A DNA stretch of 64,000 nt from assembly GCA_002897775.1 (NCBI GenBank), contig BDTR01000053.1, forward strand, positions 90,160 through 154,159, given 5' to 3'. Shown here piece after piece: positions 1 through 64,000 of the stretch. The position numbers and the translations under genes were made by a program. Below the pieces are notes generated by a model that saw nothing but the letters and a program-made list of their open reading frames with translations, made no database searches and was not told where the DNA came from. Numbering within the stretch: the stretch's first letter is position 1; each line of letters begins with the position of its first letter. The stretch comes from a bacterium BMS3Bbin08 (GTDB lineage: Bacteria > Nitrospirota > Thermodesulfovibrionia > UBA6902 > BMS3Bbin08).

Positions 1-741
1 CAGATACCTGATCAGTCTGAAATCTATGCGCTGGTGCAGGTTGCCGACCATTCCTATTATTGGATGCGGGATAGCGGTCATATCAGGGTGAACAGCGGTT
101 GATTCGTCAGACGTCCTCCCGAATAATTCTACATCAGCCGCGTTAGGGACCATATACGTGTTATTATTGACCTTTGATTTGCTCTCGTACAGCTTATTAG
201 AGACGGTCAGTACGAGATCAACATTCTCAAGGATGTGTTTTTCCCTTAACCTGTTTTTTTCGATATTCTTTATAATGGGATTGCCCGGTATTGCGAAGTA
301 ATCGTCAAAACAATCGTATACGCGCTTCTTTTCATTGATAATTCCGAGATAACTTTCATGGATCGGGTCTGATATCCACAAAACCAGCCTGTCTTTTCTT
401 AACCCATGTTCGCCAATTTTCTTCATGATCTGGTAAGAGAGTATTTTTCTGTTCAACTCCACTGCCCCCGGTACATAAGGGGCGAGATTATCATTTAAAA
501 AAAGAACAGGCTGATAGACAAACAGGTTCGGAAGCAGCCTGGTCACCCTCTGTTCTTTTTTGAACCAGGCAAAGACCTTCCTTCTGTTCAGGAAAGAGGT
601 CGTAAAAAAACATATTGGCCGCTGTACGCACAGGATCCTGCAGTTCGCGTTGGTCTTTGCCATTGATATGAACAGGTACCTCCTGAAAAAGCCGGTCCAG
701 TCATTCGCAAGAAATACCACAAGGTCAGAGCCGTTGATCAT
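1..741 (-). CDS. Glycosyltransferase (GT4/TuaH-like), truncated at the left window edge
   Basis: Not in the ORF track. ATG at 741 overlaps the upstream stop (ATGA). Translates as MINGSDLVVFLANDWTGFFRR...LVLWISDP...VYDCFDDY, similar to the N-half of 2180..3403. Confidence 0.8.
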   Translation of the reverse strand, partial: MINGSDLVVFLANDWTGFFRRYLFISMAKTNANCRILCVQRPICFFTTSFLNRRKVFAWFKKEQRVTRLLPNLFVYQPVLFLNDNLAPYVPGAVELNRKILSYQIMKKIGEHGLRKDRLVLWISDPIHESYLGIINEKKRVYDCFDDYFAIPGNPIIKNIEKNRLREKHILENVDLVLTVSNKLYESKSKVNNNTYMVPNAADVELFGRTSDESTAVHPDMTAIPHPIIGMVGNLHQRIDFRLIRYL

Positions 742-2183
742 ACAGAATCCGGTCTCTCTCTCAGGTCCGGTCCTTTTCTCGCGCGGACCAGGGCTTTCAG
801 ACCTCTTTTCAGCCTGGTTAACACTGCAAAAAGACCATTAACTCTAAATTCCAGAAATAGCATCCTGATAATATATACGGTGTTCCTTTTATAATAGGAA
901 GTGAAAATTTCGTTTTCCGCGTTTCGCTTTAACTCGATCAGTTTTTCATCCGACAGGTTCGTAAAGTTCACCAATACCTCATCCAGCCAAGAACCCCAGT
1001 TTTCGACAAAGTTTTCGGCTGTCGCATTTACCGATCTCATATTAACCGCGTCCTGAAAGAGTTTTGATCCGGGGATCGGCGCCAAGATCGTAAACTCTGC
1101 CTGCAGGCCCGCCCGCTTACAGAACTTAATACTGTCCCTGACAGTATCAACCGTATCTCCGGGTATTCCTATCATCATAAAACCGTGGGTCATTATCCCG
1201 GCTTTTTTGGTCATATCAATGACCCTGTAAGCATCTTTGATGGTAATATCCTTTTTTATCCTGTCAAGCTGTGCCTGATTCCCTGATTCAATGCCGTAGG
1301 ATATCTCCACACAGCCGGCCTTCTTCATCCTGTCGATCAGTTCTTTATCGACCAGGTTTATTCTGGCGTTGCAGGTCCAGTAAACCTTTAGTTTCTTTTT
1401 AATTATAAGCTCGCACAATCTGTAAACCCTTTTTCTGTTCAGAACGAACGTATCATCTTCAAATACAAAACCCCTGACCCTGTATTTTTTGTACAAAAAC
1501 TCCATCTCCAGAAAAATATTCTCAGCGGTGCGCGACCTGTAACGGTGTCCGAAGATCCCGTGAAAGCAGAAAGTGCATCGATAAGGACATCCCCTGCTTG
1601 TAACAAGACTGATCCTCCTTTCCGGCATACACATGGCGTTTTTATTAAAGTAACGCTCCATGGGGAAAAGGTCCCATGCCGGGAACGGCAATGACGAAAT
1701 GTCCTCTATCGGTTTTCTCTGCCCGGTACTGAAGATCTCATTGTCTTTCCTGTAAGAAATTCCGTCCACGTCTTCCAACGGCCTTTTACCCGCAAGCGCC
1801 TGAAACAGTTCAACAACAGTCCCCTCGCCTTCCCCTATAACAGCTATATCCACATATGTTTTCATCAGGACAACCTCAGGCGCCGCGCTTGCGAGCCCGC
1901 CTCCAAGAACGATCTTCACCCCGGATGTTTTTCTTACTATAGAGGTAATCCTTTGTATCTGCCTGAACTGAGTGATCAACCCTGTTAAACCAACAGCATC
2001 GAACTCATTGTCTTTTATAAGCTCTTCCAGAAGCGTATATGACAATTTTAACGCGTTTACATCGATCACCCGGACGTCATGCCCGTCATTGCGGAGCACT
2101 GAAGCGATATAGCTCAGTCCCAGCGGCAGTCTTGTTTCCGACTGGACACCGGTCAAAGGCGGGTTTATCAGTAATATTTTCAT
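738..2183 (-). CDS. B12-binding-domain radical SAM protein
   Basis: N-terminal MKILLINPP...PLGLSYIAS cobalamin-binding domain; SRGCPYRCTFC (CxxxCxxC); GIESG motif. Confidence 0.92.
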   Translation of the reverse strand: MKILLINPPLTGVQSETRLPLGLSYIASVLRNDGHDVRVIDVNALKLSYTLLEELIKDNEFDAVGLTGLITQFRQIQRITSIVRKTSGVKIVLGGGLASAAPEVVLMKTYVDIAVIGEGEGTVVELFQALAGKRPLEDVDGISYRKDNEIFSTGQRKPIEDISSLPFPAWDLFPMERYFNKNAMCMPERRISLVTSRGCPYRCTFCFHGIFGHRYRSRTAENIFLEMEFLYKKYRVRGFVFEDDTFVLNRKRVYRLCELIIKKKLKVYWTCNARINLVDKELIDRMKKAGCVEISYGIESGNQAQLDRIKKDITIKDAYRVIDMTKKAGIMTHGFMMIGIPGDTVDTVRDSIKFCKRAGLQAEFTILAPIPGSKLFQDAVNMRSVNATAENFVENWGSWLDEVLVNFTNLSDEKLIELKRNAENEIFTSYYKRNTVYIIRMLFLEFRVNGLFAVLTRLKRGLKALVRARKGPDLRERPDSV

Positions 2184-3403
2184 TTCACACTGCCCCTGAG
2201 TCTTTCAAACATCAGGCTGTGAATACGTTCGGCCCGTTCCTGCCACGTATGTTTTTTAATAATGCTGTACTGGGCAGTTTCTCTTTTTTGGCGGTCGTCT
2301 TTTTTCTCGCTTAACGCCAGGCTTACTTTTTGAACAAAATCCTCCCTGTCCCTGCCGATAGAAATAATACCCTGGAAATTCTCCACACCGCCTATCCCGG
2401 TTGAGACCACCGGTTTACCGGACGCGATAAAGTTGTATATTTTCAGAGAGTCCGCTGAGATCGCCCACGGCGACACCACATATGGAATAATAGCCACGTC
2501 ACTGCACTTAAGGTATGCTATGGATTCTTCAAAGGATCTGACCCCCGGCAGGTGAACGCAGTCTATTGCCCTTAGTGCCCTTTTCACCTCTGTACCGTGC
2601 ACAGGGCCAACCATGATCACAGACCATTCAGGATGGATCCTGTCGATCAGTCGCAGCAGTTCCAGGTCGATCGTTGTGGAGATATTCCCTATGTATACAA
2701 GCCTTGGACGGGATATCTGTTTCAGGTCACGGGGCTCATCAGCCGGCTCGCCGTTTCCTCTCAGCAGGTCAGCGTGTACTCCGTTAGGCACGCGGTAAAT
2801 GTTCGGATTGAACGGATACCGGTCCTCAAAAAGTTTTTTTGAGGAAACAAACATAATATCGGCATGTTCTGTCAGGTACAGATCATTATTCCTTACCTCT
2901 TTCGCAAAAACACCGGAGTCGTCCTTCTCTTTTGTATTATAGTCATCGCACAGGTCATAGCAGAACAGGTCACTCTTGACACTCCCTGCTATCTCCGCGG
3001 AAAAATACGGATGGTTGATCCACAGGATCATGTCTTTTACCTTCAACTTTCTTTTAAGGTAGCCTATGACATACAGCTGGAACCTGTTAAGACAGAACCT
3101 GTTCAGCTTCAGCAGCGGCCTGATCGAAAGGAAAGGGAACGGCACAACAGGAGTAATAATAAAGATGTTACCCTCCCTGCTGATAATGCCTTTTTTTAAA
3201 ACACGCTGCCACCGCTCCTTATCTCTCCTGTTCATCCTGCCCATGACAAAACGGATAAAAGAATATAAGGTCAACGGGGACTCAATAAAGAATATGTGAT
3301 CGATATCTTCAAACTTGATCAGTTCCGTAAAAAGACTGCGGTACCTGCGCATGAATATGTCCCATTCATTTGTTATAGCCGCGATCGTATAGCTCATGTC
3401 CAA
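2180..3403 (-). CDS. Glycosyltransferase, GT4/TuaH-like
   Basis: YDLCDDY, VPNGV, LKIYNFIASGKPVVST GT-B motifs. Confidence 0.88.
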   Translation of the reverse strand: MDMSYTIAAITNEWDIFMRRYRSLFTELIKFEDIDHIFFIESPLTLYSFIRFVMGRMNRRDKERWQRVLKKGIISREGNIFIITPVVPFPFLSIRPLLKLNRFCLNRFQLYVIGYLKRKLKVKDMILWINHPYFSAEIAGSVKSDLFCYDLCDDYNTKEKDDSGVFAKEVRNNDLYLTEHADIMFVSSKKLFEDRYPFNPNIYRVPNGVHADLLRGNGEPADEPRDLKQISRPRLVYIGNISTTIDLELLRLIDRIHPEWSVIMVGPVHGTEVKRALRAIDCVHLPGVRSFEESIAYLKCSDVAIIPYVVSPWAISADSLKIYNFIASGKPVVSTGIGGVENFQGIISIGRDREDFVQKVSLALSEKKDDRQKRETAQYSIIKKHTWQERAERIHSLMFERLRGSVK

Positions 3404-4605
3404 TGCTCCTCCTGCCTGAATATCCTGGAGATCTTCTGTATATGTTTTTTTGAGTCAAATGCCTTTTCCACTTTCTTCCTCGCGTTCCTGCCTAATTCAG
3501 CGCTCTTTGTCCTGTTACTTAACAGTTCTTCGATCGCGCCGGCGAGGGCCGCGGCATCCTTCTGTTTGACGAGTATCCCGTCATTGTCGTGTTCTATTAA
3601 TTCGGAAATATTCGGAACGTTACTTGAGATCACGGGAAGTCCAATGGCCATGGCCTCGGCCAGCACATTCGGAATACCGTCCCTGTCGCCTGATTCAGTT
3701 ATAATGCTCGGCAGGACGAATATCCTGCTTTCAGCATACACAGCAGGGAGCTCATCCCGGGGCCGCCTGCCTGAAAATTTTACGTAATTTTCAAGGCCAA
3801 GCTCCTTAACCATTTTGACAATGTTGTCTTTTTCAGGGCCTTCACCAAGCAGGAGACATTCCAGTTCAACGCCCATTTGCTTCAATATCGCGCATGCTTC
3901 AACAAGGTAGCGATGCCCCTTTTTTTTGACAAAATTGCCAACGCACAGGACATCGAAATCTTTCTCTGCCGTATCAGGCCGCGGGCTGAACGCATCAATG
4001 TCTACACCGTGGTACACTACCTGAACTTTTTCTCCCAACAACCTTCCGTAATTCCTGGTGATATATTTCTTATTGTTTTCTACGCACGTAAGAACGAATT
4101 CCGCTTCAGCAAGTTTTGCTTCAAGATTGTCCGGAAGCCAGTAAATGTCTGCCGCATGAACCGTAAAGCTAAAGGGGATCCCGGTGAGACACGATATTAT
4201 TCTCGCGGAATCTGTCGCGCTCCAGCCAAAGTGTGAATGAACGCGCCTGATCCCGAGTTTCGTGATAACCCTCGCAAAATAGGGTGATTTAACGAACACT
4301 CTTTTGCCCCCGTAAAACCTGTATTTAAGCAGGCACCTGAGATACTGAACGGGCCTGGACAATATGAAAAAAAGATGAGAAAGGACTATCCCGGGCAAGT
4401 TGGAGGGCTCCGCGTATATAGCGTCAAATTCAGGTCTGTCTTTGCCATTGGCCGGAATATAATTAATCGGGCAGGCGTAAATACTGAAGCCCATGTGCTT
4501 CAGTTCCGTCATTTCATTCAGAACGAACGACTGGACTTTGCCCGGGTAGTCCCCGAGAATATATGCTATTTTGTTGTTGTTCATGTCTTTTTCGTCAATT
4601 TTCAT
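3394..4605 (-). CDS. Glycosyltransferase family 4 (WcaL-like)
   Basis: VHSHF, SFTVHAADIY, GDRDGIPNVLAEAMAIGLPVIS. Confidence 0.92.
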   Translation of the reverse strand: MKIDEKDMNNNKIAYILGDYPGKVQSFVLNEMTELKHMGFSIYACPINYIPANGKDRPEFDAIYAEPSNLPGIVLSHLFFILSRPVQYLRCLLKYRFYGGKRVFVKSPYFARVITKLGIRRVHSHFGWSATDSARIISCLTGIPFSFTVHAADIYWLPDNLEAKLAEAEFVLTCVENNKKYITRNYGRLLGEKVQVVYHGVDIDAFSPRPDTAEKDFDVLCVGNFVKKKGHRYLVEACAILKQMGVELECLLLGEGPEKDNIVKMVKELGLENYVKFSGRRPRDELPAVYAESRIFVLPSIITESGDRDGIPNVLAEAMAIGLPVISSNVPNISELIEHDNDGILVKQKDAAALAGAIEELLSNRTKSAELGRNARKKVEKAFDSKKHIQKISRIFRQEEHWT

Positions 4606-5542
4606 ATGACCGGATCACTACGCGGTCTGCAAGATTTCTGTCGGATTTTCTTCCCAGAAAATAGTATGCCGCGGCATTATCCAGGGTCTTCGGTTTATTT
4701 ATCGTGAGATAGTCGAAATACTTCAGCCAGAACGCGGTAAGCCTCGCAAACACCCTTGCCGTGATCTGCAGTGTCGAAGATCCTGACAGACTCTCAAGAA
4801 ATCGTTCATACGACCAGGCCAATGCCATGCCCGTGCCGCATACTGCTCCGCTTTCAATTTTTTGAAACTGTCTAAACAGAAGGCGGTGTCCGAGGTGTGT
4901 AAACCTGGTGAAATCAAAGCTGCCGCCATGCACCTGCTGCATAAATGCTGTCTCTGAATAAACAAATCCATTGTCTTTAAGAACTCTGTGAATTTCCTTT
5001 ACGCAGAGAGCCGGGTCAACTACATGCTCAAGTACCGCCTGAATTACTACGCCGTCAAATGTATTATCTTTAAACGGGATACAGTGCGCGTCAACTATTG
5101 CAGCAGTTCGAGGACCAAAAAAAACGTCAGTTTCGAGCAATTCAATTTTAGGGTCAAAAAGCATTTCTATCCCGTTTCCGGGTATTCCGCCGCCTAATAC
5201 AAGAACCCTGGGATTTTTTGAATCATTGAGCAGAAGTCCAGTGAGTTTAGAGTAATTTCTCTTTGCTTTTATATTTGCGCTTATTTTAGGCATAAGTTTG
5301 AAGACTGTCCTGACAAAACTGTTTCGTTTATGATATGTGTCACACATATTTATAAAATCATCTTTTAAAAACACGCTCTTCTTCTCATCAAGCAGAACCG
5401 GTACATTATTAATCACGGGGAAAACAGCTTTGCACTCCGGATTCAGGCACTTCAGCCCGTTATTGAGTTCCAGGTCGCTTCTGCAGGCGGGGCAACAGAT
5501 TGACTCAAGCGCCCATTCAGGTAATTTCGAACAGATCCGCAT
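4595..5542 (-). CDS. Class I SAM methyltransferase with N-terminal Trm112-like Zn finger
   Basis: CCPAC...CLNPEC N-terminus; VLVLGGG motif I; IPFKDNTFDGV, VLEHV, EIHRVLK. Confidence 0.85.
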   Translation of the reverse strand: MRICSKLPEWALESICCPACRSDLELNNGLKCLNPECKAVFPVINNVPVLLDEKKSVFLKDDFINMCDTYHKRNSFVRTVFKLMPKISANIKAKRNYSKLTGLLLNDSKNPRVLVLGGGIPGNGIEMLFDPKIELLETDVFFGPRTAAIVDAHCIPFKDNTFDGVVIQAVLEHVVDPALCVKEIHRVLKDNGFVYSETAFMQQVHGGSFDFTRFTHLGHRLLFRQFQKIESGAVCGTGMALAWSYERFLESLSGSSTLQITARVFARLTAFWLKYFDYLTINKPKTLDNAAAYYFLGRKSDRNLADRVVIRSYEN

Positions 5543-6704
5543 ACCGGTAATTTCTGTTTCGGCACTTTCTCTTCAGTAACGAAACATACAAATCCTCTAA
5601 TGTTTTTGTATATATATCACCCGTGAACCCGGACATGACCGTTTCTCTGCCTTTTTCCCCCATCTCACGCGCCATGGCCGGATCGTCAATGAGTTTGATT
5701 ATTGAATCCGCGAGCGCGTCCGGTTCCTTAGGCGGGACAAGGAACCCGGTCTCTCCGTGTCTTACTATTTCAGGTATACCCCCGACATTGGTAGCAACTA
5801 CCGGAAGGCCTGAATACATTGCTTCCAGGATGCTCACTCCCAGCGGCTCGGAAACAGAGGGCTGGACCAGAATATCCATGCCTGCCAGAAGTTCGGGTAT
5901 ATCGTCCCTCACTCCAAGGAAAGACACGCTTCCATCCAGGCCTAATTGTGCTGAAAGATCTCTGAGGCGGCCCTCGTCCTCGCCGGAACCGATAACCAGT
6001 AATCCTGCTTCAGGATATCGCTCAATAATTTTCCGCATGGCAAGGAGCAGACAGCTTTGTCCTTTTTGCCTGTCCGACAATCTGGCCACAACCCCGATCA
6101 CAATGTTATTTTTTGAAAGTTTTTCGCTGCGGTCCTGACTCCGTCTCTTATTACTGGAAGAAAACCTTTTTGTGTCAAGCCCGTTATGGATAAGAAAACT
6201 GTTCTTCATCTTTATTCTTTTCCCTTCAAACTCCTTTTTCTGAGCTTCCGAGATAAAAATAATACCGTCGCTAAGCCTGTCCAGTATCTTATTGAAACAG
6301 AGATATTCCGCCGCTTTGAAATAAAACGGTTTGTTTTTGAAACTGTTGACGTCGCCGTGTTCCGTCTTGCAGATAACGGGCACACCATATAATAATGAAA
6401 CCAAACGTCCCCAGAAATCAGCCTTATACAGATGGGTATGTACAATATCTATCTGTTCGTGTCTCAGAAGCTCTACCAGCCTGCGTATTTTTCTGTATGA
6501 ATGTCTGACCCTGGTCGTTCCCAGGCAGACCAGTTTGATTCCTCCCTGCCTGATCTTTTCTGCTATCTGTCCCTCTTTATCAAGACAGCAAACTATCAGA
6601 TTGAACCTGTTCCTGTCAGTATTTCTGACGATCGTAAGTAACAGATTTTCCGCGCCGCCGACAGGCAGCCTGCCGATAATGTGCATTACTTTAATTTTTT
6701 TCAT
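5517..6704 (-). CDS. Glycosyltransferase family 4
   Basis: GGAE motif, IVHTH, EPLGVSILEAMYSGLPVVATNVGGIPE. Confidence 0.93.
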   Translation of the reverse strand: MKKIKVMHIIGRLPVGGAENLLLTIVRNTDRNRFNLIVCCLDKEGQIAEKIRQGGIKLVCLGTTRVRHSYRKIRRLVELLRHEQIDIVHTHLYKADFWGRLVSLLYGVPVICKTEHGDVNSFKNKPFYFKAAEYLCFNKILDRLSDGIIFISEAQKKEFEGKRIKMKNSFLIHNGLDTKRFSSSNKRRSQDRSEKLSKNNIVIGVVARLSDRQKGQSCLLLAMRKIIERYPEAGLLVIGSGEDEGRLRDLSAQLGLDGSVSFLGVRDDIPELLAGMDILVQPSVSEPLGVSILEAMYSGLPVVATNVGGIPEIVRHGETGFLVPPKEPDALADSIIKLIDDPAMAREMGEKGRETVMSGFTGDIYTKTLEDLYVSLLKRKCRNRNYRYADLFEIT

Positions 6705-6759
6705 TTTTGAAATTTACCTGTTCCGGAAAGATATAAAGAAATGCTCTGCCAATAAACGG

Positions 6760-8190
6760 TTAGCTTCCTGCCGTAACTTCTGACCTTGTAAACCTTCTCT
6801 TGCCTGAAGGGGTCGGTTGAATATTCTCAACAAAATGAACTTCTATATTCATATTTCCGAGATACCTGCGGCATAGACTTATTAGTTCGCTGATTTCCTG
6901 TTGACCCGGCCTGGTATCACACACCAGATACCAGTGAATACCATTTCTATCTTTTTGTACCGCCTCAAAATTCCTCACTCCAAACTGCTCAAGCCAACCC
7001 ATTTCCTCCAGTAAATGCGTAAAGAACTCTCCGTGAACAACATTGCCATTCGCACCGCGTATCATGTCTGTTATCCTTCCTTCAGCGTAATCCATAAGCG
7101 GAAGGCCGCGGCCGCAGCCGCATATTTCTTTTTTCAGTCTCCCGACATCTCCGTTGACATACCTGATAAAAGGCATCACATAGTTATCCAGATCAGTAAT
7201 AGCGATCCTGCCCCGCTCTCCTGCCGGCATTGTCTCGTCTTTGTGTTCATCCAGAATTTCCACTACGCAGTGTTCAGCGGTTATATGCATGCCTTTATGC
7301 TCTTTGCATTCGTACGCGACACCCAGACATTCTCCGCACGCGTACTGGTCAAAAACATCGCTCGAGAACTGTTTTTGCAGAAGCTTCCTGTCGCTTGAAT
7401 GAAGCATCTCGGCTGTTGTTGTTATTGCCTTTGGTCTTATTCCGTTGATATTGTTTTTTCTGCAGTAGTCGGCAAGACTTGTCACGGCGCTGACATAGCC
7501 TCTTAAAATATGCGGTTTATAACGGCTTAACTCGGCAGCATATTCACCGAGCTTTTCTTCATCCATGTTAAATGCGTCAAAATATCTGCGGTTGGGCACG
7601 TATCTTCCGTATAACCAGTCAGCCGCCCTCTGATGGATCGGCGCTTTCCTGCCGTCCGTGATTATGGGAAAACCCCACACACGGGCCTCTTTATCTCCCC
7701 ATTCATAGCCTATCCATTGATAAAACCTCAAAAACGAAGCCCAGGCAATATCAAACGACCTATAGTCCCCGCAAAAGACCAGAGGTTCGCCGGTCGAGGC
7801 GCCTGTGCGGCGAACATTGTCTTCAGTTACCTCCGCGCCTCCGGCCAGCATCCTGTCCGGGAAATTTTTTCTGATCACGTATTTTGTAAGTACCGGGATT
7901 TTATGGAGGTCTTCAGCTGTCCTTATATCACCCGGCGCCAGGTTGTTCCTGGCAAAGAGTTCCCTGTAATAGGGTATGTTTTCATAGACATGCCGTATAA
8001 GCCTTTTCAGTTTATCGTTCTGAAAGACCTCCAGCTCCTCCGGAGTCCACCACTGCGAACGTTCCAGAAAAACAAGGTGATCATATACTGTCCTGCCGTA
8101 TGTCCGGCAAACGCGTACTTTTCTGTCTATAAGAGGATTTGTCAGGTTCAGATAAAATTTAAGTTTTTGAAATTTATTGGCAGGTATCAT
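6760..8190 (-). CDS. Phenylacetate-CoA ligase family / CapK-like adenylate-forming enzyme
   Basis: RTGASTGEP P-loop, DQYACGE, MPFIRYVNGD, EGRITD, TPSGKRRF. Confidence 0.88.
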   Translation of the reverse strand: MIPANKFQKLKFYLNLTNPLIDRKVRVCRTYGRTVYDHLVFLERSQWWTPEELEVFQNDKLKRLIRHVYENIPYYRELFARNNLAPGDIRTAEDLHKIPVLTKYVIRKNFPDRMLAGGAEVTEDNVRRTGASTGEPLVFCGDYRSFDIAWASFLRFYQWIGYEWGDKEARVWGFPIITDGRKAPIHQRAADWLYGRYVPNRRYFDAFNMDEEKLGEYAAELSRYKPHILRGYVSAVTSLADYCRKNNINGIRPKAITTTAEMLHSSDRKLLQKQFSSDVFDQYACGECLGVAYECKEHKGMHITAEHCVVEILDEHKDETMPAGERGRIAITDLDNYVMPFIRYVNGDVGRLKKEICGCGRGLPLMDYAEGRITDMIRGANGNVVHGEFFTHLLEEMGWLEQFGVRNFEAVQKDRNGIHWYLVCDTRPGQQEISELISLCRRYLGNMNIEVHFVENIQPTPSGKRRFTRSEVTAGS

Positions 8191-8217
8191 TGCCGCCTCC
8201 TGGGTTCAGGACCGTGA

Positions 8218-9300
8218 TCAGTTTTCCATTGCCTTTTCATATACCTTCAGGGTGTGCTTTATGGTATTGTCCCACGGGAACTCCCGTACTTTCTCATTTC
8301 CCTTTGAGACCAGTTCCTTCTTTAATCCCTCATCATTAACAAGTGTAAGTATGGAGTTTCCGAACTCATCGGCGTCTTCAGGGTCAATAAGTATCGCCGA
8401 ACCCGTGTAAAGCTCTTTTAACGACGTATTATCCGAAGCTATCACCGGACATCCGCAGGCCATTGCCTCCAGGGGCGGCATTCCAAACCCCTCGTACAAT
8501 GAGGGGAACACGAACACCGACGCGTAGCTCAGGTAATTTATCACTTCGCTGTCGTCAGGGCTTTCCCTGACAATGACCCTTGTCTTAAGGCCCAGTTCAT
8601 TTATCATCGCGAAGATGGAATCGGAGCTGTAGCCCCTTACGCCCGCCAGAAGCAGGTCATGCGGGATTTTGTCCTTGACAAGAGCGAACGCCCTCAGCAG
8701 ATAGTGCACTCCCTTTCTGGGAACAAGATTGCCGAGGTACATGATGTACTCGCAGTTGATCATCCTTTCATCTTCGGTTTTACCGAACCTTTCCGTATCT
8801 ACTCCGTGATAAACAACAAATATCCTGTTATCCGGAAACCCGAACCATTCGGAGATCTCTTTTTTCTGGAACCGGCTTACCGTTATTATCGCGTCGGTAT
8901 TTTTCAATATTTTTTGTATTCCACTCATTCTTTTTATTGTGTAATCCCTGTAAAACTGAGGCAGTCTGAAAGTGCCGATATCATGCAGGGTTATTATTTT
9001 TTTGGCCTTTGACCTGCCGGGCGCCATACCGTAGTTGGTCACGTCATGAAAAACATCAAAATCACCTGATCTGTAATTTATCAACCTGTCTCTTATATAT
9101 TTATTGATAAAGGGAAGACGCCCGACACGGTACGCCTTTTTTTTGATGTTCTTATATATCGAACTCTCGGGCAGGTCGGAATAAAGAAGCGTGACATCCA
9201 CACCTCTGTCAGCCAGGCCGGTAATAAGGCTGTAAGCGTATCTTCTTTGTCCGTTTATGTTGTCAGCGTCTATGATATCAGCCGGAAATGCTACTTTCAA
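8218..9300 (-). CDS. Glycosyltransferase family 4 (mannosyltransferase-like)
   Basis: [30 protein letters not shown]; TTG start. Confidence 0.93.
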
Positions 9301-9306
9301 AACCTG

Positions 9307-10506
9307 TTAACTCCCTAAAATACCGACTAATTCTCTGTGTTTTATTTTTGGATCATGCTCAAGAAGGGTCTTGAAGCTGTTGCTGATCAGTTCTTCCTGC
9401 CGGCTGCTGTTATTCAGCAGGGATTCTATCGCGTTTGCCAGAGAGGCGGCGTTATTATCCGTAACAACTTCCGCGAAGTTTTTTTCCCTCGCGTATTCGG
9501 CAATAAAACAATCCCGCGGCGCGTGAACGATAACAGGTCTTCCTGAAGCCAGATAATCCATGGTCTTGGACGGAAAAGCGGCTTTAACAACTATTGAATC
9601 CGCGTTTTTAAAAGACAGGGGCAAAAAGAGGATATCAGCTTTTTTAAGCTCTGCTTCCAGTTTCCGGTGGTCTACATGTGAGATCATGATATCGTCACCC
9701 GTGAGACCGTAAAAGTCCAGTGTTGCCTTATTAACCGGAGTATATATAACCGGCTTTACGTTCAGGTTTATCAGTTTGACCGCCTCCTTCAGATGCAACA
9801 GCGCGTCCAGTTGATATTTTGAAATATTCCCCGAAAAAACTATCCTGAAGGTTTTGTTGACACCGCGGCTGACCGCCGGTCTTACTAACGCCGGACACCT
9901 CACTGAATGATGCAGCACCTTGCAGTCTACCGCGTATTTTTTCCTGTAATATTCCGCGAGGTGACTGTTCATTGTAATTATCCCTGACGCGTACCTGAAC
10001 ATCCGGGGTTCGAAATATTTAAGCAGCATTTTGTGCATCCTGCTTGAGGCGAACTCTTCAATCGGGTCAAACAGGTAAAAGAACAGGGGTTTCCTCAGTA
10101 TCTCGGCAATGAAAAAAGCCGCTATCATAAAGTGGCCGTGCGGTATATCAGAGGTCGCCAGAATATAATCGGGTTTTTCCCTTAAAGCAACTAACAGTCC
10201 TTTAATAGTTGTAAACGGAATAAAAGCAATTTCCAGGACCCTGACAATTCTTCTTGGAAAGCCGCTGTGACCGACGGCATAAGGTGAAGGCACGGAAACA
10301 GTATACCTTTTAACATCAACTTCATTACCCTTTTTACAGAATATATTTGTATGCCTGTTGAGCTTTCTTGTAAAAAGTACCAGTTCTTCCGGGCTGAATT
10401 CTCTCAGGATATTTCCCAGTATCACTGACGGCCCGTCCAGCATCGGCGGCGCCCAGTCCGAAACGAGCAGGATTTTACCTGTACTTTTTTCTGGATTTTT
10501 CTCCAT
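9307..10506 (-). CDS. Glycosyltransferase family 4-like
   Basis: ADILFLP...FPSKTMDYLASGRPVI. Confidence 0.85.
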   Translation of the reverse strand: MEKNPEKSTGKILLVSDWAPPMLDGPSVILGNILREFSPEELVLFTRKLNRHTNIFCKKGNEVDVKRYTVSVPSPYAVGHSGFPRRIVRVLEIAFIPFTTIKGLLVALREKPDYILATSDIPHGHFMIAAFFIAEILRKPLFFYLFDPIEEFASSRMHKMLLKYFEPRMFRYASGIITMNSHLAEYYRKKYAVDCKVLHHSVRCPALVRPAVSRGVNKTFRIVFSGNISKYQLDALLHLKEAVKLINLNVKPVIYTPVNKATLDFYGLTGDDIMISHVDHRKLEAELKKADILFLPLSFKNADSIVVKAAFPSKTMDYLASGRPVIVHAPRDCFIAEYAREKNFAEVVTDNNAASLANAIESLLNNSSRQEELISNSFKTLLEHDPKIKHRELVGILGS

Positions 10507-10547
10507 TGTTAACCGGAAGACCAGAGATGCGGGCGCCGTGCCGGTGG

Positions 10548-11747
10548 TTATTTAACGACGTACTGACTCTTTCCCCGGCTGAAAACCTTCTTGTACATAT
10601 TTACGACCTCTGGTTTAATAAGTGATTCATTCGCGCGTTCGGCCGCCAGCCGGGCGTTGATATCCGACGCGCTGTCGACAAGAGCATCATCCGTTACAGC
10701 CAGCCGGATGGCCCCTGCAACATTTTCCGGATCCTCCGGGAACACGAGCCGTCCTGTCTCTCCGTCGCGTATCCATTCATTGCCGCAACTTGTGTTCGAC
10801 TGGACCGGAAATGATCCCATTACCATAGCTTCAAGCATAGAAACACTGATGCCGTCACTGATGCTTAGTCCAATGGATACTCGCGCCCGGCCATGCAGAC
10901 GCAGCATTTCATCATGGGAACTGCGTGGGACGATTTCGATGGGAATGCCGGTGGATTGGGATAACAGTTCAGCGGCGATCCTGACATCCTGATTTGCCAG
11001 GTAAACTGCGATACGATAGCCTTTAAGCACATCGGCGCTCAGTCTGATGGCCTGTAGTCCTACCAAAGCCCGCCCGGCCCAGTTTTGGTACCCTTTTAAT
11101 AAAATCAGGCGTCTGGCAGATGTTGGTCCCGGCTGTCGAAACAACCGTAGTTGTTCGGTATTAAAACCTCCGGTAACCGGTGAGATCATTAGAACTTCTC
11201 CGTCGAAGCCGAAGGCCCGTGCCAGCTTGACATCCCGATGACATTCACCGGCATAATAATTACAGGAAGACAATACGTCTTTAATTTTTCGCGCGTGTTC
11301 AGACAGGCGGCCAAAGAGGTATATGTCACTTCCCCAGGGGGTAAAGATCCAGGGGGGGAATTTACCGTCCAGGTGATTTTTGGCGTCAAGAGTCAGATAA
11401 CCTGCATGCTGCATTTCCAACGAATGAACAATATCGGGTTTTAGCTTGCTGATAGTACGCGCCAAACGCCGTACGCGGTCGCTCCATGAAGGCATTAATC
11501 TCTTCATTATATGCCTTGCGAGTGTGGCGCCCCCTGGGAAAGGCCATGCGCCCGCAAGGCGGAGACCGTGATTTGGTCCGTAAGGTTTATGCGGCAAAAA
11601 ATCATGAATGGTCAAATTCTTCAGGTCAGGATGTAACCTCCCGCTCTCCACAGGGAACAAGTGAATGTCCCATCCCCGGCCCGCCAGTTGATCGATCCAA
11701 CGAGCGGTATGGATACTGTTTGCCATAGCGATAAAGAGAATACGCAT
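10548..11747 (-). CDS. Glycosyltransferase family 4-like
   Basis: SIHTARW, TPWGSDI, SDGISVSMLEAMVMG. Confidence 0.88.
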   Translation of the reverse strand: MRILFIAMANSIHTARWIDQLAGRGWDIHLFPVESGRLHPDLKNLTIHDFLPHKPYGPNHGLRLAGAWPFPGGATLARHIMKRLMPSWSDRVRRLARTISKLKPDIVHSLEMQHAGYLTLDAKNHLDGKFPPWIFTPWGSDIYLFGRLSEHARKIKDVLSSCNYYAGECHRDVKLARAFGFDGEVLMISPVTGGFNTEQLRLFRQPGPTSARRLILLKGYQNWAGRALVGLQAIRLSADVLKGYRIAVYLANQDVRIAAELLSQSTGIPIEIVPRSSHDEMLRLHGRARVSIGLSISDGISVSMLEAMVMGSFPVQSNTSCGNEWIRDGETGRLVFPEDPENVAGAIRLAVTDDALVDSASDINARLAAERANESLIKPEVVNMYKKVFSRGKSQYVVK

Positions 11748-11751
11748 TATG

Positions 11752-12972
11752 TCATACCTTCAACCGGACCTTTACCGGAGATCCGGTCTCGATTTCGCAG
11801 TTGGCCTTTAGATCAGCTATGCCCTGCTGGGAAACCATTTCCCTGACGGAAAATGTGAAAGCGTTGTTACTGTATTGCAGATACTTCATCGGGCCCCCGT
11901 TGCTCGAACCCATTATGTTATATCCCAGGTTATATACCCCCCTGAGCAGGTTAACCTCAAACTCAAACTTTACTTTCACTGCCCTGCCCGCTTCAGGGAC
12001 GAAAAAACATCCGGTCAGCAGATCACTGCTGACATCGTAAACAACAAGCCCGTTCGGGTGCCTTATGAACATACTGAAAAACGCCCGGTGTACCTGATCA
12101 TTAAACATCACTTCAACCGTGAACAAGGCCTTTCCTCCCGCCTCAAAGGTCCTGGCCTCCCGCCCCGAGCCGTCCGTAAGTCTCTGCCCGGCCACTGTGA
12201 CAGAACCCGCTGATCCCGCGTTCCCGCCGTTATCTGACATTGACTCGTAATACATCCTGATCGAGTTTTCCACATCTCCGTCGCAGATAGACACGCCTTT
12301 ATTAATAAAAATGGCCCTGCCGCATAATTTTCTTACGGAATCAAGATTGTGAGATACATACACAATGGTCCTGTCAGTGTCCCTGAATTCCATCATTTTT
12401 TTTAAGCACTTGTTCTGGAACATGTAGTCACCGACCGAAAGGACCTCATCCACCAGCAGGATGTCGGGGTCGAGATGCGAGGACACAGAAAATCCCAGCC
12501 GGGCGAGCATTCCGGATGAATATCTTTTTATCGGCGTATCAATAAATTTCTTAAGGCCGGAAAACTCGAGGATCTCGCTGTATCTCTGCTTTATATATGA
12601 CCTCTTCATGCCGATAATTGACCCGTAAAGGTAAATATTTTCCCGGCCGGTAAGTTCGGGGTGGAACCCCGCGGAAAGTTCGATCAACGCCCCGATCTTA
12701 CCATTTGTGAGGACTGAACCGCTGGAGGGTTCTGTAACATTGGCCAGGAGTTTCAAAATAGTGCTTTTACCGGCGCCGTTGTACCCGATAATGCCTACCG
12801 CCTCTCCTTTTTTTACTTCAAAGGAAACGTCTCTAAGGGCCCAGAAAGGACCCGGCCCGGAACCGCGTTTTCTGAAAATGTTCACGATATCTTCCCTCAG
12901 TGAACTATAACCCGACTGACCGAGCCTGTAACGCTTTGAAACGTTCTCGAGCTTTATCGTTACGTCACTCAC
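11752..12972 (-). CDS. wzt: Polysaccharide ABC transporter ATP-binding protein with Wzt C-terminal domain
   Basis: GYNGAGKST Walker A, YSSGM signature, ILLVDEVLSVGD, C-terminal Ig-like extension. Confidence 0.93.
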   Translation of the reverse strand: MSDVTIKLENVSKRYRLGQSGYSSLREDIVNIFRKRGSGPGPFWALRDVSFEVKKGEAVGIIGYNGAGKSTILKLLANVTEPSSGSVLTNGKIGALIELSAGFHPELTGRENIYLYGSIIGMKRSYIKQRYSEILEFSGLKKFIDTPIKRYSSGMLARLGFSVSSHLDPDILLVDEVLSVGDYMFQNKCLKKMMEFRDTDRTIVYVSHNLDSVRKLCGRAIFINKGVSICDGDVENSIRMYYESMSDNGGNAGSAGSVTVAGQRLTDGSGREARTFEAGGKALFTVEVMFNDQVHRAFFSMFIRHPNGLVVYDVSSDLLTGCFFVPEAGRAVKVKFEFEVNLLRGVYNLGYNIMGSSNGGPMKYLQYSNNAFTFSVREMVSQQGIADLKANCEIETGSPVKVRLKV

Positions 12973-13821
12973 TTAAATTTTGTCCGCGAAGGACATCTCT
13001 ACTTTCTTAAAGTATTTGTATGACAGGAACAGCATGACCAGTGTTATAACGGCCGCAATACCTAAATATCCGTATTCAGGAGGCGCCCCCTTTAGCAGTA
13101 CATTTCTGTAACCGTCAATAATAGGCGCCATCGGGTTAAGCATATAAAGTGTCCTGAACCGCTCAGGCACCAGGCTGACGGGATAGATTATCGGACAGAG
13201 AAACATCCATATCTGAATAAAAAACGGCAGGGCGTATCTTATATCCCGGTAGTAAACGTTCATTGCTGAAGCGAATAATGCGACCGCCAGTGTGAACATC
13301 ACCTGTACGAACACTATCGGTATGATATATAAAGCGTAAGGGGTAACGGATATCCCGTAGAAGATCAGAATGACAGAAAAGACCACTCCGGCTATAAAGA
13401 AATCCACTGTCGCGGCGAGAATCGAAGCCATGGGAAAGATCTCCCTGGGGAAATATATTTTAGTGAGCAGGCTGGAATTGGTGACAAGGCTGGGTATTGC
13501 GAAAGATAATGACGTGGCGAAAAAAGTCCAGGGAAGAAGTGCTGTATAGGAAAAGACCGGATAAGGGAGTCCGTCACTGGGTATCCTGGCAAAACGGGAA
13601 AATATCAGGGTGAATATCGCCATCATCAGAAGCGGCTGCAGTATTGTCCAGAAGATTCCCAGCACAGACTGTTTATAACGGATCTTGATCTCCCTGACAG
13701 CTATATTGAGCAGCAGTTCCCTGTACTTTACAAGTTCTCTGATATCGTTAAACATTTGGTCCATATCCGGCCGGAAGCAGTCCCGCTGACCCGGGACTGT
13801 CAGTATCTTCCCGGATAACAC
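12973..13821 (-). CDS. wzm: Polysaccharide ABC transporter permease (true start probably 13764 or 13755)
   Basis: REIKIRYKQSVLG...W...QPL, KIYFPREI, PIIYP, LNPM. Confidence 0.93.
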   Translation of the reverse strand: MLSGKILTVPGQRDCFRPDMDQMFNDIRELVKYRELLLNIAVREIKIRYKQSVLGIFWTILQPLLMMAIFTLIFSRFARIPSDGLPYPVFSYTALLPWTFFATSLSFAIPSLVTNSSLLTKIYFPREIFPMASILAATVDFFIAGVVFSVILIFYGISVTPYALYIIPIVFVQVMFTLAVALFASAMNVYYRDIRYALPFFIQIWMFLCPIIYPVSLVPERFRTLYMLNPMAPIIDGYRNVLLKGAPPEYGYLGIAAVITLVMLFLSYKYFKKVEMSFADKI

Positions 13822-15439
13822 CGCAGCTCATGATCACAGCTGTTATGCTCCAGAAGACCAGTCCTTTGTCTATTTCCTTGACATAGGCGAACACTGTTCC
13901 GCTGACAAGATTATTCCACAGGAACATGATAACGGAAAGCAGCAGAGCGTAAGCGAACACCCGCTTCTCCCCGGCCCTTCTTATAAATCCAAGACCACTT
14001 AATATTATGTAGAATAAGACCCCGGACAGTGACAGTACGCCCGGGATGCCGGTCTCCGCGAGGAAATTTATATACATGTTATGGGCTGATATCATCGGCA
14101 CATAACCCCTTGCCCAGGGAGAATAATAAAGAACGCCGTAATTCCCGTATTCCTGATTGAACCTGCCGATGCCGACGCCGGTCAGTGGGCGGTCCTGGAA
14201 CATCGCTGCCGCGGCCTCCCACCCTCCATAGCGTTTCTCCATGCTCGGCGCGTATATGACACTGTTGAATGTCGTCAATTCATAATATTTACTGTAGAAC
14301 GGGGTCAGCTTTTTAACGTGAAAAGCGCCCACAAGCAGGGCCAGGACCAAAGCTATTATCACGTATTTCCTTGTCGCCCTGATAAAAAATAATGCCATAA
14401 GCCCCAGGACCATGCTTATCTGGGGCATCCTGGAAAAGGACACCGCAAGCCCGGTCACTCCCAGGATTATCAGGAAGAAATACAGCATTTTTCGTGTCTT
14501 TTCTTTCTCTGTCGCCAGGAAAGCAAAGATTATCGGAATGATCATGATAAGCACTTCGGCTATCAGGACGCCGCTGGCAAAACCCAGGTTCAGAACATAA
14601 TCGTTATCTACACCCTCAGAACCATATTTTACAAAGTAATACATGACCATTATCAGGTTCAGAAAAACACTCCCGATAAGATAACTCAGGAACTTCCTGA
14701 CATCCCCCCAGCTTTTCAGACTGTTTATTAAAATGAAATAAATAACGATCGGGTAGGTTATCTCAAATAACCATCTCTTGAGACTGTAAATAATATCCGC
14801 TGAAAAGACAGCTGATAATAAGGTCGCGGAAGCGAAGATCAAAATGAGGATATGAAACCTTTCCTTTTTAATATTTTTTTTGAGGACAATAAAATTGAAC
14901 ACTGCCCAGATAAAGGCGAAAAATAAAATAATGGCGACCTTGATCGTGATCCAGCCCGAATCAAAGTCGGTCAGTTTAACGATCTCAAATTCAGCGTAAG
15001 TGGCAAAAGGCAGCGCGATCAAAAGCAGACCGACGGCATCGACCATTTTATCTTTTGTGATCATGCTTACGGACATAACGATCAGAAAGACAATGATCCC
15101 GATAAAAGTCGGCATGGTAAGACCAAAGGGGTTCAAAAGTATAAAACCGCATGTAACAGCCGCGGTGAGAGAGATCATCAGGAGGACCCTGAGGTTCAGG
15201 CCGTGCCGCGGGAATTCAAAGAAGGTCGAAAGATCGCAACCAGCCTGCGAGCCGAGTTTTATAAAAGCAATGATCAGCACCGCGGCAATAACAGGCGCAA
15301 GTCCGAAGATCCATCCGCCTATGCTCATGCCGGGGCTGTTCGAGATGACCCTGCTTCCAAAATAGGCCATGCCGGACACAAGGAGCAATGTGACAATACT
15401 AATGAAGTTCGCGCGGAGATACTGCATATTAACCGCCAC
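13748..15439 (-). CDS. O-antigen ligase/Wzy_C-family membrane protein
   Basis: Many TM helices; SFSR, R..W...MFQDRPLTGVGIG, SAHNMYINFLAETG. Confidence 0.85.
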   Translation of the reverse strand: MAVNMQYLRANFISIVTLLLVSGMAYFGSRVISNSPGMSIGGWIFGLAPVIAAVLIIAFIKLGSQAGCDLSTFFEFPRHGLNLRVLLMISLTAAVTCGFILLNPFGLTMPTFIGIIVFLIVMSVSMITKDKMVDAVGLLLIALPFATYAEFEIVKLTDFDSGWITIKVAIILFFAFIWAVFNFIVLKKNIKKERFHILILIFASATLLSAVFSADIIYSLKRWLFEITYPIVIYFILINSLKSWGDVRKFLSYLIGSVFLNLIMVMYYFVKYGSEGVDNDYVLNLGFASGVLIAEVLIMIIPIIFAFLATEKEKTRKMLYFFLIILGVTGLAVSFSRMPQISMVLGLMALFFIRATRKYVIIALVLALLVGAFHVKKLTPFYSKYYELTTFNSVIYAPSMEKRYGGWEAAAAMFQDRPLTGVGIGRFNQEYGNYGVLYYSPWARGYVPMISAHNMYINFLAETGIPGVLSLSGVLFYIILSGLGFIRRAGEKRVFAYALLLSVIMFLWNNLVSGTVFAYVKEIDKGLVFWSITAVIMSCGVIREDTDSPGSAGLLPAGYGPNV

Positions 15440-16508
15440 CTGTTATGATCTTCACCACAGTGGACGAAACGTTTGTCCTGTAATATTCCTCCGGTATCTG
15501 CCAGTCAGTGTTTTCCGTGACAGCGGTCCCGGTACAGTCCAGGATCCTGTCCGGCGCAAGGCCCGCGATGATATTACTGCCTGTTTCAACGGTCTCGGGC
15601 CTTTCTGTCACATCCCTGATGGTCACGTTCGGCACCCTGAATATACAGCATTCTTCCTGGACCGTACCGCTGTCGGTAATAACGCAAAAAGCCCTCTGCT
15701 CCAGGGCAATAAAATCAAAGAACCCAAACGGGGGAAGGAAATACACGTTCCTGTTGTCCATCTTTAATCCGAACCTGTTTATCCTGACCCTGGTCCTTGG
15801 ATGGAGGCTGCATATAACCGGCATTTCGTATTTCTTCTGGACCTTATCGAGCCCGGTCAGAATACCGGACAGGCGGTCCTGGATATCAACATTTTCTTCC
15901 CTGTGCATTGTAACGAGAAAATACTTTTTCGGTTCCACATTTAACCGCCTGTGGATATCGCTCCTGTCCACCTCATCTTTGTAAGTATTGATAACTTCAT
16001 AAATGGGATTGCCCGTAACATAGATCCTGTTCGTACCGATCCCTTCTTTTATCAGGTTGTCTTTACTGTTGCGCGTATACGGCATAAGAACACTGCTTGA
16101 ATGGTCGATGATCCTCCGGTTGACCTCTTCGGGCACGCGGTCGTCGAAACAGCGGTTTCCGGCTTCCATATGATAGACCCGGATCCCCATCCGCCTGGCT
16201 ACTATACTGACCAGGCCGCTGTTCGTGTCTCCCAGGATAAGGACCCTGTCAGGACGTACCTTGTTGATCACCTTTTCTGATCCTGTCAATATTTTCCCTA
16301 TCTGCTCTCCAAAGGTATCACTTTGAACGCCGAGTGAAAAATCCGGCTGGCGGATGTTCAGATCGTCCAGAAATGTCCTGTTAAGCGAATCGTCATAGTT
16401 CTGGCCTGTATGCACAAGAATATGCTCACTGCAGCCGTCCAGTTTTTTGATAATAATGGACAGCCGGATCATTTCCGGACGCGTACCGAGAACAGTCATT
16501 ATTTTCAT
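15429..16508 (-). CDS. UDP-N-acetylglucosamine 2-epimerase (non-hydrolysing, WbjD/FnlC/QnlB-like)
   Basis: GTRPE, HTGQNYD, HMEAGNR, PEEVNR, TDSGTVQEE; start moved to MKIMTV at 16508. Confidence 0.93.
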   Translation of the reverse strand: MKIMTVLGTRPEMIRLSIIIKKLDGCSEHILVHTGQNYDDSLNRTFLDDLNIRQPDFSLGVQSDTFGEQIGKILTGSEKVINKVRPDRVLILGDTNSGLVSIVARRMGIRVYHMEAGNRCFDDRVPEEVNRRIIDHSSSVLMPYTRNSKDNLIKEGIGTNRIYVTGNPIYEVINTYKDEVDRSDIHRRLNVEPKKYFLVTMHREENVDIQDRLSGILTGLDKVQKKYEMPVICSLHPRTRVRINRFGLKMDNRNVYFLPPFGFFDFIALEQRAFCVITDSGTVQEECCIFRVPNVTIRDVTERPETVETGSNIIAGLAPDRILDCTGTAVTENTDWQIPEEYYRTNVSSTVVKIITGGG

Positions 16509-16509
16509 G

Positions 16510-17625
16510 TCAGATATCCTGATTTTTGAACACGGGCCGCCCGGAAAACCCCGGGCCTGAAACATACCCGGCGAGTTCCGCGTCAGACAGCGTTTGCTCC
16601 TCCGGAAAGAGCCTGTTCTTCCTCAACAGGGCCCTTATTTCATCTGTGCTCATTAAATTGTCAGCGGACGTATATTCGCCGGCAAGACCGGGAGCGCTTT
16701 TTGCGCGCGACCTGATCTCCGGAAGGATCGGCTCAATGACAAAGTGACCGCCTATGTCGATCGTCCGGTGACATTCCTCTTCTGAAATAAGGATCTCATG
16801 TGTTTTTTCGCCGGGTCTGACGTCAATATATTGTATTTCTATTTTCCTGCCGTCGAGCATAACATCGACTATGTCGGCGATCCGGGCCGAAGGAATTTTG
16901 GGTATGTATGTTTCTCCGGGGTTAGCGCCTCTTATTGCGGCAAAAATAGTGTTTATTGCTTCGTCCAGTCCCATCAGGAACCTCGTCATTTCCGGTGTGG
17001 TGATCGTTATTGGTCCTCCTCGTTTAATTTGCTGTATAAACAGCGGGATCACCGACCCCCTTGACGCCAGGACGTTACCGTACCTTGTGCATACAAACCG
17101 TGTTCGGGGACATTTCAGGTTCCACTCGATAAAGATCCGTTCCTGTATCGATTTGGTCATACCCATTACATTAACCGGTTTACATGCCTTGTCAGTTGAT
17201 ACACCGACAACCGTATCCACTTTGAAGCCGTTGTCCGCTATGGCTGATACTATATTGCTGGCTCCGTGAATATTGGTCTGGACCGCTTCGAACGGAAAAT
17301 ATTCGCAGGTCGGCACCTGTTTCATCGCGGCCGCGTTGATAACAATGTCCATATCTCTTAACGCGCTCCTTACCGACCGTATATCACGTATGTCTCCTAT
17401 CTGAAATTCAAGAACATCATCCGGCACGCGGTAAATGATCTCATCCGTTGACTCAGGTTTTTGTTTCCAGTTCAGCCGCATCTGGTGCTGTTTGGCCTCA
17501 TCACGCGAAAAAATTCTGATCCTGGAAGGCATCCCGAGTTCACCCGTCAGGATCCTGGAGACGAGTTTCTGCCCAAGAGAGCCCGTGCCGCCTGTTATGA
17601 GTATTTTTTTGTCCTGGAATATCAT
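16510..17625 (-). CDS. UDP-GlcNAc 4,6-dehydratase/epimerase (CapE/WbjB/FnlA-like)
   Basis: ITGGTGSLG, FSRDEAKQ, AAAMKQVP, STDKA, RYGNVLASRGSV, MTRF, RPGEK. Confidence 0.92.
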   Translation of the reverse strand: MIFQDKKILITGGTGSLGQKLVSRILTGELGMPSRIRIFSRDEAKQHQMRLNWKQKPESTDEIIYRVPDDVLEFQIGDIRDIRSVRSALRDMDIVINAAAMKQVPTCEYFPFEAVQTNIHGASNIVSAIADNGFKVDTVVGVSTDKACKPVNVMGMTKSIQERIFIEWNLKCPRTRFVCTRYGNVLASRGSVIPLFIQQIKRGGPITITTPEMTRFLMGLDEAINTIFAAIRGANPGETYIPKIPSARIADIVDVMLDGRKIEIQYIDVRPGEKTHEILISEEECHRTIDIGGHFVIEPILPEIRSRAKSAPGLAGEYTSADNLMSTDEIRALLRKNRLFPEEQTLSDAELAGYVSGPGFSGRPVFKNQDI

Positions 17626-17626
17626 C

Positions 17627-18607
17627 CTAAATACCTCTTTTCGTTGAAGAGATCAGCCCGTCAAAAAACGGGGGCTCTGTAATATAATTTTTTGTTGCCT
17701 GCCGGTATGCCGGTTTCAATTCCTGATAACGCCATTTTTCATATTCAGAAGCTATCCTGGTAAAGTCCTCCATCATTTCTTCCCAGGTGGGTATATATAT
17801 GCGAGTACAGCGCCTGAACCTTGTTGAGTCGAGGCTCCTGTCTATGACAATCGTATCGTCCGGCACAAGACCGATATCCAGGCCTAAAGACCTTCTGAGC
17901 CTGTTCAGCAGGTCATACTTGCTGATCTTTTCGCCTGACACGTGATACATGCCTTCCAGGGCCGGATGCTTCTCTATAAGCGTTTTGATCACGTCAGCCA
18001 TGGCATACACTGTCAATCCCGAGAATATTGCTTTGCGGTATCCCCGCACCTTTCCTTTGTGCGATAAGAACCATTCAAAAAGACCGCCCGCCCCGGACAA
18101 CTGCCTGCCGACCAGGGAAGTCCTTATCGTTAAACAGTTGCTGCCGGTCACCTCCCCCAGGTATTTTGTCCTTCCGTACAGGTCATCAGCATCCGGATAA
18201 CTGGTTTCAATATATCCTCCATTCCTGCCTGAAAAGACACAGTCAGTGCTGATATGGATCAATCGGATATTTCGTTCCGCGCAAACCCCGGCCAGTCTAT
18301 GCGGAAACAGGGCGTTCACAGCTATGGAAGAAACAGGATATTTCGCTCCCGGCAACTGTTTAACGATGCCGGCACAATTAACAATAACCTCCGGCTCAGC
18401 GGCATCAATCGCTCTTTTCAGGTCATCGTCATTCAGGACATTGACGCCGCCCATTATATTCTGAACATTTTTTCTGAATAGCGCGCATTTTTCGCTTAAT
18501 GCGAACTCATCGCCGCGAACAGTTCCAAAAGTTTCATGGTCACCGCTTAAACGCAGCCAGAGCGCGTGCCCAAGCATGCCTGTTACTCCAAATATCAGGT
18601 TCCTCAT
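17627..18607 (-). CDS. RmlD-like SDR reductase (QnlA/WbvR-like)
   Basis: GVTGMLG, NALFPH, HISTDCVFSG, YGRTK. Confidence 0.88.
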   Translation of the reverse strand: MRNLIFGVTGMLGHALWLRLSGDHETFGTVRGDEFALSEKCALFRKNVQNIMGGVNVLNDDDLKRAIDAAEPEVIVNCAGIVKQLPGAKYPVSSIAVNALFPHRLAGVCAERNIRLIHISTDCVFSGRNGGYIETSYPDADDLYGRTKYLGEVTGSNCLTIRTSLVGRQLSGAGGLFEWFLSHKGKVRGYRKAIFSGLTVYAMADVIKTLIEKHPALEGMYHVSGEKISKYDLLNRLRRSLGLDIGLVPDDTIVIDRSLDSTRFRRCTRIYIPTWEEMMEDFTRIASEYEKWRYQELKPAYRQATKNYITEPPFFDGLISSTKRGI

Positions 18608-18663
18608 TTTATATCACCGGTTTCCAGCGGAGGATCAAAAAAACCGCTCCGCCCGCGGGACTT

Positions 18664-18858
18664 TTAAATCGCGCCATTTTTCACTGTAATTACTTCTGAT
18701 GGATTTGTCTCATCTTTTGAATTTTCGCAGACAAATTTCTCCAGCGCCCTGTTCTGGATACACTTTGTCAGGTAGGAATAATAGCCCTCTTTCAGGCAAT
18801 AGCTTGAATCCGGTCTCTGCTCTCCATACCGACACCTGATACAGATATCAATTAACAT
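18664..18858 (-). CDS. Small Cys-rich hypothetical protein
   Basis: 64 aa, co-oriented in the operon, CxxC...C...C...C pattern, purine-rich upstream sequence. Confidence 0.5.
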   Translation of the reverse strand: MLIDICIRCRYGEQRPDSSYCLKEGYYSYLTKCIQNRALEKFVCENSKDETNPSEVITVKNGAI

Positions 18859-18938
18859 TTTTTCACCCTGTCCAAGTGTGATCTTTATTTTTCAGTGTTG
18901 CTGACCGGGGGGCGGACTCCGTCCCTCTCACTCCAGTA

Positions 18939-19005
18939 ACGCAGATTGGCGCAGATTTAAAAAGATACAGATTAACGCAGATAAGAATATCTGTTATCAT
19001 CTGTC
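18939..19005. repeat. Imperfect ~10-nt (C/A)CAGAT tandem repeats with an inverted tail
   Basis: cgcagattgg-cgcagatttaa-...acagattaa-cgcagataa followed by atctgttatcatctgt. Confidence 0.6.
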
Positions 19006-19037
19006 TTTTTTATTCTCTCTACTCTCTACCTGCCTGC

Positions 19038-19070
19038 CCCCATGTCCAGAAATCCTTGATTTCTATGGGG
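19038..19070. repeat. Mini palindromic element with GTCC bulge
   Basis: CCCCAT[GTCC]AGAAATC-CTT-GATTTCT-ATGGGG, preceded by CCTGCCTG. Confidence 0.8.
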
Positions 19071-19074
19071 AGCT

Positions 19075-19133
19075 ACTACTTCTCTGCTTCTTTGTTTTTT
19101 CTCTCTACTTTCTACTTGCTACTCTCTACTTCT
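19075..19133. repeat. Heptamer-period repeat tract (nnCTACT)
   Basis: ctctact-ttctact-tgctact-ctctact. Confidence 0.7.
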
Positions 19134-19141
19134 TTTCTTGA

Positions 19142-19693
19142 TTACGCCTGTTCAACACAGTCTATATCTACAAAACACCTGATCGATGAAGCAATGGCAT
19201 CGACAGACACGACCAGGACTGAATTCCTGTTCCTTTTTTCCACTATATATCCTTCAAGTCCCTTTAGCGGACCTTTTCTGATCACGATCCTGTCTCCCTC
19301 TTTTAAATAAGGGCATGGGTCGATCTTCAGCTTACTTTCCACAAGTATTTTCAGAGCGTTTATTACCGAATCCTCAATCGGGAGATACTGACCGTTAACA
19401 TGGACGATGTTGACAACTCCTCTCTGGGTAACGATCTTCAGCTTGTCACTCAAAGAAAATTTGGCAAAGCAGTAGCTTTTAAAGATCGGCTCTTCCACGA
19501 GCCTTGTCCTGTCCGACCATTTCTTCTTTAATGTCACTTTAGGTGTAAAGGCCTCTAATCCTTTCTGGAGCAGATGGGTCTCTACATATTTCTCATGCCT
19601 TGACCTTGTGTATAGAACATACCACCGCGGGTCTCCGGATACCGGGACCTGATCGATCACCGCGTTTTTTTGCTGTCTGTTCTCAGTTGTCAT
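19142..19693 (-). CDS. NusG-paralog transcription antiterminator (UpxY/LoaP/RfaH-like)
   Basis: WYVLYTRSRHEK, WSDR...EEPIFKSY, KOW GDRIVIRKGPLKGLEG; lies upstream of the polysaccharide genes. Confidence 0.9.
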   Translation of the reverse strand: MTTENRQQKNAVIDQVPVSGDPRWYVLYTRSRHEKYVETHLLQKGLEAFTPKVTLKKKWSDRTRLVEEPIFKSYCFAKFSLSDKLKIVTQRGVVNIVHVNGQYLPIEDSVINALKILVESKLKIDPCPYLKEGDRIVIRKGPLKGLEGYIVEKRNRNSVLVVSVDAIASSIRCFVDIDCVEQA

Positions 19694-21690
19694 TATCCAG
19701 TATCCGTTGGTCCGGTAAGGACAAGTTCATTTTTGTACTTCGACAGATATTTTTCAGCTTCATCCGCCAGCAGGGGGTTAAGAACAACAGCTTTTCTGTA
19801 TTCTTTAACCGCCCTTGCGATATTTTCTTTTGTGGGGTGATTAAATAACCATATCGCGTACGCGCGGTAGCGATACGCATTTTTTGGCTCAAGACCTATT
19901 GCCCGCTGAAAATGCCGGTGGGCGCTGCCGGCAGCAAGCCGGGAGTAAAAGACAGAGTGATTTTCCGCGTCAGCGACCGCTCCGTACGTCCACGCCAGGG
20001 ACTGATGGTACCTGGAATTGGCAGGGTTTAACCGGACAGCCTCCTTGTACGCATCCAGGATATTTCTATCGGCCATATTATTATTCGCTTTAAACAGTAA
20101 CTTTCCAAGTTGATAGTGGTATTCAGCGTTTATAGGATCAAGTTTAATTGCCAGTCTTGTGCCCCGGATCCCGGACGTCAGGTCCCCCGGAGACAATGTC
20201 TGTTCCCGGGCCCTGGAACTGTTGTAATAATGATCCGCGAGGGCCGGTCTTACCGCAGCCGTAATGAACAGACCCGCAAATAATAATGCCGTGCAGCAGA
20301 GAAGGAGCCTGGCCCCCGCGTTATGTATTGTGTACTTCGCGCCGCGTACAGGAAAAGTACCGCGCTGTTTGTGGTCAAGGGTCGACATGAACAGGGATAA
20401 AATGATCGTAAGCGCGATAGCATTTGAAGGAATGCGCAGGTTGAAATCAACCAGCGAATGGACAAAAATAGCCGTCAGCGAGCCGAAAAAACCTATGGAA
20501 AGGCCTATGACATAAGGGTCACGGCGTCTGTGGAAACGGCGGAACATCCAGAGCCCTGACCACAGGCCGCAGATACCCGGCACGAGAAAGCCCGCGATGC
20601 CGGTCTCGGACAGGAGTTCAAGAAAATCGCTGTGAGCGTGTGCATACTGATAAGCCAGCCTTTCCGGCTCATATCCTGGGAAAATGTAGCCAAACGTCCC
20701 GAACCCTGTTCCTGAAACAGGATAATCTCTTATGATCTCAATTGTTCCCTGCCAGATCGGCAGCCTGCCTCCAAAATAACGCGACGCGATCTCAACCCTG
20801 GTGCTCAGGATCCTTTCAACCACCGGCGTAGCGCCAAGCCAGGCAATGGTCAACACCAGGAGAAGCACGACCGTGGACAAAAGCCACCCTTTTCCCCTTA
20901 TGGACCCTTTGGTCAATGTCAGACCGGCCATAAATAAAAGGGCCGCGATGAAACTGAACATGCCGCCCCGCGACATGGTAAAGAAAAGCGCCGCGCTCAT
21001 TACGATCGCGCAAAAAAGCAGCAGGAACTGTTTAGCGTATATGGCGTCCTGTATGTCGCGTCTCTGATGCCTGACAAACAGAAATCCCAGAATAAGGGGG
21101 ATAATGATCCCCAGGTATCCGGAGTAATGATCTGGATTAATAATGCCGCGCGGCGCGTCCACTCCAAAGTAACGCATCAGAAAAAAAATACTCATTAAAA
21201 ACCCGACAGCTATAATTACCGATAAGATACGGGAGATCTGCCGTCTGCTTTTAACGGTATTGAGTGTAACTGTAAAAATAATGGCATAGGATATGATCTT
21301 AAGAAGATCGGTCCTGGTGGCCCAGGGATAGATCGAGCCAAAGGCCGCGTACCCGGCATTGTTATTTATCGGATACCGTGAAAAAAAGAACTGCATGGAC
21401 ACATAAAAGATAAAAAGACCGAAAAAGACAACCAGAGGATTGCCGGCCATTTCAAATCTGCCGCTTGCCAGCATCCTGACGATCCAGAGCATAAGCATAA
21501 AGGCGGCTGTTACTTCAAAAACCGCGATCGCCCACGGCTGAACAGCGCCGTAGGCGATCGGTGTAAAGACAATAAGAAAGACAAGACAGAACTCAATTAA
21601 TCTGTCATATAATTGAGGCTTCATATGGAACCCCACGGGCAAGCCCGTGGTACCTTTATTACCCGTGTTGCTCATAAGCTCCCGCGTCAT
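19693..21690 (-). CDS. O-antigen ligase family protein with C-terminal TPR repeats
   Basis: INPDHYSGY, TMSRGG, R.PIW, GTGFGTF, HAHSDFLELLSETG, HSLVDFN, TPR-like AIKLDPINAEYH. Confidence 0.87.
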   Translation of the reverse strand: MTRELMSNTGNKGTTGLPVGFHMKPQLYDRLIEFCLVFLIVFTPIAYGAVQPWAIAVFEVTAAFMLMLWIVRMLASGRFEMAGNPLVVFFGLFIFYVSMQFFFSRYPINNNAGYAAFGSIYPWATRTDLLKIISYAIIFTVTLNTVKSRRQISRILSVIIAVGFLMSIFFLMRYFGVDAPRGIINPDHYSGYLGIIIPLILGFLFVRHQRRDIQDAIYAKQFLLLFCAIVMSAALFFTMSRGGMFSFIAALLFMAGLTLTKGSIRGKGWLLSTVVLLLVLTIAWLGATPVVERILSTRVEIASRYFGGRLPIWQGTIEIIRDYPVSGTGFGTFGYIFPGYEPERLAYQYAHAHSDFLELLSETGIAGFLVPGICGLWSGLWMFRRFHRRRDPYVIGLSIGFFGSLTAIFVHSLVDFNLRIPSNAIALTIILSLFMSTLDHKQRGTFPVRGAKYTIHNAGARLLLCCTALLFAGLFITAAVRPALADHYYNSSRAREQTLSPGDLTSGIRGTRLAIKLDPINAEYHYQLGKLLFKANNNMADRNILDAYKEAVRLNPANSRYHQSLAWTYGAVADAENHSVFYSRLAAGSAHRHFQRAIGLEPKNAYRYRAYAIWLFNHPTKENIARAVKEYRKAVVLNPLLADEAEKYLSKYKNELVLTGPTDTG

Positions 21691-21872
21691 TCGCTATTTT
21701 TTTCATCCTCTATTCCGAACAGGGCGTCCAGATCGCTCTTTCTGAACCTACGGTGGCCGCCGGGAGTACGAAAGGCCCTGATCTTTCCTTTTTTCTCCCA
21801 GTTCCTCAACGTCAGGGGGAAAACACCCAGGTACCTGGCGGCTTTGGATATTGACAATATTCTGTCTTTCAG
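21687..21872 (-). CDS. Small MerR/excisionase-type (BldC-like) HTH protein, probable CTG start
   Basis: Not in the ORF track. (M)KDRILSISKAARYLGVFPLTLRNWEKKGKIRAFRTPGGHRRFRKSDLDALFGIEDEKNSE; GAGGG 7 nt before CTG; stop overlaps the next ATG. Confidence 0.85.
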   Translation of the reverse strand: MKDRILSISKAARYLGVFPLTLRNWEKKGKIRAFRTPGGHRRFRKSDLDALFGIEDEKNSE

Positions 21873-21923
21873 CTTATCGCCCTCGCGCTCAACGGCTTAC
21901 AGATATCCCACACCAGAAGACGC

Positions 21924-23759
21924 TTATCTCACCAGACTCCTGTCCCTGACCCCTTCGCCATAGTAGCGGTAGTACTTGTAAGAGTAATAATCACCGTGAT
22001 AGGTTTTCAGATCATTAAGTATGACCCCCAGGAATTTTGTCCCCGCGTTTGCCAGCTTTTCTTTAACTCTTGAGACAACCGGCACAGGGGCATTACCGCT
22101 TCGCACTACCTGGATCGAAGCGTCAACCTTGGCCGCTAAAATAACCGCGTCAGAAACACTGGCAACCGGGGAAGAATCAAAGAGGATATAGTCAAATCTC
22201 TGTTTTGCTTCGCGTATAAATTCTTCCGCCCTGGCGGAACTTATTATTTCCGCCGGATTGCTGGGAACTTTTCCTGAAGTTACGATCTTAAAGTTGTCGA
22301 CGTCCGTGTCCTTGATGGTCAAGGGCAATGATATCTTCCCTTTTAAGTAGTCGCTGAAACCCTGCATTCTGTCCACATTGAATATCTTATGGATCTGTGG
22401 TTTCCTTAGATCGCCGTCAACCATCAGAACTTTATTGCCCATCTGACAAAGAGCCAGGGCCAGGTTTGTGGTTGTTATGGTCTTACCGGCCTTTGGCTCC
22501 GCGCTGGTAACAAGTATGGCCAGACTCCTGTCCTTTGGCATCAAATGGAGAATTTCCGTACGGATGGCCCTGTAAGCTTCGGATATAGGAGAATTGGGCT
22601 GAAGGTGCACCAGTCTGTCCCTTTTTGCCTTGTCACCGCCGGTAATTTTGGGAATACTCCCCAGGAAATAAGACTCAAGAATATCTTTTACGTCCTGCGG
22701 TGATTTTATGGTTGTATCCAGGTAGTCAACAAAAAAGCCTAACCCTGCCCCCATGACCAGGCCCGCCATTACCGAAAGGGCCATGTTCAGTGGTATGTTC
22801 GGCTTGACAGGCCTGTTAGGGACCTGGGCGCTGTCTATGATACTGATATTATTGACGTTCAGGGTGCTTGACAGATCGATCTCTTTCAGCCGTTCCAGAA
22901 GAGATTCATACATATGCTTATTGGCCTGGACCTCCCTTTCAAGGACCCTGAACTCCATTGTTGTGCTGCCTCTGTCAACACCTTCCAGGCCGTCGATCTT
23001 GTTTCTTAATGACCTTATCTGTGCCTTGATCTCGATCACCTTCGGGTGCTCATCGGTGTACCGCTGGGAATAACCGGCAAGCAGCGCCTGCAGTCTGGCA
23101 TATTCAGCTTTTATATCCTCAACCGCGCTCTGCGCTCCTGACTGTGGAAGGATATTGATATTATGCTGCATCCTGTATTTTGCAAGCGCCAGTTCGGCCT
23201 CTTTCAGTTTTTGCCTTTGCTCCTCTATCTTTCGTGTAAGCCATTCGGCGGCATTGCCGGACACGCTTATGTTCCTCTCAAGGTTCTGCCTGATATATTC
23301 CGTGGCAACTGTGTTGGCTATACCGGCCGCCAGCACAGGGTCCGGATCTTCAACGCTTATTCTGACCAACTGGCTTTTTTTGACGGGGATCACGTCAACT
23401 GATCTCATAAGCCTCTCGACCGGGCCGGTCTCCACATCATGGTTATCGCGCGCCAGGCCAAGAGAGTCAGCTACCTTTTTCAGAAGGGTCCGGCTTTTGA
23501 TCAGTTGATATTGCGTCTCGTAGTACTCTTTGTACGAATGGTAGTCATTCAGGCCCATGGGAACAACTTCCTGCATTGACAGGACCTGCGGGGTCCTGCG
23601 CTCTATAAGGATGGTTGCCGACGATTCATAGATCGGTGTCTGTTTGAGCGACCCTATCAGTACACTTACAACAATTACAACAAAAAAAGTGATCACAACC
23701 CATCGCCGGCGCAGGAGTGTCTGCATGTAATCTTGAAGATGCAACTGAGCCTGTATCAT
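21924..23759 (-). CDS. wzc: Polysaccharide co-polymerase/tyrosine autokinase
   Basis: Two TM helices, coiled coil, SEAYRAIRT, variant Walker A (AEPKAGKT), VDGDLRKP, Tyr cluster YHGDYYSYKYYRYY. Confidence 0.92.
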   Translation of the reverse strand: MIQAQLHLQDYMQTLLRRRWVVITFFVVIVVSVLIGSLKQTPIYESSATILIERRTPQVLSMQEVVPMGLNDYHSYKEYYETQYQLIKSRTLLKKVADSLGLARDNHDVETGPVERLMRSVDVIPVKKSQLVRISVEDPDPVLAAGIANTVATEYIRQNLERNISVSGNAAEWLTRKIEEQRQKLKEAELALAKYRMQHNINILPQSGAQSAVEDIKAEYARLQALLAGYSQRYTDEHPKVIEIKAQIRSLRNKIDGLEGVDRGSTTMEFRVLEREVQANKHMYESLLERLKEIDLSSTLNVNNISIIDSAQVPNRPVKPNIPLNMALSVMAGLVMGAGLGFFVDYLDTTIKSPQDVKDILESYFLGSIPKITGGDKAKRDRLVHLQPNSPISEAYRAIRTEILHLMPKDRSLAILVTSAEPKAGKTITTTNLALALCQMGNKVLMVDGDLRKPQIHKIFNVDRMQGFSDYLKGKISLPLTIKDTDVDNFKIVTSGKVPSNPAEIISSARAEEFIREAKQRFDYILFDSSPVASVSDAVILAAKVDASIQVVRSGNAPVPVVSRVKEKLANAGTKFLGVILNDLKTYHGDYYSYKYYRYYGEGVRDRSLVR

Positions 23760-23778
23760 CCTGTCCCTCCTTAAATAA

Positions 23779-23838
23779 CACAGATGATCGCCGTTATCTG
23801 TGTCAATCTGTATTTTTTAATCTGTGCTAATCTGCGTT
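23779..23838. repeat. ATCTG(T/C)G ~10-nt repeat tract, same family as 18939-19005
   Basis: atctgtgtca-atctgtattttttaa-tctgtgcta-atctgcgttc. Confidence 0.6.
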
Positions 23839-23903
23839 CTTTTTAAGCGGTTTTATCAGTAAATATCAGGATTTGAATTTTTTCAAAAAAAATAAAAAAG
23901 ATC

Positions 23904-24710
23904 TTAAAACAGGCTCTCAGGCACAAAAATAGTATCGCCGCGCCTAAGGGTCACATCCATTGTTTTATCGCCCAGTTCGTTTATTTTAGCTACTTTTACC
24001 CTGAGGGTTTTTTTTTCACCGTTTTCTATGCGCATAACTTTGACCTTGTTCCTGGAGGCAAACTTTGTGAATCCCCCTGCCATGCCTATTGCCTCGATCA
24101 CAGTGAGCCCGCCTTTCAGAGGATAAGATCCGGGGTTTTTGACCTGACCGGTCACTGTAATAGTGCTCTCAGGCACAAAAACTATGTCACCCCGTTTCAG
24201 TGAAACGTCCTTCGACTTATCCCCTCTCTCGCTTATATCCGCTATCCTCACTTCAAGGGTTTTTTCTTTGCCGTTCTCCGTACGCATTACTTTGACGTCG
24301 TTTTGAGCGGCAGTCTCGGTAAATCCCTCTGCCCGGCCGATCGCCTCAATTACTGTAAGCTCTCCTTTTAACGGATAAGCGCCTGGTTTTTTCACCTGAC
24401 CGATCACTGTAATAGTGCCGTACTCCGTTATCAGAACAGTTACCTGGGGGTTCTTAAGAAATTTTTTTAATCCCTCGGCCATAGTATTTTCCAGCTCTGA
24501 GATAGTAAGACCCTCAGCCCTGATCTTTCCCAGGAGCGGAAATGAGATAAATCCGCCAGAAGAGACTCTTACCGTTCTGTCAAGCTCCACTTCCCTGTAA
24601 ACAGTGATCTGCAGGGCGTCATCCGGGCCAAAAAGATAATCCTGGGCATAAACAACGGTCAGCAGACCGCAGACCACGGATAGCAAACAGTACAGTAAGA
24701 ATTTTTTCAT
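23904..24710 (-). CDS. wza: Polysaccharide export protein (Poly_export plus two SLBB domains)
   Basis: DYLFGPDDALQITV, ISFPLLGKI, two GQVK.PG.YP...D..L.RGD.(V/I)FVPES repeats. Confidence 0.85.
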   Translation of the reverse strand: MKKFLLYCLLSVVCGLLTVVYAQDYLFGPDDALQITVYREVELDRTVRVSSGGFISFPLLGKIRAEGLTISELENTMAEGLKKFLKNPQVTVLITEYGTITVIGQVKKPGAYPLKGELTVIEAIGRAEGFTETAAQNDVKVMRTENGKEKTLEVRIADISERGDKSKDVSLKRGDIVFVPESTITVTGQVKNPGSYPLKGGLTVIEAIGMAGGFTKFASRNKVKVMRIENGEKKTLRVKVAKINELGDKTMDVTLRRGDTIFVPESLF

Positions 24711-24844
24711 TTACCCCCCCAATAAAAAAAGTACAAGCAGAGATGAAAGATATTGATAGACAATATTTAATATCCTGAATACTAGATTTCGGACTTTTTT
24801 CTCTCTACCCTCTACTCGCTACTCTCTATTAATCTGTGTTTCTC

Positions 24845-26044
24845 TCAGAATATGAACGATATTTCAGCTGAAACAATATGATCCGTATAGTCAAACGCCG
24901 CAAAATTCGAATCGCGTTCCTTGAACTCATAATCCGCGCTTATGAAACACCACCTTTTGATCTCGTACTTCATCCCGGCGTTCAGGCCCCACAGGTCGTC
25001 CCTTCTTTTTCTGACCGCAGAGCTTTCAGTAGTAGCGTCAGGATACCGGTTCCGCCCGTAAAAACCTCCTCCGTTAAGCCAGAAACGCTCCAGCAGCTGA
25101 TGGTCGAGCGCTATCTTCACGATATTAGCTTCGTAATAGCTGTTCGTTGAATAGGAGGATTCTTCCGAGGTCATCTCTGCCGACAGGTTTATAACGGTTC
25201 TTTCTGTCGCGTTATATATGATGTTTCCGAGCAGGGTAAAACCTGAGAAATCTTCTTTATTGTTCGCGTCATAGCCTACAGTCCGGTAACCGGCCTTCAC
25301 TATACCCTTCACTTTAGGCAGAAGATTTCCTTCCAGGCCCAGTCGCGCCTGATGGTATTCCGAATTACTGTTCGTCCGGTTGGTATCGTATGAAATGAAC
25401 CCGTAGTTATACTCCGCAAAAACCGCTGTCTTGGGGGCAAGCTGGTAAAACAGGGCGCCTGTGAACATGTTGTCCGTCCTGTCCAGATTCTCAAGATCAT
25501 CGTAATCATCTCTTATCGCCCTGTAGCCGCCCATAATTCTTATCTTTTCTCTGTCATAAGATAGAGATGTATCAATCGTATTTCTAAATCTCTTGTCAAG
25601 ATCGGCCCTTTCAGAATCCTGCGGGTCTTCGGTCCTGTCAAAATTGTCTTCTATCATCAGCCTGAAATCATTGGTAAAAGAAAGGTCCAGCAGGCCGCTT
25701 GCAGAATGATCGACCCTGTCCCGCTCATCATGGTCCCAGAACCTGACCACATCCGCTTCATAAGAGAGCTCCATCATAAAATCTTCTTCCCTCTGAGGAG
25801 CAAGGGGCGCGTTGATTTTCATGCCCAGCCTGAAATCAGTAATAAAATCCTCATCCTCCCGGCCTGAAGGCTCAAGGGATATGTTGGTATCATAGGTCTG
25901 CTCCACAGAAGCAAACGGATGGAACTCGATGGCGCCTATGTGCATATTGGATTCCTCCCCGGAAGACGCCCTTCCGGCAAAAGTCAACACGAACACCGCC
26001 GCTAATATACAGCTGAAAAGGTTTTTTGGATGCGATAGTGACAT
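24845..26044 (-). CDS. EPS-associated outer-membrane beta-barrel protein
   Basis: Signal peptide, amphipathic beta strands, YDTNI, ERDSN, C-terminal Phe; adjacent to wza. Confidence 0.8.
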   Translation of the reverse strand: MSLSHPKNLFSCILAAVFVLTFAGRASSGEESNMHIGAIEFHPFASVEQTYDTNISLEPSGREDEDFITDFRLGMKINAPLAPQREEDFMMELSYEADVVRFWDHDERDRVDHSASGLLDLSFTNDFRLMIEDNFDRTEDPQDSERADLDKRFRNTIDTSLSYDREKIRIMGGYRAIRDDYDDLENLDRTDNMFTGALFYQLAPKTAVFAEYNYGFISYDTNRTNSNSEYHQARLGLEGNLLPKVKGIVKAGYRTVGYDANNKEDFSGFTLLGNIIYNATERTVINLSAEMTSEESSYSTNSYYEANIVKIALDHQLLERFWLNGGGFYGRNRYPDATTESSAVRKRRDDLWGLNAGMKYEIKRWCFISADYEFKERDSNFAAFDYTDHIVSAEISFIF

Positions 26045-26060
26045 AATGTCCTCCTTTAGC

Positions 26061-26106
26061 CCGTTAGAGAGAAAGTTCCGCCATTTTCATCCGAACATTC
26101 TAACGG
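26061..26106. repeat. Degenerate CCGTTAGA...TCTAACGG palindromic element
   Basis: 8-bp terminal inverted repeats matching the element family. Confidence 0.6.
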
Positions 26107-26111
26107 TGTTA

Positions 26112-26855
26112 TTACGGCATAAACGGGCTTCCTTCCCGCCTTTCAGGTTCCGCGGGCTCTTCCGGCAGAAAACCTACCGGTTCTCCTCCCGGGAAAGTCT
26201 GTATTTCACCAACCACATAACCTGAAACTTCAATCTCGTCCCCTTCAGCCAGCTGTGTGACTTTTCCATCCAGAGACACTACTTCTACAGTCCCGCCCAT
26301 GGATTCAATATGGACCATTCTCGTTCCGGGATCCGCGCTTATCCATGCCGTTGCACCCTCAGGAATAAAAACCCTTATCCCCACTGTTACGGTCCCAATC
26401 AGGCCCTTTATACTCCTGACCTCTGCTATCCCTGTTATACGGTCCAGCTTGACCCTGGCACGCTGAGCAGTTCCGACCGTTATTGAGGTATTGCCAGCGG
26501 TGATCCCTATTTCACCAGCTTCTACGCTGAATTCCGACGTCCCTGACCTGTTATCCACAATAACGGTCACGCTGACCCCGGCTTCCACAATAGCCGTTGA
26601 ATTACCCGCGGCGACCCGGATGAAACCTTCAGCAGGCGCAATATCCATGCTCCCGCCTAAAACCTCTATAATGGCGCCGGATGGAATTTCAGGAAATTCC
26701 TCATCTTTCCCAATATTCAATACCGCTCCGTCCGGCTTTGTGATCCTGACCGCCCCTGTCCGGTTCGTGATGATTCTCTCCGCGTACGCGGCTTCAAGAA
26801 ACACCGTCATAATAAGAAATATAAAAAACGCCCCTGTAAATGCTCTTGTTCTCAT
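26112..26855 (-). CDS. Exported beta-rich protein with FecR-like repeats (paralog of 38459..39229)
   Basis: Signal peptide ending AYA; roughly 37-aa beta repeats; shares ITKPDG and TGIAEVRSIKG with the paralog; acidic Pro-rich tail. Confidence 0.65.
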   Translation of the reverse strand: MRTRAFTGAFFIFLIMTVFLEAAYAERIITNRTGAVRITKPDGAVLNIGKDEEFPEIPSGAIIEVLGGSMDIAPAEGFIRVAAGNSTAIVEAGVSVTVIVDNRSGTSEFSVEAGEIGITAGNTSITVGTAQRARVKLDRITGIAEVRSIKGLIGTVTVGIRVFIPEGATAWISADPGTRMVHIESMGGTVEVVSLDGKVTQLAEGDEIEVSGYVVGEIQTFPGGEPVGFLPEEPAEPERREGSPFMP

Positions 26856-26884
26856 GTCTTTGTCCCCCCGATTTTGTTTGTGGT

Positions 26885-27460
26885 TTATGGTTTACTGTTT
26901 ACCAGTTGCGGTCTGATTTTCTCTGAATACGTTACTGCCCGTTCGGTTTCATCCTCAATGCTTTCCAGGTCAAACCATGTTTTTACCCTGAGATAAACAT
27001 CTTTCAGATCAAAAGGTTTTCTGATAACATCAATGGCGCCTGTTAAATATGGATCATTCTCCTTCTCCTGAAATTCATAACCGGTCATAATAATTATTCC
27101 CGTGTTTGGAAACAGTTTTAGCGCGAGTTCTTTCCGGCGTTTAAGCATTAATTTTTTGCAGGTCTCAATACCGTCCAGACCGGGCATTTTAATATCCAGA
27201 AATATCAGGTCCAGCACATGAGTCGCGGCAAAGGAGATCGCGCTTTTCCCATCCCGTACTGCCGCTGTTGTAAATCCTCTTTTCTCCAGAAAAGAACACA
27301 GGACATCTCTGACCGCCTCATCATCATCCACAATTAAAATATGTTTTGATCCTGACCTGTCTTTCTGATTCAGTTTTTGAATGTTCTGATGAAGGGTCAT
27401 AAGGCCTTCACAGAGTGTCTCGATATCAAGCCCTTCGTTACCTGTCAAAAGATTCTCCAT
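26885..27460 (-). CDS. Receiver-domain protein with N-terminal extension and conserved W..YSEK tail
   Basis: VDDD, FLDIKMPG, MTG, KPF; tail WFDLESIEDETERAVTYSEKI. Confidence 0.88.
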   Translation of the reverse strand: MENLLTGNEGLDIETLCEGLMTLHQNIQKLNQKDRSGSKHILIVDDDEAVRDVLCSFLEKRGFTTAAVRDGKSAISFAATHVLDLIFLDIKMPGLDGIETCKKLMLKRRKELALKLFPNTGIIIMTGYEFQEKENDPYLTGAIDVIRKPFDLKDVYLRVKTWFDLESIEDETERAVTYSEKIRPQLVNSKP

Positions 27461-27598
27461 TTGGTATGAGATCCTGAATTTACCTTTTTAAACTTCCCGA
27501 AATGAGTCTGCGAAAATGATGGCGCTCAATATAATAAAAAACAATACTCCAAGTAAATTCAAAGTGACTATATGAGATGCGATAATATCTTATATGAT

Positions 27599-27627
27599 AA
27601 TATATCCTAATTTTATATCGCTGTCAA
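27599..27627 (-). promoter_or_regulatory. Sigma70-type promoter heading the REC-FecR-like-EPS operon
   Basis: TTGACA-N17-TATATT on the minus strand in an AT-rich intergenic region. Confidence 0.7.
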
Positions 27628-27860
27628 GTGCAATTTTATAATATTTTATAAAACTATACTAGTTATTCCCGGCGAACATTTGGAAAAGCCATGTGTTTGT
27701 TATGTTTTGCCGGCCAGACCGCGACCAGAGCCAAAAAGTAGGTAAATTTTCTTTTTAAAATTAAGAGGTTAATCGAAGGAAACCGTATATTGAGGCCTTG
27801 ATCCGGCGAAAGACCACCTGTAGCCGTGACTATGGCCGGTACATTATATATAGGGCGCGG

Positions 27861-28442
27861 TCAGGCCGGCTTCTTAAATTTGAACCTGGACAAATTATTT
27901 TTAAAACTTTTACTCAGGTACTCAAGCTCTTTCATGTCCTTCTCATGATAAAAAGCTGAATCCGACACATGGCTTATCTCTTTTTGTATGCCGTGTAAGG
28001 AAGTGACCATATGATGCAGTTTTCTTCTTGCCGCCTCGAGTTTTTCATTAAGACTGTTATGTCTTTCTTCCGGCACAGGGACCATCAGGTCTCCTTTGCC
28101 GATCCTTTCCATGGCTGTACTAAAAGTCATAAACCTGAGCGAGAGCTGTCTGAAAATAACGCCGGTAAGTACGGCAGCAGCCGGGACCAGCAAAAGTACG
28201 AAAATAAAAGTGGTCTTAAAAAAAACAGGGAATATAACATCCCTGGGGTCCGCGGGCATGAAGTGGGTCATAAAAAGGTGGGCTTTAACTGCCTTTACCC
28301 CGAAGTACCAGTAGCTCACAACAACTCCTGTGCCCACAATAAGTCCGAGAACAAGAAAAGCGAGGGCAAAGTTTCTCTGAAACCTTTTTTTTACTATGTA
28401 TTGTTTTCTTCTGTCCGGTATTTGTTTTTTTTCTGTATCCAT
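27861..28442 (-). CDS. Small 2-TM HAMP-domain membrane protein (truncated MCP-like)
   Basis: RRKQYIVKKRFQ N-terminus, two TM helices, MERIGKGDL HAMP; start moved to MDTEKK. Confidence 0.7.
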   Translation of the reverse strand: MDTEKKQIPDRRKQYIVKKRFQRNFALAFLVLGLIVGTGVVVSYWYFGVKAVKAHLFMTHFMPADPRDVIFPVFFKTTFIFVLLLVPAAAVLTGVIFRQLSLRFMTFSTAMERIGKGDLMVPVPEERHNSLNEKLEAARRKLHHMVTSLHGIQKEISHVSDSAFYHEKDMKELEYLSKSFKNNLSRFKFKKPA

Positions 28443-28464
28443 TATTTTTCCCCGGCTATTGGGT

Positions 28465-29244
28465 CTATTTCCTGTGGCAGGCGAGGCAAAGCGCGCTGCC
28501 CTCATTGCTGATAGCCAGCTGATAAGGTTCCTTCGAATAGGTGTTATGGCAGCTGCCGCAGCCGACCTTCCCGTTAAAAAGCCTTATGTTCTTTGCCAGC
28601 TTCGAAGGATGTGTATATCCCCCTTTTGCGTAAGCCTCCATAAAATCGACTCCGATCGGATGCTTGCCGCCATGCTCATTAATATATGCGCCCCTTCCCA
28701 GCCCGACACTGATATCATCGGCTATAGAACTGTCATGACAGCTCATGCACTGCATGGACAGGTTATCTATTGATATGCTTTCATCAATGATCACATACCT
28801 GCCGGAGGAGTGCGCGGTCTCCCCGGCGTCAGCGTGCAGATTTTCTATGTTTTCTCCGTGGCATAAGAAGCAGAATATCCTGCCTGATTCTTTCCAGTTC
28901 AATAAATACGGCCCTTCTCCGTGAATGCCGTGACATGTCGCGCAGGTAAGTCTGCCGGCGCTGTCCAGAGGAAAACCTTTCGGCATTTCCATGGCCGGCC
29001 TCATGCCGGTGGGATGGGACAGACCAAGGTCGCTGTGACATTCCTTGCATAGAGAATCAATATCTTTCAGGAAAATATCCTCAAATACATTTTTATCCTC
29101 ATCTACCAGGTGGCACATATTACACCTGTCCCCGAAATTATGGACCTCCAGCTCAGCAAGTGAAAAAAAAACCGACCCCGGAATAAGGAAGGCTATAATG
29201 AATATGCTAAATCTTAAATTTCCTGATCTCTTTACCCACGTCAT
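28465..29244 (-). CDS. Multiheme cytochrome c (7 CxxCH, doubled-CXXCH type)
   Basis: CNMCH, CKECH, CATCH, CFLCH, CMSCH, CGSCH, CLACH; N-terminal signal/TM. Confidence 0.9.
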   Translation of the reverse strand: MTWVKRSGNLRFSIFIIAFLIPGSVFFSLAELEVHNFGDRCNMCHLVDEDKNVFEDIFLKDIDSLCKECHSDLGLSHPTGMRPAMEMPKGFPLDSAGRLTCATCHGIHGEGPYLLNWKESGRIFCFLCHGENIENLHADAGETAHSSGRYVIIDESISIDNLSMQCMSCHDSSIADDISVGLGRGAYINEHGGKHPIGVDFMEAYAKGGYTHPSKLAKNIRLFNGKVGCGSCHNTYSKEPYQLAISNEGSALCLACHRK

Positions 29245-29740
29245 CTACTTTTCCCCTGAAGTCTTCAATGGACCTGTCGCTCCCATCCAGTCTGTTCCTT
29301 GCCTGTTCCATACCGTCATACGCCCTGTCAATGAGTTCGAACCTCCGGTTAAATCCTTTAAGGGCGTTGTTGAAGGTCAGTTCAACATCCTTCAGGGGAT
29401 CATAGCTCCTGAACCTCAACTTCTGTGAGAGGTCTCCTTTTGCGAGATCTACCAGGATATTTTCGAGCTTGTAGATCGGGCCCGCTATCTTATGGGAAGA
29501 GAGAATGGAAATGAATATTACGACCGCCGTAATATAAATGACCTCGACTATGCCGGCAAGTATGAAAATATTGATAAGAACATTTTTCGTTTTCGTCAGC
29601 GCGGAAATAGATTCGAAGTAATACTGGACATTCACACGGGGCAGCATAAAATAAACAACCGTCAGGGCTATTACAAAACCAACAGTGATCGTTCCTGTCA
29701 GTTTAAAAAGGAATCTCGATGTAAAGCTCTTTTCTATCAT
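29207..29740 (-). CDS. Small 2-TM HAMP-domain membrane protein
   Basis: Two TM helices, SHKIAGP...LAKGDL...LRFRSYD HAMP. Confidence 0.75.
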   Translation of the reverse strand: MIEKSFTSRFLFKLTGTITVGFVIALTVVYFMLPRVNVQYYFESISALTKTKNVLINIFILAGIVEVIYITAVVIFISILSSHKIAGPIYKLENILVDLAKGDLSQKLRFRSYDPLKDVELTFNNALKGFNRRFELIDRAYDGMEQARNRLDGSDRSIEDFRGKVDDVGKEIRKFKI

Positions 29741-29808
29741 TTACGCGCGGGAATATGAATGCACTGATAAGGGTCCTGAGACCTGCAGGATTATTGGCGG
29801 CGTCCTTT

Positions 29809-29842
29809 ACCCCGTTAGAAAGACAATCTCTTCTAACGGGGT
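29809..29842. repeat. Palindromic element ACCCCGTTAGAA-N10-TTCTAACGGGGT
   Basis: Perfect 12-bp inverted repeat just after the HD-GYP stop codon. Confidence 0.85.
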
Positions 29843-29855
29843 TTAATACTGGGAG

Positions 29856-30908
29856 TTAATCCTGGTGCGTATTGAATATTTCCTCAAATATCGGGGCGAT
29901 CTCAACAAACGAATCTAAAACATCAGGATCAAAATGATGAGGCATTGTCCTGCCGTCTCCTCTGGTTATAATGTCATAGACATCCTGATGACTGAGCGCC
30001 TTCTTATACGGCCTTTTACTCATTAACGCGTCATATTGATCGCATATCAGGACCATCCTGCCCTCGATAGGGATGTCACTGCCTTTTAACCCGGCCGGAT
30101 ACCCTGACCCGTCCCATCTCTCATGATGGTTCAGCGCGATAATAGCGCCCATTTGTATGACAGGGTGAGATGAACCCGACAGCATTTTCTCTCCAACAGC
30201 GCTATGGGTCTTCATAACAGTGAACTCCCCGGCAGTGAGAGGTCCGGGTTTTAACAGTACGGAATCCGGTATCCCTATCTTTCCTATATCATGGAGCGGG
30301 CTCGCGTATGTTATCGCGTCAATAAAATCTATCGGCTTGTTCATGTATTCAGCTATCTTGTTCGCATAAAGTCCTATCCTCGATATATGGGCGCCTGTGT
30401 CAGTGTCCCTGAATTCAGCTACTGTTACCAGCCGCTTTATAACCTCCCTGCTGAGTTGGACTATCTCCTGGGTCTTTTTCCTGACGCTTGTTTCAAGTAT
30501 GAGCTTGTAATTCTTCTCCATCTGTATAAGTCTGTTATGTTTGACAGCCTTGTTGATCGTATGCAGGAGATGCTCGGGCTTATAGGGCTTGGGTATATAA
30601 TCGAATGCCCCGCTTTTAATTGCCCCCATAGCCAGGTCCAGGTCTGAATAAGCTGTTATCAGGATCACCGGCACATCCGGATCAAGGGCGTGTATCTTTC
30701 CAAGCAGGTCGATACCGGACATTCCGGGCATCTTGATATCGGTCAATACAATATCAATGGTGTTTCCCTGGAACCTGTTGATTGCCTCTTTCGCGTTCTT
30801 ACAGGTCACCGTGGAATAATCATATTCATCCAGCAGGGCAGACACGGATTCACGCACGAACGGGTCGTCATCAACAACAAGCACTGTGTGTTTTTTTGCC
30901 TGTTTCAA
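29856..30908 (-). CDS. RpfG-family response regulator, REC plus HD-GYP cyclic dinucleotide phosphodiesterase
   Basis: REC (LTDIKMPG); TGAH, LHDIGKIG, HHERWDGSGYP, DQYDAL..RPYK. Confidence 0.93.
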   Translation of the reverse strand: MKQAKKHTVLVVDDDPFVRESVSALLDEYDYSTVTCKNAKEAINRFQGNTIDIVLTDIKMPGMSGIDLLGKIHALDPDVPVILITAYSDLDLAMGAIKSGAFDYIPKPYKPEHLLHTINKAVKHNRLIQMEKNYKLILETSVRKKTQEIVQLSREVIKRLVTVAEFRDTDTGAHISRIGLYANKIAEYMNKPIDFIDAITYASPLHDIGKIGIPDSVLLKPGPLTAGEFTVMKTHSAVGEKMLSGSSHPVIQMGAIIALNHHERWDGSGYPAGLKGSDIPIEGRMVLICDQYDALMSKRPYKKALSHQDVYDIITRGDGRTMPHHFDPDVLDSFVEIAPIFEEIFNTHQD

Positions 30909-33199
30909 GATACAAGCACCTCCCTTATCTTTCTTAAAAGATCCTGGGGCGACACAGGTTTTTGCAGTAGTTTGATCCCCTCTTCATATATCCCCTTTTC
31001 ATGGAGATCATCCAGGGAATAGCCGCTTAAAAAAAGCGCCTTCGTATCAGGTCTGATCTTTTTTATCTCGGCAAATGCCTGTTTCCCGTTCTTCCCGGGC
31101 ATAACAACATCAAGAAGTACAAGCTGGACCCTGTCCCTGTTCCTGCTGAATTTCTCCAGGGCGTCCTTTCCGTCCACCGCCTCTATTACCCCATAGCCGA
31201 ATTCCTCAAGCACGGTTTTTATGCTTTTTCTGACATTCGCCTGGTCTTCCGCCACAAGGATAGTCTCAGTTCCGCCGATCGGTTCGCCAACAGACGCAAC
31301 CGCTCCTTCTTCAACCGCCTGCTCGACCAGAGGCAGATAAATATCAATTGTCGTGCCTTTCCCATGTTCGCTGGAGACGTCGATAAACCCGTTATGCTGC
31401 CTGATTATTTCATTCGCGATCGAAAGTCCAAGACCTATTCCATTCCCGATCTCCCTGGCGCCAAGGAAAAGCTCAAATATCTTTTCCCTTGTTTCTTCAT
31501 CCATGCCCGTGCCTGTATCTTTAACAGAGACAAGCGCGTACTTGCCGGGTTTTCCAACACAATGGGGCCTGGAAAGGTCATTACAAATTTTTACAAGCGA
31601 TGTCTCTATAGTTAAAAGGCCGCCGCCCGGCATCGCGTCCCTGGCGTTTGTTACAAGATTGATCATTACCTGTTCAAGGCGTCCCTTGTCCGCCGTTACG
31701 AACAGGTCTTTATCCGTAAACTTCAATTTCAGTTCGATCTCTTTGCCCACAAGCATTAAGATAAGTTTTTCCGTTTTTCTGATGATCTCGTTCAGGTTTT
31801 CCTGCTTTGGAGTGAATATTTGATTTTTCCCGAATGAAAAGAGGCTTTGCGTAAGACCGGCCGCCTGGTCTGTCAAAGCGAGTATCTGGTTGACGTGCCA
31901 GGCTATTGCATCGTCTTTCCCTCTCTTCATCTTTAACAGCGTTCCATATCCGGTCAGGGCGGCCAGGATATTGTTAAAATCATGCGCGATCGCCCTTGTG
32001 ATCTGATCCAGGGCCTTCATTTTATGTAAATCGATCAATCGCGATTCAAGGTTCTTGCGTTCGGTAATGTCCTGAATTGTTCCTATTGAGCGTATCCTTT
32101 TTCCGGTCTCATCCTTAATATCCTCACACTTTTCATGAACATACCGTATCTCTCCGTCAGGCCTTACTATTCTGTGGACTATGTCATAGGCGGTATTGTT
32201 TATTACTGAATTTTTATACGATCTATCGACGAATTCCCTGTCCTCAGGGTGAACCATATTTAAAAATGCCTCATAAGTGCCTTTGAATTGCCCGGATTTC
32301 AGGCCGAATATCTCATATATCTCGTCCGACCAGGTAAGTCCATTGTTAATAAGATCGAATTGCCAATTGCCCAGTTGAGCGACTCGCTGGGCCTCCTTAA
32401 GGCCTCTTTCGCTTTTTCTGAGGGCCTCCTCAGCCATCCTGCGTTTTGTGATGTCCTTGATATAGTGAACAGTTCCTTCCAGTCCGCCTTTTTCATCAAT
32501 CACAGGTGAGACCGTTATCGTCAAATGCCGCTTAAGTTTCGGGTTATATGTTTCTTTTGTAACGGTCTTGCCGGATCTTAACGCGTCTATATGCGGGCAA
32601 TCAGGGTCTGGATGATCGAGACCATGTAATAGCTCGTAACAGTGTTTTCCAACCAGATCATCGGGTTTCATACCCAGCAGGTCAGACAATGCCTTGTTCA
32701 CCTTGACAAACCTGAAATCTTTGTCATTAACTGAAACAAAGTCTGTTATTGAATCAAAGGTGTTTTTCCATTGTTTTGTTGCTGCAGTCAGGTCATTTAC
32801 AAGGCGGTTGTGCGCCCTTCGGACCTGTGCGTCGCGCAGTTCACGCTCGATCGCGGGAACAAGACGCGAAAGATTGCTTTTCATGATATAGTCATGCGCG
32901 CCTGCCTTCATGATCTCCACCGCGTTCTCCTCGCTTATCTTGCCTGTCACAATTATGAACGGGATATCTATCCCCTTTTCGTTATGCAGTATCAGCGCTT
33001 CGAATCCGCTGAAACGCGGCATAACATAGTCAGCGATCACAATATCCCATTCCTGCCTGTCCAGAGCGGCGTTCATTGCGTCCGGAGACGATACCCTTTC
33101 AAAAACAGGCTCGTATCCTCCCTGACGCAGTTTTCGCACCAGTAACAGGGCGTCGTTTTCCGAATCCTCGACTATCAATACACGGAGCGTTTTATTCAC
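30905..33199 (-). CDS. Hybrid histidine kinase REC-PAS-PAS-HisKA-HATPase-REC
   Basis: AHDFNN H box, NLVTNARDAM N box, DTGTGM, two receivers; F box degenerate (IFELFLGARE). Confidence 0.92.
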   Translation of the reverse strand: MNKTLRVLIVEDSENDALLLVRKLRQGGYEPVFERVSSPDAMNAALDRQEWDIVIADYVMPRFSGFEALILHNEKGIDIPFIIVTGKISEENAVEIMKAGAHDYIMKSNLSRLVPAIERELRDAQVRRAHNRLVNDLTAATKQWKNTFDSITDFVSVNDKDFRFVKVNKALSDLLGMKPDDLVGKHCYELLHGLDHPDPDCPHIDALRSGKTVTKETYNPKLKRHLTITVSPVIDEKGGLEGTVHYIKDITKRRMAEEALRKSERGLKEAQRVAQLGNWQFDLINNGLTWSDEIYEIFGLKSGQFKGTYEAFLNMVHPEDREFVDRSYKNSVINNTAYDIVHRIVRPDGEIRYVHEKCEDIKDETGKRIRSIGTIQDITERKNLESRLIDLHKMKALDQITRAIAHDFNNILAALTGYGTLLKMKRGKDDAIAWHVNQILALTDQAAGLTQSLFSFGKNQIFTPKQENLNEIIRKTEKLILMLVGKEIELKLKFTDKDLFVTADKGRLEQVMINLVTNARDAMPGGGLLTIETSLVKICNDLSRPHCVGKPGKYALVSVKDTGTGMDEETREKIFELFLGAREIGNGIGLGLSIANEIIRQHNGFIDVSSEHGKGTTIDIYLPLVEQAVEEGAVASVGEPIGGTETILVAEDQANVRKSIKTVLEEFGYGVIEAVDGKDALEKFSRNRDRVQLVLLDVVMPGKNGKQAFAEIKKIRPDTKALFLSGYSLDDLHEKGIYEEGIKLLQKPVSPQDLLRKIREVLVS

Positions 33200-33648
33200 A
33201 ATGATCCCTTTTCTATTGGCGGAGGCTCGTTTAAAAGAAGCCAGTATAGCCCGAGCTGTCTTACCGCTTCTGTGAACTGTTCAAAGTCAACCGGTTTTTG
33301 AATATAGCTGTTCGCGCCCAGTTTGTAGCCATTTATCAGGTCTTTCTCCTCTTTGGATGATGTAAGAATAACTACAGGAAGCAGTTTTGTGCGATCATCC
33401 GAACGTATGCTCTTCAAAACTTCCATGCCGTCTATTTTGGGGAGCTTGAGGTCAAGCAGTACAACTGTTGGAAGTTTTTTAACATCGCGCCCGGAATACG
33501 CGCCGGTCGCGAATAGATAGTCCAGCGCCTCTACCCCGTCACGCGCGACAGTTACACTGTTCAGAATATTATTCTTTTTAAGCGCCCGCAGTGTAAGCTC
33601 CACATCATCCGGATTGTCTTCCACAAGCAGTATTGTCCTGTCATTCAC
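33196..33648 (-). CDS. Single-domain response regulator (Rcp1-like)
   Basis: VEDNPDD, LLDLKLPK, LTSS, GANSYIQKPVDF, YWL. Confidence 0.93.
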   Translation of the reverse strand: MNDRTILLVEDNPDDVELTLRALKKNNILNSVTVARDGVEALDYLFATGAYSGRDVKKLPTVVLLDLKLPKIDGMEVLKSIRSDDRTKLLPVVILTSSKEEKDLINGYKLGANSYIQKPVDFEQFTEAVRQLGLYWLLLNEPPPIEKGSL

Positions 33649-33666
33649 AGTATCCCCTCCTCCTGA

Positions 33667-35130
33667 TCAGATCGAAAAATAGAACGCCGCGCCTCTTTCT
33701 ATCGCTCCCTCTGCCCAAATATCGCCGCCGTGCCGCTGGATAATGCGCTTAACATTGGCAAGGCCGACACCTGTGCCTGAGAACTCGGCCAGTTCGTGCA
33801 GGCGCTGGAACGGCTGAAAGAGCTTGTTGACATAGGCCATGTCAAAACCCGCGCCGTCATCACGGACAAAAAACACCTGTTTGCCGTTTTCTCTCTTGGC
33901 GCCGAACTCTATTTTTGCGCTTGAATGTTTTTCCGTGAATTTCCAGGCATTGCCAAGGAGGTTTTCCATTGCCATCTTTAACAGCCTGGCGTCGCCGGTA
34001 GCGGTCAGTCCTTCCTGTATAATGAACTCAACCCTGTGTTCAGACCGGGAGTTCCCGAGGTTCGAAGATATTTCACGCGCCATAGCACTAAGATCCACCT
34101 CCTCATAATGCATCTCAGCTCGCACAACTCTCGATAATATCAACATGTCATCAATAAGCTGTCCCATACGCTGACTTGCCCTGCACACGCGATTAAGATA
34201 ATCTTTGCCTTTCTCATCAAGTCTGTCCAGATAGTCTTCCAGGAGCGCCCTGCTGAAGCCGTCAATACTCCTGAGCGGCGCGCGCAGGTCATGTGATACT
34301 GAATATGAAAATGCCTCAAGTTCCCTGTTTGCGGCCTTCAGCGCGTTTCCCATCTGCCTGCGTTTAATGTTCTCCTTGACCAGTTCATCGCGCGAAACAG
34401 AGACCCGTTTCAACCTTTCCGTCATCTGGTCAAAAGACCTTGAGAGTTGGCCGATCTCATCTTTTGTATCCATGTTGATTCTGTAAGCAAGATTGCCGCT
34501 CCCTACAACTTCTGTTCCTTCCCGAAGTTTCCTGAGCGGTTCGGAAATGGTTCTATTTATGAGAAATGAAATTGATGTGATAACCACTGCCAAAACGCTT
34601 ATAAGAAACCCTGTAAGCATGTTAGACTTTTGCCGGACATTCTCTCTTTCTCTGTGAGTTAATTCATTTAATTTGAAACTATCAGACACCGCCTCTCTTG
34701 AGCTCAACATCATCTGGCTTATTAATCTCTCTTGCAGTTCAATTGTGGTTTTATTTGACAGTCGATCTTGTCCGTTTCTGTAGCCCTCAGTCAGTTGACT
34801 GAAGTTATATTTGATGCCTTTAAGATTATTATTAACCCTTTCCAGAACGGCCAGTTCAGCCGGTTCTTTGAATTCCCCTGATAACAGGGAATTCTGTAAC
34901 GAGTCATATCTCATTTTCCATTGTTCTTCCGAGCGTTTTTCATGATGCAGCAGATAATCATAGGTTAAAATTTCCAGTTCGGTGATCCCCTTGACCAATA
35001 CAGCGGTCTTTGTTTCTTTCCTGCTTACTTTTTCCATCTGTGAGTTGGCCCCAATAAAAACCACACCCGTTATGATGACCGCGGCCACTGAAGCGATCGT
35101 GTTTATTTTAAGTCTGGTTTTGATACTCAC
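33667..35130 (-). CDS. Membrane HAMP histidine kinase (Cph1/BphP-like transmitter)
   Basis: Two TM helices, HAMP, FSYSVSHDLRAPLR, NLLGNAWKF, DDGAGF, FQRLH, GTGVGLA. Confidence 0.93.
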   Translation of the reverse strand: MSIKTRLKINTIASVAAVIITGVVFIGANSQMEKVSRKETKTAVLVKGITELEILTYDYLLHHEKRSEEQWKMRYDSLQNSLLSGEFKEPAELAVLERVNNNLKGIKYNFSQLTEGYRNGQDRLSNKTTIELQERLISQMMLSSREAVSDSFKLNELTHRERENVRQKSNMLTGFLISVLAVVITSISFLINRTISEPLRKLREGTEVVGSGNLAYRINMDTKDEIGQLSRSFDQMTERLKRVSVSRDELVKENIKRRQMGNALKAANRELEAFSYSVSHDLRAPLRSIDGFSRALLEDYLDRLDEKGKDYLNRVCRASQRMGQLIDDMLILSRVVRAEMHYEEVDLSAMAREISSNLGNSRSEHRVEFIIQEGLTATGDARLLKMAMENLLGNAWKFTEKHSSAKIEFGAKRENGKQVFFVRDDGAGFDMAYVNKLFQPFQRLHELAEFSGTGVGLANVKRIIQRHGGDIWAEGAIERGAAFYFSI

Positions 35131-35141
35131 TTGATTTATCC

Positions 35142-36185
35142 CTAATGGATTATGCTAACTGCTTCGGGTCTGACCTCTTCCAGTGCGTCTATATAGATAA
35201 AATCAAGATAATTCGGGACCTCTGTTTTATCTGTCAGGTTGTTTTTTATCGCCCATCGCGCCTCATCCTCCATTGTTATTAACAGGGATTGAGATAGAGA
35301 AAGTCTGAATTCATACATATCCCATAGGGTATTTATCTTCCCGTGGTCCGCATTCAGGTGCTGAGCTATGATGTCCACGGATTCGTCGCGGTTTTCTTTT
35401 ATGAATTTTTCCGCTTTAGACAAAGCCCTGAGGACCCTTTTTATCAATTCCGGATTATTCTCTATGAAATCGTTCTTTGAAACCAGATTAAATGTCGCCA
35501 TATACCCAACATTAGCGGGCAGAAAGACCGCATTGTCGCCTAATATATTTTGAGCTTTTGATATGTTCGGCTCCCAGGCAAAGATCGAGTCCACGTCACC
35601 ATTCACGATCGCTCTCACCATTTCCTTTGGTTTAAGATCGTACACCTCAATTGCGGAAGGATCCATGCCATTAAAGACAAAAAATACGTCCATGAAAAAA
35701 TGTGCTGTTGTTCCCCTGGTAGTTGCGATCTTTTTGCCGGTCAAGTCCTGAGGAGTCTCGATGTTTCTATCTTTTCTGGCAAGGGCCTTTGCGTGCCGGG
35801 CAGAATCCACAATAGTCGCAAAGGCAGAGAAATCATCTCGCACAAAACTATTAAAAACAATTGGGGTATCAGCCACTGTCCCGATATTGACCTCTTTTTT
35901 TAATACAGCGGCCAGGGCATGTTTCCCGGTCGGATAACCCATTATCTCCATATCTATGCCTTGCTCAAGAAAATAACCTTTGGCCTTCGCAATATGGACC
36001 ATAGAAGGGAGCAGGCTCGTAGCGCTCACTCCCAATGTGACTTTATCGATCTGCTTCCCGGGCTTTTGACCGCCGAACCGCTCGCAGCCGCCTATTAAGA
36101 GAACTGCGACAGCGATCATGCCTGTTATCCAAAGGAAAAACTTTCTTCTAACGCTGTTTTCAGTACTAAAGGTTTTCTCCGTCAT
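35142..36185 (-). CDS. SsuA/THI5/NrtA-family solute-binding protein, probable lipoprotein
   Basis: Start moved to MTEKTF (ATGA overlap); LIGGC lipobox-like; DLTGKKIAT, GDVD...AWEP; no permease or ATPase nearby. Confidence 0.8.
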   Translation of the reverse strand: MTEKTFSTENSVRRKFFLWITGMIAVAVLLIGGCERFGGQKPGKQIDKVTLGVSATSLLPSMVHIAKAKGYFLEQGIDMEIMGYPTGKHALAAVLKKEVNIGTVADTPIVFNSFVRDDFSAFATIVDSARHAKALARKDRNIETPQDLTGKKIATTRGTTAHFFMDVFFVFNGMDPSAIEVYDLKPKEMVRAIVNGDVDSIFAWEPNISKAQNILGDNAVFLPANVGYMATFNLVSKNDFIENNPELIKRVLRALSKAEKFIKENRDESVDIIAQHLNADHGKINTLWDMYEFRLSLSQSLLITMEDEARWAIKNNLTDKTEVPNYLDFIYIDALEEVRPEAVSIIH

Positions 36186-36640
36186 GCTATCCCGCCTCCC
36201 AGATACCAGTTCACTTTTTCCGTGTACAGCAGTGACCGCGAAAGCTCGTCCTCTATATTCCTGACCTGAAACCATATATTGATCCGCTGGTTAACGTCCT
36301 CCAGGTCAAAAGGCTTTTTAATGACATCGATCGCGCCTGAACTGAATGACTTTTCCATATTCTCCGGAGAACCGTAACCTGTTATCATCATTATTCCTGT
36401 CTTTGACGAGGGCTTCAGCGCCTGGCTTAATTTCTGGCAGGTCTTAATACCGTTCATTCCCGGCATCTTTATATCCAGAAGGACCACATCAGGTGTTTTC
36501 TTCTCGACATAAGAAATAGCGCTCTGTCCGTCAGGCAGATCCACTGTCTTATATCCCTTTTTCTCCAGATAGGTGCACAGGATATCCCTGATTACATCCT
36601 CATCGTCCACGACCATAACAGTCTTTGGTTTCGTTGCCAT
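36182..36640 (-). CDS. Single-domain receiver, W..YTEK-tail family
   Basis: VDDE, LLDIKMPG, ITG, KPF; tail WFQVRNIEDELSRSLLYTEKV. Confidence 0.9.
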   Translation of the reverse strand: MATKPKTVMVVDDEDVIRDILCTYLEKKGYKTVDLPDGQSAISYVEKKTPDVVLLDIKMPGMNGIKTCQKLSQALKPSSKTGIMMITGYGSPENMEKSFSSGAIDVIKKPFDLEDVNQRINIWFQVRNIEDELSRSLLYTEKVNWYLGGGIA

Positions 36641-36660
36641 ATGGACCCCCTTTAAGTTTT

Positions 36661-36768
36661 ACCCCGTTAGAAATTACTGTGGCTCGAAGCGAGTCGGAGT
36701 TTAGTCGGCCTGCCTGCCGGCAGGCCTTCCCGTTAGAAGCTTGTACGCCTACGGTCTTCTAACGGGGT
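36661..36768. repeat. Composite palindromic element
   Basis: ACCCCGTTAGAA...TTCTAACGGGGT with a nested CCCGTTAGAAG and a GGCCTGCCTGCCGGCAGGCC palindrome. Confidence 0.8.
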
Positions 36769-36843
36769 TTACTTATTGGCCCGGGAATCAGGTCTGTTCC
36801 CGCGCCGGAAACATAAGTGGAACGATCGGATGGACCGATACCT

Positions 36844-37299
36844 TCACGCCGGACATCCCTTCGTAAGCCATCTTACTTTTGCCGAATATACAAGTGACCG
36901 CACCATCCTGCTTTCGATATTTCTTACTTCGAACCAGGTATTGATCCGCCTGTGAACGTCCTCCAGCTCAAAAGGCTTTCTCACAAAATCTATAGCTCCT
37001 GAACTGTACGCGTTTTCCAAATTCCCCTTTGAATCATGGCCGGTTATCATGATTATCCCTGTTCCCGGAGAGGACGGCAGTACCTGTTTTAGTCTTGAGC
37101 ACGTCTCAATACCGTTCATTCCCGGCATCTTTATATCAAGAAGAACTACATCCGGCTTTTTCTTCTCGGCATAGGAAATAGCGCTCTGTCCGTTTGACCG
37201 CGCCACTGTTTTATATCCCTTAAGCTCCAGAAAAAAACATAGAACATCTCTGACCGCAGCTTCATCGTCCACTACCATGATCAGCTTTGGTCCCGGCAT
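36844..37299 (-). CDS. Single-domain receiver, same family
   Basis: REC motifs; tail WFEVRNIESRMVRSLVYSAKV. Confidence 0.9.
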   Translation of the reverse strand: MPGPKLIMVVDDEAAVRDVLCFFLELKGYKTVARSNGQSAISYAEKKKPDVVLLDIKMPGMNGIETCSRLKQVLPSSPGTGIIMITGHDSKGNLENAYSSGAIDFVRKPFELEDVHRRINTWFEVRNIESRMVRSLVYSAKVRWLTKGCPA

Positions 37300-37351
37300 A
37301 TTGTCTCACCCCTCATTAATTTTTTCATTCCAGGTCCATACTGCCTTCAGC

Positions 37352-37810
37352 TTATGAGCGCTCTCCTTTTCTCATCACTTTTTCCGAGTATTTCGTTAGA
37401 CGCGACAGTTCATCTTCAATATTTCTTACTTCGTACCAGATCCTGATCCGCTGGTTGACGTCCTCCAGGTCAAAGGGCTTTTTAACAAAATCTATAGCTC
37501 CTGAACTATACGCGTTTTCCAAATTCCCCTTTGAATCATGGCCGGTTATCATGATTATCCCTGTTCCCGGAGAGGACGGCAGTACCTGTTTTAGTCTTGA
37601 GCACGTCTCAATACCGTTCATTCCCGGCATCTTTATATCAAGAAGAACTACATCCGGCTTTTTCTTCTCGGCATAGGAAATAGCGCTCTGTCCGTTCGAC
37701 TTTGCCACTGTTTTATATCCTTTAAGCTCCAGAAAAGAACATAAAACATCCCTGACAACCGCTTCGTCATCTACTATCATGATCATTTTTGTTTTAGACA
37801 CTGTATCCAT
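37352..37810 (-). CDS. Single-domain receiver, same family
   Basis: REC motifs; tail WYEVRNIEDELSRLTKYSEKV; about 210 bp nearly identical to the neighbouring gene. Confidence 0.9.
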   Translation of the reverse strand: MDTVSKTKMIMIVDDEAVVRDVLCSFLELKGYKTVAKSNGQSAISYAEKKKPDVVLLDIKMPGMNGIETCSRLKQVLPSSPGTGIIMITGHDSKGNLENAYSSGAIDFVKKPFDLEDVNQRIRIWYEVRNIEDELSRLTKYSEKVMRKGERS

Positions 37811-37862
37811 CCTCCTTTCTGCTCATATATCTCTATTGCCATGGATTATGTGACCTTAAGCC

Positions 37863-38312
37863 TCATGTCCTGAATATTTCCATTACTCTTTCCCGGTATA
37901 CCAGCCGGCGCGCAAACTCGTCATAGAAAACGCTTCTCAGTTCAAACCATATATTTACCCGCTTATTGATAGCTTCCAGGTCAAATGGTTTTTTAATAAC
38001 ATCAATGGCGCCGCAAACAAATGACTTTTCCACATTCTCCGGAGAGCCATAGCCGGTAATAATGATTATCCCGGTTTCCGGAGACGACGGCAGGGTCTTT
38101 TTGAACATGTTGCAGGTTTTGATCCCGTCCATTCCGGGCATTTTTATATCCAGAAAAACCAGATCCGGCATATTCTCCTTTGCACAGGAAATAGCGCTCA
38201 GTCCATCAGACCGCGACACGGTTCTATAACCATGAAGCTCCAGAAAAGAACATAAAACCTCTCTGACAACCGCTTCATCGTCTACGACCATTATAAGTTT
38301 TTGCTCCGGCAT
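37863..38312 (-). CDS. Single-domain receiver, same family
   Basis: Start moved to MPEQKL; tail WFELRSVFYDEFARRLVYRERV. Confidence 0.87.
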   Translation of the reverse strand: MPEQKLIMVVDDEAVVREVLCSFLELHGYRTVSRSDGLSAISCAKENMPDLVFLDIKMPGMDGIKTCNMFKKTLPSSPETGIIIITGYGSPENVEKSFVCGAIDVIKKPFDLEAINKRVNIWFELRSVFYDEFARRLVYRERVMEIFRT

Positions 38313-38458
38313 ACGCAGCAGACCTGATCCGGGTCTTTTGTTCACAAAATCACACCTCCCCCCGCGTCCACCGTCACTGTCCGTCTCCCTTCGTGTATCT
38401 TGCAACATTCTTATATTCAAGCTCTTTTCACCGCGAGATCTCTGTTGCCGCCGCATCT

Positions 38459-39229
38459 TTAAGGGAACAACGGCCAGAACCTGTAATACCTTTTTCTCCT
38501 GAACTCATCCGGTCCCTCATCTTCATCGGGCGCGTCAACCTCAGGGGTCATATTGGTAAACGTCTGGATCCCGGCAGGAACGCATCCCGTCATATGGAAT
38601 GTCTCTCCTTCAGACAATTTTTTTCTTACACTGCCGTCGACAGACGAAACTTCAATAGACCCGTCTGCTGACTTAACATTTACCTCACCTGTCGCATCAT
38701 CAATGCTTATCTCCGCTGCCATGTGCTCCGGAATTAAAGCCCTGACACAGACCGTATCAGTCCTGATCGCGCCCTTTATACTCCTGACCTCTGCTATCCC
38801 TGTCATATTGTCTGATCTGACCTGAACACTCTGAGCTTTCCCCACCGTTATTGTCGTATTTCCAGCGATCACCTCTAGCCCGCCCGCTGACACACTGTAT
38901 TCCGCCATCCCTGTTTCAGTATCCACCATAACCGTAATTCTGTCGCCGGCCTCAACAGCTGTTACCATATCGCGGGCAATAACCTGAACAACCCCCTCTG
39001 CCGGCGCAACTTCCATACTTCCAGCCAGGATCTCCACTGTTGATCCTGAAGAAATTTCCGGCAAAGGCCTGTCTTTTTTAATATCGACCGTCAGGACCAT
39101 TCCATCAGGTTTTGTTATTTTGACGGTACAGGTGTGGTCATTGATAACAGCCACTGCGTTCGCTGTCTGAAAAAACGCGGCAAAGGCAAGATATAAGGTC
39201 AGCCACGCCTTTGATATTCCCGGTCTCAT
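38459..39229 (-). CDS. Exported beta-rich FecR-like protein (paralog of 26112..26855)
   Basis: Signal peptide ending ANA; ITKPDG, APAEG, AGNTTITVG, TGIAEVRSIKG shared with the paralog. Confidence 0.65.
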   Translation of the reverse strand: MRPGISKAWLTLYLAFAAFFQTANAVAVINDHTCTVKITKPDGMVLTVDIKKDRPLPEISSGSTVEILAGSMEVAPAEGVVQVIARDMVTAVEAGDRITVMVDTETGMAEYSVSAGGLEVIAGNTTITVGKAQSVQVRSDNMTGIAEVRSIKGAIRTDTVCVRALIPEHMAAEISIDDATGEVNVKSADGSIEVSSVDGSVRKKLSEGETFHMTGCVPAGIQTFTNMTPEVDAPDEDEGPDEFRRKRYYRFWPLFP

Positions 39230-39768
39230 TTTACCAGTCCCAATTTCAAATGCCGGTCCAGTTTTTCCGAGTACTTCCTCGCGCGTATTGCCTTACTCTT
39301 GATATCTCTTACCTCAAACCATATATTTATCCGCCCGCTGATATCCTTCAGATCAAAAGGCTTACTTATGACGTCTATGGCCCCGGAAGCGTGCAAACTT
39401 TCAAGGTCCATTCCTGGATCATAGCCGGTTATCATGATTATCCCCGTGCCCGGAGAGGACCGCAGTACGCGCTTCAGCCTGCGACAGGTCTTAATGCCGT
39501 CCAGGCCGGGCATTTTCATATCCAGGAAGATCACATCAGGCTTCTGTTTCCCGGCCATAGAGATAGCGCTATGGCCATCTTTCAGGGCCACTGTCTTATA
39601 TCCCTTTCTTTCCAGGAACATACATAAAACATCCCTGACAACTCTTTCATCATCCACGACCATAACGGTCTGTGACGTAGATCGCTCAGGCAGTTCTGTA
39701 AGTTTTTTATTTGTCATACCGCAGGCAAAGCTCCGCCCTCTGGAGTAGGAAAACAGAGAAATGTTCAC
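39226..39768 (-). CDS. Receiver, same family (start may be 39717)
   Basis: REC motifs; tail WFEVRDIKSKAIRARKYSEKL; ATAA/ATG-type tight coupling to the FecR-like gene. Confidence 0.87.
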   Translation of the reverse strand: MNISLFSYSRGRSFACGMTNKKLTELPERSTSQTVMVVDDERVVRDVLCMFLERKGYKTVALKDGHSAISMAGKQKPDVIFLDMKMPGLDGIKTCRRLKRVLRSSPGTGIIMITGYDPGMDLESLHASGAIDVISKPFDLKDISGRINIWFEVRDIKSKAIRARKYSEKLDRHLKLGLVK

Positions 39769-39889
39769 TCAACCGGCACTGACAACAACAGCCGGACCTT
39801 TAAGCTCCCGACCGGTCAAAGTCTGATCTCAATAATATCCAAATAAGTTCCTGTCAGCCCGGAACAAATAAATTTTTTAATGACTACCG

Positions 39890-40294
39890 CTATATTTCTA
39901 CGGATTCTTTTTTTTCGTTCAGTACGCTTTTTATGCAGCCGGCCAGTTTCCCGGTATCAACAGGTTTGGCTATAAAACTGCGCCCCCCTATCTTTTTGAT
40001 CGCTTCAATACCGACCTCTTCCCTGGTAACCACGGCTGTCAGAAAAATAACAGGTATGTGTTTTGTCCTCTGATCATGGAACAGGATCTCAGCGATCTCC
40101 GGACCGGACATCTGGGGCATATTAATGTCCAGCAGGATCAGGTCAGGGTTCTTCTCCCTGGCCAGGTTGATCCCTTCCCTGCCCTGACTGGCGGTCATGA
40201 CCTCAAACTCTCCTGTCTGCTCCAGGTTCCTTCCCATAAAAAAACAGAAATCCTTCTCATCATCGATTAGGAGTATTCTTTTCCTGTCTGACAT
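39890..40294 (-). CDS. Single-domain response regulator
   Basis: IDDE, LLDINMP, FLTA, FIAKPV; lacks the W..YSEK tail. Confidence 0.9.
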   Translation of the reverse strand: MSDRKRILLIDDEKDFCFFMGRNLEQTGEFEVMTASQGREGINLAREKNPDLILLDINMPQMSGPEIAEILFHDQRTKHIPVIFLTAVVTREEVGIEAIKKIGGRSFIAKPVDTGKLAGCIKSVLNEKKESVEI

Positions 40295-41985
40295 GTCATT
40301 TTCTCCTTTGACTGCGCCGTTGCTTTGGCCGCCGGCAGTTTCATTATGAATGTTGTTCCTTTACCCGCTTCACTCTTAACGTCTATGATCCCCTTATGAC
40401 GGTCGAGTATGGTACGTACAATGCTCAGGCCCAGTCCCGTCCCTTTCCCGGGTTCTTTTGTGGTAAAAAACGGATCAAACACTTTTGATAATATGTCCCG
40501 CGGGATCCCGCTGCCTGTATCCTCTATCTCTATGGCTACGCGCTTATCCTGATCTTTGCCTGCCTGGTCCGGATATATCCTTAATGTAAGACGTCCCCCG
40601 GCAGACATTGCGTCCATCGCGTTCGAGCAGAGATTAAAAAATACCTGCCGCAGCATTGCCGGGTCCGCCATCACACCGATCAGTTCGCTGAAATATTCTC
40701 TGGTTATTGTCACGTTCTTCAGTTTTGCCTGATCTTTGATCATGGACAACACCTCATCCATCAGTTCACAGATATTTATCATGTCCAGGTCAAGCTTGGA
40801 CACCCTTGAGAATTTCAGAAAATCGATAATAATATTGTTTGCCCTGTTCACAGAATTTATTATCCTGTCCATGGATCCGCTGATCAGATCATCTTTATAG
40901 GTCATGTTGTTTCTAAGAAACTCGACCCCTCCCAGGATGATCGCAAGGGGGTTCCTGATCTCATGGGCTATATCAAATAACAGCCGGCCCACGGCCGCCA
41001 TTTTTTCGATCTGAATAAGCTGGTTCTGTGTCTCATTTAATTCCCTTATAGTATTCTTGAGGTCTGTTATCTTGTTCTGCAGCTGACTGTACAGCCTGTA
41101 ATTTTCCACAACAGCGCCGGCCTGGCCCGCGAGAAGAGACAGCAGGATCTGTTCTCTTTTGTTAAAACTTTCTCCGGAGACCTTGTCGGTTATGTTGATC
41201 ACGCCAAGAGCGTTCTTTTCCAGGTGCTTGATCATCAGACGAAGAGATATGAATGACTTGGTTTTATATTCCGACCTGCTTTTCCGCCTGACCCTCCTGT
41301 CCTGCTCGATATCAACGACCATCAGCGGCTTCCCGTTCTTTAAGACTTTGCCGCAGATACTTTGATCAAGTTTTATCCTGGTGTTTTTCACAACTTCGTC
41401 GCTCAATCCGCGCGCTACTTTTATGGTTAATTCCTCGGTCTTCTCGTCAAGAAGCATAATAGAGCCTCTCCGTGCCTTGACCAGTTTCAGGGCAGAGTCC
41501 AGGATCTGCTCCAGAATGGAATCAAAGTCCGGGGCAGTGGCAATTGCCTTGCTGACCTCCAGAAGCGTCATTAGTTCGCTCAGTTCAACATAATTGACGT
41601 TAACCTTCTGGTTATCCAGGCACCTGTCCACTGTGGCCAGCATCTCGCTCATATCAAAAGGCTTACACAAATAATCAGAAGCCCCTGTCTTTATCGCCTC
41701 TACAGCCGTGCTTATCGATGGATAGCCGGTAAGTACTATCGCCTCTGTGTAGGGATTCACTTTCTTTACCTCTTTTACGACGTCCACACCGCCAACTTTA
41801 GGCATTCTCAGATCTGTGATCAGAAGATTAAAAAAATTACTTTTTATCTTTTCGATCGCGATCTTCCCATCCTCAGCGGTCTCAACGTCATATTTTTTTG
41901 CCTCCAGGGTCTGCTTTAAAAGCTGCCGCACGGTTTGCTCATCATCAATGACCAGGATCTTTGGCTTATCCATTTGAGTTATCAC
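40267..41985 (-). CDS. Hybrid kinase REC-GAF-HisKA-HATPase
   Basis: REC, GAF (GSIMLLD...GVINITDK), AHEIRNP, NLCSNAMDAM, PFFTTK, GTGLGL. Confidence 0.92.
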   Translation of the reverse strand: MITQMDKPKILVIDDEQTVRQLLKQTLEAKKYDVETAEDGKIAIEKIKSNFFNLLITDLRMPKVGGVDVVKEVKKVNPYTEAIVLTGYPSISTAVEAIKTGASDYLCKPFDMSEMLATVDRCLDNQKVNVNYVELSELMTLLEVSKAIATAPDFDSILEQILDSALKLVKARRGSIMLLDEKTEELTIKVARGLSDEVVKNTRIKLDQSICGKVLKNGKPLMVVDIEQDRRVRRKSRSEYKTKSFISLRLMIKHLEKNALGVINITDKVSGESFNKREQILLSLLAGQAGAVVENYRLYSQLQNKITDLKNTIRELNETQNQLIQIEKMAAVGRLLFDIAHEIRNPLAIILGGVEFLRNNMTYKDDLISGSMDRIINSVNRANNIIIDFLKFSRVSKLDLDMINICELMDEVLSMIKDQAKLKNVTITREYFSELIGVMADPAMLRQVFFNLCSNAMDAMSAGGRLTLRIYPDQAGKDQDKRVAIEIEDTGSGIPRDILSKVFDPFFTTKEPGKGTGLGLSIVRTILDRHKGIIDVKSEAGKGTTFIMKLPAAKATAQSKEKMTCQTGKEYS

Positions 41986-42147
41986 GGCAGTTCAGACAAT
42001 AGGTTCCTCTGAGTTCTGACTTTGTGATCTGCTGTCAAGTTCTCCGTAATGGTTATGGCAAGCTTCAAGTAACAAAATGAAAAGGACAGATATTATAGCC
42101 AGGCGGTAAAATATCTCCCGACTAAATAAATGATATTATTTAATATA

Positions 42148-42176
42148 ATATTATCGGATATTTTAATGCTTGTCAA
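42148..42176 (-). promoter_or_regulatory. Sigma70-type promoter heading the 42-28 kb signalling operon
   Basis: TTGACA-N17-TAATAT on the minus strand in an AT-rich region. Confidence 0.65.
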
Positions 42177-42280
42177 GTAAATTATGCTATCAGATAATAT
42201 TATATATTATAAGATTTTATCGCTTTTTGGTGTGAAAATGTAGGAAAAAATACGGGCAGGAAACAAATAAACGCGTTTAA

Positions 42281-42421
42281 TTATTTGAGGGTCCCTTCTT
42301 TGTACCATGTGCCGGTGAACCACCACCAGTAAAGTTTGTTCAGCAGTTCAATGCTTTTGATGCGGTCGAAATCATCAAGCGCTCTTATCTTATAGTCTAT
42401 TATTTTTTTACGGTCTATCAT
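42281..42421 (-). CDS. 46-aa Trp-rich small protein
   Basis: Below the ORF-track cutoff. MIDRKKIIDYKIRALDDFDRIKSIELLNKLYWWWFTGTWYKEGTLK; GAGGGGTG RBS-like site upstream. Confidence 0.55.
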   Translation of the reverse strand: MIDRKKIIDYKIRALDDFDRIKSIELLNKLYWWWFTGTWYKEGTLK

Positions 42422-42460
42422 CTGAATTCACCCCTCTGTTTTCTCTGGATCGCGGAAAGA

Positions 42461-43225
42461 TCATCGGCCTTGTGCCGCCCGGATCAAAATGTTTTTTATT
42501 TCATGTATGTCTTTATCCTGATTCTCTGACATTATCTTTGCCGCAAGACCGGCCGCGTACGCCGACGCAATCGATGTTCCTGCCCTGTTTCCTCTATATC
42601 CTCTGATACGGAGAGTGACCTCATCTCCTTCGATCGAGCCGCTATATACTTTTCCGGACCTGTCCAGGGCGCCGACCGCGATAACCTCGTCGTATCTGGC
42701 AGGATACGCGACCGTATCAGTTGCATAACGTACACCAGCCTTATTGGTTCGCCTGTTGCCCGCGGCCGCGACTATTACTATTCCCTTCCGGTATGCTTCT
42801 CTTATTGCCTGATAAAGCTCTGAAGATCCTTTAAGCCTTAAGGAGATGTTGATGATATCTACATCTCTGGATATTGCCCATTCCAGTCCAAGGATCACGG
42901 CCTTTTCATTTAGTGCCAGGCCGTTATCTCCTATGACCTTGACAATATAGAGCTCAGCGCCGGGGTAGACCTCTTCTATGATCCGGGCCATTAATGTGCC
43001 ATGGCCGTTATGATCGCCGGGAGTGCTGTCTATAAGGCTGATGCCCTCTTTATATGCTGTGTTAGAGCCGGAGTCCAGAACAGCTACTTTTATGCTGAGT
43101 GAAGTCGAAGCGCTAACAGGGTAAACACTTTCCGCTGCGCCTGCCTCGCTGTAAAGCGGGCTGGCCGGTAGCGTGTTCATTGCCGCGATTATGAATCCGG
43201 CTATTATTATTCTCAGCGGTTTCAT
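42461..43225 (-). CDS. Compact S8 (subtilisin-family) serine peptidase, exported
   Basis: Triad VAVLDSG / DHNGHGT / AGTSIAS; AAAGN oxyanion motif; YPARY; signal peptide. Confidence 0.87.
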   Translation of the reverse strand: MKPLRIIIAGFIIAAMNTLPASPLYSEAGAAESVYPVSASTSLSIKVAVLDSGSNTAYKEGISLIDSTPGDHNGHGTLMARIIEEVYPGAELYIVKVIGDNGLALNEKAVILGLEWAISRDVDIINISLRLKGSSELYQAIREAYRKGIVIVAAAGNRRTNKAGVRYATDTVAYPARYDEVIAVGALDRSGKVYSGSIEGDEVTLRIRGYRGNRAGTSIASAYAAGLAAKIMSENQDKDIHEIKNILIRAAQGR

Positions 43226-43285
43226 GTTTGCCGCCCCCTTTCATCCTCTGATTAGGAAGAAGCGTGCCTGAACAGGCCGGGCAAC

Positions 43286-43322
43286 AAAAAACAGCCGGCC
43301 ATTTCACATAACCGGCTGTTTT
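43286..43322 (-). terminator. Intrinsic terminator-like hairpin (possibly bidirectional)
   Basis: AAAACAGCCGG-N13-CCGGCTGTTTTTT on the minus strand. Confidence 0.65.
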
Positions 43323-43523
43323 ATAAAGAAAAAAAGAGGGGGTCTCCCTCAGTGATCCAACAAAAAAGCGCGGGACTATTATGCTCTTGCGTAAGATATG
43401 AGCAAAAAATTGAGCAATATTTGAGCGCGGAACGCCCTGGGACCGATCAGATAAAAGAGGTGTTTTTGCTCAGGATCAGAGCAACGATGAACTACACATT
43501 CAGGCAGGAAACATAGAATGCCG

Positions 43524-43660
43524 TCACTGGTCGCGCGCGCTTTCTTTCATAAAGAACAGGAGCGATGTCGAGAGCGCGATCACAGCGGAGGCCAGATAAA
43601 ACAAGGATTTAAGACCGTAGAATTTGACCAGGTAACCGCCTAAAAAAAGAGCTGACAATA
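43524..43660 (-). pseudogene. C-terminal remnant of an MFS-like transporter
   Basis: LFLGGYLVKFYGLKSLFYLASAVIALSTSLLFFMKE resembles the last two MFS TM helices; no upstream domain. Confidence 0.5.
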
Positions 43661-43661
43661 A

Positions 43662-43900
43662 GGACCTTATCGACCTGCTTCTGCTCGATGTAATAATGCC
43701 TAAAATGAACGGGCAGAAGGTCCATAACGAGATCCAGAAAATAAAACCAGCCATTAAGACAATTTTTATAAGCGGCTATACTGCTAATGTTATGCATAAG
43801 AAAAAAATACTCGCAGAGGGAATAAACTTCATCCCAAAACCTGTTTTGTCGTATGACCTTTTAATAAAGGTAAGAGAGTGCTGGATAAATAAGGTTTGTA
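43662..43900 (+). pseudogene. C-terminal receiver-domain remnant of a hybrid kinase
   Basis: DLLLLDVIMPKMNG...IFISGYTAN...FIPKPV...LLIKVRE; lacks the beta1 acidic pocket. Confidence 0.7.
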
Positions 43901-43904
43901 AAAA

Positions 43905-44171
43905 CTATTTCCTGGCCCTGCCTTTCGATCCTTTCTCTTTAAACTTGATCTCACTGACGGTCCTGCCGGGGCTTTTTGTTTTCGGCGAGATCTCCAGTAA
44001 AACCGAGTGGCCGCAGCCGTTCTCTCCTCTCCTGCGTGGACATACATACCATACATAAAAACCATCGATCCTCTGATAAACCGACTCAAAACGGTTCATA
44101 CATTTCATTTCAGTAGCGCAATAAGGACAGATGACCGGCCTGCGTCTCTCCTGTCTCCTTTTCGTTTTCAT
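43905..44171 (-). CDS. Small basic Zn-ribbon-like hypothetical protein
   Basis: CPYC...C...CPRR...CGH; GGAGG RBS upstream. Confidence 0.6.
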   Translation of the reverse strand: MKTKRRQERRRPVICPYCATEMKCMNRFESVYQRIDGFYVWYVCPRRRGENGCGHSVLLEISPKTKSPGRTVSEIKFKEKGSKGRARK

Positions 44172-44182
44172 CTTAAGCCTCC

Positions 44183-44205
44183 ATTCCCCGTGTGGAAACG
44201 GGGGT
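44183..44205. repeat. ATTCCCC(A/G)YGTGGAAACG(T)GGGG short palindrome, copy 1 of 3
   Basis: Also at 45741-45763 and 53536-53558. Confidence 0.7.
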
Positions 44206-44280
44206 GTTGTCTTACCCTGTTGTATAGAAATTATAAATGCGCCTAAGGAGTATTAATTTCTAATGGGGCTTTCTATTGTT

Positions 44281-45717
44281 TTACCCCATAAGTCCGAATT
44301 CTTTCATCCTGGCGCGAAGGGTATTTCTGCTTATGCCAAGGACCTTTGCGGCCCTTGTCTGACTTTTCCCAACTCTGTTCAGTACCATGTCGATCAAAGA
44401 CTTTTCAAATTTTCCCATGACGCGCCTGTGAAGATCGTTGTCTTCACCCATAGCGCCTTCAAATACAGGGTCCACCATGTCAGATAATATATCTTCGTAA
44501 GCGCTGTCCGGTTTTCGGGTTTCCTGAACCGAATCCGGCTCTCCAGCGGTAAACAGGGAAAAATTGTCAGGAAGCAAAACATCTTTTTTGCTCATTACCA
44601 CAGCCGCCTGCACGGCATTTTCAAGCTCCCTGATATTCCCCGGCCATTTATAGTCTCTCAGGTGCTCCATGACATCCGGCGAGACCTTTTTGATATTTTT
44701 ATTGAACTCCCTGTTGAACTTCTGAATAAAGTAATCTACAAGCAGTGATATATCTTCCCGCCTGTGTCTTAACGGCGGCATATAGATGGTTATGACCTTT
44801 AACCTGTAGTAAAGATCTTCCCTGAACTGGCCCTTTTCAATGGCTTTCCACAGGTCCCTGTTGGTAGAGGCTATCACCCGGACATCCATCTTCATGGTCT
44901 TCTCGCTTCCCACGGGCTCAAAGGTATGCTCCTGGAGCACTCTCAGGATCTTGGTCTGCGTGGATAAGGTCATGTCACCTATCTCATCCAGGAATATCGT
45001 GCCTCCGTTGCACTGTTCGAACTTCCCGATCCTCCTGTTCACAGCTCCGGTAAATGCTCCCTTCTCATGACCGAACAGTTCACTCTCAAGAAGCGATTCC
45101 GGGATCGCCGCGCAGTTAACCGCCAGGAACGGCTTATCAGATCTTGACGAATTTTGATATACCGCCCGTGCTACAAGCTCTTTGCCGGTTCCGCTCTCAC
45201 CCCTGATGAGGACCGTTGCGTTGGAATCAGCGACCTTCCCTATGGTCTTGTATATCTCGAGCATCTCCGGACTGCTGCCAACCATATATGTACCTTCGAC
45301 AAACTTCCCGCTCTTTTCGGTCTGATACGTAACTGACTCCTTCATCAGCCTGCCTGCCTCAAGCGCCTTTCTGATCAGCGCCTTGAACTCCTTGTTCTTA
45401 AAAGGCTTGGTTATGTAGTCATACGCTCCCTTTTTCATCGCTTCGATAGCGGTCTGGGTGGTCCCGTGCGCGGTCATTATAATGACCGACAGTTTCGGGG
45501 CTATCTTTTTTATTTCCAGCAGCGCGTCAAGCCCCTTCATCCCGGGCATCTTGACATCCATGATCACAAGGTCAGGGTCCTTCTTCATTATCAGGGGCAA
45601 TGCTTCCTCTGCTGACAGGGACAGTTTAACGCTATAACCCTCCTCTTCCAGAAAGTCTCTCATTATGGCGAGAATGGTCTTTGAGTCGTCGACTATTAAG
45701 ATCTCAGGCTTCCGCAT
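44281..45717 (-). CDS. NtrC-family sigma-54 dependent response regulator
   Basis: REC, GESGTGKE, GAFTGA, FLDEIG, FREDLYYRL, WPGNIREL, Fis-type HTH. Confidence 0.95.
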   Translation of the reverse strand: MRKPEILIVDDSKTILAIMRDFLEEEGYSVKLSLSAEEALPLIMKKDPDLVIMDVKMPGMKGLDALLEIKKIAPKLSVIIMTAHGTTQTAIEAMKKGAYDYITKPFKNKEFKALIRKALEAGRLMKESVTYQTEKSGKFVEGTYMVGSSPEMLEIYKTIGKVADSNATVLIRGESGTGKELVARAVYQNSSRSDKPFLAVNCAAIPESLLESELFGHEKGAFTGAVNRRIGKFEQCNGGTIFLDEIGDMTLSTQTKILRVLQEHTFEPVGSEKTMKMDVRVIASTNRDLWKAIEKGQFREDLYYRLKVITIYMPPLRHRREDISLLVDYFIQKFNREFNKNIKKVSPDVMEHLRDYKWPGNIRELENAVQAAVVMSKKDVLLPDNFSLFTAGEPDSVQETRKPDSAYEDILSDMVDPVFEGAMGEDNDLHRRVMGKFEKSLIDMVLNRVGKSQTRAAKVLGISRNTLRARMKEFGLMG

Positions 45718-45738
45718 ATTTCTTCCTCTACAGGCTTC

Positions 45739-46830
45739 CTATTCTCCACGTGGAAACGTGGGGTGTTCTATGGGGAGTTCTACTCTCACCACAGTTCCTT
45801 TACCCTTTTTACTTGTTACTGATATAGTGCCTTTATGGTCCTCGATGATCCTGTAAACTATTGATAACCCCAGTCCTATGCCATGCGGCCTGGTAGTAAA
45901 AAAAGGATCGGACAGCTTTGGCATGTTTTCAGCGGGTATTCCCGTGCCTGTATCCGAGATAACGATTGCCGCGTTTCCGTTTGAGACCTCGCTCCTGATG
46001 ACAAGCTCTCCTCCTTTATTCATGGAGTCGATACTGTTTGAGATGACGTTCAGGAAAACCTCTTCGATCTTGGCCGGGTCGCAGGCGATCCGGGGCAGTT
46101 CCCTGCCTGACATGTTTGATACCTTTATCTTCTGTTTTTTGAACCTGTATTTAAGCAGTTCCAGGCTCCTGTTCAGAACTTTATTTATGTCTGATCTGAG
46201 AAATTCACTTTTGTCAGGCTTGCTGAATGTGAGGAATCTTCTGATCAGTGTTTCGGCGCGTTCCACTTCCTCCAGGACAAGGGTAATATTCCTGCCTTTT
46301 TTCATTGTGGAAAGTTCGGGTTTAAGCATTTCAAGAAAGAGTTTCACCCCTGTCAGCACGGTATTTACTTCATGGGCCACGCCGGCCCCCATATGCGCCA
46401 ACGCGTTCAGTTTTTCCGCTACACGGATCTGCTCCCGCAACTTCCTTTTTCTCTCGGCAAGCGCGTGCATCTCCACTGCCCTTTTAATAACAATATCTAT
46501 ATATTCAGCGTCAAAGGGCTTTGTTATATAATCGAAACATCCCAGCTTTATTGCTTCCTTGGCTGTTTCTATGGTCGCGTAGCCGGTTATAATAATAATG
46601 ATGAAATCTTTTTTCAGTTCCTTTGTTTTGTACAATACTTCCATACCGTTCATTCTGGGCATTTTGAGGTCCAGGATCAGCATGTCATAATGGGATCTTT
46701 TTACCTTTTCAAGCGCGTCTACCCCATCTACGGCAGTATTTACCACATAACCCTGCCTACAGAGGAGCTTTTCAAACAGCTCCCTTATAACCTGTTCATC
46801 ATCAGCAACCAGAACTCTGAGTTTCTTCAT
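45739..46830 (-). CDS. Hybrid kinase REC-HisKA-HATPase
   Basis: REC, AHEVN, NVISNSID, DTGTGI, PFFTT, GIGLGL; tail HPTFPRGE is encoded by the short palindrome. Confidence 0.92.
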   Translation of the reverse strand: MKKLRVLVADDEQVIRELFEKLLCRQGYVVNTAVDGVDALEKVKRSHYDMLILDLKMPRMNGMEVLYKTKELKKDFIIIIITGYATIETAKEAIKLGCFDYITKPFDAEYIDIVIKRAVEMHALAERKRKLREQIRVAEKLNALAHMGAGVAHEVNTVLTGVKLFLEMLKPELSTMKKGRNITLVLEEVERAETLIRRFLTFSKPDKSEFLRSDINKVLNRSLELLKYRFKKQKIKVSNMSGRELPRIACDPAKIEEVFLNVISNSIDSMNKGGELVIRSEVSNGNAAIVISDTGTGIPAENMPKLSDPFFTTRPHGIGLGLSIVYRIIEDHKGTISVTSKKGKGTVVRVELPIEHPTFPRGE

Positions 46831-46974
46831 TTTAACTCCAAAAAAAGTAGCAAGTAGACAGTAGAGAGACTCTAAATGTAAAAAATATTTTTATCTTCGA
46901 TTTTTTCTGCTCTCGTCCATCATCCATCGTCCTTCGTCTTTTCCTTCTATCTACTCGCTACTCTCTACTTGCCT

Positions 46975-47055
46975 GCCCCGTTGTCCAGATTCGTTTTATA
47001 ACTCCCGCGTCCAGTTTTGCTAACACAAAACTGCGGGTGCAGAATCTAACGGGGC
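46975..47055. repeat. ~80-bp double-GTCC-bulge palindromic element, copy 1
   Basis: GCCCCGTT[GTCC]AGATTC..CCCGC[GTCC]AGTTTTG-CTAACA-CAAAACTGCGGG..GAATCTAACGGGGC; overlaps the kinase 3' end. Confidence 0.9.
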
Positions 47056-49044
47056 TACTTCTTTAATTACCGGCAGGGTGATCTTAAAGGTCGTACCCTC
47101 CCCTTTCCGGCTCTCTGCCTTAATGCTTCCCCTGTGGTCCTCGATTATCCGGTACACGATGGACAGACCAAGCCCCATGCCGCCGTCCGGTGATTTGGTC
47201 GTGAAAAAAGGATTATATATATGCTCAAAGTCATGTTCAGAGATACCGCATCCGGTATCCTGGCAGATCACTTCCACATGTTCCCTGTCCTTGCTCAGAG
47301 CGCTCCGCAAGGTTATCACCCCACCATCCCCGTTCTCCCGGCTGTCAATGGCGTCCCTGGCATTGGTTATCAGATTGAGAAATACCTGTTCAAGCTGGTT
47401 CTGATCGCCCATGATCTTCGGCAGACCACTTACAAGAGACTTTTGCACGCGTATATTGTGCACCCTTAACTGTTCACTTAACAGCGACAGGGCGTCCTCT
47501 ATCGGGCTGTTCACGTCCTGTTCCTTTATTTCAAAATCCGATTTCCTGGCAAAAAAACGTACGTGCTGTATGATCCTGTCCATTCTGTCAGCCTGTTCCA
47601 CTATCTTTTCCAGGTCCTTTTTCAGGGGGTCGCCGTTGCCTATATCCATCAGCGCCGCCTGGGCAAAACCCTTGATGCCTGTTAAAGGCTGGTTAAGTTC
47701 ATGTGAAATGCCGGCCGCGAGCTGGCCCATAGCCGCCATCTTGCCCGCCTGTATAAGCTGTTCCTGGGTTGCTTTGAGTTTTTGATAGGCGTCGCTCAAT
47801 TGCCTTTCCGCTTTTTTGAGGTTCGTTATGTCTCTTGCGATCGCACCGGTCCTCACAAGTTCGCCATTTTCGTCTGATTCAATGGTAATGTTCAAAATTA
47901 CGGGCAGAACAGACCCGTCTTTCCGGACAAACTCCCTTTCCACATTCAACAGGTTCGCCTCTTTAACTGACTTCGGGAATATCTTCCTGAAAAGTTTTTT
48001 GGACCCGTCGGTCAGGAAATCAGCGAACGGTCTGCCGATAATTTCTTCTTTTTTGTAACCGAGCATTATTTCCCATGTCCTGTTGCAGTCGGTTATTATT
48101 CCGTCCCTGTCAAGCGTGTGGTACATATCCGGAGCATTGTCATACAGCTTCCGGTATTTTTCTTCTGATCTTATCAGCGCCTTTTCTGTCTGTTTTCGTT
48201 CGGTAATGTCTGTTGCCGTACCGATCATTCTGATCGGATCTCCTTTCAGGTCGCGTATCACTGTTCCTCGTGTAAGGATCCAGCGTACAGAGCCATCCTT
48301 ATGCGCCATGCGGTGCTCAAACATATACTCAGGCATCTTTCCTTCGATGCATGCCTGAGTTGCCTTCATTGCTGATACTCTGTCATCAGGATGCATGTGG
48401 GCTGCCCAGGCATCCTGATCGTTTTGGATCTCCTCCTCCCTGTATCCCAGAAATTCCTTAACAAGCGGGTCAATATAAAATTTGTTGGTGCTCATGTCCC
48501 AGTCCCAGACACCTGTTTTCGCGGCCCTGGTCGACATCCTGTAGCGATCTTCACTCACATACAGGTCTGTCTCCATTTGCCTGCGCCCGGTGATATCACG
48601 GCTTATGAAAATAACGCTGTCTACCTGATCATTCACTTTTATGGGTCCCATGTGTCCCAGATACCACATAACTTCACCTTTAAGGCTCCTGACCGGATAC
48701 TCAACTGTCAGAGGCCCGGCTGTTTCAAAGACCTTCAGCAATGCTGACCTGATCTTTGAGCGGTACTTTTCAGGCATCCAGCTATAAATGGAAGTGCCGA
48801 TCAGTTTATCCATCCGTATACCTTCATATGTCTTGTTCGCGTAAAGGATCGTTCCGACACGATCAAGCTGAACAATATGGTCAGGCGCGCTCTCCATAAA
48901 AGACCTGAATTTCTCCTCGCTTTTCCGCAGTCCCTCCTCCGCGGTCCTGCGCTCGGCGACGGCCTTTTCCAGCCTGGCAAGCTGCTGCCGCATACTGACC
49001 AGTTCACCCATCAGGTATTCTTTTGTCTTGTCCCTGTCTTTCAA
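47020..49044 (-). CDS. Cytoplasmic PAS(x3) histidine kinase
   Basis: Three PAS/PAC domains, SHELNQP, NLITNARDA, PFFTTK, GMGLGL; tail KEVAPLDSAPAVLC. Confidence 0.93.
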   Translation of the reverse strand: MKDRDKTKEYLMGELVSMRQQLARLEKAVAERRTAEEGLRKSEEKFRSFMESAPDHIVQLDRVGTILYANKTYEGIRMDKLIGTSIYSWMPEKYRSKIRSALLKVFETAGPLTVEYPVRSLKGEVMWYLGHMGPIKVNDQVDSVIFISRDITGRRQMETDLYVSEDRYRMSTRAAKTGVWDWDMSTNKFYIDPLVKEFLGYREEEIQNDQDAWAAHMHPDDRVSAMKATQACIEGKMPEYMFEHRMAHKDGSVRWILTRGTVIRDLKGDPIRMIGTATDITERKQTEKALIRSEEKYRKLYDNAPDMYHTLDRDGIITDCNRTWEIMLGYKKEEIIGRPFADFLTDGSKKLFRKIFPKSVKEANLLNVEREFVRKDGSVLPVILNITIESDENGELVRTGAIARDITNLKKAERQLSDAYQKLKATQEQLIQAGKMAAMGQLAAGISHELNQPLTGIKGFAQAALMDIGNGDPLKKDLEKIVEQADRMDRIIQHVRFFARKSDFEIKEQDVNSPIEDALSLLSEQLRVHNIRVQKSLVSGLPKIMGDQNQLEQVFLNLITNARDAIDSRENGDGGVITLRSALSKDREHVEVICQDTGCGISEHDFEHIYNPFFTTKSPDGGMGLGLSIVYRIIEDHRGSIKAESRKGEGTTFKITLPVIKEVAPLDSAPAVLC

Positions 49045-49061
49045 ACCCTGTGCTCCTTTTA

Positions 49062-49141
49062 CCCCGTTGTCCAGATTCGTTTTATAACTCCCGCGTCCAG
49101 TTTTGCTAACACAAAACTGCGGGTGCAGAATCTAACGGGGC
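49062..49141. repeat. Double-GTCC-bulge element, copy 2
   Basis: Core identical to copy 1. Confidence 0.9.
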
Positions 49142-52100
49142 TACTTCTTTATAAACCGGCAGTGTTATCTTAAATGTCACGCCTTTTCCAGGCTGGTTAT
49201 CAACCGTGATAGTTCCCTTATGGTCCTCGATTATCCGGTACACTATGGACAGGCCAAGCCCCATGCCTCCATTGGGAGATTTAGTCGTGAAAAAGGGATT
49301 GAATATATGTTCCTGGTCTTTTTCAGGAACCCCGCCTCCTGTATCACCAAAAACTATCTCCACATTCTGCCTGTCATCTGACGGAAATGTCTTAATGATG
49401 ATCTCCCCTCCATCAGGGTTTTTCAGGCCGTCGATCGCGTCTCTCGCGTTTGTCACGAAATTAAGAAACACCTGCTCAAGCTGGTTCGGGTCACCCAGTA
49501 TCATAGGCAGCCCTTCTGTCAGGGATTTTTTGACCCTTATATTGTGGATCTTTAACTGCTCGCTTAAAAGCGTCAGGGAGTCCTCTATCGGCTCGTTCAC
49601 ATTGAGTTCTTTCATCCTGAATTCGGATTTTCTCGCGAAAAACCGGATATGCCGTATAATGTTATCCATCCTGTCGGCCTGTTCCACTATTTTTTCCATA
49701 TCCCTTTTAAAGGGGCTGTTCTCCTCCAGGTCCATCAGCACAGTCTGGGCAAACCCTTTGACCCCTGTCAGGGGCTGGTTCAGTTCATGCGATATGCCGG
49801 CCGCGAGCTGGCCCATGGCCGCCATCTTGCCTGCCTGGATGAGCTGTTCCTGCGCTTCTTTGATTTTTTTATAAGCGTCATGGAGCTCCCTGTCTGTTCT
49901 CTTGCGCTCGGTGATGTCCTGGACAGTTCCCATCATTCTGACCGGCTTACCATTCCCGTCAAATATAACTTTCCCCTGTTCCTGAACCACGCGTTCTGTG
50001 CCATCTTGCTGAACAACGTGATGCTCGATGCTGTATGTCGCTTTTTTATATAAAGCGTTATTAACAGCCTGCCTGACGTTCTCCCTGTCATCAGGATGGA
50101 TAGAATTCAAAAATGCTTCATACGTAGCACGAACCTGCCGCGGAACAAGGCCAAAAATACGGTATATTTCATCCGACCATCTCAATTCGTTATGAACAAT
50201 ATCCCAGTCCCAATTCCCGATATGAGCGATCTGCTGAGCCTCGGCAAGACTGGTTTCACTCCTCTTGATCTTCTGCTCCGCCTTCTTGCGCTCTGTTATA
50301 TCCCGGAATATGCCATGAAGGAACTTCCTCCCTCCAATTTCCAACAAATTTGCCTTTATTGAAACGTCTTTTAATTTGCCGTCTTTTGTAATAACCTTTG
50401 CGTCAAGGCTTTCTCCTTCTTTCCCCTTAAGGTGCTCTTTGAAAGTCAAGCTGTATTGTCCGTTATTCTCCTCAGGAGGATGGAGGATCTTCTGATGCTG
50501 ACCGATCAGTTCCGCCCTTTCCCTGCCGACAAGTTTGGCCGCCGCGGGATTACAGTCAAGGATCACGCCTGTTGAAGCGTCCGCGATAACCATACCGTCC
50601 AGGGCCTCATTGAACTGTGTTCTGTATTTTTCCTCTGATTCCTTCAGCTTTTCCTCCATCTGTTTCCGTTCAGTGATATCAATGGAATACTCTATCATCT
50701 GGACTACATCACCATTTTTATCGAAAATAGGGTCTCCATGCACCTCCATTATTCTTGGACCGCCTTTGTTGTCATAATGGACATGTTCCAGAGTAACAGG
50801 TCTTCTGGTGCGAAGAACTTCACGCATGGGGCATGCATGCTTACCTTCACAGGGTTTCTCTTCCCCATGCGTTACCTTGTAGCAGCGCGTTCCTTTGGTT
50901 ATGCCCCGCTTTATTGCCGCCTCATTAGCAAGCACTACGGTATGATCCCTGTTTATCACATAAAAAGGGTCATTTAGACCATTTATTACTTTCTCTATAA
51001 ATTGTTTCTGTCTTGTGATCTCCTCCTCTTTTGCTATGCGTTCCGTAACCTCTCTGTTAAGATTGTCTATTGAGGTGGTTTTCTCCTGCAATTTTCTTGT
51101 CATTTCATTAAATGCCCTTGAAAGCTGGCCGATTTCGTCTTTTGCCTGAGTCCCCACCTTATACTCCAGATTTCCCATACCTATTATCTCGGTTCCTTTA
51201 TGCAGTTCATGGACAGGCCTGGTGATCTTTTTTGCAACAAAAGCACCGGTCAGCCAGGCTGTCAATGGAATAAATAACATTAAAATAACGAAGATGGCTT
51301 TTAGCCTTTTCATTGGTGCGAATGCCTCGGATTCCTCGATCTCCGCAAGAAGGACCCAGTCCATTTGCGGTATATATTGATATGTTCCCAGAACCTTTAC
51401 TCCCCTGTAATCAGGAAATATAGCTGCTTTTATTTCATCCGTGAGATTTTTTCCTCTGTTTATCCGGGCTGTTTTAAAATTCCACGAATCTACCTTCTGC
51501 TTTAGAAAAGTATTTTTTTGAAACCTTGAAGGGGTTATCATAAAACCGTCTTTATTCACCAGATAGATCTCGCCTGTTTTACCCAGGCCCGTTCTGTCAG
51601 TGGTGATCTCATCCAGCTTCCCAAGATCGATCTCAGCCGACAGAAAGCCTGAAAATCTTCCTGTTTTGCGGGCTCTGATCAGCGCGGATATATCGATCAC
51701 CCCTTTGTTGTTTCCCGCAATACGGACATCTGTCACATGAATATCTTCTCCTGTTCTTGCGATATCGACATGCACACTTCCGTCCTTCCCGGTATCTCCT
51801 TTACTGGAAGAGGCAATAATTGTCCCTTCGGGGCTTATAGCGAATAAGGTATTGATATATTTGGTTTTTGCATGTTCATGGAGTTTTTTCAGCAGTCCGT
51901 TTAAACTTTCCATTTGTTGTCCTGGACTGAAAAGATCCTGTGTCAGTTCAAGCTCGGACAACATTTGCATGTGACCTTTGTGTTCTTCCAGAAAGGTTTC
52001 TATATGATGCGCTCTTGACTGGGCGGTTGTTTGTAAATGCGCGGATATTGAGTCTTTCAGGGCGCTTTTGGCAGAGATATAAAAACTGGACGTTCCAACA

Positions 52101-52159
52101 AATGTAAGTACCAGCGCTGTTATAAGAAAAGAAAAACTTATTTTATTTGCTATCTTCAT
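49106..52159 (-). CDS. Membrane histidine kinase Cache-HAMP-PAS(x3)-HisKA-HATPase
   Basis: Two TM helices, GLGKTGEIYLVN..PSRF..DYRG Cache motif, HAMP, three PAS, SHELNQP; tail KEVAPLDSAPAVLC. Confidence 0.93.
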   Translation of the reverse strand: MKIANKISFSFLITALVLTFVGTSSFYISAKSALKDSISAHLQTTAQSRAHHIETFLEEHKGHMQMLSELELTQDLFSPGQQMESLNGLLKKLHEHAKTKYINTLFAISPEGTIIASSSKGDTGKDGSVHVDIARTGEDIHVTDVRIAGNNKGVIDISALIRARKTGRFSGFLSAEIDLGKLDEITTDRTGLGKTGEIYLVNKDGFMITPSRFQKNTFLKQKVDSWNFKTARINRGKNLTDEIKAAIFPDYRGVKVLGTYQYIPQMDWVLLAEIEESEAFAPMKRLKAIFVILMLFIPLTAWLTGAFVAKKITRPVHELHKGTEIIGMGNLEYKVGTQAKDEIGQLSRAFNEMTRKLQEKTTSIDNLNREVTERIAKEEEITRQKQFIEKVINGLNDPFYVINRDHTVVLANEAAIKRGITKGTRCYKVTHGEEKPCEGKHACPMREVLRTRRPVTLEHVHYDNKGGPRIMEVHGDPIFDKNGDVVQMIEYSIDITERKQMEEKLKESEEKYRTQFNEALDGMVIADASTGVILDCNPAAAKLVGRERAELIGQHQKILHPPEENNGQYSLTFKEHLKGKEGESLDAKVITKDGKLKDVSIKANLLEIGGRKFLHGIFRDITERKKAEQKIKRSETSLAEAQQIAHIGNWDWDIVHNELRWSDEIYRIFGLVPRQVRATYEAFLNSIHPDDRENVRQAVNNALYKKATYSIEHHVVQQDGTERVVQEQGKVIFDGNGKPVRMMGTVQDITERKRTDRELHDAYKKIKEAQEQLIQAGKMAAMGQLAAGISHELNQPLTGVKGFAQTVLMDLEENSPFKRDMEKIVEQADRMDNIIRHIRFFARKSEFRMKELNVNEPIEDSLTLLSEQLKIHNIRVKKSLTEGLPMILGDPNQLEQVFLNFVTNARDAIDGLKNPDGGEIIIKTFPSDDRQNVEIVFGDTGGGVPEKDQEHIFNPFFTTKSPNGGMGLGLSIVYRIIEDHKGTITVDNQPGKGVTFKITLPVYKEVAPLDSAPAVLC

Positions 52160-52274
52160 TTGTGTTTATCCCATCTGCGATTCTCTTCTCTTTTTGTCTC
52201 GTCCTTCGTCCTTCGTCCCTCATCCATCGTCCTTCGTCTTTTCCTTCTATCTACTCTCTACCCTCTACTTGCCT

Positions 52275-52355
52275 GCCCCGTTGTCCAGATTCGTTTTATA
52301 ACTCCCGCGTCCAGTTTTGCTAACACAAAACTGCGGGTGCAGAATTTAACGGGGC
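52275..52355. repeat. Double-GTCC-bulge element, copy 3
   Basis: One substitution (GAATTT) relative to copy 1. Confidence 0.9.
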
Positions 52356-53501
52356 TACTTCTTTATAAACCGGCAGGAAGATCCTGAACATGGTTCCCCT
52401 GCCGGTCCGGCTTTTAACCTCTATTCTGCCTTTATGGTTCTCAATGATCCGGTACACTATCGATAACCCGAGCCCCATACCCCCGTCCGGTGACTTTGTC
52501 GTGAAAAAAGGATTGAATATGTGCTCCAGCGCCTTTTCTGATATGCCGCACCCTGTGTCTTCAAATGTCAATTCAATGTGTTTTCTGTCTCCGCTGGTCC
52601 CGCTTTTTATCTTTATCTCTCCGCCTTCGGGCCTCTGCAGAATGTCAATGGCGTCCCTTGCATTGGTTATCAGATTAAGAAACACCTGTTCAAGCTGGTT
52701 CGGGTCGCCCAGTACTCCTGGAAGATCTCCGGAAAGAGACTTTTTAACCCGTATATTATGGACCTTTAACTGCTCGCTCAGCAGCATCAGGGCGTCATTG
52801 ACAGGACCGTTCATATCCATTTCCCGCAGGTGAAAATCAGATTTTCTCGCGAAAAACCGGACATGCCGGATTATTCTGTCCATTCTGTCGGCCTGCTCCA
52901 CTATCTTGTTCAGGTCATCTCTTAAAGGGCTGTTTGCTTCCAGGTCCATAAGCGCTGTCTGGGCAAAGCCCTTGATGCCTGTCAGGGGCTGGTTGAGTTC
53001 ATGTGATATGCCGGCGGCAAGCTGGCCCATTGCCGCCATCTTGCCCGCCTGGATAAGCTGTTCCTGGGCCGTCTTGAGTTTTTGATAGGCGCCATGAAGT
53101 TCCCTCTCGGCATTCTTGCGCTCAATAGCATAGTGTATGGCGCGTATCAGCAGACCGCTGTCTATCCGCCCCTTAACCAGATAGTCCTGGGCGCCTTCAT
53201 GCACGGCCCTTATTGCCATTGATTCATCATCCTGACCGCTCAGGATGACTATCGGCACACCCGGCGCGCGGGAATACAGGCGGTTGAAAGTCTCAAGCCC
53301 GTGACTGTCCGGCAGGGAAAGGTCAAGAAGAACAATATCAATATCATCCGGGAATAATGATCTTAATCCTTTTGACAGGCTGTTGACCCGCTTCAGACTA
53401 AAAATATGACTTCCCGGACTATCAAGCATTTCCCCTATCAACCGGGCGTCACCGGAGTTGTCTTCAACAAGAAGCACCTTGATCGGTTTAATGTTTTCCA
53501 T
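52320..53501 (-). CDS. Hybrid kinase REC-HisKA-HATPase
   Basis: Start moved to MENIKP (the ORF-track extension runs through a repeat); SHELNQP; tail KEVAPLNSAPAVLC. Confidence 0.92.
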   Translation of the reverse strand: MENIKPIKVLLVEDNSGDARLIGEMLDSPGSHIFSLKRVNSLSKGLRSLFPDDIDIVLLDLSLPDSHGLETFNRLYSRAPGVPIVILSGQDDESMAIRAVHEGAQDYLVKGRIDSGLLIRAIHYAIERKNAERELHGAYQKLKTAQEQLIQAGKMAAMGQLAAGISHELNQPLTGIKGFAQTALMDLEANSPLRDDLNKIVEQADRMDRIIRHVRFFARKSDFHLREMDMNGPVNDALMLLSEQLKVHNIRVKKSLSGDLPGVLGDPNQLEQVFLNLITNARDAIDILQRPEGGEIKIKSGTSGDRKHIELTFEDTGCGISEKALEHIFNPFFTTKSPDGGMGLGLSIVYRIIENHKGRIEVKSRTGRGTMFRIFLPVYKEVAPLNSAPAVLC

Positions 53502-53560
53502 CTTTTTCCCTCTACAGGCGACTGTAGTATCCTCCATTCCCCATGTGGAAACGTGGGGTA

Positions 53561-53650
53561 TCCCGTTATACGGGATTGTCCAGATTCTTTTAATAACTCC
53601 CACGTCCAGTTTTGCTAACACAAAACTGTGGGTGCAGAATCTAACGGGGC
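53561..53650. repeat. Double-GTCC-bulge element, copy 4 (intergenic)
   Basis: Compensatory change CCCAC/GTGGG; extra TCCCG-TTATA-CGGGA hairpin at the left end. Confidence 0.88.
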
Positions 53651-53711
53651 ACGGTCTTTAGTTATCTTTTACGATTCTCCATTCTCAATTCTCTGTTCAC
53701 GATTTACAGGG

Positions 53712-53987
53712 CTACCTCTTTTCTATCCCTAGCCCTGACAGAACCTTCTCCCTGTCAGACAGGTCTCCTATGATCCTGCGCCCGGGTTTCGGCGATTCCT
53801 TGATCAGTGTCGGTGTGATCATGATATCGACCTTATCCGCCAGCTCCTGATGATCAAGGACATCTATAATGGCTATATCATGCGCGGGCAATTCCTCGCA
53901 AAGGGCCGTCAGGTCTCTGATAGCTGAATCAGACCTCAATGTTTTTCCCGATATATACAATTTAAGAACGATCTTCTCCACAAACAT
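53712..53987 (-). CDS. kaiB: KaiB-like protein
   Basis: LKLYISGKT.RS..AI, IIDVL...ELA, TPTLIK..P.P.RRIIGDLSD.EKVL.GL. Confidence 0.88.
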   Translation of the reverse strand: MFVEKIVLKLYISGKTLRSDSAIRDLTALCEELPAHDIAIIDVLDHQELADKVDIMITPTLIKESPKPGRRIIGDLSDREKVLSGLGIEKR

Positions 53988-54047
53988 ATCCCCCTTTTAT
54001 ATCCGTTAATGAATGTCAGATGTCCTTAAGTAACAGCGACAAAAAAC

Positions 54048-55781
54048 TCATTCCTCTGTTGCCCTCCGCACTTCATCGATCGTGGTAATTCCTTTAAGCG
54101 CTTTCCGCAGTCCATCCTCGAACATGGACCTCATTCCCTGCGACCTGGCCATCTTAATTATTTCATTCTCAGAGGACTTCCCGTCTATCAGTTTCCTGAC
54201 CTCCCTGCTGATGACCAGTATCTCATAAATACCTATCCTTCCCTTGTATCCGATGCCATTGCAATAGTCACAGCCTTCCGACCTGTAATACTTTGCGTCA
54301 GCAGGGAGGTCCAGTTCCTTTAAAAGGCCGCTGTCCGGTCCATACTGCTTTTTGCATCTTGGACATACTCTCCTGATAAGGCGCTGAGCCATTGAACAAT
54401 TCAGCACTGATGCAATTAAACCCGGATCGATCCCTATGTCCATAAGCCTTATTATTGTTCCGGCGGCGTCATTCGTATGAAGAGTGCTGATAACCAGGTG
54501 CCCTGTTAACGCGGACCTTACTGATATCTCCGCGGTTTCATGGTCCCTTATCTCGCCGACGTAGATAATATCCGGGTCCTGGCGCAGTATGGACCTTAAA
54601 GCCGAAGCAAAGGTCACGCCCACTTTGGGGTCTACCTGTCCCTGGACCAGCCCTTCGATCTCATACTCGACCGGGTCCTCAATAGTTATGATGTTCCTGC
54701 TCTCTTTTTGCATGGTATTAATGGCCGAATAGATCGTGGTGGTCTTCCCGCTTCCGGTCGGGCCTGTGATAAGAATTATCCCTTTTTTTGCCTTGACCAT
54801 TTTCCCGAAGGAATCCAGGTCCCTGCCGGACATGCCGAGCTCGGAAAGCGCGGGAACGCCTTTGTTCTTGTCCAGGAGCCTTAAAACAATATTCTCTCCA
54901 AACATGGAAGGAAAGTTGGATGTCCGGACATCGATACGTTTGTCCCTTATATTAAGGCTCATCCTTCCGTCCTGCGGTACCCTTCTCAGGGATATATCCA
55001 TTGCTGACATGATCTTTATCCTGGAAGTGATCGGCGCGATAAATCTGGCCGGTATTTTGTGCCTGTCGTAAAGCAGTCCGTCAATGCGAAAACGCACAGC
55101 CATAAAATTTCTCCTGGGTTCCAGGTGGATGTCGCTTACACCCTCCAGTATCGCCTGGGCGATAAAGCTGTTGACAAGCTGCACCACCGGCGGCTCGGAT
55201 GCCTCCTTTTTAAGGCGTATCTCGGCCACGCCGGTATATTTCGGCTGTTTTTCCCGCTCTGTTTCCTGAAGTTCTTTCGCGAGCTGCTCGATAAGCTCCT
55301 TTCTTGTATTTCCGACGCCGTACCATTGATCAATGGCAACGCCTATGCCCTCAGCGGCAGCAATGACAGGCTCGATCTTCCGATTCGCGACCGCGGATAT
55401 TTCATCAAGCGCGATAATATCCATTGGATCGGATACAGCTACGGTCAGGATATTTTCTATGATAAAAAGAGGTATAACGTTATAGCGGCGCGCGATCTTT
55501 TCAGGTATGTAATCCAGCGTTTCGCGGTCTATGGTGTAATCAGTTATATTCACGTAAGGGATGTGAAATTTTTCTCCTAAAAAACTTATGATCTTTTCTT
55601 TTGTCAAAAGGCCCATTTCAACAAGGACATTGATTAAAGGCTTGTTTTTTTGCTGAGCAATATCCTCCGCGGCCCTGAGCTTCTCCGCGGTGATCAGGTT
55701 ATCAATAACCATGGCCTGTTTAAACCTGTCAAGAGTCCTGCTGTTAACAATATCTCCCTTAGTTGTTATAGGGCTGCACAT
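54048..55781 (-). CDS. PilB/GspE-family secretion ATPase
   Basis: SDIHLEP, RFRIDG, PQDGR, GPTGSGKTT, TIEDPVEY, LRQDPD, GEIRD, TGHLV.STLH, CPRC/CDYC Zn motif; MshEN-like motif degenerate. Confidence 0.93.
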   Translation of the reverse strand: MCSPITTKGDIVNSRTLDRFKQAMVIDNLITAEKLRAAEDIAQQKNKPLINVLVEMGLLTKEKIISFLGEKFHIPYVNITDYTIDRETLDYIPEKIARRYNVIPLFIIENILTVAVSDPMDIIALDEISAVANRKIEPVIAAAEGIGVAIDQWYGVGNTRKELIEQLAKELQETEREKQPKYTGVAEIRLKKEASEPPVVQLVNSFIAQAILEGVSDIHLEPRRNFMAVRFRIDGLLYDRHKIPARFIAPITSRIKIMSAMDISLRRVPQDGRMSLNIRDKRIDVRTSNFPSMFGENIVLRLLDKNKGVPALSELGMSGRDLDSFGKMVKAKKGIILITGPTGSGKTTTIYSAINTMQKESRNIITIEDPVEYEIEGLVQGQVDPKVGVTFASALRSILRQDPDIIYVGEIRDHETAEISVRSALTGHLVISTLHTNDAAGTIIRLMDIGIDPGLIASVLNCSMAQRLIRRVCPRCKKQYGPDSGLLKELDLPADAKYYRSEGCDYCNGIGYKGRIGIYEILVISREVRKLIDGKSSENEIIKMARSQGMRSMFEDGLRKALKGITTIDEVRRATEE

Positions 55782-55850
55782 AAGGTCATACCTCCCTTTG
55801 ATTTATCATCTTGCCCGGCGCCGTATACCGCGGACATCCATCAACCGGGC

Positions 55851-56246
55851 TTACCTGTCCGCTGCTTTCTGCGCGCGGTCACCGAGATGCTTCATGACCA
55901 GCTCAACAAGCGATTCCATGTCAAAAGGTTTTGTAACATACTCATCCGCTCCGGTCTCTTTCCCCAGTTTTACATCCTTTAACTGAGTTCTGGCTGTAAG
56001 CATTATGATCGGAGTATTCCTGTAATTCTCGTCAAATTTGAGCATCCTGGCTATCTTATAACCGTTTATTTTAGGAAGCATAACATCCAGCAGGATCAGG
56101 TCAGGCTTTTCCCTTTTCGCTTTCATTAGAGCGTCCTCTCCGTCAAACGCTGTAAGACAGACAATATCTTCGATCTCAAGCCTGAATTTAATGGATTCCA
56201 CTATATCAGGCTCGTCATCCACAATTAACACTCTTGGCTTTTCCAT
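55851..56246 (-). CDS. Single-domain response regulator
   Basis: VDDE, LLDVMLP, MLTA, YVTKPF. Confidence 0.92.
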   Translation of the reverse strand: MEKPRVLIVDDEPDIVESIKFRLEIEDIVCLTAFDGEDALMKAKREKPDLILLDVMLPKINGYKIARMLKFDENYRNTPIIMLTARTQLKDVKLGKETGADEYVTKPFDMESLVELVMKHLGDRAQKAADR

Positions 56247-56254
56247 GTGACCTC

Positions 56255-58999
56255 CTATGTTTTCACGGCGCTGTTATGGATCTTTTTGAAGAGTTCCCCT
56301 GCTTTGGCGCCGTCATCCGGGTAACAGACAGGCCCGAGCACAGCCGGAAACGCTCCCCCGCTGACCGGGTTTTGCATGAACATCTGTACTATTCTCTCTT
56401 TTATGTCCTCCGCGTCTTTTTTCGAGGTCCCTATCAACGCTATTATCAGGAGGTCAAAATCCGGGTGATAGATAATACGGTCAGAGGAGCGCGTAATAAC
56501 TTTGCGTATGATCTCTACTATCTGATTCGCGTGCCAGATACCCGGACCTCCCGGGCTTTTCGCTCCGGTCATTCCGTCCTGCCCGGGCTTTACGCCAATC
56601 AGAGAGAACGCCGGATTCCCCATTAACTGCTGGATCTCCTTTTCGAACACCTCTGTTTCAGGCGGCTTTTGAGAAAAGACAGGAAGCGTAAAGAAAAAAC
56701 TGCTTCCTTTATTTACCTGGCTGGTCACCGAGATCTCCCCGCCGTGCGCTTCGACCATCTGCTTTACAATAGCAAGGCCAAGGCCTGAACCCTGTGTCTT
56801 TCGCGACAGGGAATCCTCGACCTGATAGAACTGGTCAAATATATGCCTCTGATCATCCGCAGGAATGCCGACCCCGGTGTCTTTGACCTTAACACCGACT
56901 TTATCCCCCATGTTCTCGGCGGACACGGTTATCTGTCCTTTTTCAGGCGTAAATTTCAGGGCATTGTCCATGAGATTGAACAGGACCTGTTCGATCCTGT
57001 CGGAATCCGCGCGGACAGCGGGAAGGTCCTCGGGAAGATCCGTTCCAAGCTGTACAGACCTCTCACTGGCGCGCGGCTTGAATGTTTCAACCGCGTACTG
57101 CATGAGGTGCTTTATATCAACCCCTGAGAACCTGAGCTCTATTTTGCCGGCCTCCAGCCTGGAAAGATCAAGAAGGTCATTGATCAATCTGGCCAGCCTG
57201 TCTATATTACGCTCCGCCATGGACATAAAACGCTTTTGCGTGTCATTAAGCGCGCCTGTTTTCCCGGTTATCATGAGCTGGATAGCGTTTTTTATGGAAG
57301 TAAGAGGCGTCCTCAGATCATGCGAAACAACGGAAACGAACTCAGACTTCATCTGGTTAAGTTTGTGGAGCCTTCTGTTCACTTCTTTCAGTGTGTCCTC
57401 TGCCATCTTGATGGTAGTGATATCAAAAAAAGATATTAAAAAATTTTTTTTGCCTTCCCAGCTGGTCTCGACCACATACATCTCCGCGATACCCTTTTCA
57501 CAGCTACCGCGGATTATGTCGACCTCGGCTTTGCCCTCTGAAACCGGGAACCCGAACTCACTGCCTACAAGATCATCCGCTTTTCTGCCGAAAAGATCTT
57601 CCGCGGAATTATTAACAAAATCAACTGTCCCTTCACTGTTTACGATCACTACGCCGCCGGGGCTTTTCTGTACAATGGACATGAAGTTGTCCTTGCTTTC
57701 TTCCAGTTCCTTCATCAGTTTTTTACGTTCAGTGATATCCTTGGAAATGTGAACACACCCTTTAAGCTTGCCGTTATCGTCCAGGATGGGAGATGTAGTG
57801 ACCAGGAGAGGTACGCCGATATTCGGGTCATCCACCTCTTCTGTATGCGGTTTCATGTCAGACTTTGTGTCTTCAAATGGACAATTATTCCACGGCGCGT
57901 CCTGATTATGGAGCAATTTATAGCATTTTTTACCTATAAGGTCCTCAGGTCTTGACTTCATTGCCTCGGCAAAGGACCTGTTCACTTTAGTTATGGTGTT
58001 ATTCTCATCCTGAATAAATATCAGGTCAGCTATGCTGTCAAAGGTTTTACTCCATTTTTCAGAGGCGTTAAACAGCTCTTTTTCCAGTTTTTTTCGTTCT
58101 ATTACCCCTGCGAGGGTAGTAGCCACTGCGGTCAAAAATTCTTCTTCCTCCTGACTGCGGGCATGACCCTCTTTTGAATACAGATTAATTAATCCCACCA
58201 CCTTGTCCTTGGACATGACAGGGACACAGTAATGACCATGAGGGGCGATACCATCAAACCTGTTCTCATGGCGCTCATCAATACAGTCTGAAAATTCTAT
58301 TTTTCCTGACAACGCGGCGCGGCCGCAAAGACACCTGCCGAACGGGACCCTGGCGCATAAATTCAGTAACGGTTCTGCCAGTCCTATTTGCGCTTTGAGC
58401 ACCAGCACTTCAGGTTCATCTTCAACCAGAAAAATAGCGCCCTTTGGCTCAAGGGTAAGCCAGGGGAAAGGGGCATAAATTATCAGATCTATTACCTGCT
58501 TCAGGATCTCCGGAAGGGGAATGTCCTGAAACGGCAGATGCAGTATTTTATTAAGGATGTCCTGGATCTGAGAGTTTCTCTGTATCTTTTCTTCCGCCTG
58601 CTTACGCTCAATGGCGTAACGTACAGCGCGCGCCAGCAGGCCGCTTTCAACCTGTCCTTTGACCAGATAGTCCTGGGCGCCGGCCTTCACTGCCCTGATC
58701 GCGAACTCCTCGTCAGCCAGGCCGCTCAGGATAACGATCGGAACCATTGGGGCCCGGTTGCGCATACTGGTGAAGGTCTTGATCCCCTGGCTGTCCGGCA
58801 GGGAAAGGTCAAGAAGAACGATGTCCACATCGCCTGTTAACAAGTGTTCCGTCCCTTCTGAAAGACTGCCCGCCCACTTTAGCTCAAATTTTTCGTTTTT
58901 TATCTCGTTGAGCATTTCCTTTAACAGACGCGCGTCTCCGGGATTGTCCTCAACAAGAAGGATATTAATGGGCCTGACAACTGCTTTAGTCTCTTTCAT
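56255..58999 (-). CDS. Hybrid kinase REC-GAF-PAS-PAS-HisKA-HATPase with degenerate GGDEF-like C-terminus
   Basis: SHDLRTPL, NLMDNALKF, DTGVGI, GSGLGL; tail ...GPVCYPDDG...ELFKK. Confidence 0.9.
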   Translation of the reverse strand: MKETKAVVRPINILLVEDNPGDARLLKEMLNEIKNEKFELKWAGSLSEGTEHLLTGDVDIVLLDLSLPDSQGIKTFTSMRNRAPMVPIVILSGLADEEFAIRAVKAGAQDYLVKGQVESGLLARAVRYAIERKQAEEKIQRNSQIQDILNKILHLPFQDIPLPEILKQVIDLIIYAPFPWLTLEPKGAIFLVEDEPEVLVLKAQIGLAEPLLNLCARVPFGRCLCGRAALSGKIEFSDCIDERHENRFDGIAPHGHYCVPVMSKDKVVGLINLYSKEGHARSQEEEEFLTAVATTLAGVIERKKLEKELFNASEKWSKTFDSIADLIFIQDENNTITKVNRSFAEAMKSRPEDLIGKKCYKLLHNQDAPWNNCPFEDTKSDMKPHTEEVDDPNIGVPLLVTTSPILDDNGKLKGCVHISKDITERKKLMKELEESKDNFMSIVQKSPGGVVIVNSEGTVDFVNNSAEDLFGRKADDLVGSEFGFPVSEGKAEVDIIRGSCEKGIAEMYVVETSWEGKKNFLISFFDITTIKMAEDTLKEVNRRLHKLNQMKSEFVSVVSHDLRTPLTSIKNAIQLMITGKTGALNDTQKRFMSMAERNIDRLARLINDLLDLSRLEAGKIELRFSGVDIKHLMQYAVETFKPRASERSVQLGTDLPEDLPAVRADSDRIEQVLFNLMDNALKFTPEKGQITVSAENMGDKVGVKVKDTGVGIPADDQRHIFDQFYQVEDSLSRKTQGSGLGLAIVKQMVEAHGGEISVTSQVNKGSSFFFTLPVFSQKPPETEVFEKEIQQLMGNPAFSLIGVKPGQDGMTGAKSPGGPGIWHANQIVEIIRKVITRSSDRIIYHPDFDLLIIALIGTSKKDAEDIKERIVQMFMQNPVSGGAFPAVLGPVCYPDDGAKAGELFKKIHNSAVKT

Positions 59000-59043
59000 G
59001 CCTTCCTCTTATCCATCAGCAATTTGCTATTTACCCCTGCCTG

Positions 59044-59133
59044 TCCCGTAGTTCGGGATTGTCCAGATTCGTTTTATAACTCCCGCGTCTGGTTTTGCTA
59101 ACACAAAACCGCGGGTGCAGAATCTAACGGGGC
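59044..59133. repeat. Double-bulge element, copy 5 (intergenic)
   Basis: Compensatory change GGTTTTG/CAAAACC; inner bulge GTCT; extra TCCCG-TAGTT-CGGGA hairpin. Confidence 0.88.
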
Positions 59134-59186
59134 ACTGTCTTTAGTTATCTTTTACGATTCTCCATTCTCAATTCTCTGTTCACGAT

Positions 59187-59636
59187 TTACGGGGCTTCCT
59201 TTAAAGGAAGCTTCACTATCGTAAACCAGAAGTTTTCAATTGATTTCACTACCTTAATGAACTGCTCAAGGTCAACCGGCTTTGTGATGTAACAGTTCGC
59301 GTGATATTCATAAGTCTTCAGAACATCCTGCTCCGCGTCCGACGTTGTCAGAATAACTACAGGGATGTTCTTCAGTGCGGGATCGTTTTTTACTTCAGCC
59401 AGTACTTCCCGGCCGTCCTTTCTGGGCAGGTTCAGATCAAGAAGTATAATGTCCGGATAAGGCGCTTCGGAGTATGCACCCTGCCTGCGCAGGAACTCCA
59501 TAGCTTTCTCACCGTCCTCAACCACATGCAGACGGTGATACAGCTTACCCTCATTCAAACCTTCCTTTACCAGGCGTACATCGCCTGCATTGTCTTCGAC
59601 AAGCAGTATATTAAACGGTCTCATATTCTCTCGCAT
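59187..59636 (-). CDS. Single-domain response regulator (Rcp1-like)
   Basis: [39 protein letters not shown]. Confidence 0.93.
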
Positions 59637-59676
59637 AACTTTACTCCTTTACAGGTTCCCACATGCAGTATCCCCC

Positions 59677-59768
59677 TTTACCCCTGCCTGTCCCGTAGTG
59701 CGGGATGGTCCTGATCCTTCAGGATTTTTCCGCCCCGGTCGAAAACTCGCCATGGAGAGCGGATCAGA
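59677..59768. repeat. Variant composite element sharing its left end with copy 5
   Basis: TTTACCCCTGCCTGTCCCGTAGT(G/T)CGGGAT(G/T)GTCC shared with 59030-59064, then a TGATCC...GGATCA stem. Confidence 0.65.
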
Positions 59769-59822
59769 CGAGTCTGAACAGAGCTAACATTTGCTATACG
59801 TGATGCGTTTCTTCTTTGCTCT

Positions 59823-61766
59823 CTACTTTCTTCTCTCGTCCTTCCTCCCTCCTCCCCTGCCGGCAGGCAGGCTCGTCCTTCTTTCTTTTTTTACAGGTAT
59901 CGTGAAATAAAACGTTGAGCCCTTTCCATGCTCTGACTCGACCCAGATCTGCCCGCCGTGACGCTCCACGATCTTTTTGCATACCGCCAGCGCGATACTC
60001 GGCTCGGAATATCCGGGCTTGCTATGCAAGCGCTGGAATATCTGAAAGATCTTTTCCCTGTACTTCTGCTCTATTCCTGTCCCGTTGTCTCTCACGGAAA
60101 AGATCCACGTTTCATTGTCATTTTTGGCTGAAACATGCACGCGAGGCGGTTCTTCGCCGCGAAATTTGATCGCGTTGCCTATAAGGCTTTGCAATAACTG
60201 GGTTAGCTGAACATCATCAGCCATGACCTCAGGCAGGGGGTCATGCGTTACTTTTGCCCTGTTGCTTTGTATAAATGGCGCGAGGTCTGTGAGGACCTGT
60301 GTGAGGACCGCTTCACAGTCGATCTGTTTGAACGCCCTTCCTGCCATACTTACCCTTGAATAAGCCAGCAGTCCCTTGATCAGCATCTGCATTCTTTTTG
60401 TGCCTTCAACAATAAAACCGATAAAATCACGGGTATCCGTATCAAGATTTTCCTCATGTTTTTTCGCAAGCAGCTGTACATAGCTCGATACTGTCCGGAG
60501 GGGCTCCTGCAGGTCGTGTGATGCCACAAAAATAATACGCTGCAGTTCTGTATGCGCCCGTATCAGTTCCTGAGATTGTCTGATAAGGGTTTTTTCCGAT
60601 TCCTTTATGCCGGTAATGTCCCTTGCCGTGCAGATCAGGTTCGTTATACCGCCGCTTTTGTCTTTCATCACAGAACCGCTGAAGAGCACGGGTATCGTCT
60701 TCCCGTCTTTTGTTTTATAATTCGTCTCATAACTCGATACCCGGCCGTCTTTTGCAAGCCGGTCAAAAATTGTTCCTTCACGAAAAACCTTTTCTTCTCC
60801 AGGAAACAGGAAATTAAAGTTTTTCCCAATCAATTCCTTCTCTCCATACCCCAGCAGGCCGCAGGCCGCCCTGTTGACCGTCCTGATTTTTTTGTCAGGG
60901 GTCGTCACAATCAGGGCGTCGCTCATATTGGCGAAGATTGAATCCACATAGTTCTTATCCACCAGTTTTGACCTCTGTTCCCTCAGGTCCCTGACCATCC
61001 GGTTGAAAGAACCGGACAATTCTCCGATTTCATCATCTGACTTAACCCTTATTTCCTGTGACAGATCGCCTTGAGCAACACGTCTTGTCCCCTCTACTAA
61101 TTCATGGATCGGCCTGGCCAGCGCCCTGCCCATAAAAAAAGCAACCATAACGGTAAAGAATATAGAAGTAACCAGGGCTACGCCTAATACCTTCCTGGAC
61201 ATTTCCGTTACTTTAAGGATGGCCATGTTCTTATTTTCGATTTTTAATGTTATTCCATCCAGGGCTTCCCGGGTTAAGTGAACAATTCTGTGCGCTGCCT
61301 GCAGCGCTTCATCTTCCATCTCTTTTGTTGATGTGCCTCCAATATAACCCTCCCTTACTTCCAATCCGTATGCATATACAGCCTGCCTGAAAGTCTTTAG
61401 CTCCTTAACCACGAGGTCTGTTTCAGCCAGATCATTTTCATCGGAAGACAAATTTTTAACATCTTCAATCTCGCTGAGTGCCTTTTTGATAAGCAGGCTT
61501 ACAGGCGCTATAAGCTCACTCCTGCCTAAGTAATAATCATAAAGGCTGTCCTTGGCATCGGTAGTTACCTCAAACAGAGCGTGCCATTTTTTCATTTTCG
61601 CTTCTTCAACGGTTATGATATTTTCAAGTCTTTCCGCGCTGCTGGACATAACCGCGTAAGACAGAATACTCACTGCGACAACAATTAAAAGCAGAATCCC
61701 CAGCCCAAGGTTACGTACGGTCCTAAATGACAAAATTAACGGCCTCCCCGGATCATGTATCCACAC
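59823..61766 (-). CDS. Membrane HAMP-PAS histidine kinase (Cph1-like transmitter, degenerate G2 box)
   Basis: Two TM helices, HAMP, PAS, ASHDLQEPLR, GNAIKF, DNGTGI, FQRLH, but YSEPSIALA in place of the G2 box. Confidence 0.9.
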   Translation of the reverse strand: MWIHDPGRPLILSFRTVRNLGLGILLLIVVAVSILSYAVMSSSAERLENIITVEEAKMKKWHALFEVTTDAKDSLYDYYLGRSELIAPVSLLIKKALSEIEDVKNLSSDENDLAETDLVVKELKTFRQAVYAYGLEVREGYIGGTSTKEMEDEALQAAHRIVHLTREALDGITLKIENKNMAILKVTEMSRKVLGVALVTSIFFTVMVAFFMGRALARPIHELVEGTRRVAQGDLSQEIRVKSDDEIGELSGSFNRMVRDLREQRSKLVDKNYVDSIFANMSDALIVTTPDKKIRTVNRAACGLLGYGEKELIGKNFNFLFPGEEKVFREGTIFDRLAKDGRVSSYETNYKTKDGKTIPVLFSGSVMKDKSGGITNLICTARDITGIKESEKTLIRQSQELIRAHTELQRIIFVASHDLQEPLRTVSSYVQLLAKKHEENLDTDTRDFIGFIVEGTKRMQMLIKGLLAYSRVSMAGRAFKQIDCEAVLTQVLTDLAPFIQSNRAKVTHDPLPEVMADDVQLTQLLQSLIGNAIKFRGEEPPRVHVSAKNDNETWIFSVRDNGTGIEQKYREKIFQIFQRLHSKPGYSEPSIALAVCKKIVERHGGQIWVESEHGKGSTFYFTIPVKKERRTSLPAGRGGGRKDERRK

Positions 61767-62785
61767 GCGTTAGTCTCTATATCTACGCCGGCTTCTTTAA
61801 TCATCTGGTCCTGTAAGGCATAATCTTCATCTCTGGTTTCTATGAATCTGACGGCCCCGAAATTTTTGAGCACTAATCTTCCTTCCCTGCTCTTGTCGAG
61901 GTTCAGCAGTAAATTTTTTATCCGGCTTTTCAGGGCAGGATCCAGATACCTGCTGACCGCCAGTCCGTTTGACGGCATTTCCTGTGATTCCGCAAGAACG
62001 ACCATCTGGTTCCTGAAATCCTGGTCTTCCCGTGCCAACGCGTTAAAGATACGGTTTTTACAGCTGCCGATATCAGCCTCTCCTGTATACACTGCCCACG
62101 CAGAAGTGTCATGGCTGCCGGCAAAATATATTTTAGAAAAGTAATTCTCCATATCACTGATACCGTGTCTTTTGAAATATGCCCGTGGAAAGATGTAGCC
62201 GGCTGTTGTGGCCCTATGGACTAAAGCTATGCTTTTCCCCTCCATATCTTCCACAGTCCTGATACCGCTGTCCCTGCGTACAAATATATAGCCGCTGTAT
62301 GTAGAACTGTTGTCCAGCCATACCGGCCGCGCAACAGGCTCTATCGCGACTTTATTGCGGGTCATGATATAACTGAAGCCGCCAAAAAATCCCGCGTCCG
62401 CCTCACCTCTCAGAAAAGCCCGGCATATATCTCCATAACTCGGCAGGATTTCTGCCTGGACGTCCAGATCAAGCTTTTTAGAAAGATAATTGGTGATGTG
62501 TTTATATTGGTTCCTCTGGTCAAAAACATTCTTTTCAGGTATAAGGACAATAACAAATTTATCTCCTTTCCTGAACTTTTTTACACGGGGCCGGACAACC
62601 TCTTTCTGTGTTTTAACATCGGTTGGAAAGCCCTCATCCGCGCATACCTGCGAGACGTTCAGGATCGTAAAATCTCCCAGTGAGCTGACATGACCCGCAA
62701 TGTCCGCCGGACCAGGCATAATCATGTAAAAAACCGTTACTATGCATATTTTTATTTTCATGTTTTCGTATTCTCTATTTGGCAA
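61736..62785 (-). CDS. PhnD/PtxB-family phosphate/phosphonate-type solute-binding protein
   Basis: LIPE, Y..YIFVRRDSGI, TTAGYIFP, GSHD, GEADIG; no ABC partners. Confidence 0.85.
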   Translation of the reverse strand: MPNREYENMKIKICIVTVFYMIMPGPADIAGHVSSLGDFTILNVSQVCADEGFPTDVKTQKEVVRPRVKKFRKGDKFVIVLIPEKNVFDQRNQYKHITNYLSKKLDLDVQAEILPSYGDICRAFLRGEADAGFFGGFSYIMTRNKVAIEPVARPVWLDNSSTYSGYIFVRRDSGIRTVEDMEGKSIALVHRATTAGYIFPRAYFKRHGISDMENYFSKIYFAGSHDTSAWAVYTGEADIGSCKNRIFNALAREDQDFRNQMVVLAESQEMPSNGLAVSRYLDPALKSRIKNLLLNLDKSREGRLVLKNFGAVRFIETRDEDYALQDQMIKEAGVDIETNACGYMIRGGR

Positions 62786-63650
62786 AAATTAAGGTTAAAC
62801 TCTCGCTGATATCGCCGATGCCGTAAAGCGGCTGGGACAATTCTCTGTTCTCCTTCCTGCCCGCTATCTCGTAACGCGATACCCCGAACCAGAAGCTCTT
62901 TTGCCGATCAAACCGGACGTCATCGTTATTTCCGGTATCCAGCGCCCTGCCAAATTCTATTGTCCATCTTCCTTTATTCCAGACCCCTTTGGCCCTCACA
63001 TCCGCGCGGCTGCCTGTTGGTATCTGATTGGCAAATCTCGGGAATACATCGCCTTTGTACTCTATCTGGAGTTCTGTCCTGTATGCGGCTGTCCCGGAAT
63101 CCTCCTTGCGGAGCAAATAAATCTTTTTTCCGGTCTTGCTGGTTAATTCGGTAGTACCTTCTATATAGTTAAGACTTAAGCTCTGAATTTTATCGTCGGA
63201 ATAGCCCACCGGGTCGGTCCTTCCGGCCTTCCAGAACCAGATATCTGCTTTATATGAATTGTCCGCATGGATACTTAAATCAACAGGCTCCGGTCCCATA
63301 TTCCATTTGAAAACAAAAACATCTTCCCTGTCCTTTCCGCCCCTGTAAAGCTTTCTGCCTTTATCCCACACCCAGCTCTTATGGGTCCTGGACTCATCAG
63401 GGTCGGGAAAACTGACCAGAAAGAATATCTCTTTGCCGGTATAGACTGCTTTCAGGGTAATATCAATATCAGCTGTATCGTCATGTGTGGTGATCTTCTC
63501 TGCCTCCGCCCATACCTTGTCAGCGCCAATTCCGTCAATGACCGGCGGAATCTCAACTTTTTGGGCTGTAAGTATCTGGTCAGAATAGGCTGTATCAAAA
63601 ATAAGCACACAGCCTGTCAGTACTGCAAGAAAAGCTATTGCTTGTCTCAC
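62775..63650 (-). CDS. Exported ethylbenzene-dehydrogenase-like (DOMON, heme b) protein
   Basis: Signal peptide, PPVIDG...W, LKAVY, DRED, ADIWFWKAGR, G.W....WTIEFGRAL.TG..DD. Confidence 0.75.
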   Translation of the reverse strand: MRQAIAFLAVLTGCVLIFDTAYSDQILTAQKVEIPPVIDGIGADKVWAEAEKITTHDDTADIDITLKAVYTGKEIFFLVSFPDPDESRTHKSWVWDKGRKLYRGGKDREDVFVFKWNMGPEPVDLSIHADNSYKADIWFWKAGRTDPVGYSDDKIQSLSLNYIEGTTELTSKTGKKIYLLRKEDSGTAAYRTELQIEYKGDVFPRFANQIPTGSRADVRAKGVWNKGRWTIEFGRALDTGNNDDVRFDRQKSFWFGVSRYEIAGRKENRELSQPLYGIGDISESLTLIFAK

Positions 63651-63691
63651 GTCCCACCTCGTAAACCGTTTTTTTTATATTTCCTGTTCTC

Positions 63692-64000
63692 TCATCTGGC
63701 GCCAGGCAGTTTGGCAATTGTAAACCAGAATTTTTCAATTGCTGTTATTACCCTGTTAAACTGCTCGAAATCCACCGGTTTTGTGACATAGCAGTTAGCG
63801 TGGTGCTCATAAGTCTTCGTGATATCCTGTTCCGCGTCTGACGTCGTCAGGACAATTATTGGTATATTTTTCAATTTCATGTCGTTCTTGATCTCAGCCA
63901 GCACCTCCCGGCCGTCTTTTCTGGGCAGGTTCAGGTCAAGCAATACAATATCAGGACGCGGCGCTCCGGAAAACTCAGCCTCCTGCCGCAGGAACTCCAT
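63692..64000 (-). CDS. Rcp1-like single-domain response regulator, 5' end outside the window
   Basis: [28 protein letters not shown]; paralog of 59187..59636. Confidence 0.9.
   Translation of the reverse strand: MEFLRQEAEFSGAPRPDIVLLDLNLPRKDGREVLAEIKNDMKLKNIPIIVLTTSDAEQDITKTYEHHANCYVTKPVDFEQFNRVITAIEKFWFTIAKLPGAR

Follow-up and report, generated by a model that had tools for sequence, protein, structure and literature searches.

Paralogous stand-alone receivers with a predicted extra C-terminal helix form an array next to an exopolysaccharide export operon in bacterium BMS3Bbin08

Single-domain response regulators abound, but targets are known for few of them, and the way in which paralogues escape cross-talk or turn it to use is still a practical question. 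MrrA of Caulobacter and VemR of Xanthomonas are described as output-less receivers connecting several kinases and targets. EpsW of Myxococcus xanthus is a single-domain regulator that activates the initiating sugar transferase EpsZ by direct binding (PMC12802240). Here we describe six paralogous receivers of the bacterium BMS3Bbin08 (GCA_002897775.1, contig BDTR01000053.1, positions 90,160-154,159; this 64,000-nt stretch is the window), whose best structural and sequence matches are stand-alone receivers of the CheY/Spo0F/DivK kind.

A sequence-only reading of the window had proposed six paralogous receivers with a shared C-terminus and intact D/T/K phosphorylation residues. Open reading frames, alignment, Pfam and a profile of the tail agree with it on both points. 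All six ORFs lie on the minus strand, with the low coordinates it gave (Table 1), and Response_reg (PF00072) is the sole Pfam match of each (6/6, 83.3-104 bits against a cut-off of 30.2); no Pfam output domain passes its cut-off in these 151-197 aa frames, which are thus single-domain proteins. Their alignment holds 44 invariant columns, including the DD acidic pair, the phospho-acceptor D, the T and the K (D12, D13, D56, T87 and K109 in receiver E), the motifs G-I-x-T-C and T-G-I, and an R, W, R and Y in the tail. When the alignment is widened to 28 members, D12, D13, D56 and K109 stay invariant and T87 is kept in at least 90%. Receiver C, the query for our genome and relatives searches, finds six matches in the whole genome at E <= 3e-41 and at least 51% identity, the seventh dropping to 7e-21 and 38%. 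The likely start of receiver B is placed at ATG 38312 because other members begin 6-8 residues before the VVDD motif, and a database protein of 163 aa begins at the Met proposed for receiver A. Receiver F is the most divergent copy (43-47% identity to the other five) and carries a 40-residue N-terminal leader.

Table 1. Features of the receiver locus, in window coordinates.
Feature	Position	Strand	Size and evidence
Tail-receiver A	39226..39768	-	ORF 180 aa; likely start ATG 39717, giving 163 aa
Tail-receiver B	37863..38456	-	ORF 197 aa; likely start ATG 38312, giving 149 aa
Tail-receiver C	37352..37810	-	152 aa; Response_reg 104 bits
Tail-receiver D	36844..37299	-	151 aa; ORF and Pfam
Conversion tract in receiver D	37007..37194	-	188 nt, matching receiver C at 37509-37696 without a difference; residues 36-98
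Tail-receiver E	36182..36640	-	152 aa; Response_reg 99.2 bits, residues 8-120
α5 of receiver E	36263-36304	-	
α6 of receiver E	36197-36247	-	
Tail-receiver F	26885..27460	-	191 aa; ORF, Pfam, alignment; first gene of the EPS export operon
REC-GAF histidine kinase	40267-41985	-	Pfam; immediately upstream of array, with plain receiver
Plain receiver	39890-40294	-	Pfam; immediately upstream of array
Secreted all-β protein 2	38459..39229	-	256 aa, signal peptide; directly after receiver A; matched by family HMM
NMT1-type binding protein	35142-36275	-	Pfam; start uncertain
HAMP histidine kinase	33667-35130	-	Pfam
Plain receiver	33196-33648	-	Pfam
REC-PAS-kinase-REC hybrid	30905-33199	-	Pfam
REC-HD-GYP-type protein	29856-30908	-	Pfam; GYP motif visible in translation
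Secreted all-β protein 1	26112..26855	-	247 aa; directly after receiver F
EpsL-like outer-membrane barrel	24845-26044	-	Pfam BBP2_2 108 bits
Wza-like exporter	23904-24710	-	NCBIfam TIGR03027 198.1 bits (cut-off 180)
Wzc-like chain-length/tyrosine-kinase protein	21924-23759	-	NCBIfam TIGR01007 186 bits (cut-off 108)

The tail-receiver family is present in two of the seven genomes of its taxonomic family, absent from all 400 other genomes in the phylum sample, and comprises about 30 database proteins, as the sequence-only reading of a lineage-specific family had anticipated. By sequence, the copies thus form a narrow, lineage-restricted subfamily of canonical, presumably phosphorylatable stand-alone receivers. 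Proteins of 267-2000 residues yielded no close fused form (best E 5.7e-27, identities 27-43%), in keeping with their proposed stand-alone nature. Three organisms carry arrays, with 6, 5 and 6 copies, within the same signalling island and in the same gene order, so the expansion first noticed in the window recurs in two further organisms. The carriers are uncultured marine bacteria known from metagenomes.

An AlphaFold2 model of receiver E (pLDDT 92.6) adopts the (βα)5 fold and superposes on solved receivers with Z of 19-21 and rmsd of 1.1-1.5 Å over ~120 residues. Those structures cover only model residues ~4-134, while the model has helices at 113-126 and 132-148. The motif originally described as a 25-aa tail corresponds to residues 119-143, and the Pfam receiver model reaches residue 120; in the predicted structure the shared tail is the C-terminal part of the receiver's own α5, a five-residue turn (127-131) and an extra helix, α6, of ~17 residues (132-148). 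The idea of an added element therefore holds for this one helix, and about a third of the supposed addition (119-126) is ordinary α5. The tail does not constitute a domain of its own. The proteins terminate 20-30 residues past α5, and the tail has no match to any Pfam family or solved (PDB) sequence. A match to a known domain had been named beforehand as counting against the earlier proposal, and none was found.

The tail aligns column for column with α5 and the linker in NtrC-type and REC-GGDEF proteins that this genome encodes, and likewise with those of multi-domain database proteins; of the 60 solved-sequence matches listed, none but the NtrC1 receiver-plus-linker chain (1zy2) aligns up to profile position 143. 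With signalling linkers (S-helices), continuous coiled coils that join a receiver to its output domain, the comparison is one of alignment position; the AlphaFold2 model has the turn at 127-131 and nothing after the helix. By alignment, α6 appears to sit at the position of the inter-domain linker helix of NtrC- and GGDEF-type regulators and therefore looks less like a new module than like a linker stub that has been kept; the protein is best described as a receiver with a linker stub and without an output domain. An alternative is that the family derives from a truncated NtrC- or GGDEF-type multi-domain regulator, α6 being a leftover α5 cap that takes no part in signalling and the array the outcome of tandem duplication. 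In addition to the positional equivalence, NtrC-family and PleD models give the best NCBIfam alignments (reaching model positions 134-137), and the nearest paralogue outside the family lies in a 459-residue open frame that runs past α5 into the linker and more sequence, which we read as a probable NtrC-type activator. The lack of a close fused form among the longer proteins, the turn predicted in place of one continuous helix, and the conservation within α6 described below nevertheless make such a purely vestigial origin unlikely.

A profile of residues 113-148, built from 19 relatives outside the window only, matches exactly the six receivers among 14,384 stop-to-stop ORFs of the genome (E <= 1e-9), the next ORF reaching only E 0.29. 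This sharp gap means that no other receiver carries the tail, which had been claimed for the window and now extends to the whole genome. With a profile limited to the turn and α6 (127-148, again without window sequences) the six still rank first, but E falls below 0.01 for only three; what is conserved in the tail is thus mostly α5, together with two or three α6 positions. Mean column entropy across 25 members is 0.94 bits in α1 and 0.16 bits in the β5-α5 loop, as against 1.95 bits in α4 and 2.11 bits in α6, the two most variable elements. Far from being the conserved motif it was taken for, the added helix shows the lowest conservation in the protein; it retains only R135, Y139 and positions 141-143, with a spacing like that of one helix face. 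Such variability suits a leftover, although the near-invariance of R135 and Y139 in the 25 members does not. Core, α5 and turn plus α6 have pN/pS ratios of 0.35, 0.27 and 0.58, respectively, values that are rough because synonymous sites are near saturation (pS ~0.7). Selection on α6 thus appears to be purifying, if weaker than on the core; the purifying selection on which the earlier proposal had also staked itself is present, and pN well below pS is a further point against a vestige.

The single conserved stripe on an amphipathic α6 might instead mark an oligomerisation helix, a short coiled coil or helix swap giving phosphorylation-dependent homo- or heterodimers, with mixed dimers as combinatorial outputs. 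Linker helices at this position do dimerise in NtrC1-type regulators. The helix is, however, only ~17 residues long and preceded by a turn, and the copies differ freely at most of its positions, so we hold this explanation to be very unlikely.

In the family tree, most inner branches (18 of 30) are left open. Tails fall into types common to different genomes (72%, 62% and 54% identity). Receiver D has a core 93% identical to that of receiver C and a tail of another type, 62% identical to the copy at L012:2244-2702 of genome G002 versus 46% to receiver C. Beyond the conversion tract C/D identity drops toward the α6-coding 3' end; conversion has homogenised the cores of these two receivers but not their α6. 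These observations bear on the proposal that the copies are largely redundant acceptors, draining or buffering neighbouring kinases and so setting gain and timing, with α6 merely stabilising the fold. Multiple CheY-type phosphate sinks are known in chemotaxis, and a sink would be consistent with α1 and a pocket conserved in all copies, with the many kinases and hybrid kinases of the island, with a copy number that is high and varies among organisms, and with conversion keeping the cores alike. Pure redundancy, though, does not predict that tail types stay identifiable as orthologues in different genomes when the cores have been homogenised, and the fixed position of a tail-receiver before a secreted protein (see below) suggests specific roles. 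We regard a sink as an unlikely explanation.

The conserved island lies directly upstream of the exopolysaccharide (EPS) export operon and contains a REC-GAF kinase, a hybrid PAS kinase and HD-GYP or GGDEF regulators. Its signalling genes at 29856..36275 (-) sit between array and receiver F, the stop of receiver E overlapping a possible ATG of the binding-protein gene downstream, and the REC-GAF kinase and plain receiver that precede the array do so in the two other organisms as well. Export genes occupy 21924..26044 (-) downstream of receiver F, and the best promoter-like site within 26000-42500 (27627-27599, 11 of 12 positions matching) is upstream of that receiver. At its end this locus encodes a sugar-transferase/dehydratase with a fused receiver. 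With several receiver-output proteins and hybrid kinases at hand, and Spo0F among the best solved-sequence matches (E ~3e-30), the copies could be imagined as phosphorelay shuttles passing phosphoryl groups from sensor kinases through a phosphotransferase to the receivers of HD-GYP, GGDEF or sugar-transferase proteins. We consider this very unlikely: the island has no Hpt or Spo0B-like gene, the genome's single Hpt match lies on another contig (C39, within a 665-residue frame), and the similarity to Spo0F is no more than that of any receiver.

A tail-receiver directly precedes a secreted all-β protein in five of five loci; in the array, the stop of receiver A and the start of the gene for secreted protein 2 overlap (ATGA). 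The two secreted proteins of the window are 46% identical. Protein 2 has no Pfam match; protein 1 has no Pfam (E <= 0.01) or NCBIfam match and only 10 database relatives. Its AlphaFold2 model (pLDDT 82.4) has 20 strands, and an Atlas structure search gave a structural lead to FecR-like clusters (FecR, PF04773) at TM 0.45-0.53, with no profile match and with Foldseek finding no PDB entry at E <= 0.001. One could picture receiver and secreted protein as an undescribed two-gene module coupling cytoplasmic phosphorylation to EpsL/Wza/Wzc assembly or gating, variable α6 helices serving as an address code to different components (exporter, HD-GYP or GGDEF enzyme, receiver-fused sugar transferase), a speculation we consider quite unlikely.

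The reading we favour, at a probability of roughly 0.45, is that the six copies are phospho-dependent adaptors which share kinases, have diverged in targets and control EPS/biofilm functions; fold, residues, distribution, synteny and conservation pattern come from the analyses above, whereas phosphorylation, partners and biological output are what we infer. The same local kinase or kinases would phosphorylate all copies, because the kinase-facing α1 and active-site loops are conserved among them, and each copy's diversified α4/α6 surface (assuming that α6 forms a surface together with α4) would bind a different target. One signal would then fan out to several outputs controlling EPS/biofilm functions post-translationally, and competition among the copies for phosphoryl groups would follow as a by-product. 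Distinct tails are maintained, as seen in the shared tail types, the conversion of cores only and the recurring arrays, and we count this in favour of divergent targets. For the link to EPS we point to the secreted-protein neighbour in all five loci, the export genes that come next, the receiver-fused sugar transferase and the precedent of EpsW. The reading must be tempered. The weak conservation of α6 is equally compatible with a leftover under little constraint and with target diversification, and α1 may be conserved because the paralogues are recent and have a common ancestor, not because they have a common kinase. The small family with its largely open tree and the rough selection ratios also weigh against it.

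The tail-receivers offer a compact natural test case, with 5-6 copies that have a near-identical kinase-facing surface and different α4/α6 surfaces, a gene order fixed in three organisms, and a readable output adjoining (EPS export, c-di-GMP enzymes). If α6 selects targets, it would show how a leftover linker can be reused as a docking element. General impact is limited by the very small size of the family and by hosts that are uncultured and known from metagenomes; we see an interesting, unsurprising variation on a very common bacterial signalling part.

Like CheY, Spo0F and DivK, the tail-receivers are single (βα)5 receivers with a DD-D-T-K pocket, PF00072 alone and no output domain; unlike them, they have an extra α6 after α5, to which most solved matches do not extend. 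The chemotaxis or sporulation context of CheY and Spo0F is also lacking, and Pfam and NCBIfam scans of part of the window's ORFs returned no chemotaxis family. Identity with chemotaxis CheY was rejected (NCBIfam CheY_Halo 68.8 bits against a cut-off of 200), DivK-type models also scoring far below their cut-offs. NtrC1/DctD-type sigma-54 activators and REC-GGDEF/HD-GYP proteins resemble the family in the linker position of α6, alignments to 1zy2, AtoC, PleD and a PEP-CTERM regulator running through it, but the tail-receivers are without AAA+, GGDEF or HD domain, have no close fused relative, turn between α5 and α6 in the model and carry a conserved R-x3-Y not seen in those linkers. Assignment as an NtrC-type sigma-54 activator fails on Pfam, which finds no AAA+ sigma-54 interaction domain in proteins ending so soon after α5. 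MrrA and VemR share the output-less design with no sequence relationship beyond the receiver fold, and are single genes rather than arrays of 5-6 paralogues. Orthology with EpsW was likewise rejected: NCBIfam NF041866 has a cut-off of 200, the top score of receiver C against any model is 93.4 bits, and EpsW is not in the best 25 of 97 families; the sugar transferase of this locus, unlike that of EpsW, carries its own fused receiver. The likeness to EpsW is one of arrangement, a stand-alone receiver encoded with an EPS locus and, in the case of EpsW, acting by post-translational protein contact (PMC12802240); here it is receiver F that heads the export operon.

Six stand-alone receivers in the window (A to F in the table below; ORF calls) form a family of paralogs recognisable by their C-terminal stretch, here called the tail. 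The sole Pfam match of each is the receiver model (scores of 83-104 bits, cut-off 30.2). Their six-way alignment contains 44 invariant columns, among them the pocket residues (acidic pair, phospho-acceptor Asp, Thr and Lys), the motifs G-I-x-T-C and T-G-I and, in the C-terminal part, an R, a W, a further R and a Y. They are canonical receivers and should accept phosphate. The true starts of genes B and A are probably the ATG codons at 38312 and 39717, respectively, later than those of the longest frames. The window's own genome (2.7 Mb, 67 contigs, 95% complete) has no match at E <= 3e-41 other than these six; the best of the rest has E 7e-21 at 38% identity. When residues 113-148 (numbering of receiver E throughout) of 19 relatives from outside the window were made into a profile, it matched exactly the same six at E <= 1e-9 among 14,384 stop-to-stop ORFs; the best match outside them had E 0.29. 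With a shorter profile (residues 127-148) the six again rank on top, yet E falls below 0.01 in only 3 of 6, and the conserved signal of the tail is concentrated mostly in its first part. Because genome comparison and a profile from outside the window single out these six, the common C-terminal motif noticed in the sequence-only reading is real, and its absence from the other receivers of the window extends to every further receiver in the genome. Orthology to CheY or to EpsW was considered and rejected on the curated NCBIfam scores.

An AlphaFold2 model of receiver E, made with a 28-sequence family alignment (mean pLDDT 92.6, pTM 0.88), has the usual (βα)5 receiver fold with α5 at residues 113-126, followed by a turn (127-131) and an additional helix, α6 (132-148). 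The Pfam receiver model reaches residue 120 and the motif as first described spans 119-143, so that its start falls inside α5; of the proposed ~25-residue tail, the extra helix stands, while the beginning of the motif belongs to the receiver itself. Structure searches with this model matched the receiver core alone, with rows covering residues 3-134 among whole-PDB representatives (best Z 20.2, rmsd 1.3 Å, 121 residues aligned) and 4-132 in a second look at the Foldseek matches. An alternative of low probability makes α6 an oligomerisation helix; a homodimer prediction score of 0.01 against a mark of 0.42 speaks neither for nor against binding. The model also places the two conserved cysteines, C22 and C68, on α1 and α3, helices that flank the sheet from opposite sides in the standard receiver fold. 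A role in redox chemistry or Fe-S binding was considered for them and set aside, given that there are only two, their α1/α3 placement, and the occurrence of 'GIETC' in unrelated receivers as well.

In keeping with the sequence-only reading, the tail is no recognisable output domain: a search of the tails alone against Pfam returned no family for 5 of 6 and two chance-level matches (E 0.016, 0.04) for the remaining one, and against solved sequences the tail profile picked up nothing but 'RIQIWFQNR' strings of the homeobox (E >= 3). An Atlas search with residues 105-152 pointed to no named family and scored no higher than 0.87; an ANTAR match at 0.76 was discarded. Among solved sequences the whole-family profile scores best with ordinary receivers (PhoP of B. 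subtilis at E 6.9e-31, Spo0F, PleD), and of the 60 listed the NtrC1 receiver-plus-linker chain alone aligned through profile position 143. The tail likewise aligns with α5 and the start of the linker helix in the genome's own NtrC-type activators and REC-GGDEF proteins, the same correspondence recurs in multi-domain database proteins aligned by the family profile through positions 143-149, and alignments against the NCBIfam models for AtoC, PleD, NtrX and the PEP-CTERM regulator extend to model positions 134-137. A search of proteins of 267-2000 residues turned up no close fused form (best E 5.7e-27, identities 27-43%). By its position we read α6 as the stub of a linker, carried by a receiver without an output domain.

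A competing, less probable explanation is that this stub is a functionless linker remnant, and on this point the conservation of the family bears from both sides. Column entropy, averaged over each element in 25 close members, reaches its minimum in the active-site loops (0.16-0.54 bits) and in the strands; α1 has 0.94 bits, and the top values are those of α4 (1.95 bits) and α6 (2.11 bits). The α6 positions that are kept, R135, Y139 and, weakly, 141-143, are so spaced as to lie on one helix face. Pairwise Nei-Gojobori estimates, made with the six window genes and the five of the related genome G002 (11 in all), put mean pN/pS at 0.35 in the core, 0.27 in α5 and 0.58 in the turn plus α6; with pS at ~0.7, near saturation, these ratios are rough. 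Purifying selection acts on the tail, and of the whole protein the added helix is under the weakest constraint.

A redundant phosphate sink, in which the copies would be interchangeable, is a further rival of lesser probability, and the history of the copies touches on it. Genes D and C have in common an identical tract of 188 nt, consistent with gene conversion, that covers the receiver core, with identity dropping toward the α6-coding 3' end; their cores are 93% identical and their turn-plus-α6 segments 46%. The closest tail to that of D is instead a G002 copy (62%), the closest to that of E another G002 copy (72%), and the tail of C is 54% identical to a third. From these cross-genome identities and the core-limited homogenisation it follows that the tail types are older than the divergence of the two genera, and that they outlived the conversion event. 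In the family tree the tail-receivers are monophyletic against three distant rows (support 96/94), with 18 of 30 inner branches open.

The family is narrowly distributed, and the suggestion that it is lineage-specific held up. Among the 7 genomes of its taxonomic family it occurs in 2, with six copies in the window's genome and five in G002, and it was found in none of 400 other genomes sampled across the phylum, a sample that left out G002, both with the whole protein (E <= 1e-30) and with a tail-only profile (E <= 1e-3). A collection of 5.8 billion proteins yielded 91 at E <= 1e-15; the tail pattern is present in 29 of the top 33 matches, and the remaining proteins listed are ordinary receivers or tandem-receiver proteins. 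Remoter proteins (35-50% identity), one of them a tandem-receiver protein, have a similar R-x3-Y ending. A profile search of 1.84 billion representatives returned 1,657,268 matches at E <= 0.001; the 150 listed are nearly all multi-receiver proteins whose domain scores are summed, and include just two family representatives as single-stretch matches. A tail-derived pattern found four loci on three contigs in metagenomes. A contig scan with the full alignment and the generic DIKMPG pattern, in a collection that may omit the window's own genome, gave at least 80 loci at <= 47% identity, none of those listed being family members. The DNA occurs in ten marine metagenome DNA runs from three studies, with no RNA run among those listed; the organisms that carry the family are uncultured.

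The receivers lie in an island whose gene order is collected in the table. The same island is present in G002, with five tail-receivers, and in a third organism (locus L094), with six, so the expansion as an array first seen in the window recurs. In both of these islands a REC-PAS-GAF-HD-type protein stands among the tail-receivers, and that of G002 additionally has a REC-PAS-GGDEF protein. The C-terminal parts of the two small membrane proteins that flank the multihaem cytochrome look HAMP-like by eye; a relative of one follows an HD-type regulator in G002.

Features of the island and related loci (orders 1-17 run along the minus strand; basis ORF calls, Pfam, NCBIfam)
Order	Feature	Position	Strand	Remark
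1	REC-GAF kinase	40267-41985	(-)	
2	Plain receiver		(-)	
3	Tail-receiver A	39226-39768	(-)	
4	Secreted all-β protein	38459-39229	(-)	
5	Tail-receiver B	37863-38456	(-)	
5	Tail-receiver C	37352-37810	(-)	
5	Tail-receiver D	36844-37299	(-)	
5	Tail-receiver E	36182-36640	(-)	
6	NMT1-type binding protein		(-)	
7	HAMP kinase	33667-35130	(-)	
8	Plain receiver		(-)	
9	REC-PAS-kinase-REC hybrid	30905-33199	(-)	
10	REC-HD-GYP-type protein		(-)	
11	Small membrane protein	29207-29740	(-)	no Pfam match; relative at L012:13578-14000
11	Multihaem c-type cytochrome	28465-29244	(-)	259 aa
11	Small membrane protein	27861-28505	(-)	no Pfam match
12	Tail-receiver F	26885-27460	(-)	
13	Second secreted all-β protein	26112-26855	(-)	
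14	EpsL-like outer-membrane barrel		(-)	
15	Wza-like exporter		(-)	TIGR03027, 198 bits vs 180
16	Wzc-like protein		(-)	
17	Long polysaccharide biosynthesis cluster		(-)	
	UpxY/RfaH-type antiterminator gene	19142-19693	(-)	109.7 bits, cut-off 100
	Best sigma-70-like site	27599-27627	(-)	TTGACA, 17-nt spacer, TATATT
	Long gap between D and E	36641-36843		200 nt
	Identical tract of D and C	37007-37194 = 37509-37696		188 nt
	Secreted all-β protein	L013:1323-2066		
	Secreted all-β protein	L094:13486-14229		
	Secreted all-β protein	L096:657-1424		
	Multihaem cytochrome	L094:458-1630		
	Fusion protein	L098:1135-4008 = G000:C53:81134-84007		957 residues; ~6 kb past the window's low end
	Exosortase	G000:C36:9249-10034		EpsH family, 169.8 bits

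Scans for sigma-70-type promoters and terminators gave counts not above those of shuffles; the best sigma-70-like site in 26000-42500, near consensus (11 of 12 positions matched), lies ~140 nt upstream of receiver F, within an AT-rich gap of 400 nt, and a second (42176-42148, 10 of 12) precedes the REC-GAF kinase. A sigma-54 consensus pattern matched 17 times against 27.7 expected, never before these genes. The gap between D and E, the sole long one inside the array, contains a GC-rich palindrome as well as the string 'TTCTAACGGG', which is repeated; it has no Rfam match, as is the case for the whole window, and was not called by the terminator scan. The UpxY/RfaH-type gene inside the polysaccharide cluster suggests that the biosynthesis genes downstream of it are subject to operon-specific antitermination.

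A second constant of the island is a secreted all-β protein of ~250 residues, which directly follows a tail-receiver in 5 of 5 distinct loci, with a stop/start overlap of the two genes in one case. The two window copies are 46% identical, the database holds only 10 relatives, and neither Pfam nor NCBIfam has a family for it. Its model (pLDDT 82.4) is all-β with 20 strands; a PDB Foldseek search gave nothing at E <= 0.001, the top rows being OspA-like sheets at TM 0.2, and there is a weak FecR-like structural lead. That receiver and secreted protein form a module in which α6 serves as an address code is a reading of low probability. The polysaccharide locus terminates in a fusion that joins Bac_transf sugar-phosphate transferase, CoA_binding_3 and Polysacc_synt_2 dehydratase domains to a receiver domain at the C terminus; the initiating enzyme appears to bear its own phosphorylation switch. 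The genome's single exosortase is on another contig and does not adjoin this PEP-CTERM-like export locus.

We favour a reading in which the copies would take phosphate from shared local kinases and work as adaptors, their α4/α6 surfaces selecting different targets, and would thereby control exopolysaccharide or biofilm output after translation. It is proposed because the proteins are canonical receivers with an added helix in the linker position, α4 and α6 vary while α1 stays conserved, distinct tail types have been retained, and the genes keep fixed positions beside c-di-GMP enzymes and an exopolysaccharide exporter. A Spo0F-like shuttle, an alternative of low probability, would instead pass the phosphate on; Spo0F is among the closest solved sequences, and the genome's single Hpt match lies on another contig. 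For the adaptor reading there is precedent in EpsW, a single-domain regulator which activates the initiating sugar transferase (PMC12802240).

Compared with known systems, the tail-receivers belong to the receiver superfamily and to the broad class of stand-alone response regulators, and differ from NtrC-, PleD- and RpfG-type regulators in being without the domains that define those types (Pfam). Short C-terminal receiver helices and multi-copy stand-alone receivers are both already known kinds; what is particular to this family is its narrow lineage, its conserved array, its retained tail types and its constant pairing with an uncharacterised secreted protein.

Follow-up and report, generated by a model that had tools for sequence, protein, structure and literature searches.

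REP-like repeats are known mostly from Proteobacteria, in which each family has a neighbouring RAYT gene. The hairpins described here lie in a 64,000-nt stretch of DNA from the bacterium BMS3Bbin08 (contig BDTR01000053.1, positions 90,160 to 154,159; hereafter the window, in whose numbering all positions are given). Like the REP, BIME and REPIN sequences of E. coli and Pseudomonas, they are short imperfect palindromes with tens of copies, situated between genes and often just past stop codons. They further share with REP and BIME the presence of several sub-families in one genome, tandem clusters, some copies kept at orthologous sites, and a conserved tetranucleotide adjoining the stem, again with no target-site duplication. 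According to a published account, REPs bear a conserved 5' GT[AG]G at the hairpin foot or 1–2 nt from it (PMC6006769). The present element differs in that its tetranucleotide is a GTCC bulged 6–7 bp inside the stem, and not a GT[AG]G placed 5' of the foot. The tetranucleotide-plus-hairpin layout of REP and IS ends, to which the initial annotation had likened the element, does not apply, since the conserved tetranucleotide here is an internal bulge; GTAG on the opposite strand abuts the foot in some copies only. Whereas REPINs are inverted REP doublets that form one long hairpin, here one unit is nested in the loop of another with the bulge on the same arm, and in contrast to REP/RAYT systems no element-flanked RAYT gene was found among the 17 PF01797 matches inspected.

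The ends of IS200/IS605 elements and their PATE-like derivatives are likewise strand-specific irregular hairpins that lack target-site duplications, but in these IS a left end and a right end stand side by side, while the present element is one nested hairpin. Integron attC sites work as folded single strands, in which extrahelical bases on one arm define the active strand and the stem sequence varies while the structure is conserved. The element resembles attC sites as they are generally understood in its conserved extrahelical bases on one arm, its variable stem and its conserved structure. It departs from the same general picture in that the GTTRRRY-like and RYYYAAC-like words of its outer stem stand in the reverse order, its copies are scattered among housekeeping genes and not arranged in cassette arrays, and no linked integrase is known.

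Nested Hairpins in the Window

The starting point was a report of five nested hairpins of ~80 nt in the window, and direct reading found all five in place. A 24-nt degenerate core pattern matched the plus strand at exactly 46983, 49069, 52283, 53578 and 59061 (five matches in the window, 0.00 expected from 100 shuffles). Copy 1 (46973..47055, plus strand, 108.2 bits with model R1) consists, in order, of a CCCCGTT foot, GTCC, AGATTC/GAATCT, an internal loop, CCCGC/GCGGG, GTCC and AGTTTTG/CAAAACT. Its outer stem CCCCGTT/AACGGGG pairs positions 46976-46982 with 47048-47054, the two GTCC bulges lie at 46983-46986 and 47009-47012, and the inner hairpin occupies 47004-47037 with its apical loop at 47020-47025. 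Read part by part, this anatomy agrees with the earlier description of nested stems with a GTCC bulge in both. Copy 2 (49059..49141, plus strand) scored 108.9 bits with model R1, and copy 3 (52273..52355, plus strand) has one G·T wobble, in AGATTC/GAATTT. In copies 4 (53561..53650, plus strand, 90.0 bits with model R1) and 5 (59044..59133, plus strand, 87.7 bits with model R1) the left outer arm differs, as had been claimed: in copy 4 it is replaced by CGGGATT, with a small hairpin (CCCGTTATACGGG) just before it, and in copy 5 it is altered in the same way. Both reported double changes in the inner stem were also seen, from G-C to A-T in copy 4 (CCCAC...GTGGG) and from A-T to G-C in copy 5 (GGTTTTG...CAAAACC), and the second bulge of copy 5 reads GTCT. 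The mini version at 19038 is present as well (CCCCAT-GTCC-AGAAAT...ATTTCT-ATGGGG), as a single-unit 33-nt hairpin of the same superfamily (19038..19070, plus strand) with the foot CCCCAT/ATGGGG, a GTCC bulge and the stem AGAAAT/ATTTCT. RNAfold returned the nested fold on either strand (z ~ -4, 0/200 shuffles as good).

Three of the copies overlap the ends of genes listed on the minus strand. The final 12 codons and the stop of a PAS histidine kinase ORF (47020..49044, minus strand) lie inside copy 1, which encodes the tail KEVAPLDSAPAVLC followed by the stop. A dCache/HAMP/PAS histidine kinase ORF (49106..52159, minus strand) ends within copy 2 just as the first kinase ends within copy 1, and a receiver-histidine kinase ORF (52320..53621, minus strand) ends within copy 3, while its listed 5' end overlaps copy 4. 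For annotation this means that at least three histidine-kinase ORFs are extended by 12 element-encoded codons.

Unit Architecture and Covariation

The 80-nt form is a composite of two units of ~32–36 nt each, which belong to a larger superfamily, and is not itself the basic element. In the basic unit a C-rich foot (CCCnnn/nnnGGG) leads on its 5' side into GTCC, which is unpaired, and then into a perfect 6–7-bp stem-loop starting with A; by their inner stems the units fall into the sub-families AGATTC, AAGTCC, AGAAAT, ACAAGT and AGTTTTG. The long form is an AGATTC unit whose loop encloses a whole AGTTTTG unit, foot included, and the composite has in turn been amplified to ~22 copies. The bulge is on the 5' arm in each of the two nested units, and adjacent units are direct repeats. 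Two long copies, with unrelated flanks, bear one more structured insertion at the apex, ~45 nt long and the same in both. Tandem pairs of a long and a short unit occur at C57, C45 and C66, and degenerate or truncated copies at C19 and C53:23399.

In 20 long copies 95.6% of the cells are paired, compared with 35–51% in slid controls. Double-sided changes were found in 8 of the 24 pairs of these copies, while shuffles gave 1.4 and none of 500 shuffles reached 8, which upholds the view that its structure is under selection. For 13 short units the paired share is 98.7%, with double changes in 26 cells (9.2 in shuffles). All four helices of the long form have covariation support, and G11, T12, C13, C14, A15 and G16 are invariant among the long copies.

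Distribution of the Repeats among Genomes

In the source genome (2.7 Mb, 94.9% complete), blastn and nhmmer searches yielded 26 matches, 22 of them full-length with more than 35 bits. These 22 copies are spread over 15 contigs, so the element is not confined to local duplications. Model R1 gave 39 matches in this genome and model R2, built on the short form, gave 66. When model R2 was run on 41 related genomes, it matched 34 times in a genome of the sister genus (G002), five times in G001 and once each in G018 and G024, and had no match in 36 of the 41 relatives, four genera of the same family among them. A scan of one genome per species returned 13 loci, of which only three looked real and most were chance; the titles of the three name Nitrospirae, Thermodesulfovibrionia and Nitrospirales MAGs. 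Of 51 loci from a metagenome scan, model R1 upheld only 2, and plasmid and phage collections gave no match to the element.

The whole window had no Rfam match at gathering scores, in line with the expectation that the element belongs to no catalogued Rfam family. When 301 nt were searched at E up to 10, the sole match was a 9.5-bit snoRNA beside the element. A literature search found no account of the element, which agrees with its having been called undescribed. Few related uncultured bacteria carry the family, and it is REP-like with no match to any described family.

Search for an Enzyme

The source genome has 17 matches to Y1_Tnp (PF01797). None of them lies inside the window, the nearest being 7.5 kb past its end, so that the reported lack of a transposase in the window is borne out for Y1/HUH enzymes. 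No GTCC hairpins were found in the 300-nt flanks inspected at all 17 matches: a Y1 or RAYT gene flanked by the element, as the initial annotation had suggested looking for, does not occur among them, and these Y1 genes have ends of a different kind. The two REPtron-like RAYT genes of this genome are flanked by other, perfect palindromes, and its Y1 proteins also include a TIRYT. Neither tnpA nor tnpB occurs inside or next to any copy. As many as 34 of the 41 relatives possess Y1 genes, and the occurrence of these genes is not correlated with that of the element.

Four inverted hairpin pairs within 4 kb were found in the genome. Three of the four were inspected as possible REPtrons and rejected, their contents being purM-purN, a CO-dehydrogenase-like gene and no ORF of at least 50 aa.

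A resident IS200-type element has the left-end hairpin CCCCGTT-TTGTA-AACGGGG, the 7-bp foot of which is identical to that of the long element. Gene-less derivatives consisting of its left end and right end are present at C52, C29 and C30. The hairpins of this IS differ from the element in that they lack the GTCC bulge and have TTGTA as their loop. A 61-aa query from the C-terminal part of its TnpA had no match in five genomes, including G002 with its 34 hairpins; an empty result of this search is no proof of absence, and because MAGs are incomplete, the miss in G002 is weak evidence.

Position, Orientation and Folded Strand

Nearly all copies lie between ORFs. The 3' foot faces the 3' end of an opposite-strand gene in 19 of the 22 long copies and in 16 of the 19 AGATTC short copies, so that 35 of 41 units of these two kinds obey this stop-codon rule, mostly between -36 and +81 nt relative to the stop codon. 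AAGTCC units obey it in only 5 of 13 cases.

Long copies contain 13 G·T and 6 A·C cells, three of the latter in the replaced arm, and a strict set of 24 short hairpins contains 18 G·T and 2 A·C. This excess of G·T wobbles over A·C mismatches makes it probable that the GTCC strand is the one that folds. Wobble cells are often inherited within sub-families, and by our own reading the independent positions number ~13 G·T and ~4 A·C. A folded GTCC strand that is antisense to the adjacent genes weakens the earlier statement that the bulges are GGAC on the transcribed strand: the flanking ORFs are indeed on the minus strand, which was its sole basis, but the wobbles favour folding of the GTCC strand. 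The GTCC strand also lies on the strand richer in C in 27 of 33 cases; since skew follows gene orientation here, GC skew cannot separate replication from transcription.

By the IS608-type rule the active strand lies on the lagging-strand template, which for co-oriented genes is the sense strand. In AGATTC and long units the GTCC strand is antisense, opposite to this expectation, and this counts against the reading that we otherwise favour below.

Several other roles were considered for the hairpins and rejected. The region 46000-60000 has 19 terminator-like sites, none of them at a copy on either strand, and the gene-sense strand after the hairpin reads CAGGCA... or GTAAA..., with no U-tract, so the copies do not look like intrinsic terminators. 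As for promoters, a TATAAA-like word sits in the variable internal loop and no promoter site was called at the copies. The idea of a CsrA sponge was raised because GGA-rich heptamers adjoin copies 1 and 3; a CsrA/Rsm-binding RNA was set aside, as PF02599 was not found in the 94.9% complete genome while control genomes matched. Period-7 arrays were present within 60 nt of 14 of 68 hairpins (1.3 for random genome positions), and the heptamer arrays were discarded as a part of the element, as a rough intergenic-only expectation is about the same as the observed number.

Orthologous Sites and Signs of Mobility

No consistent duplication was detected in the flanks of 17 copies: a 7-bp direct repeat was seen at one of them and the rest had at most 5 bp at shifting offsets, unlike the fixed-length target-site duplication of a DDE-type MITE. 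On the left, 8 of the 17 copies are preceded by flanks ending in ...CCTG and the other 9 by flanks ending in ...TTTA/TTCA/ATA/CAA; these two classes are unrelated, so there is no single target word. Among 234 C-foot hairpins none had the GTCC tetraloop of a possible empty target.

When orthologous sites were compared with G002, two had the same form, one had a different form and two were filled in G002 alone, while the kinase cluster of the window is filled here and not in G002. The comparison of filled and empty sites proposed at the outset thus gave sites that differ in presence and absence, but no clean pair of high identity. A near-identical relative (L072, 94% identical) has the long form where the source genome has the short one, although its contig ends 9 nt beyond the element, so an assembly chimera is possible and this contrast is uncertain. 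Logan contigs of four DNA runs stop at each element and none spans an empty site; they therefore give no information on insertion polymorphism. For assembly in general, the repeats break short-read assemblies at every copy.

One orthologous long copy is identical at 78 of 83 positions (94%) between the source genome and the sister genus, while the coding flanks around it are 69–70% identical and the left flank is unalignable. An orthologous short copy is identical at 37 of 40 positions (92%) between the genera. Such strong conservation of the two orthologous copies is unexpected for a purely selfish element.

Origin and Possible Function of the Family

We consider it rather probable that the hairpins form a lineage-restricted family of structured intergenic repeats that works like REP elements or hairpin MITEs. 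The REP/PATE-like half of the proposal in the initial annotation fits best, given the many intergenic copies, the sub-families, the tandem and nested forms, the differences in presence and absence between sites and the lack of a duplication. The GTCC strand would be copied while single-stranded and folded, by an enzyme that acts in trans and reads the foot together with the extrahelical GTCC. The likeliest enzyme may be one of the HUH/Y1 enzymes of the genome, and the best lead would be the IS200-type IS, which shares the 7-bp foot CCCCGTT/AACGGGG in its left-end hairpin. Survival of copies may be largely limited to sites immediately after stop codons at which the GTCC strand runs antisense to the gene. 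Because the two orthologous copies are far better conserved between the genera than their flanks, the host might have co-opted some copies.

These same two copies, 94% and 92% conserved next to coding flanks of ~70%, also speak for another explanation, in which the hairpin is a cis-acting RNA in the 3' UTR of the upstream gene, with GGAC bulges, and serves as a stabiliser, a processing or termination signal or a protein site; the repeats would then be a multiplied motif and not mobile DNA. As the foot faces the stop codon of an opposite-strand gene in 35 of the 41 long and AGATTC units, the hairpin would come directly after the stop on the mRNA. The invariant unpaired tetranucleotides would fit contact with a protein, and the structured insert tolerated in the apical loop resembles variable RNA stems. 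On the sense strand, however, each G·T becomes A·C, which affects 9 of the 20 long copies (5-bp inner stem), and none of five copies is terminator-like on either strand, with no U-tract following. The low adherence of the AAGTCC units to the stop-codon rule (5/13), the lack of the hairpins in 36 of 41 relatives, four genera of the same family among them, and the failure to find CsrA, the obvious GGA-binding protein, in a genome that is 94.9% complete also argue against it. We regard a 3'-UTR RNA as unlikely.

A bolder form of the mobile reading seems to us quite doubtful. The family could be a new kind of single-strand DNA element, recognised by its extrahelical tetranucleotide and C-rich foot, which spreads into hairpin loops, including those of its own kind, by means of an enzyme that is not of the repeat-adjacent RAYT type, with some copies kept by the host as punctuation behind stops. 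Landing in hairpin loops would account for the two- and three-level nesting.

The element could also be a binding site for a DNA protein, as a cruciform or as a folded strand, on which the extrahelical GTCC marks the strand as in attC and which is bound by a recombinase or by a nucleoid, replication or repair factor. Such a site would suit the extrahelical bases, which are always on the same arm in both nested units, the stems that covary while the bulges do not, and the wobbles that single out one particular folded strand. We find it improbable, as the copies are dispersed over 15 contigs among housekeeping genes with no cassette arrays, the attC-like words stand in the opposite order to attC as generally understood, and no candidate protein emerged. 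That the copies are genes for small antisense RNAs, read from the GTCC strand opposite the 3' ends of neighbouring genes, is very improbable: this strand is probably the one that folds and T-rich stretches follow some copies 10–20 nt downstream on it, but there is no conserved promoter-like site upstream, where the left flanks fall into two unrelated classes (...CCTG and ...TTTA/TTCA), and the short, truncated and tandem forms are too many for a gene family.

Taken as REP-like repeats, the hairpins add to the known families a covariation-supported one from an uncultured Thermodesulfovibrionia-like lineage. Their architecture, in which nested units bear identical extrahelical tetranucleotides, is different, and a strict rule of position and orientation relative to stop codons with no linked enzyme sets the family apart from known REP-like repeats. 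Identifying the mechanism, if this succeeds, would broaden the known variety of DNA enzymes that recognise hairpins or of proteins that bind them.

Five Copies in the Window and Their Dispersal

The initial annotation had described five nested hairpins from the sequence alone, and all five are present at the places given (46973–47055, 49059–49141, 52273–52355, 53561–53650 and 59044–59133); a 24-nt degenerate core pattern matched exactly 5 sites, all on the plus strand, against 0.00 expected. Copy 1 folds with two GTCC bulges as described, and the MFE structure reproduces the layout. From the outside inward it has CCCCGTT/AACGGGG, a 4-nt GTCC bulge, AGATTC/GAATCT, an asymmetric internal loop (11 nt + 4 nt), CCCGC/GCGGG, the second GTCC bulge, AGTTTTG/CAAAACT and a 6-nt loop. 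The plus strand reaches an MFE of -33.1 kcal/mol (z = -4.0), and the reverse complement folds about equally well (-36.0 kcal/mol, z = -4.2). Direct reading also bore out the replaced left outer arm of copies 4 and 5, the two compensatory double changes in these copies and the 33-nt mini version at 19038–19070 (+).

Copies are not confined to local duplications, a possibility that had been raised against the element. One nhmmer iteration seeded with the five copies gave 26 matches in the BMS3Bbin08 genome (2.71 Mb, 67 contigs, 45% G+C, 94.9% complete), and the 22 above 35 bits are spread over 15 contigs, one of these copies sitting 250 nt past the window end. Copies 1–3 have extra flank in common (some 22 nt at the 3' end of the kinase) and copies 1 and 3 an additional ~75 nt on the opposite side, so local duplication or gene conversion is also reflected there; the flanks of the remaining copies are unrelated.

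Copies 4 and 5 have a further ~60–70 nt in common on the right side (cacggtctttagttatcttttacgattctccattctcaattctctgttcacgatttac..., 53650–53711 and 59133–59186), a largely heptamer-periodic stretch between the element and the stops of the KaiB and receiver genes. Genome-wide, heptanucleotide tandem repeats abound: with a minimum of 3 copies, period 7 accounts for 296 arrays, versus 6 for period 6 and 88 for period 8. Arrays in the window include 46915–46970 and 52195–52272, and common units are CTCTCTA, CTATGAG/CTATGAA and CGTCCTT; the arrays are similar to the heptamer repeats known as STRR in cyanobacteria. Short-read unitigs of the independent runs X5 and X7 stop at every element copy (window 44000–62000), thus the repeat fragments assemblies of BMS3Bbin08.

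Single Units and Composites

The 80-nt form proved to be composite in a structure-based census and with two covariance models. About 50 hairpins of 32–36 nt in the genome follow one plan: CCCnnn, GTCC, A plus a 5–6-nt stem, loop, return stem, nnnGGG, in which the bulge is GTCC and rarely GTCT or GTTT. Sub-families, named after the inner stem, are AGATTC (about 16 copies), AAGTCC (about 14, joined to a second hairpin in a ~110-nt composite), AGAAAT (5), ACAAGT (3), AAGTCT (3) and AGTTTTG, found both as the long form's inner unit and alone. In the long form, the 4-nt loop of an AGATTC unit has given way to a T-rich leader, then an AGTTTTG unit that has its own foot (the C-rich outer stem), and TGCA. 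Long copies on contigs C48 and C66 carry one and the same structured insert (~45 nt) in their apical loops; their flanks are unrelated and their left arms differ. Long and short units occur in tandem on C57, C45 and C66.

Covariation and the Probable Folded Strand

Covariation supported the proposed selection for structure. The long-copy alignment held 20 of the 22 copies (the 5'-truncated copy on C19 and the degenerate one at C53:23399 were omitted), and 95.6% of cells pair, falling to 35–51% when the partner is slid by 1–3 columns; the bulge plus the next two bases are invariant. Two-sided changes occur in 8 of 24 pairs versus 1.4 in column shuffles (0/500 reach 8), a figure that, like those for the short units, overstates independence because the copies are related. 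In 13 short units (5 AAGTCC and 8 AGATTC, picked from about 30 of both types), 98.7% of cells pair and double changes occupy 26 cells versus 9.2 in shuffles (0/500 reach 26), with only a marginal excess in the number of pairs showing a double change (6 versus 4.2, 30/500).

Wobble pairs outnumber A·C mismatches. All pairs of the long copies include 13 G·T versus 6 A·C, 3 of the A·C cells falling within the non-homologous replaced arm, and columns 35–104 form G·U in 9 copies, against 7 with G-C and 3 with A-U. Among short hairpins, a strict selection of 24 gave 18 G·T versus 2 A·C, and a looser set, obvious false positives included, 37 versus 20. Many wobble cells are inherited, and independent cases by position and sub-family number roughly 13 G·T and 4 A·C. 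The sense (GGAC) strand is G-rich here. Mutation bias would not account for the G·T excess: the usual deamination bias would produce G-to-A changes on the GTCC strand, hence A·C mismatches, the opposite of what was found. Since G·T exceeds A·C and this bias predicts the reverse, we take the GTCC strand, with moderate confidence, to be the strand on which the fold is maintained.

Position Relative to Genes

The flanking genes in the window, encoding PAS histidine kinases, receivers, KaiB and a PilB-type ATPase, are all on the minus strand. The 3' foot on the GTCC strand lies toward the 3' end of an opposite-strand gene in 19/22 long units, 16/19 AGATTC short units and 5/13 AAGTCC units, as counted with a crude ORF caller whose 100-aa minimum misses the 91-aa KaiB gene at copy 4 (stop 62 nt away). 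Stop-codon distances are mostly -36 to +81 nt. Three paralogous histidine kinase ORFs continue into the element as far as its apical loop, where they terminate (47020–47056, 49106–49142 and 52320–52356, minus strand), with an identical tail of 12 element-encoded residues (APLDSAPAVLC plus stop). The orthologous kinase of the sister genus ends seven codons past the common LPV motif, with no element after it.

Distribution and Turnover

Among 41 genomes of the same order, all draft MAGs in which repeats are under-assembled, 4 contain the long form or parts of it by the model with which the window copies were scored (R1), and the model built on the short form (R2) found the unit in 5 (66, 34, 5, 1 and 1 matches) and gave no match in the other 36, including four same-family genera at 78–96% completeness. 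A one-genome-per-species pattern scan gave 13 loci, two of which were read; 3 are in MAGs titled Nitrospirae, Thermodesulfovibrionia and Nitrospirales, and ten from unrelated phyla were judged chance by title. A metagenome scan gave 51 loci, 2 of them real by R1.

Sites were compared with the sister genus carrying 34 matches. A long copy is present in both at the C37/L027 site (78/83 identical; flanking genes 69–70% identical, other flank unalignable), as is a short copy at C30:179474 (37/40 identical). On C19 a 5'-truncated long copy corresponds to a short one in the sister genus, which also has the unit where BMS3Bbin08 has other small hairpins (C37:2275–2443 and C45:46768–46877) and has none in the kinase cluster of the window, where BMS3Bbin08 has 3–5 long copies. 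In a closer relative, a 94%-identical metagenome contig has a long copy where BMS3Bbin08 carries a short one, a difference that is suggestive only, the contig ending 9 nt past the element. The site comparisons yielded no clean filled-versus-empty pair, and no fixed-length target-site duplication was found at the copies.

Known Families and Candidate Enzymes

In line with the element having been called undescribed, no Rfam family matched, plasmid and phage collections gave no match, and its description was not found in the open-access literature searched; the mention of Nitrospirota found in the RepRanger paper is confined to a genome table (PMC12306157). At none of the five copies was a terminator-like site called, a U-tract after the stem is absent on both strands, and CsrA was not found in the BMS3Bbin08 genome.

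The initial annotation had suggested looking for a Y1/RAYT gene flanked by the element, and none was found among the 17 Y1_Tnp matches in the genome. Most of the Y1 proteins (about a dozen) have 230–340 aa and lie within ~25-bp inverted repeats starting GGGGTCAGGTCTT or similar (C45:43811–44728, C29:171607–172527, C53:161086–162104 and others); there are 41 GGGGTCAGGTCTT-type ends, some solitary. These genes fit TIRYT, the terminal-inverted-repeat Y1 class with consensus GGGG[AT][CG]A[CG], as described in PMC6006769. Two RAYT-like genes (236 and 246 aa; C47:254–1212 and C42:87362–88133) are bounded by the perfect palindromes TATGGAAGTCSGACTTCCATA and TATCGAGGTTSAACCTCGATA, found at about 18 and 22 dispersed sites; they have the appearance of ordinary REPtron systems with no relation to the GTCC hairpins.

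Two Y1 fragments at contig ends belong to an IS200-type element, which the assembly has collapsed at the ends of several contigs (C17:1–240, C46:42880–43070, C11, C60, C35 and C16). Its left-end hairpin is CCCCGTT-TTGTA-AACGGGG and its right-end hairpin CCCCGCC-TTGTA-GGCGGGG, and gene-less derivatives joining a left and a right end span about 100–265 nt; sites of this type include C52:16461–16503, C29:93256–93469 and C30:56429–56694. The left-end hairpin has exactly the 7-bp foot that forms the outer stem in the long form and in AGATTC units. This is the sole link in sequence found between the element and an enzyme, and a weak one: C-rich feet are common among intergenic hairpins of this genome. 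The IS200-type TnpA fragment, too, was not found in the sister genus, and Y1 genes as a class occur in 34/41 relatives without tracking the element. Another hairpin, TTACCCGCC-TTGTA-GTGTGGCGGG, is repeated about 8–9 times in the genome (C25:12223, C28:9342, C29:8099, C49:30274, C53:5186, C57:33542, C65:21589 and C22:16056), frequently between CCTGCCTGCC and GGCAGGCAGG.

Nature of the Family

With many copies and sub-families, composites both tandem and nested, truncated members, turnover between genera, lack of target-site duplication and selection for the fold of one strand, the GTCC-hairpin family behaves like REP or MITE-type DNA. However, two defining features of REP, GT[AG]G at the foot and a flanked RAYT gene, are missing, so we describe the element as working like REP and do not class it as REP. 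Two orthologous copies are highly conserved, even in their loops, which argues for at least some copies being of importance to the host. Because the sense-strand RNA would have A·C mismatches, we only infer where such a role would be exerted; judged from position, it would most likely be at the 3' end of the upstream transcript.
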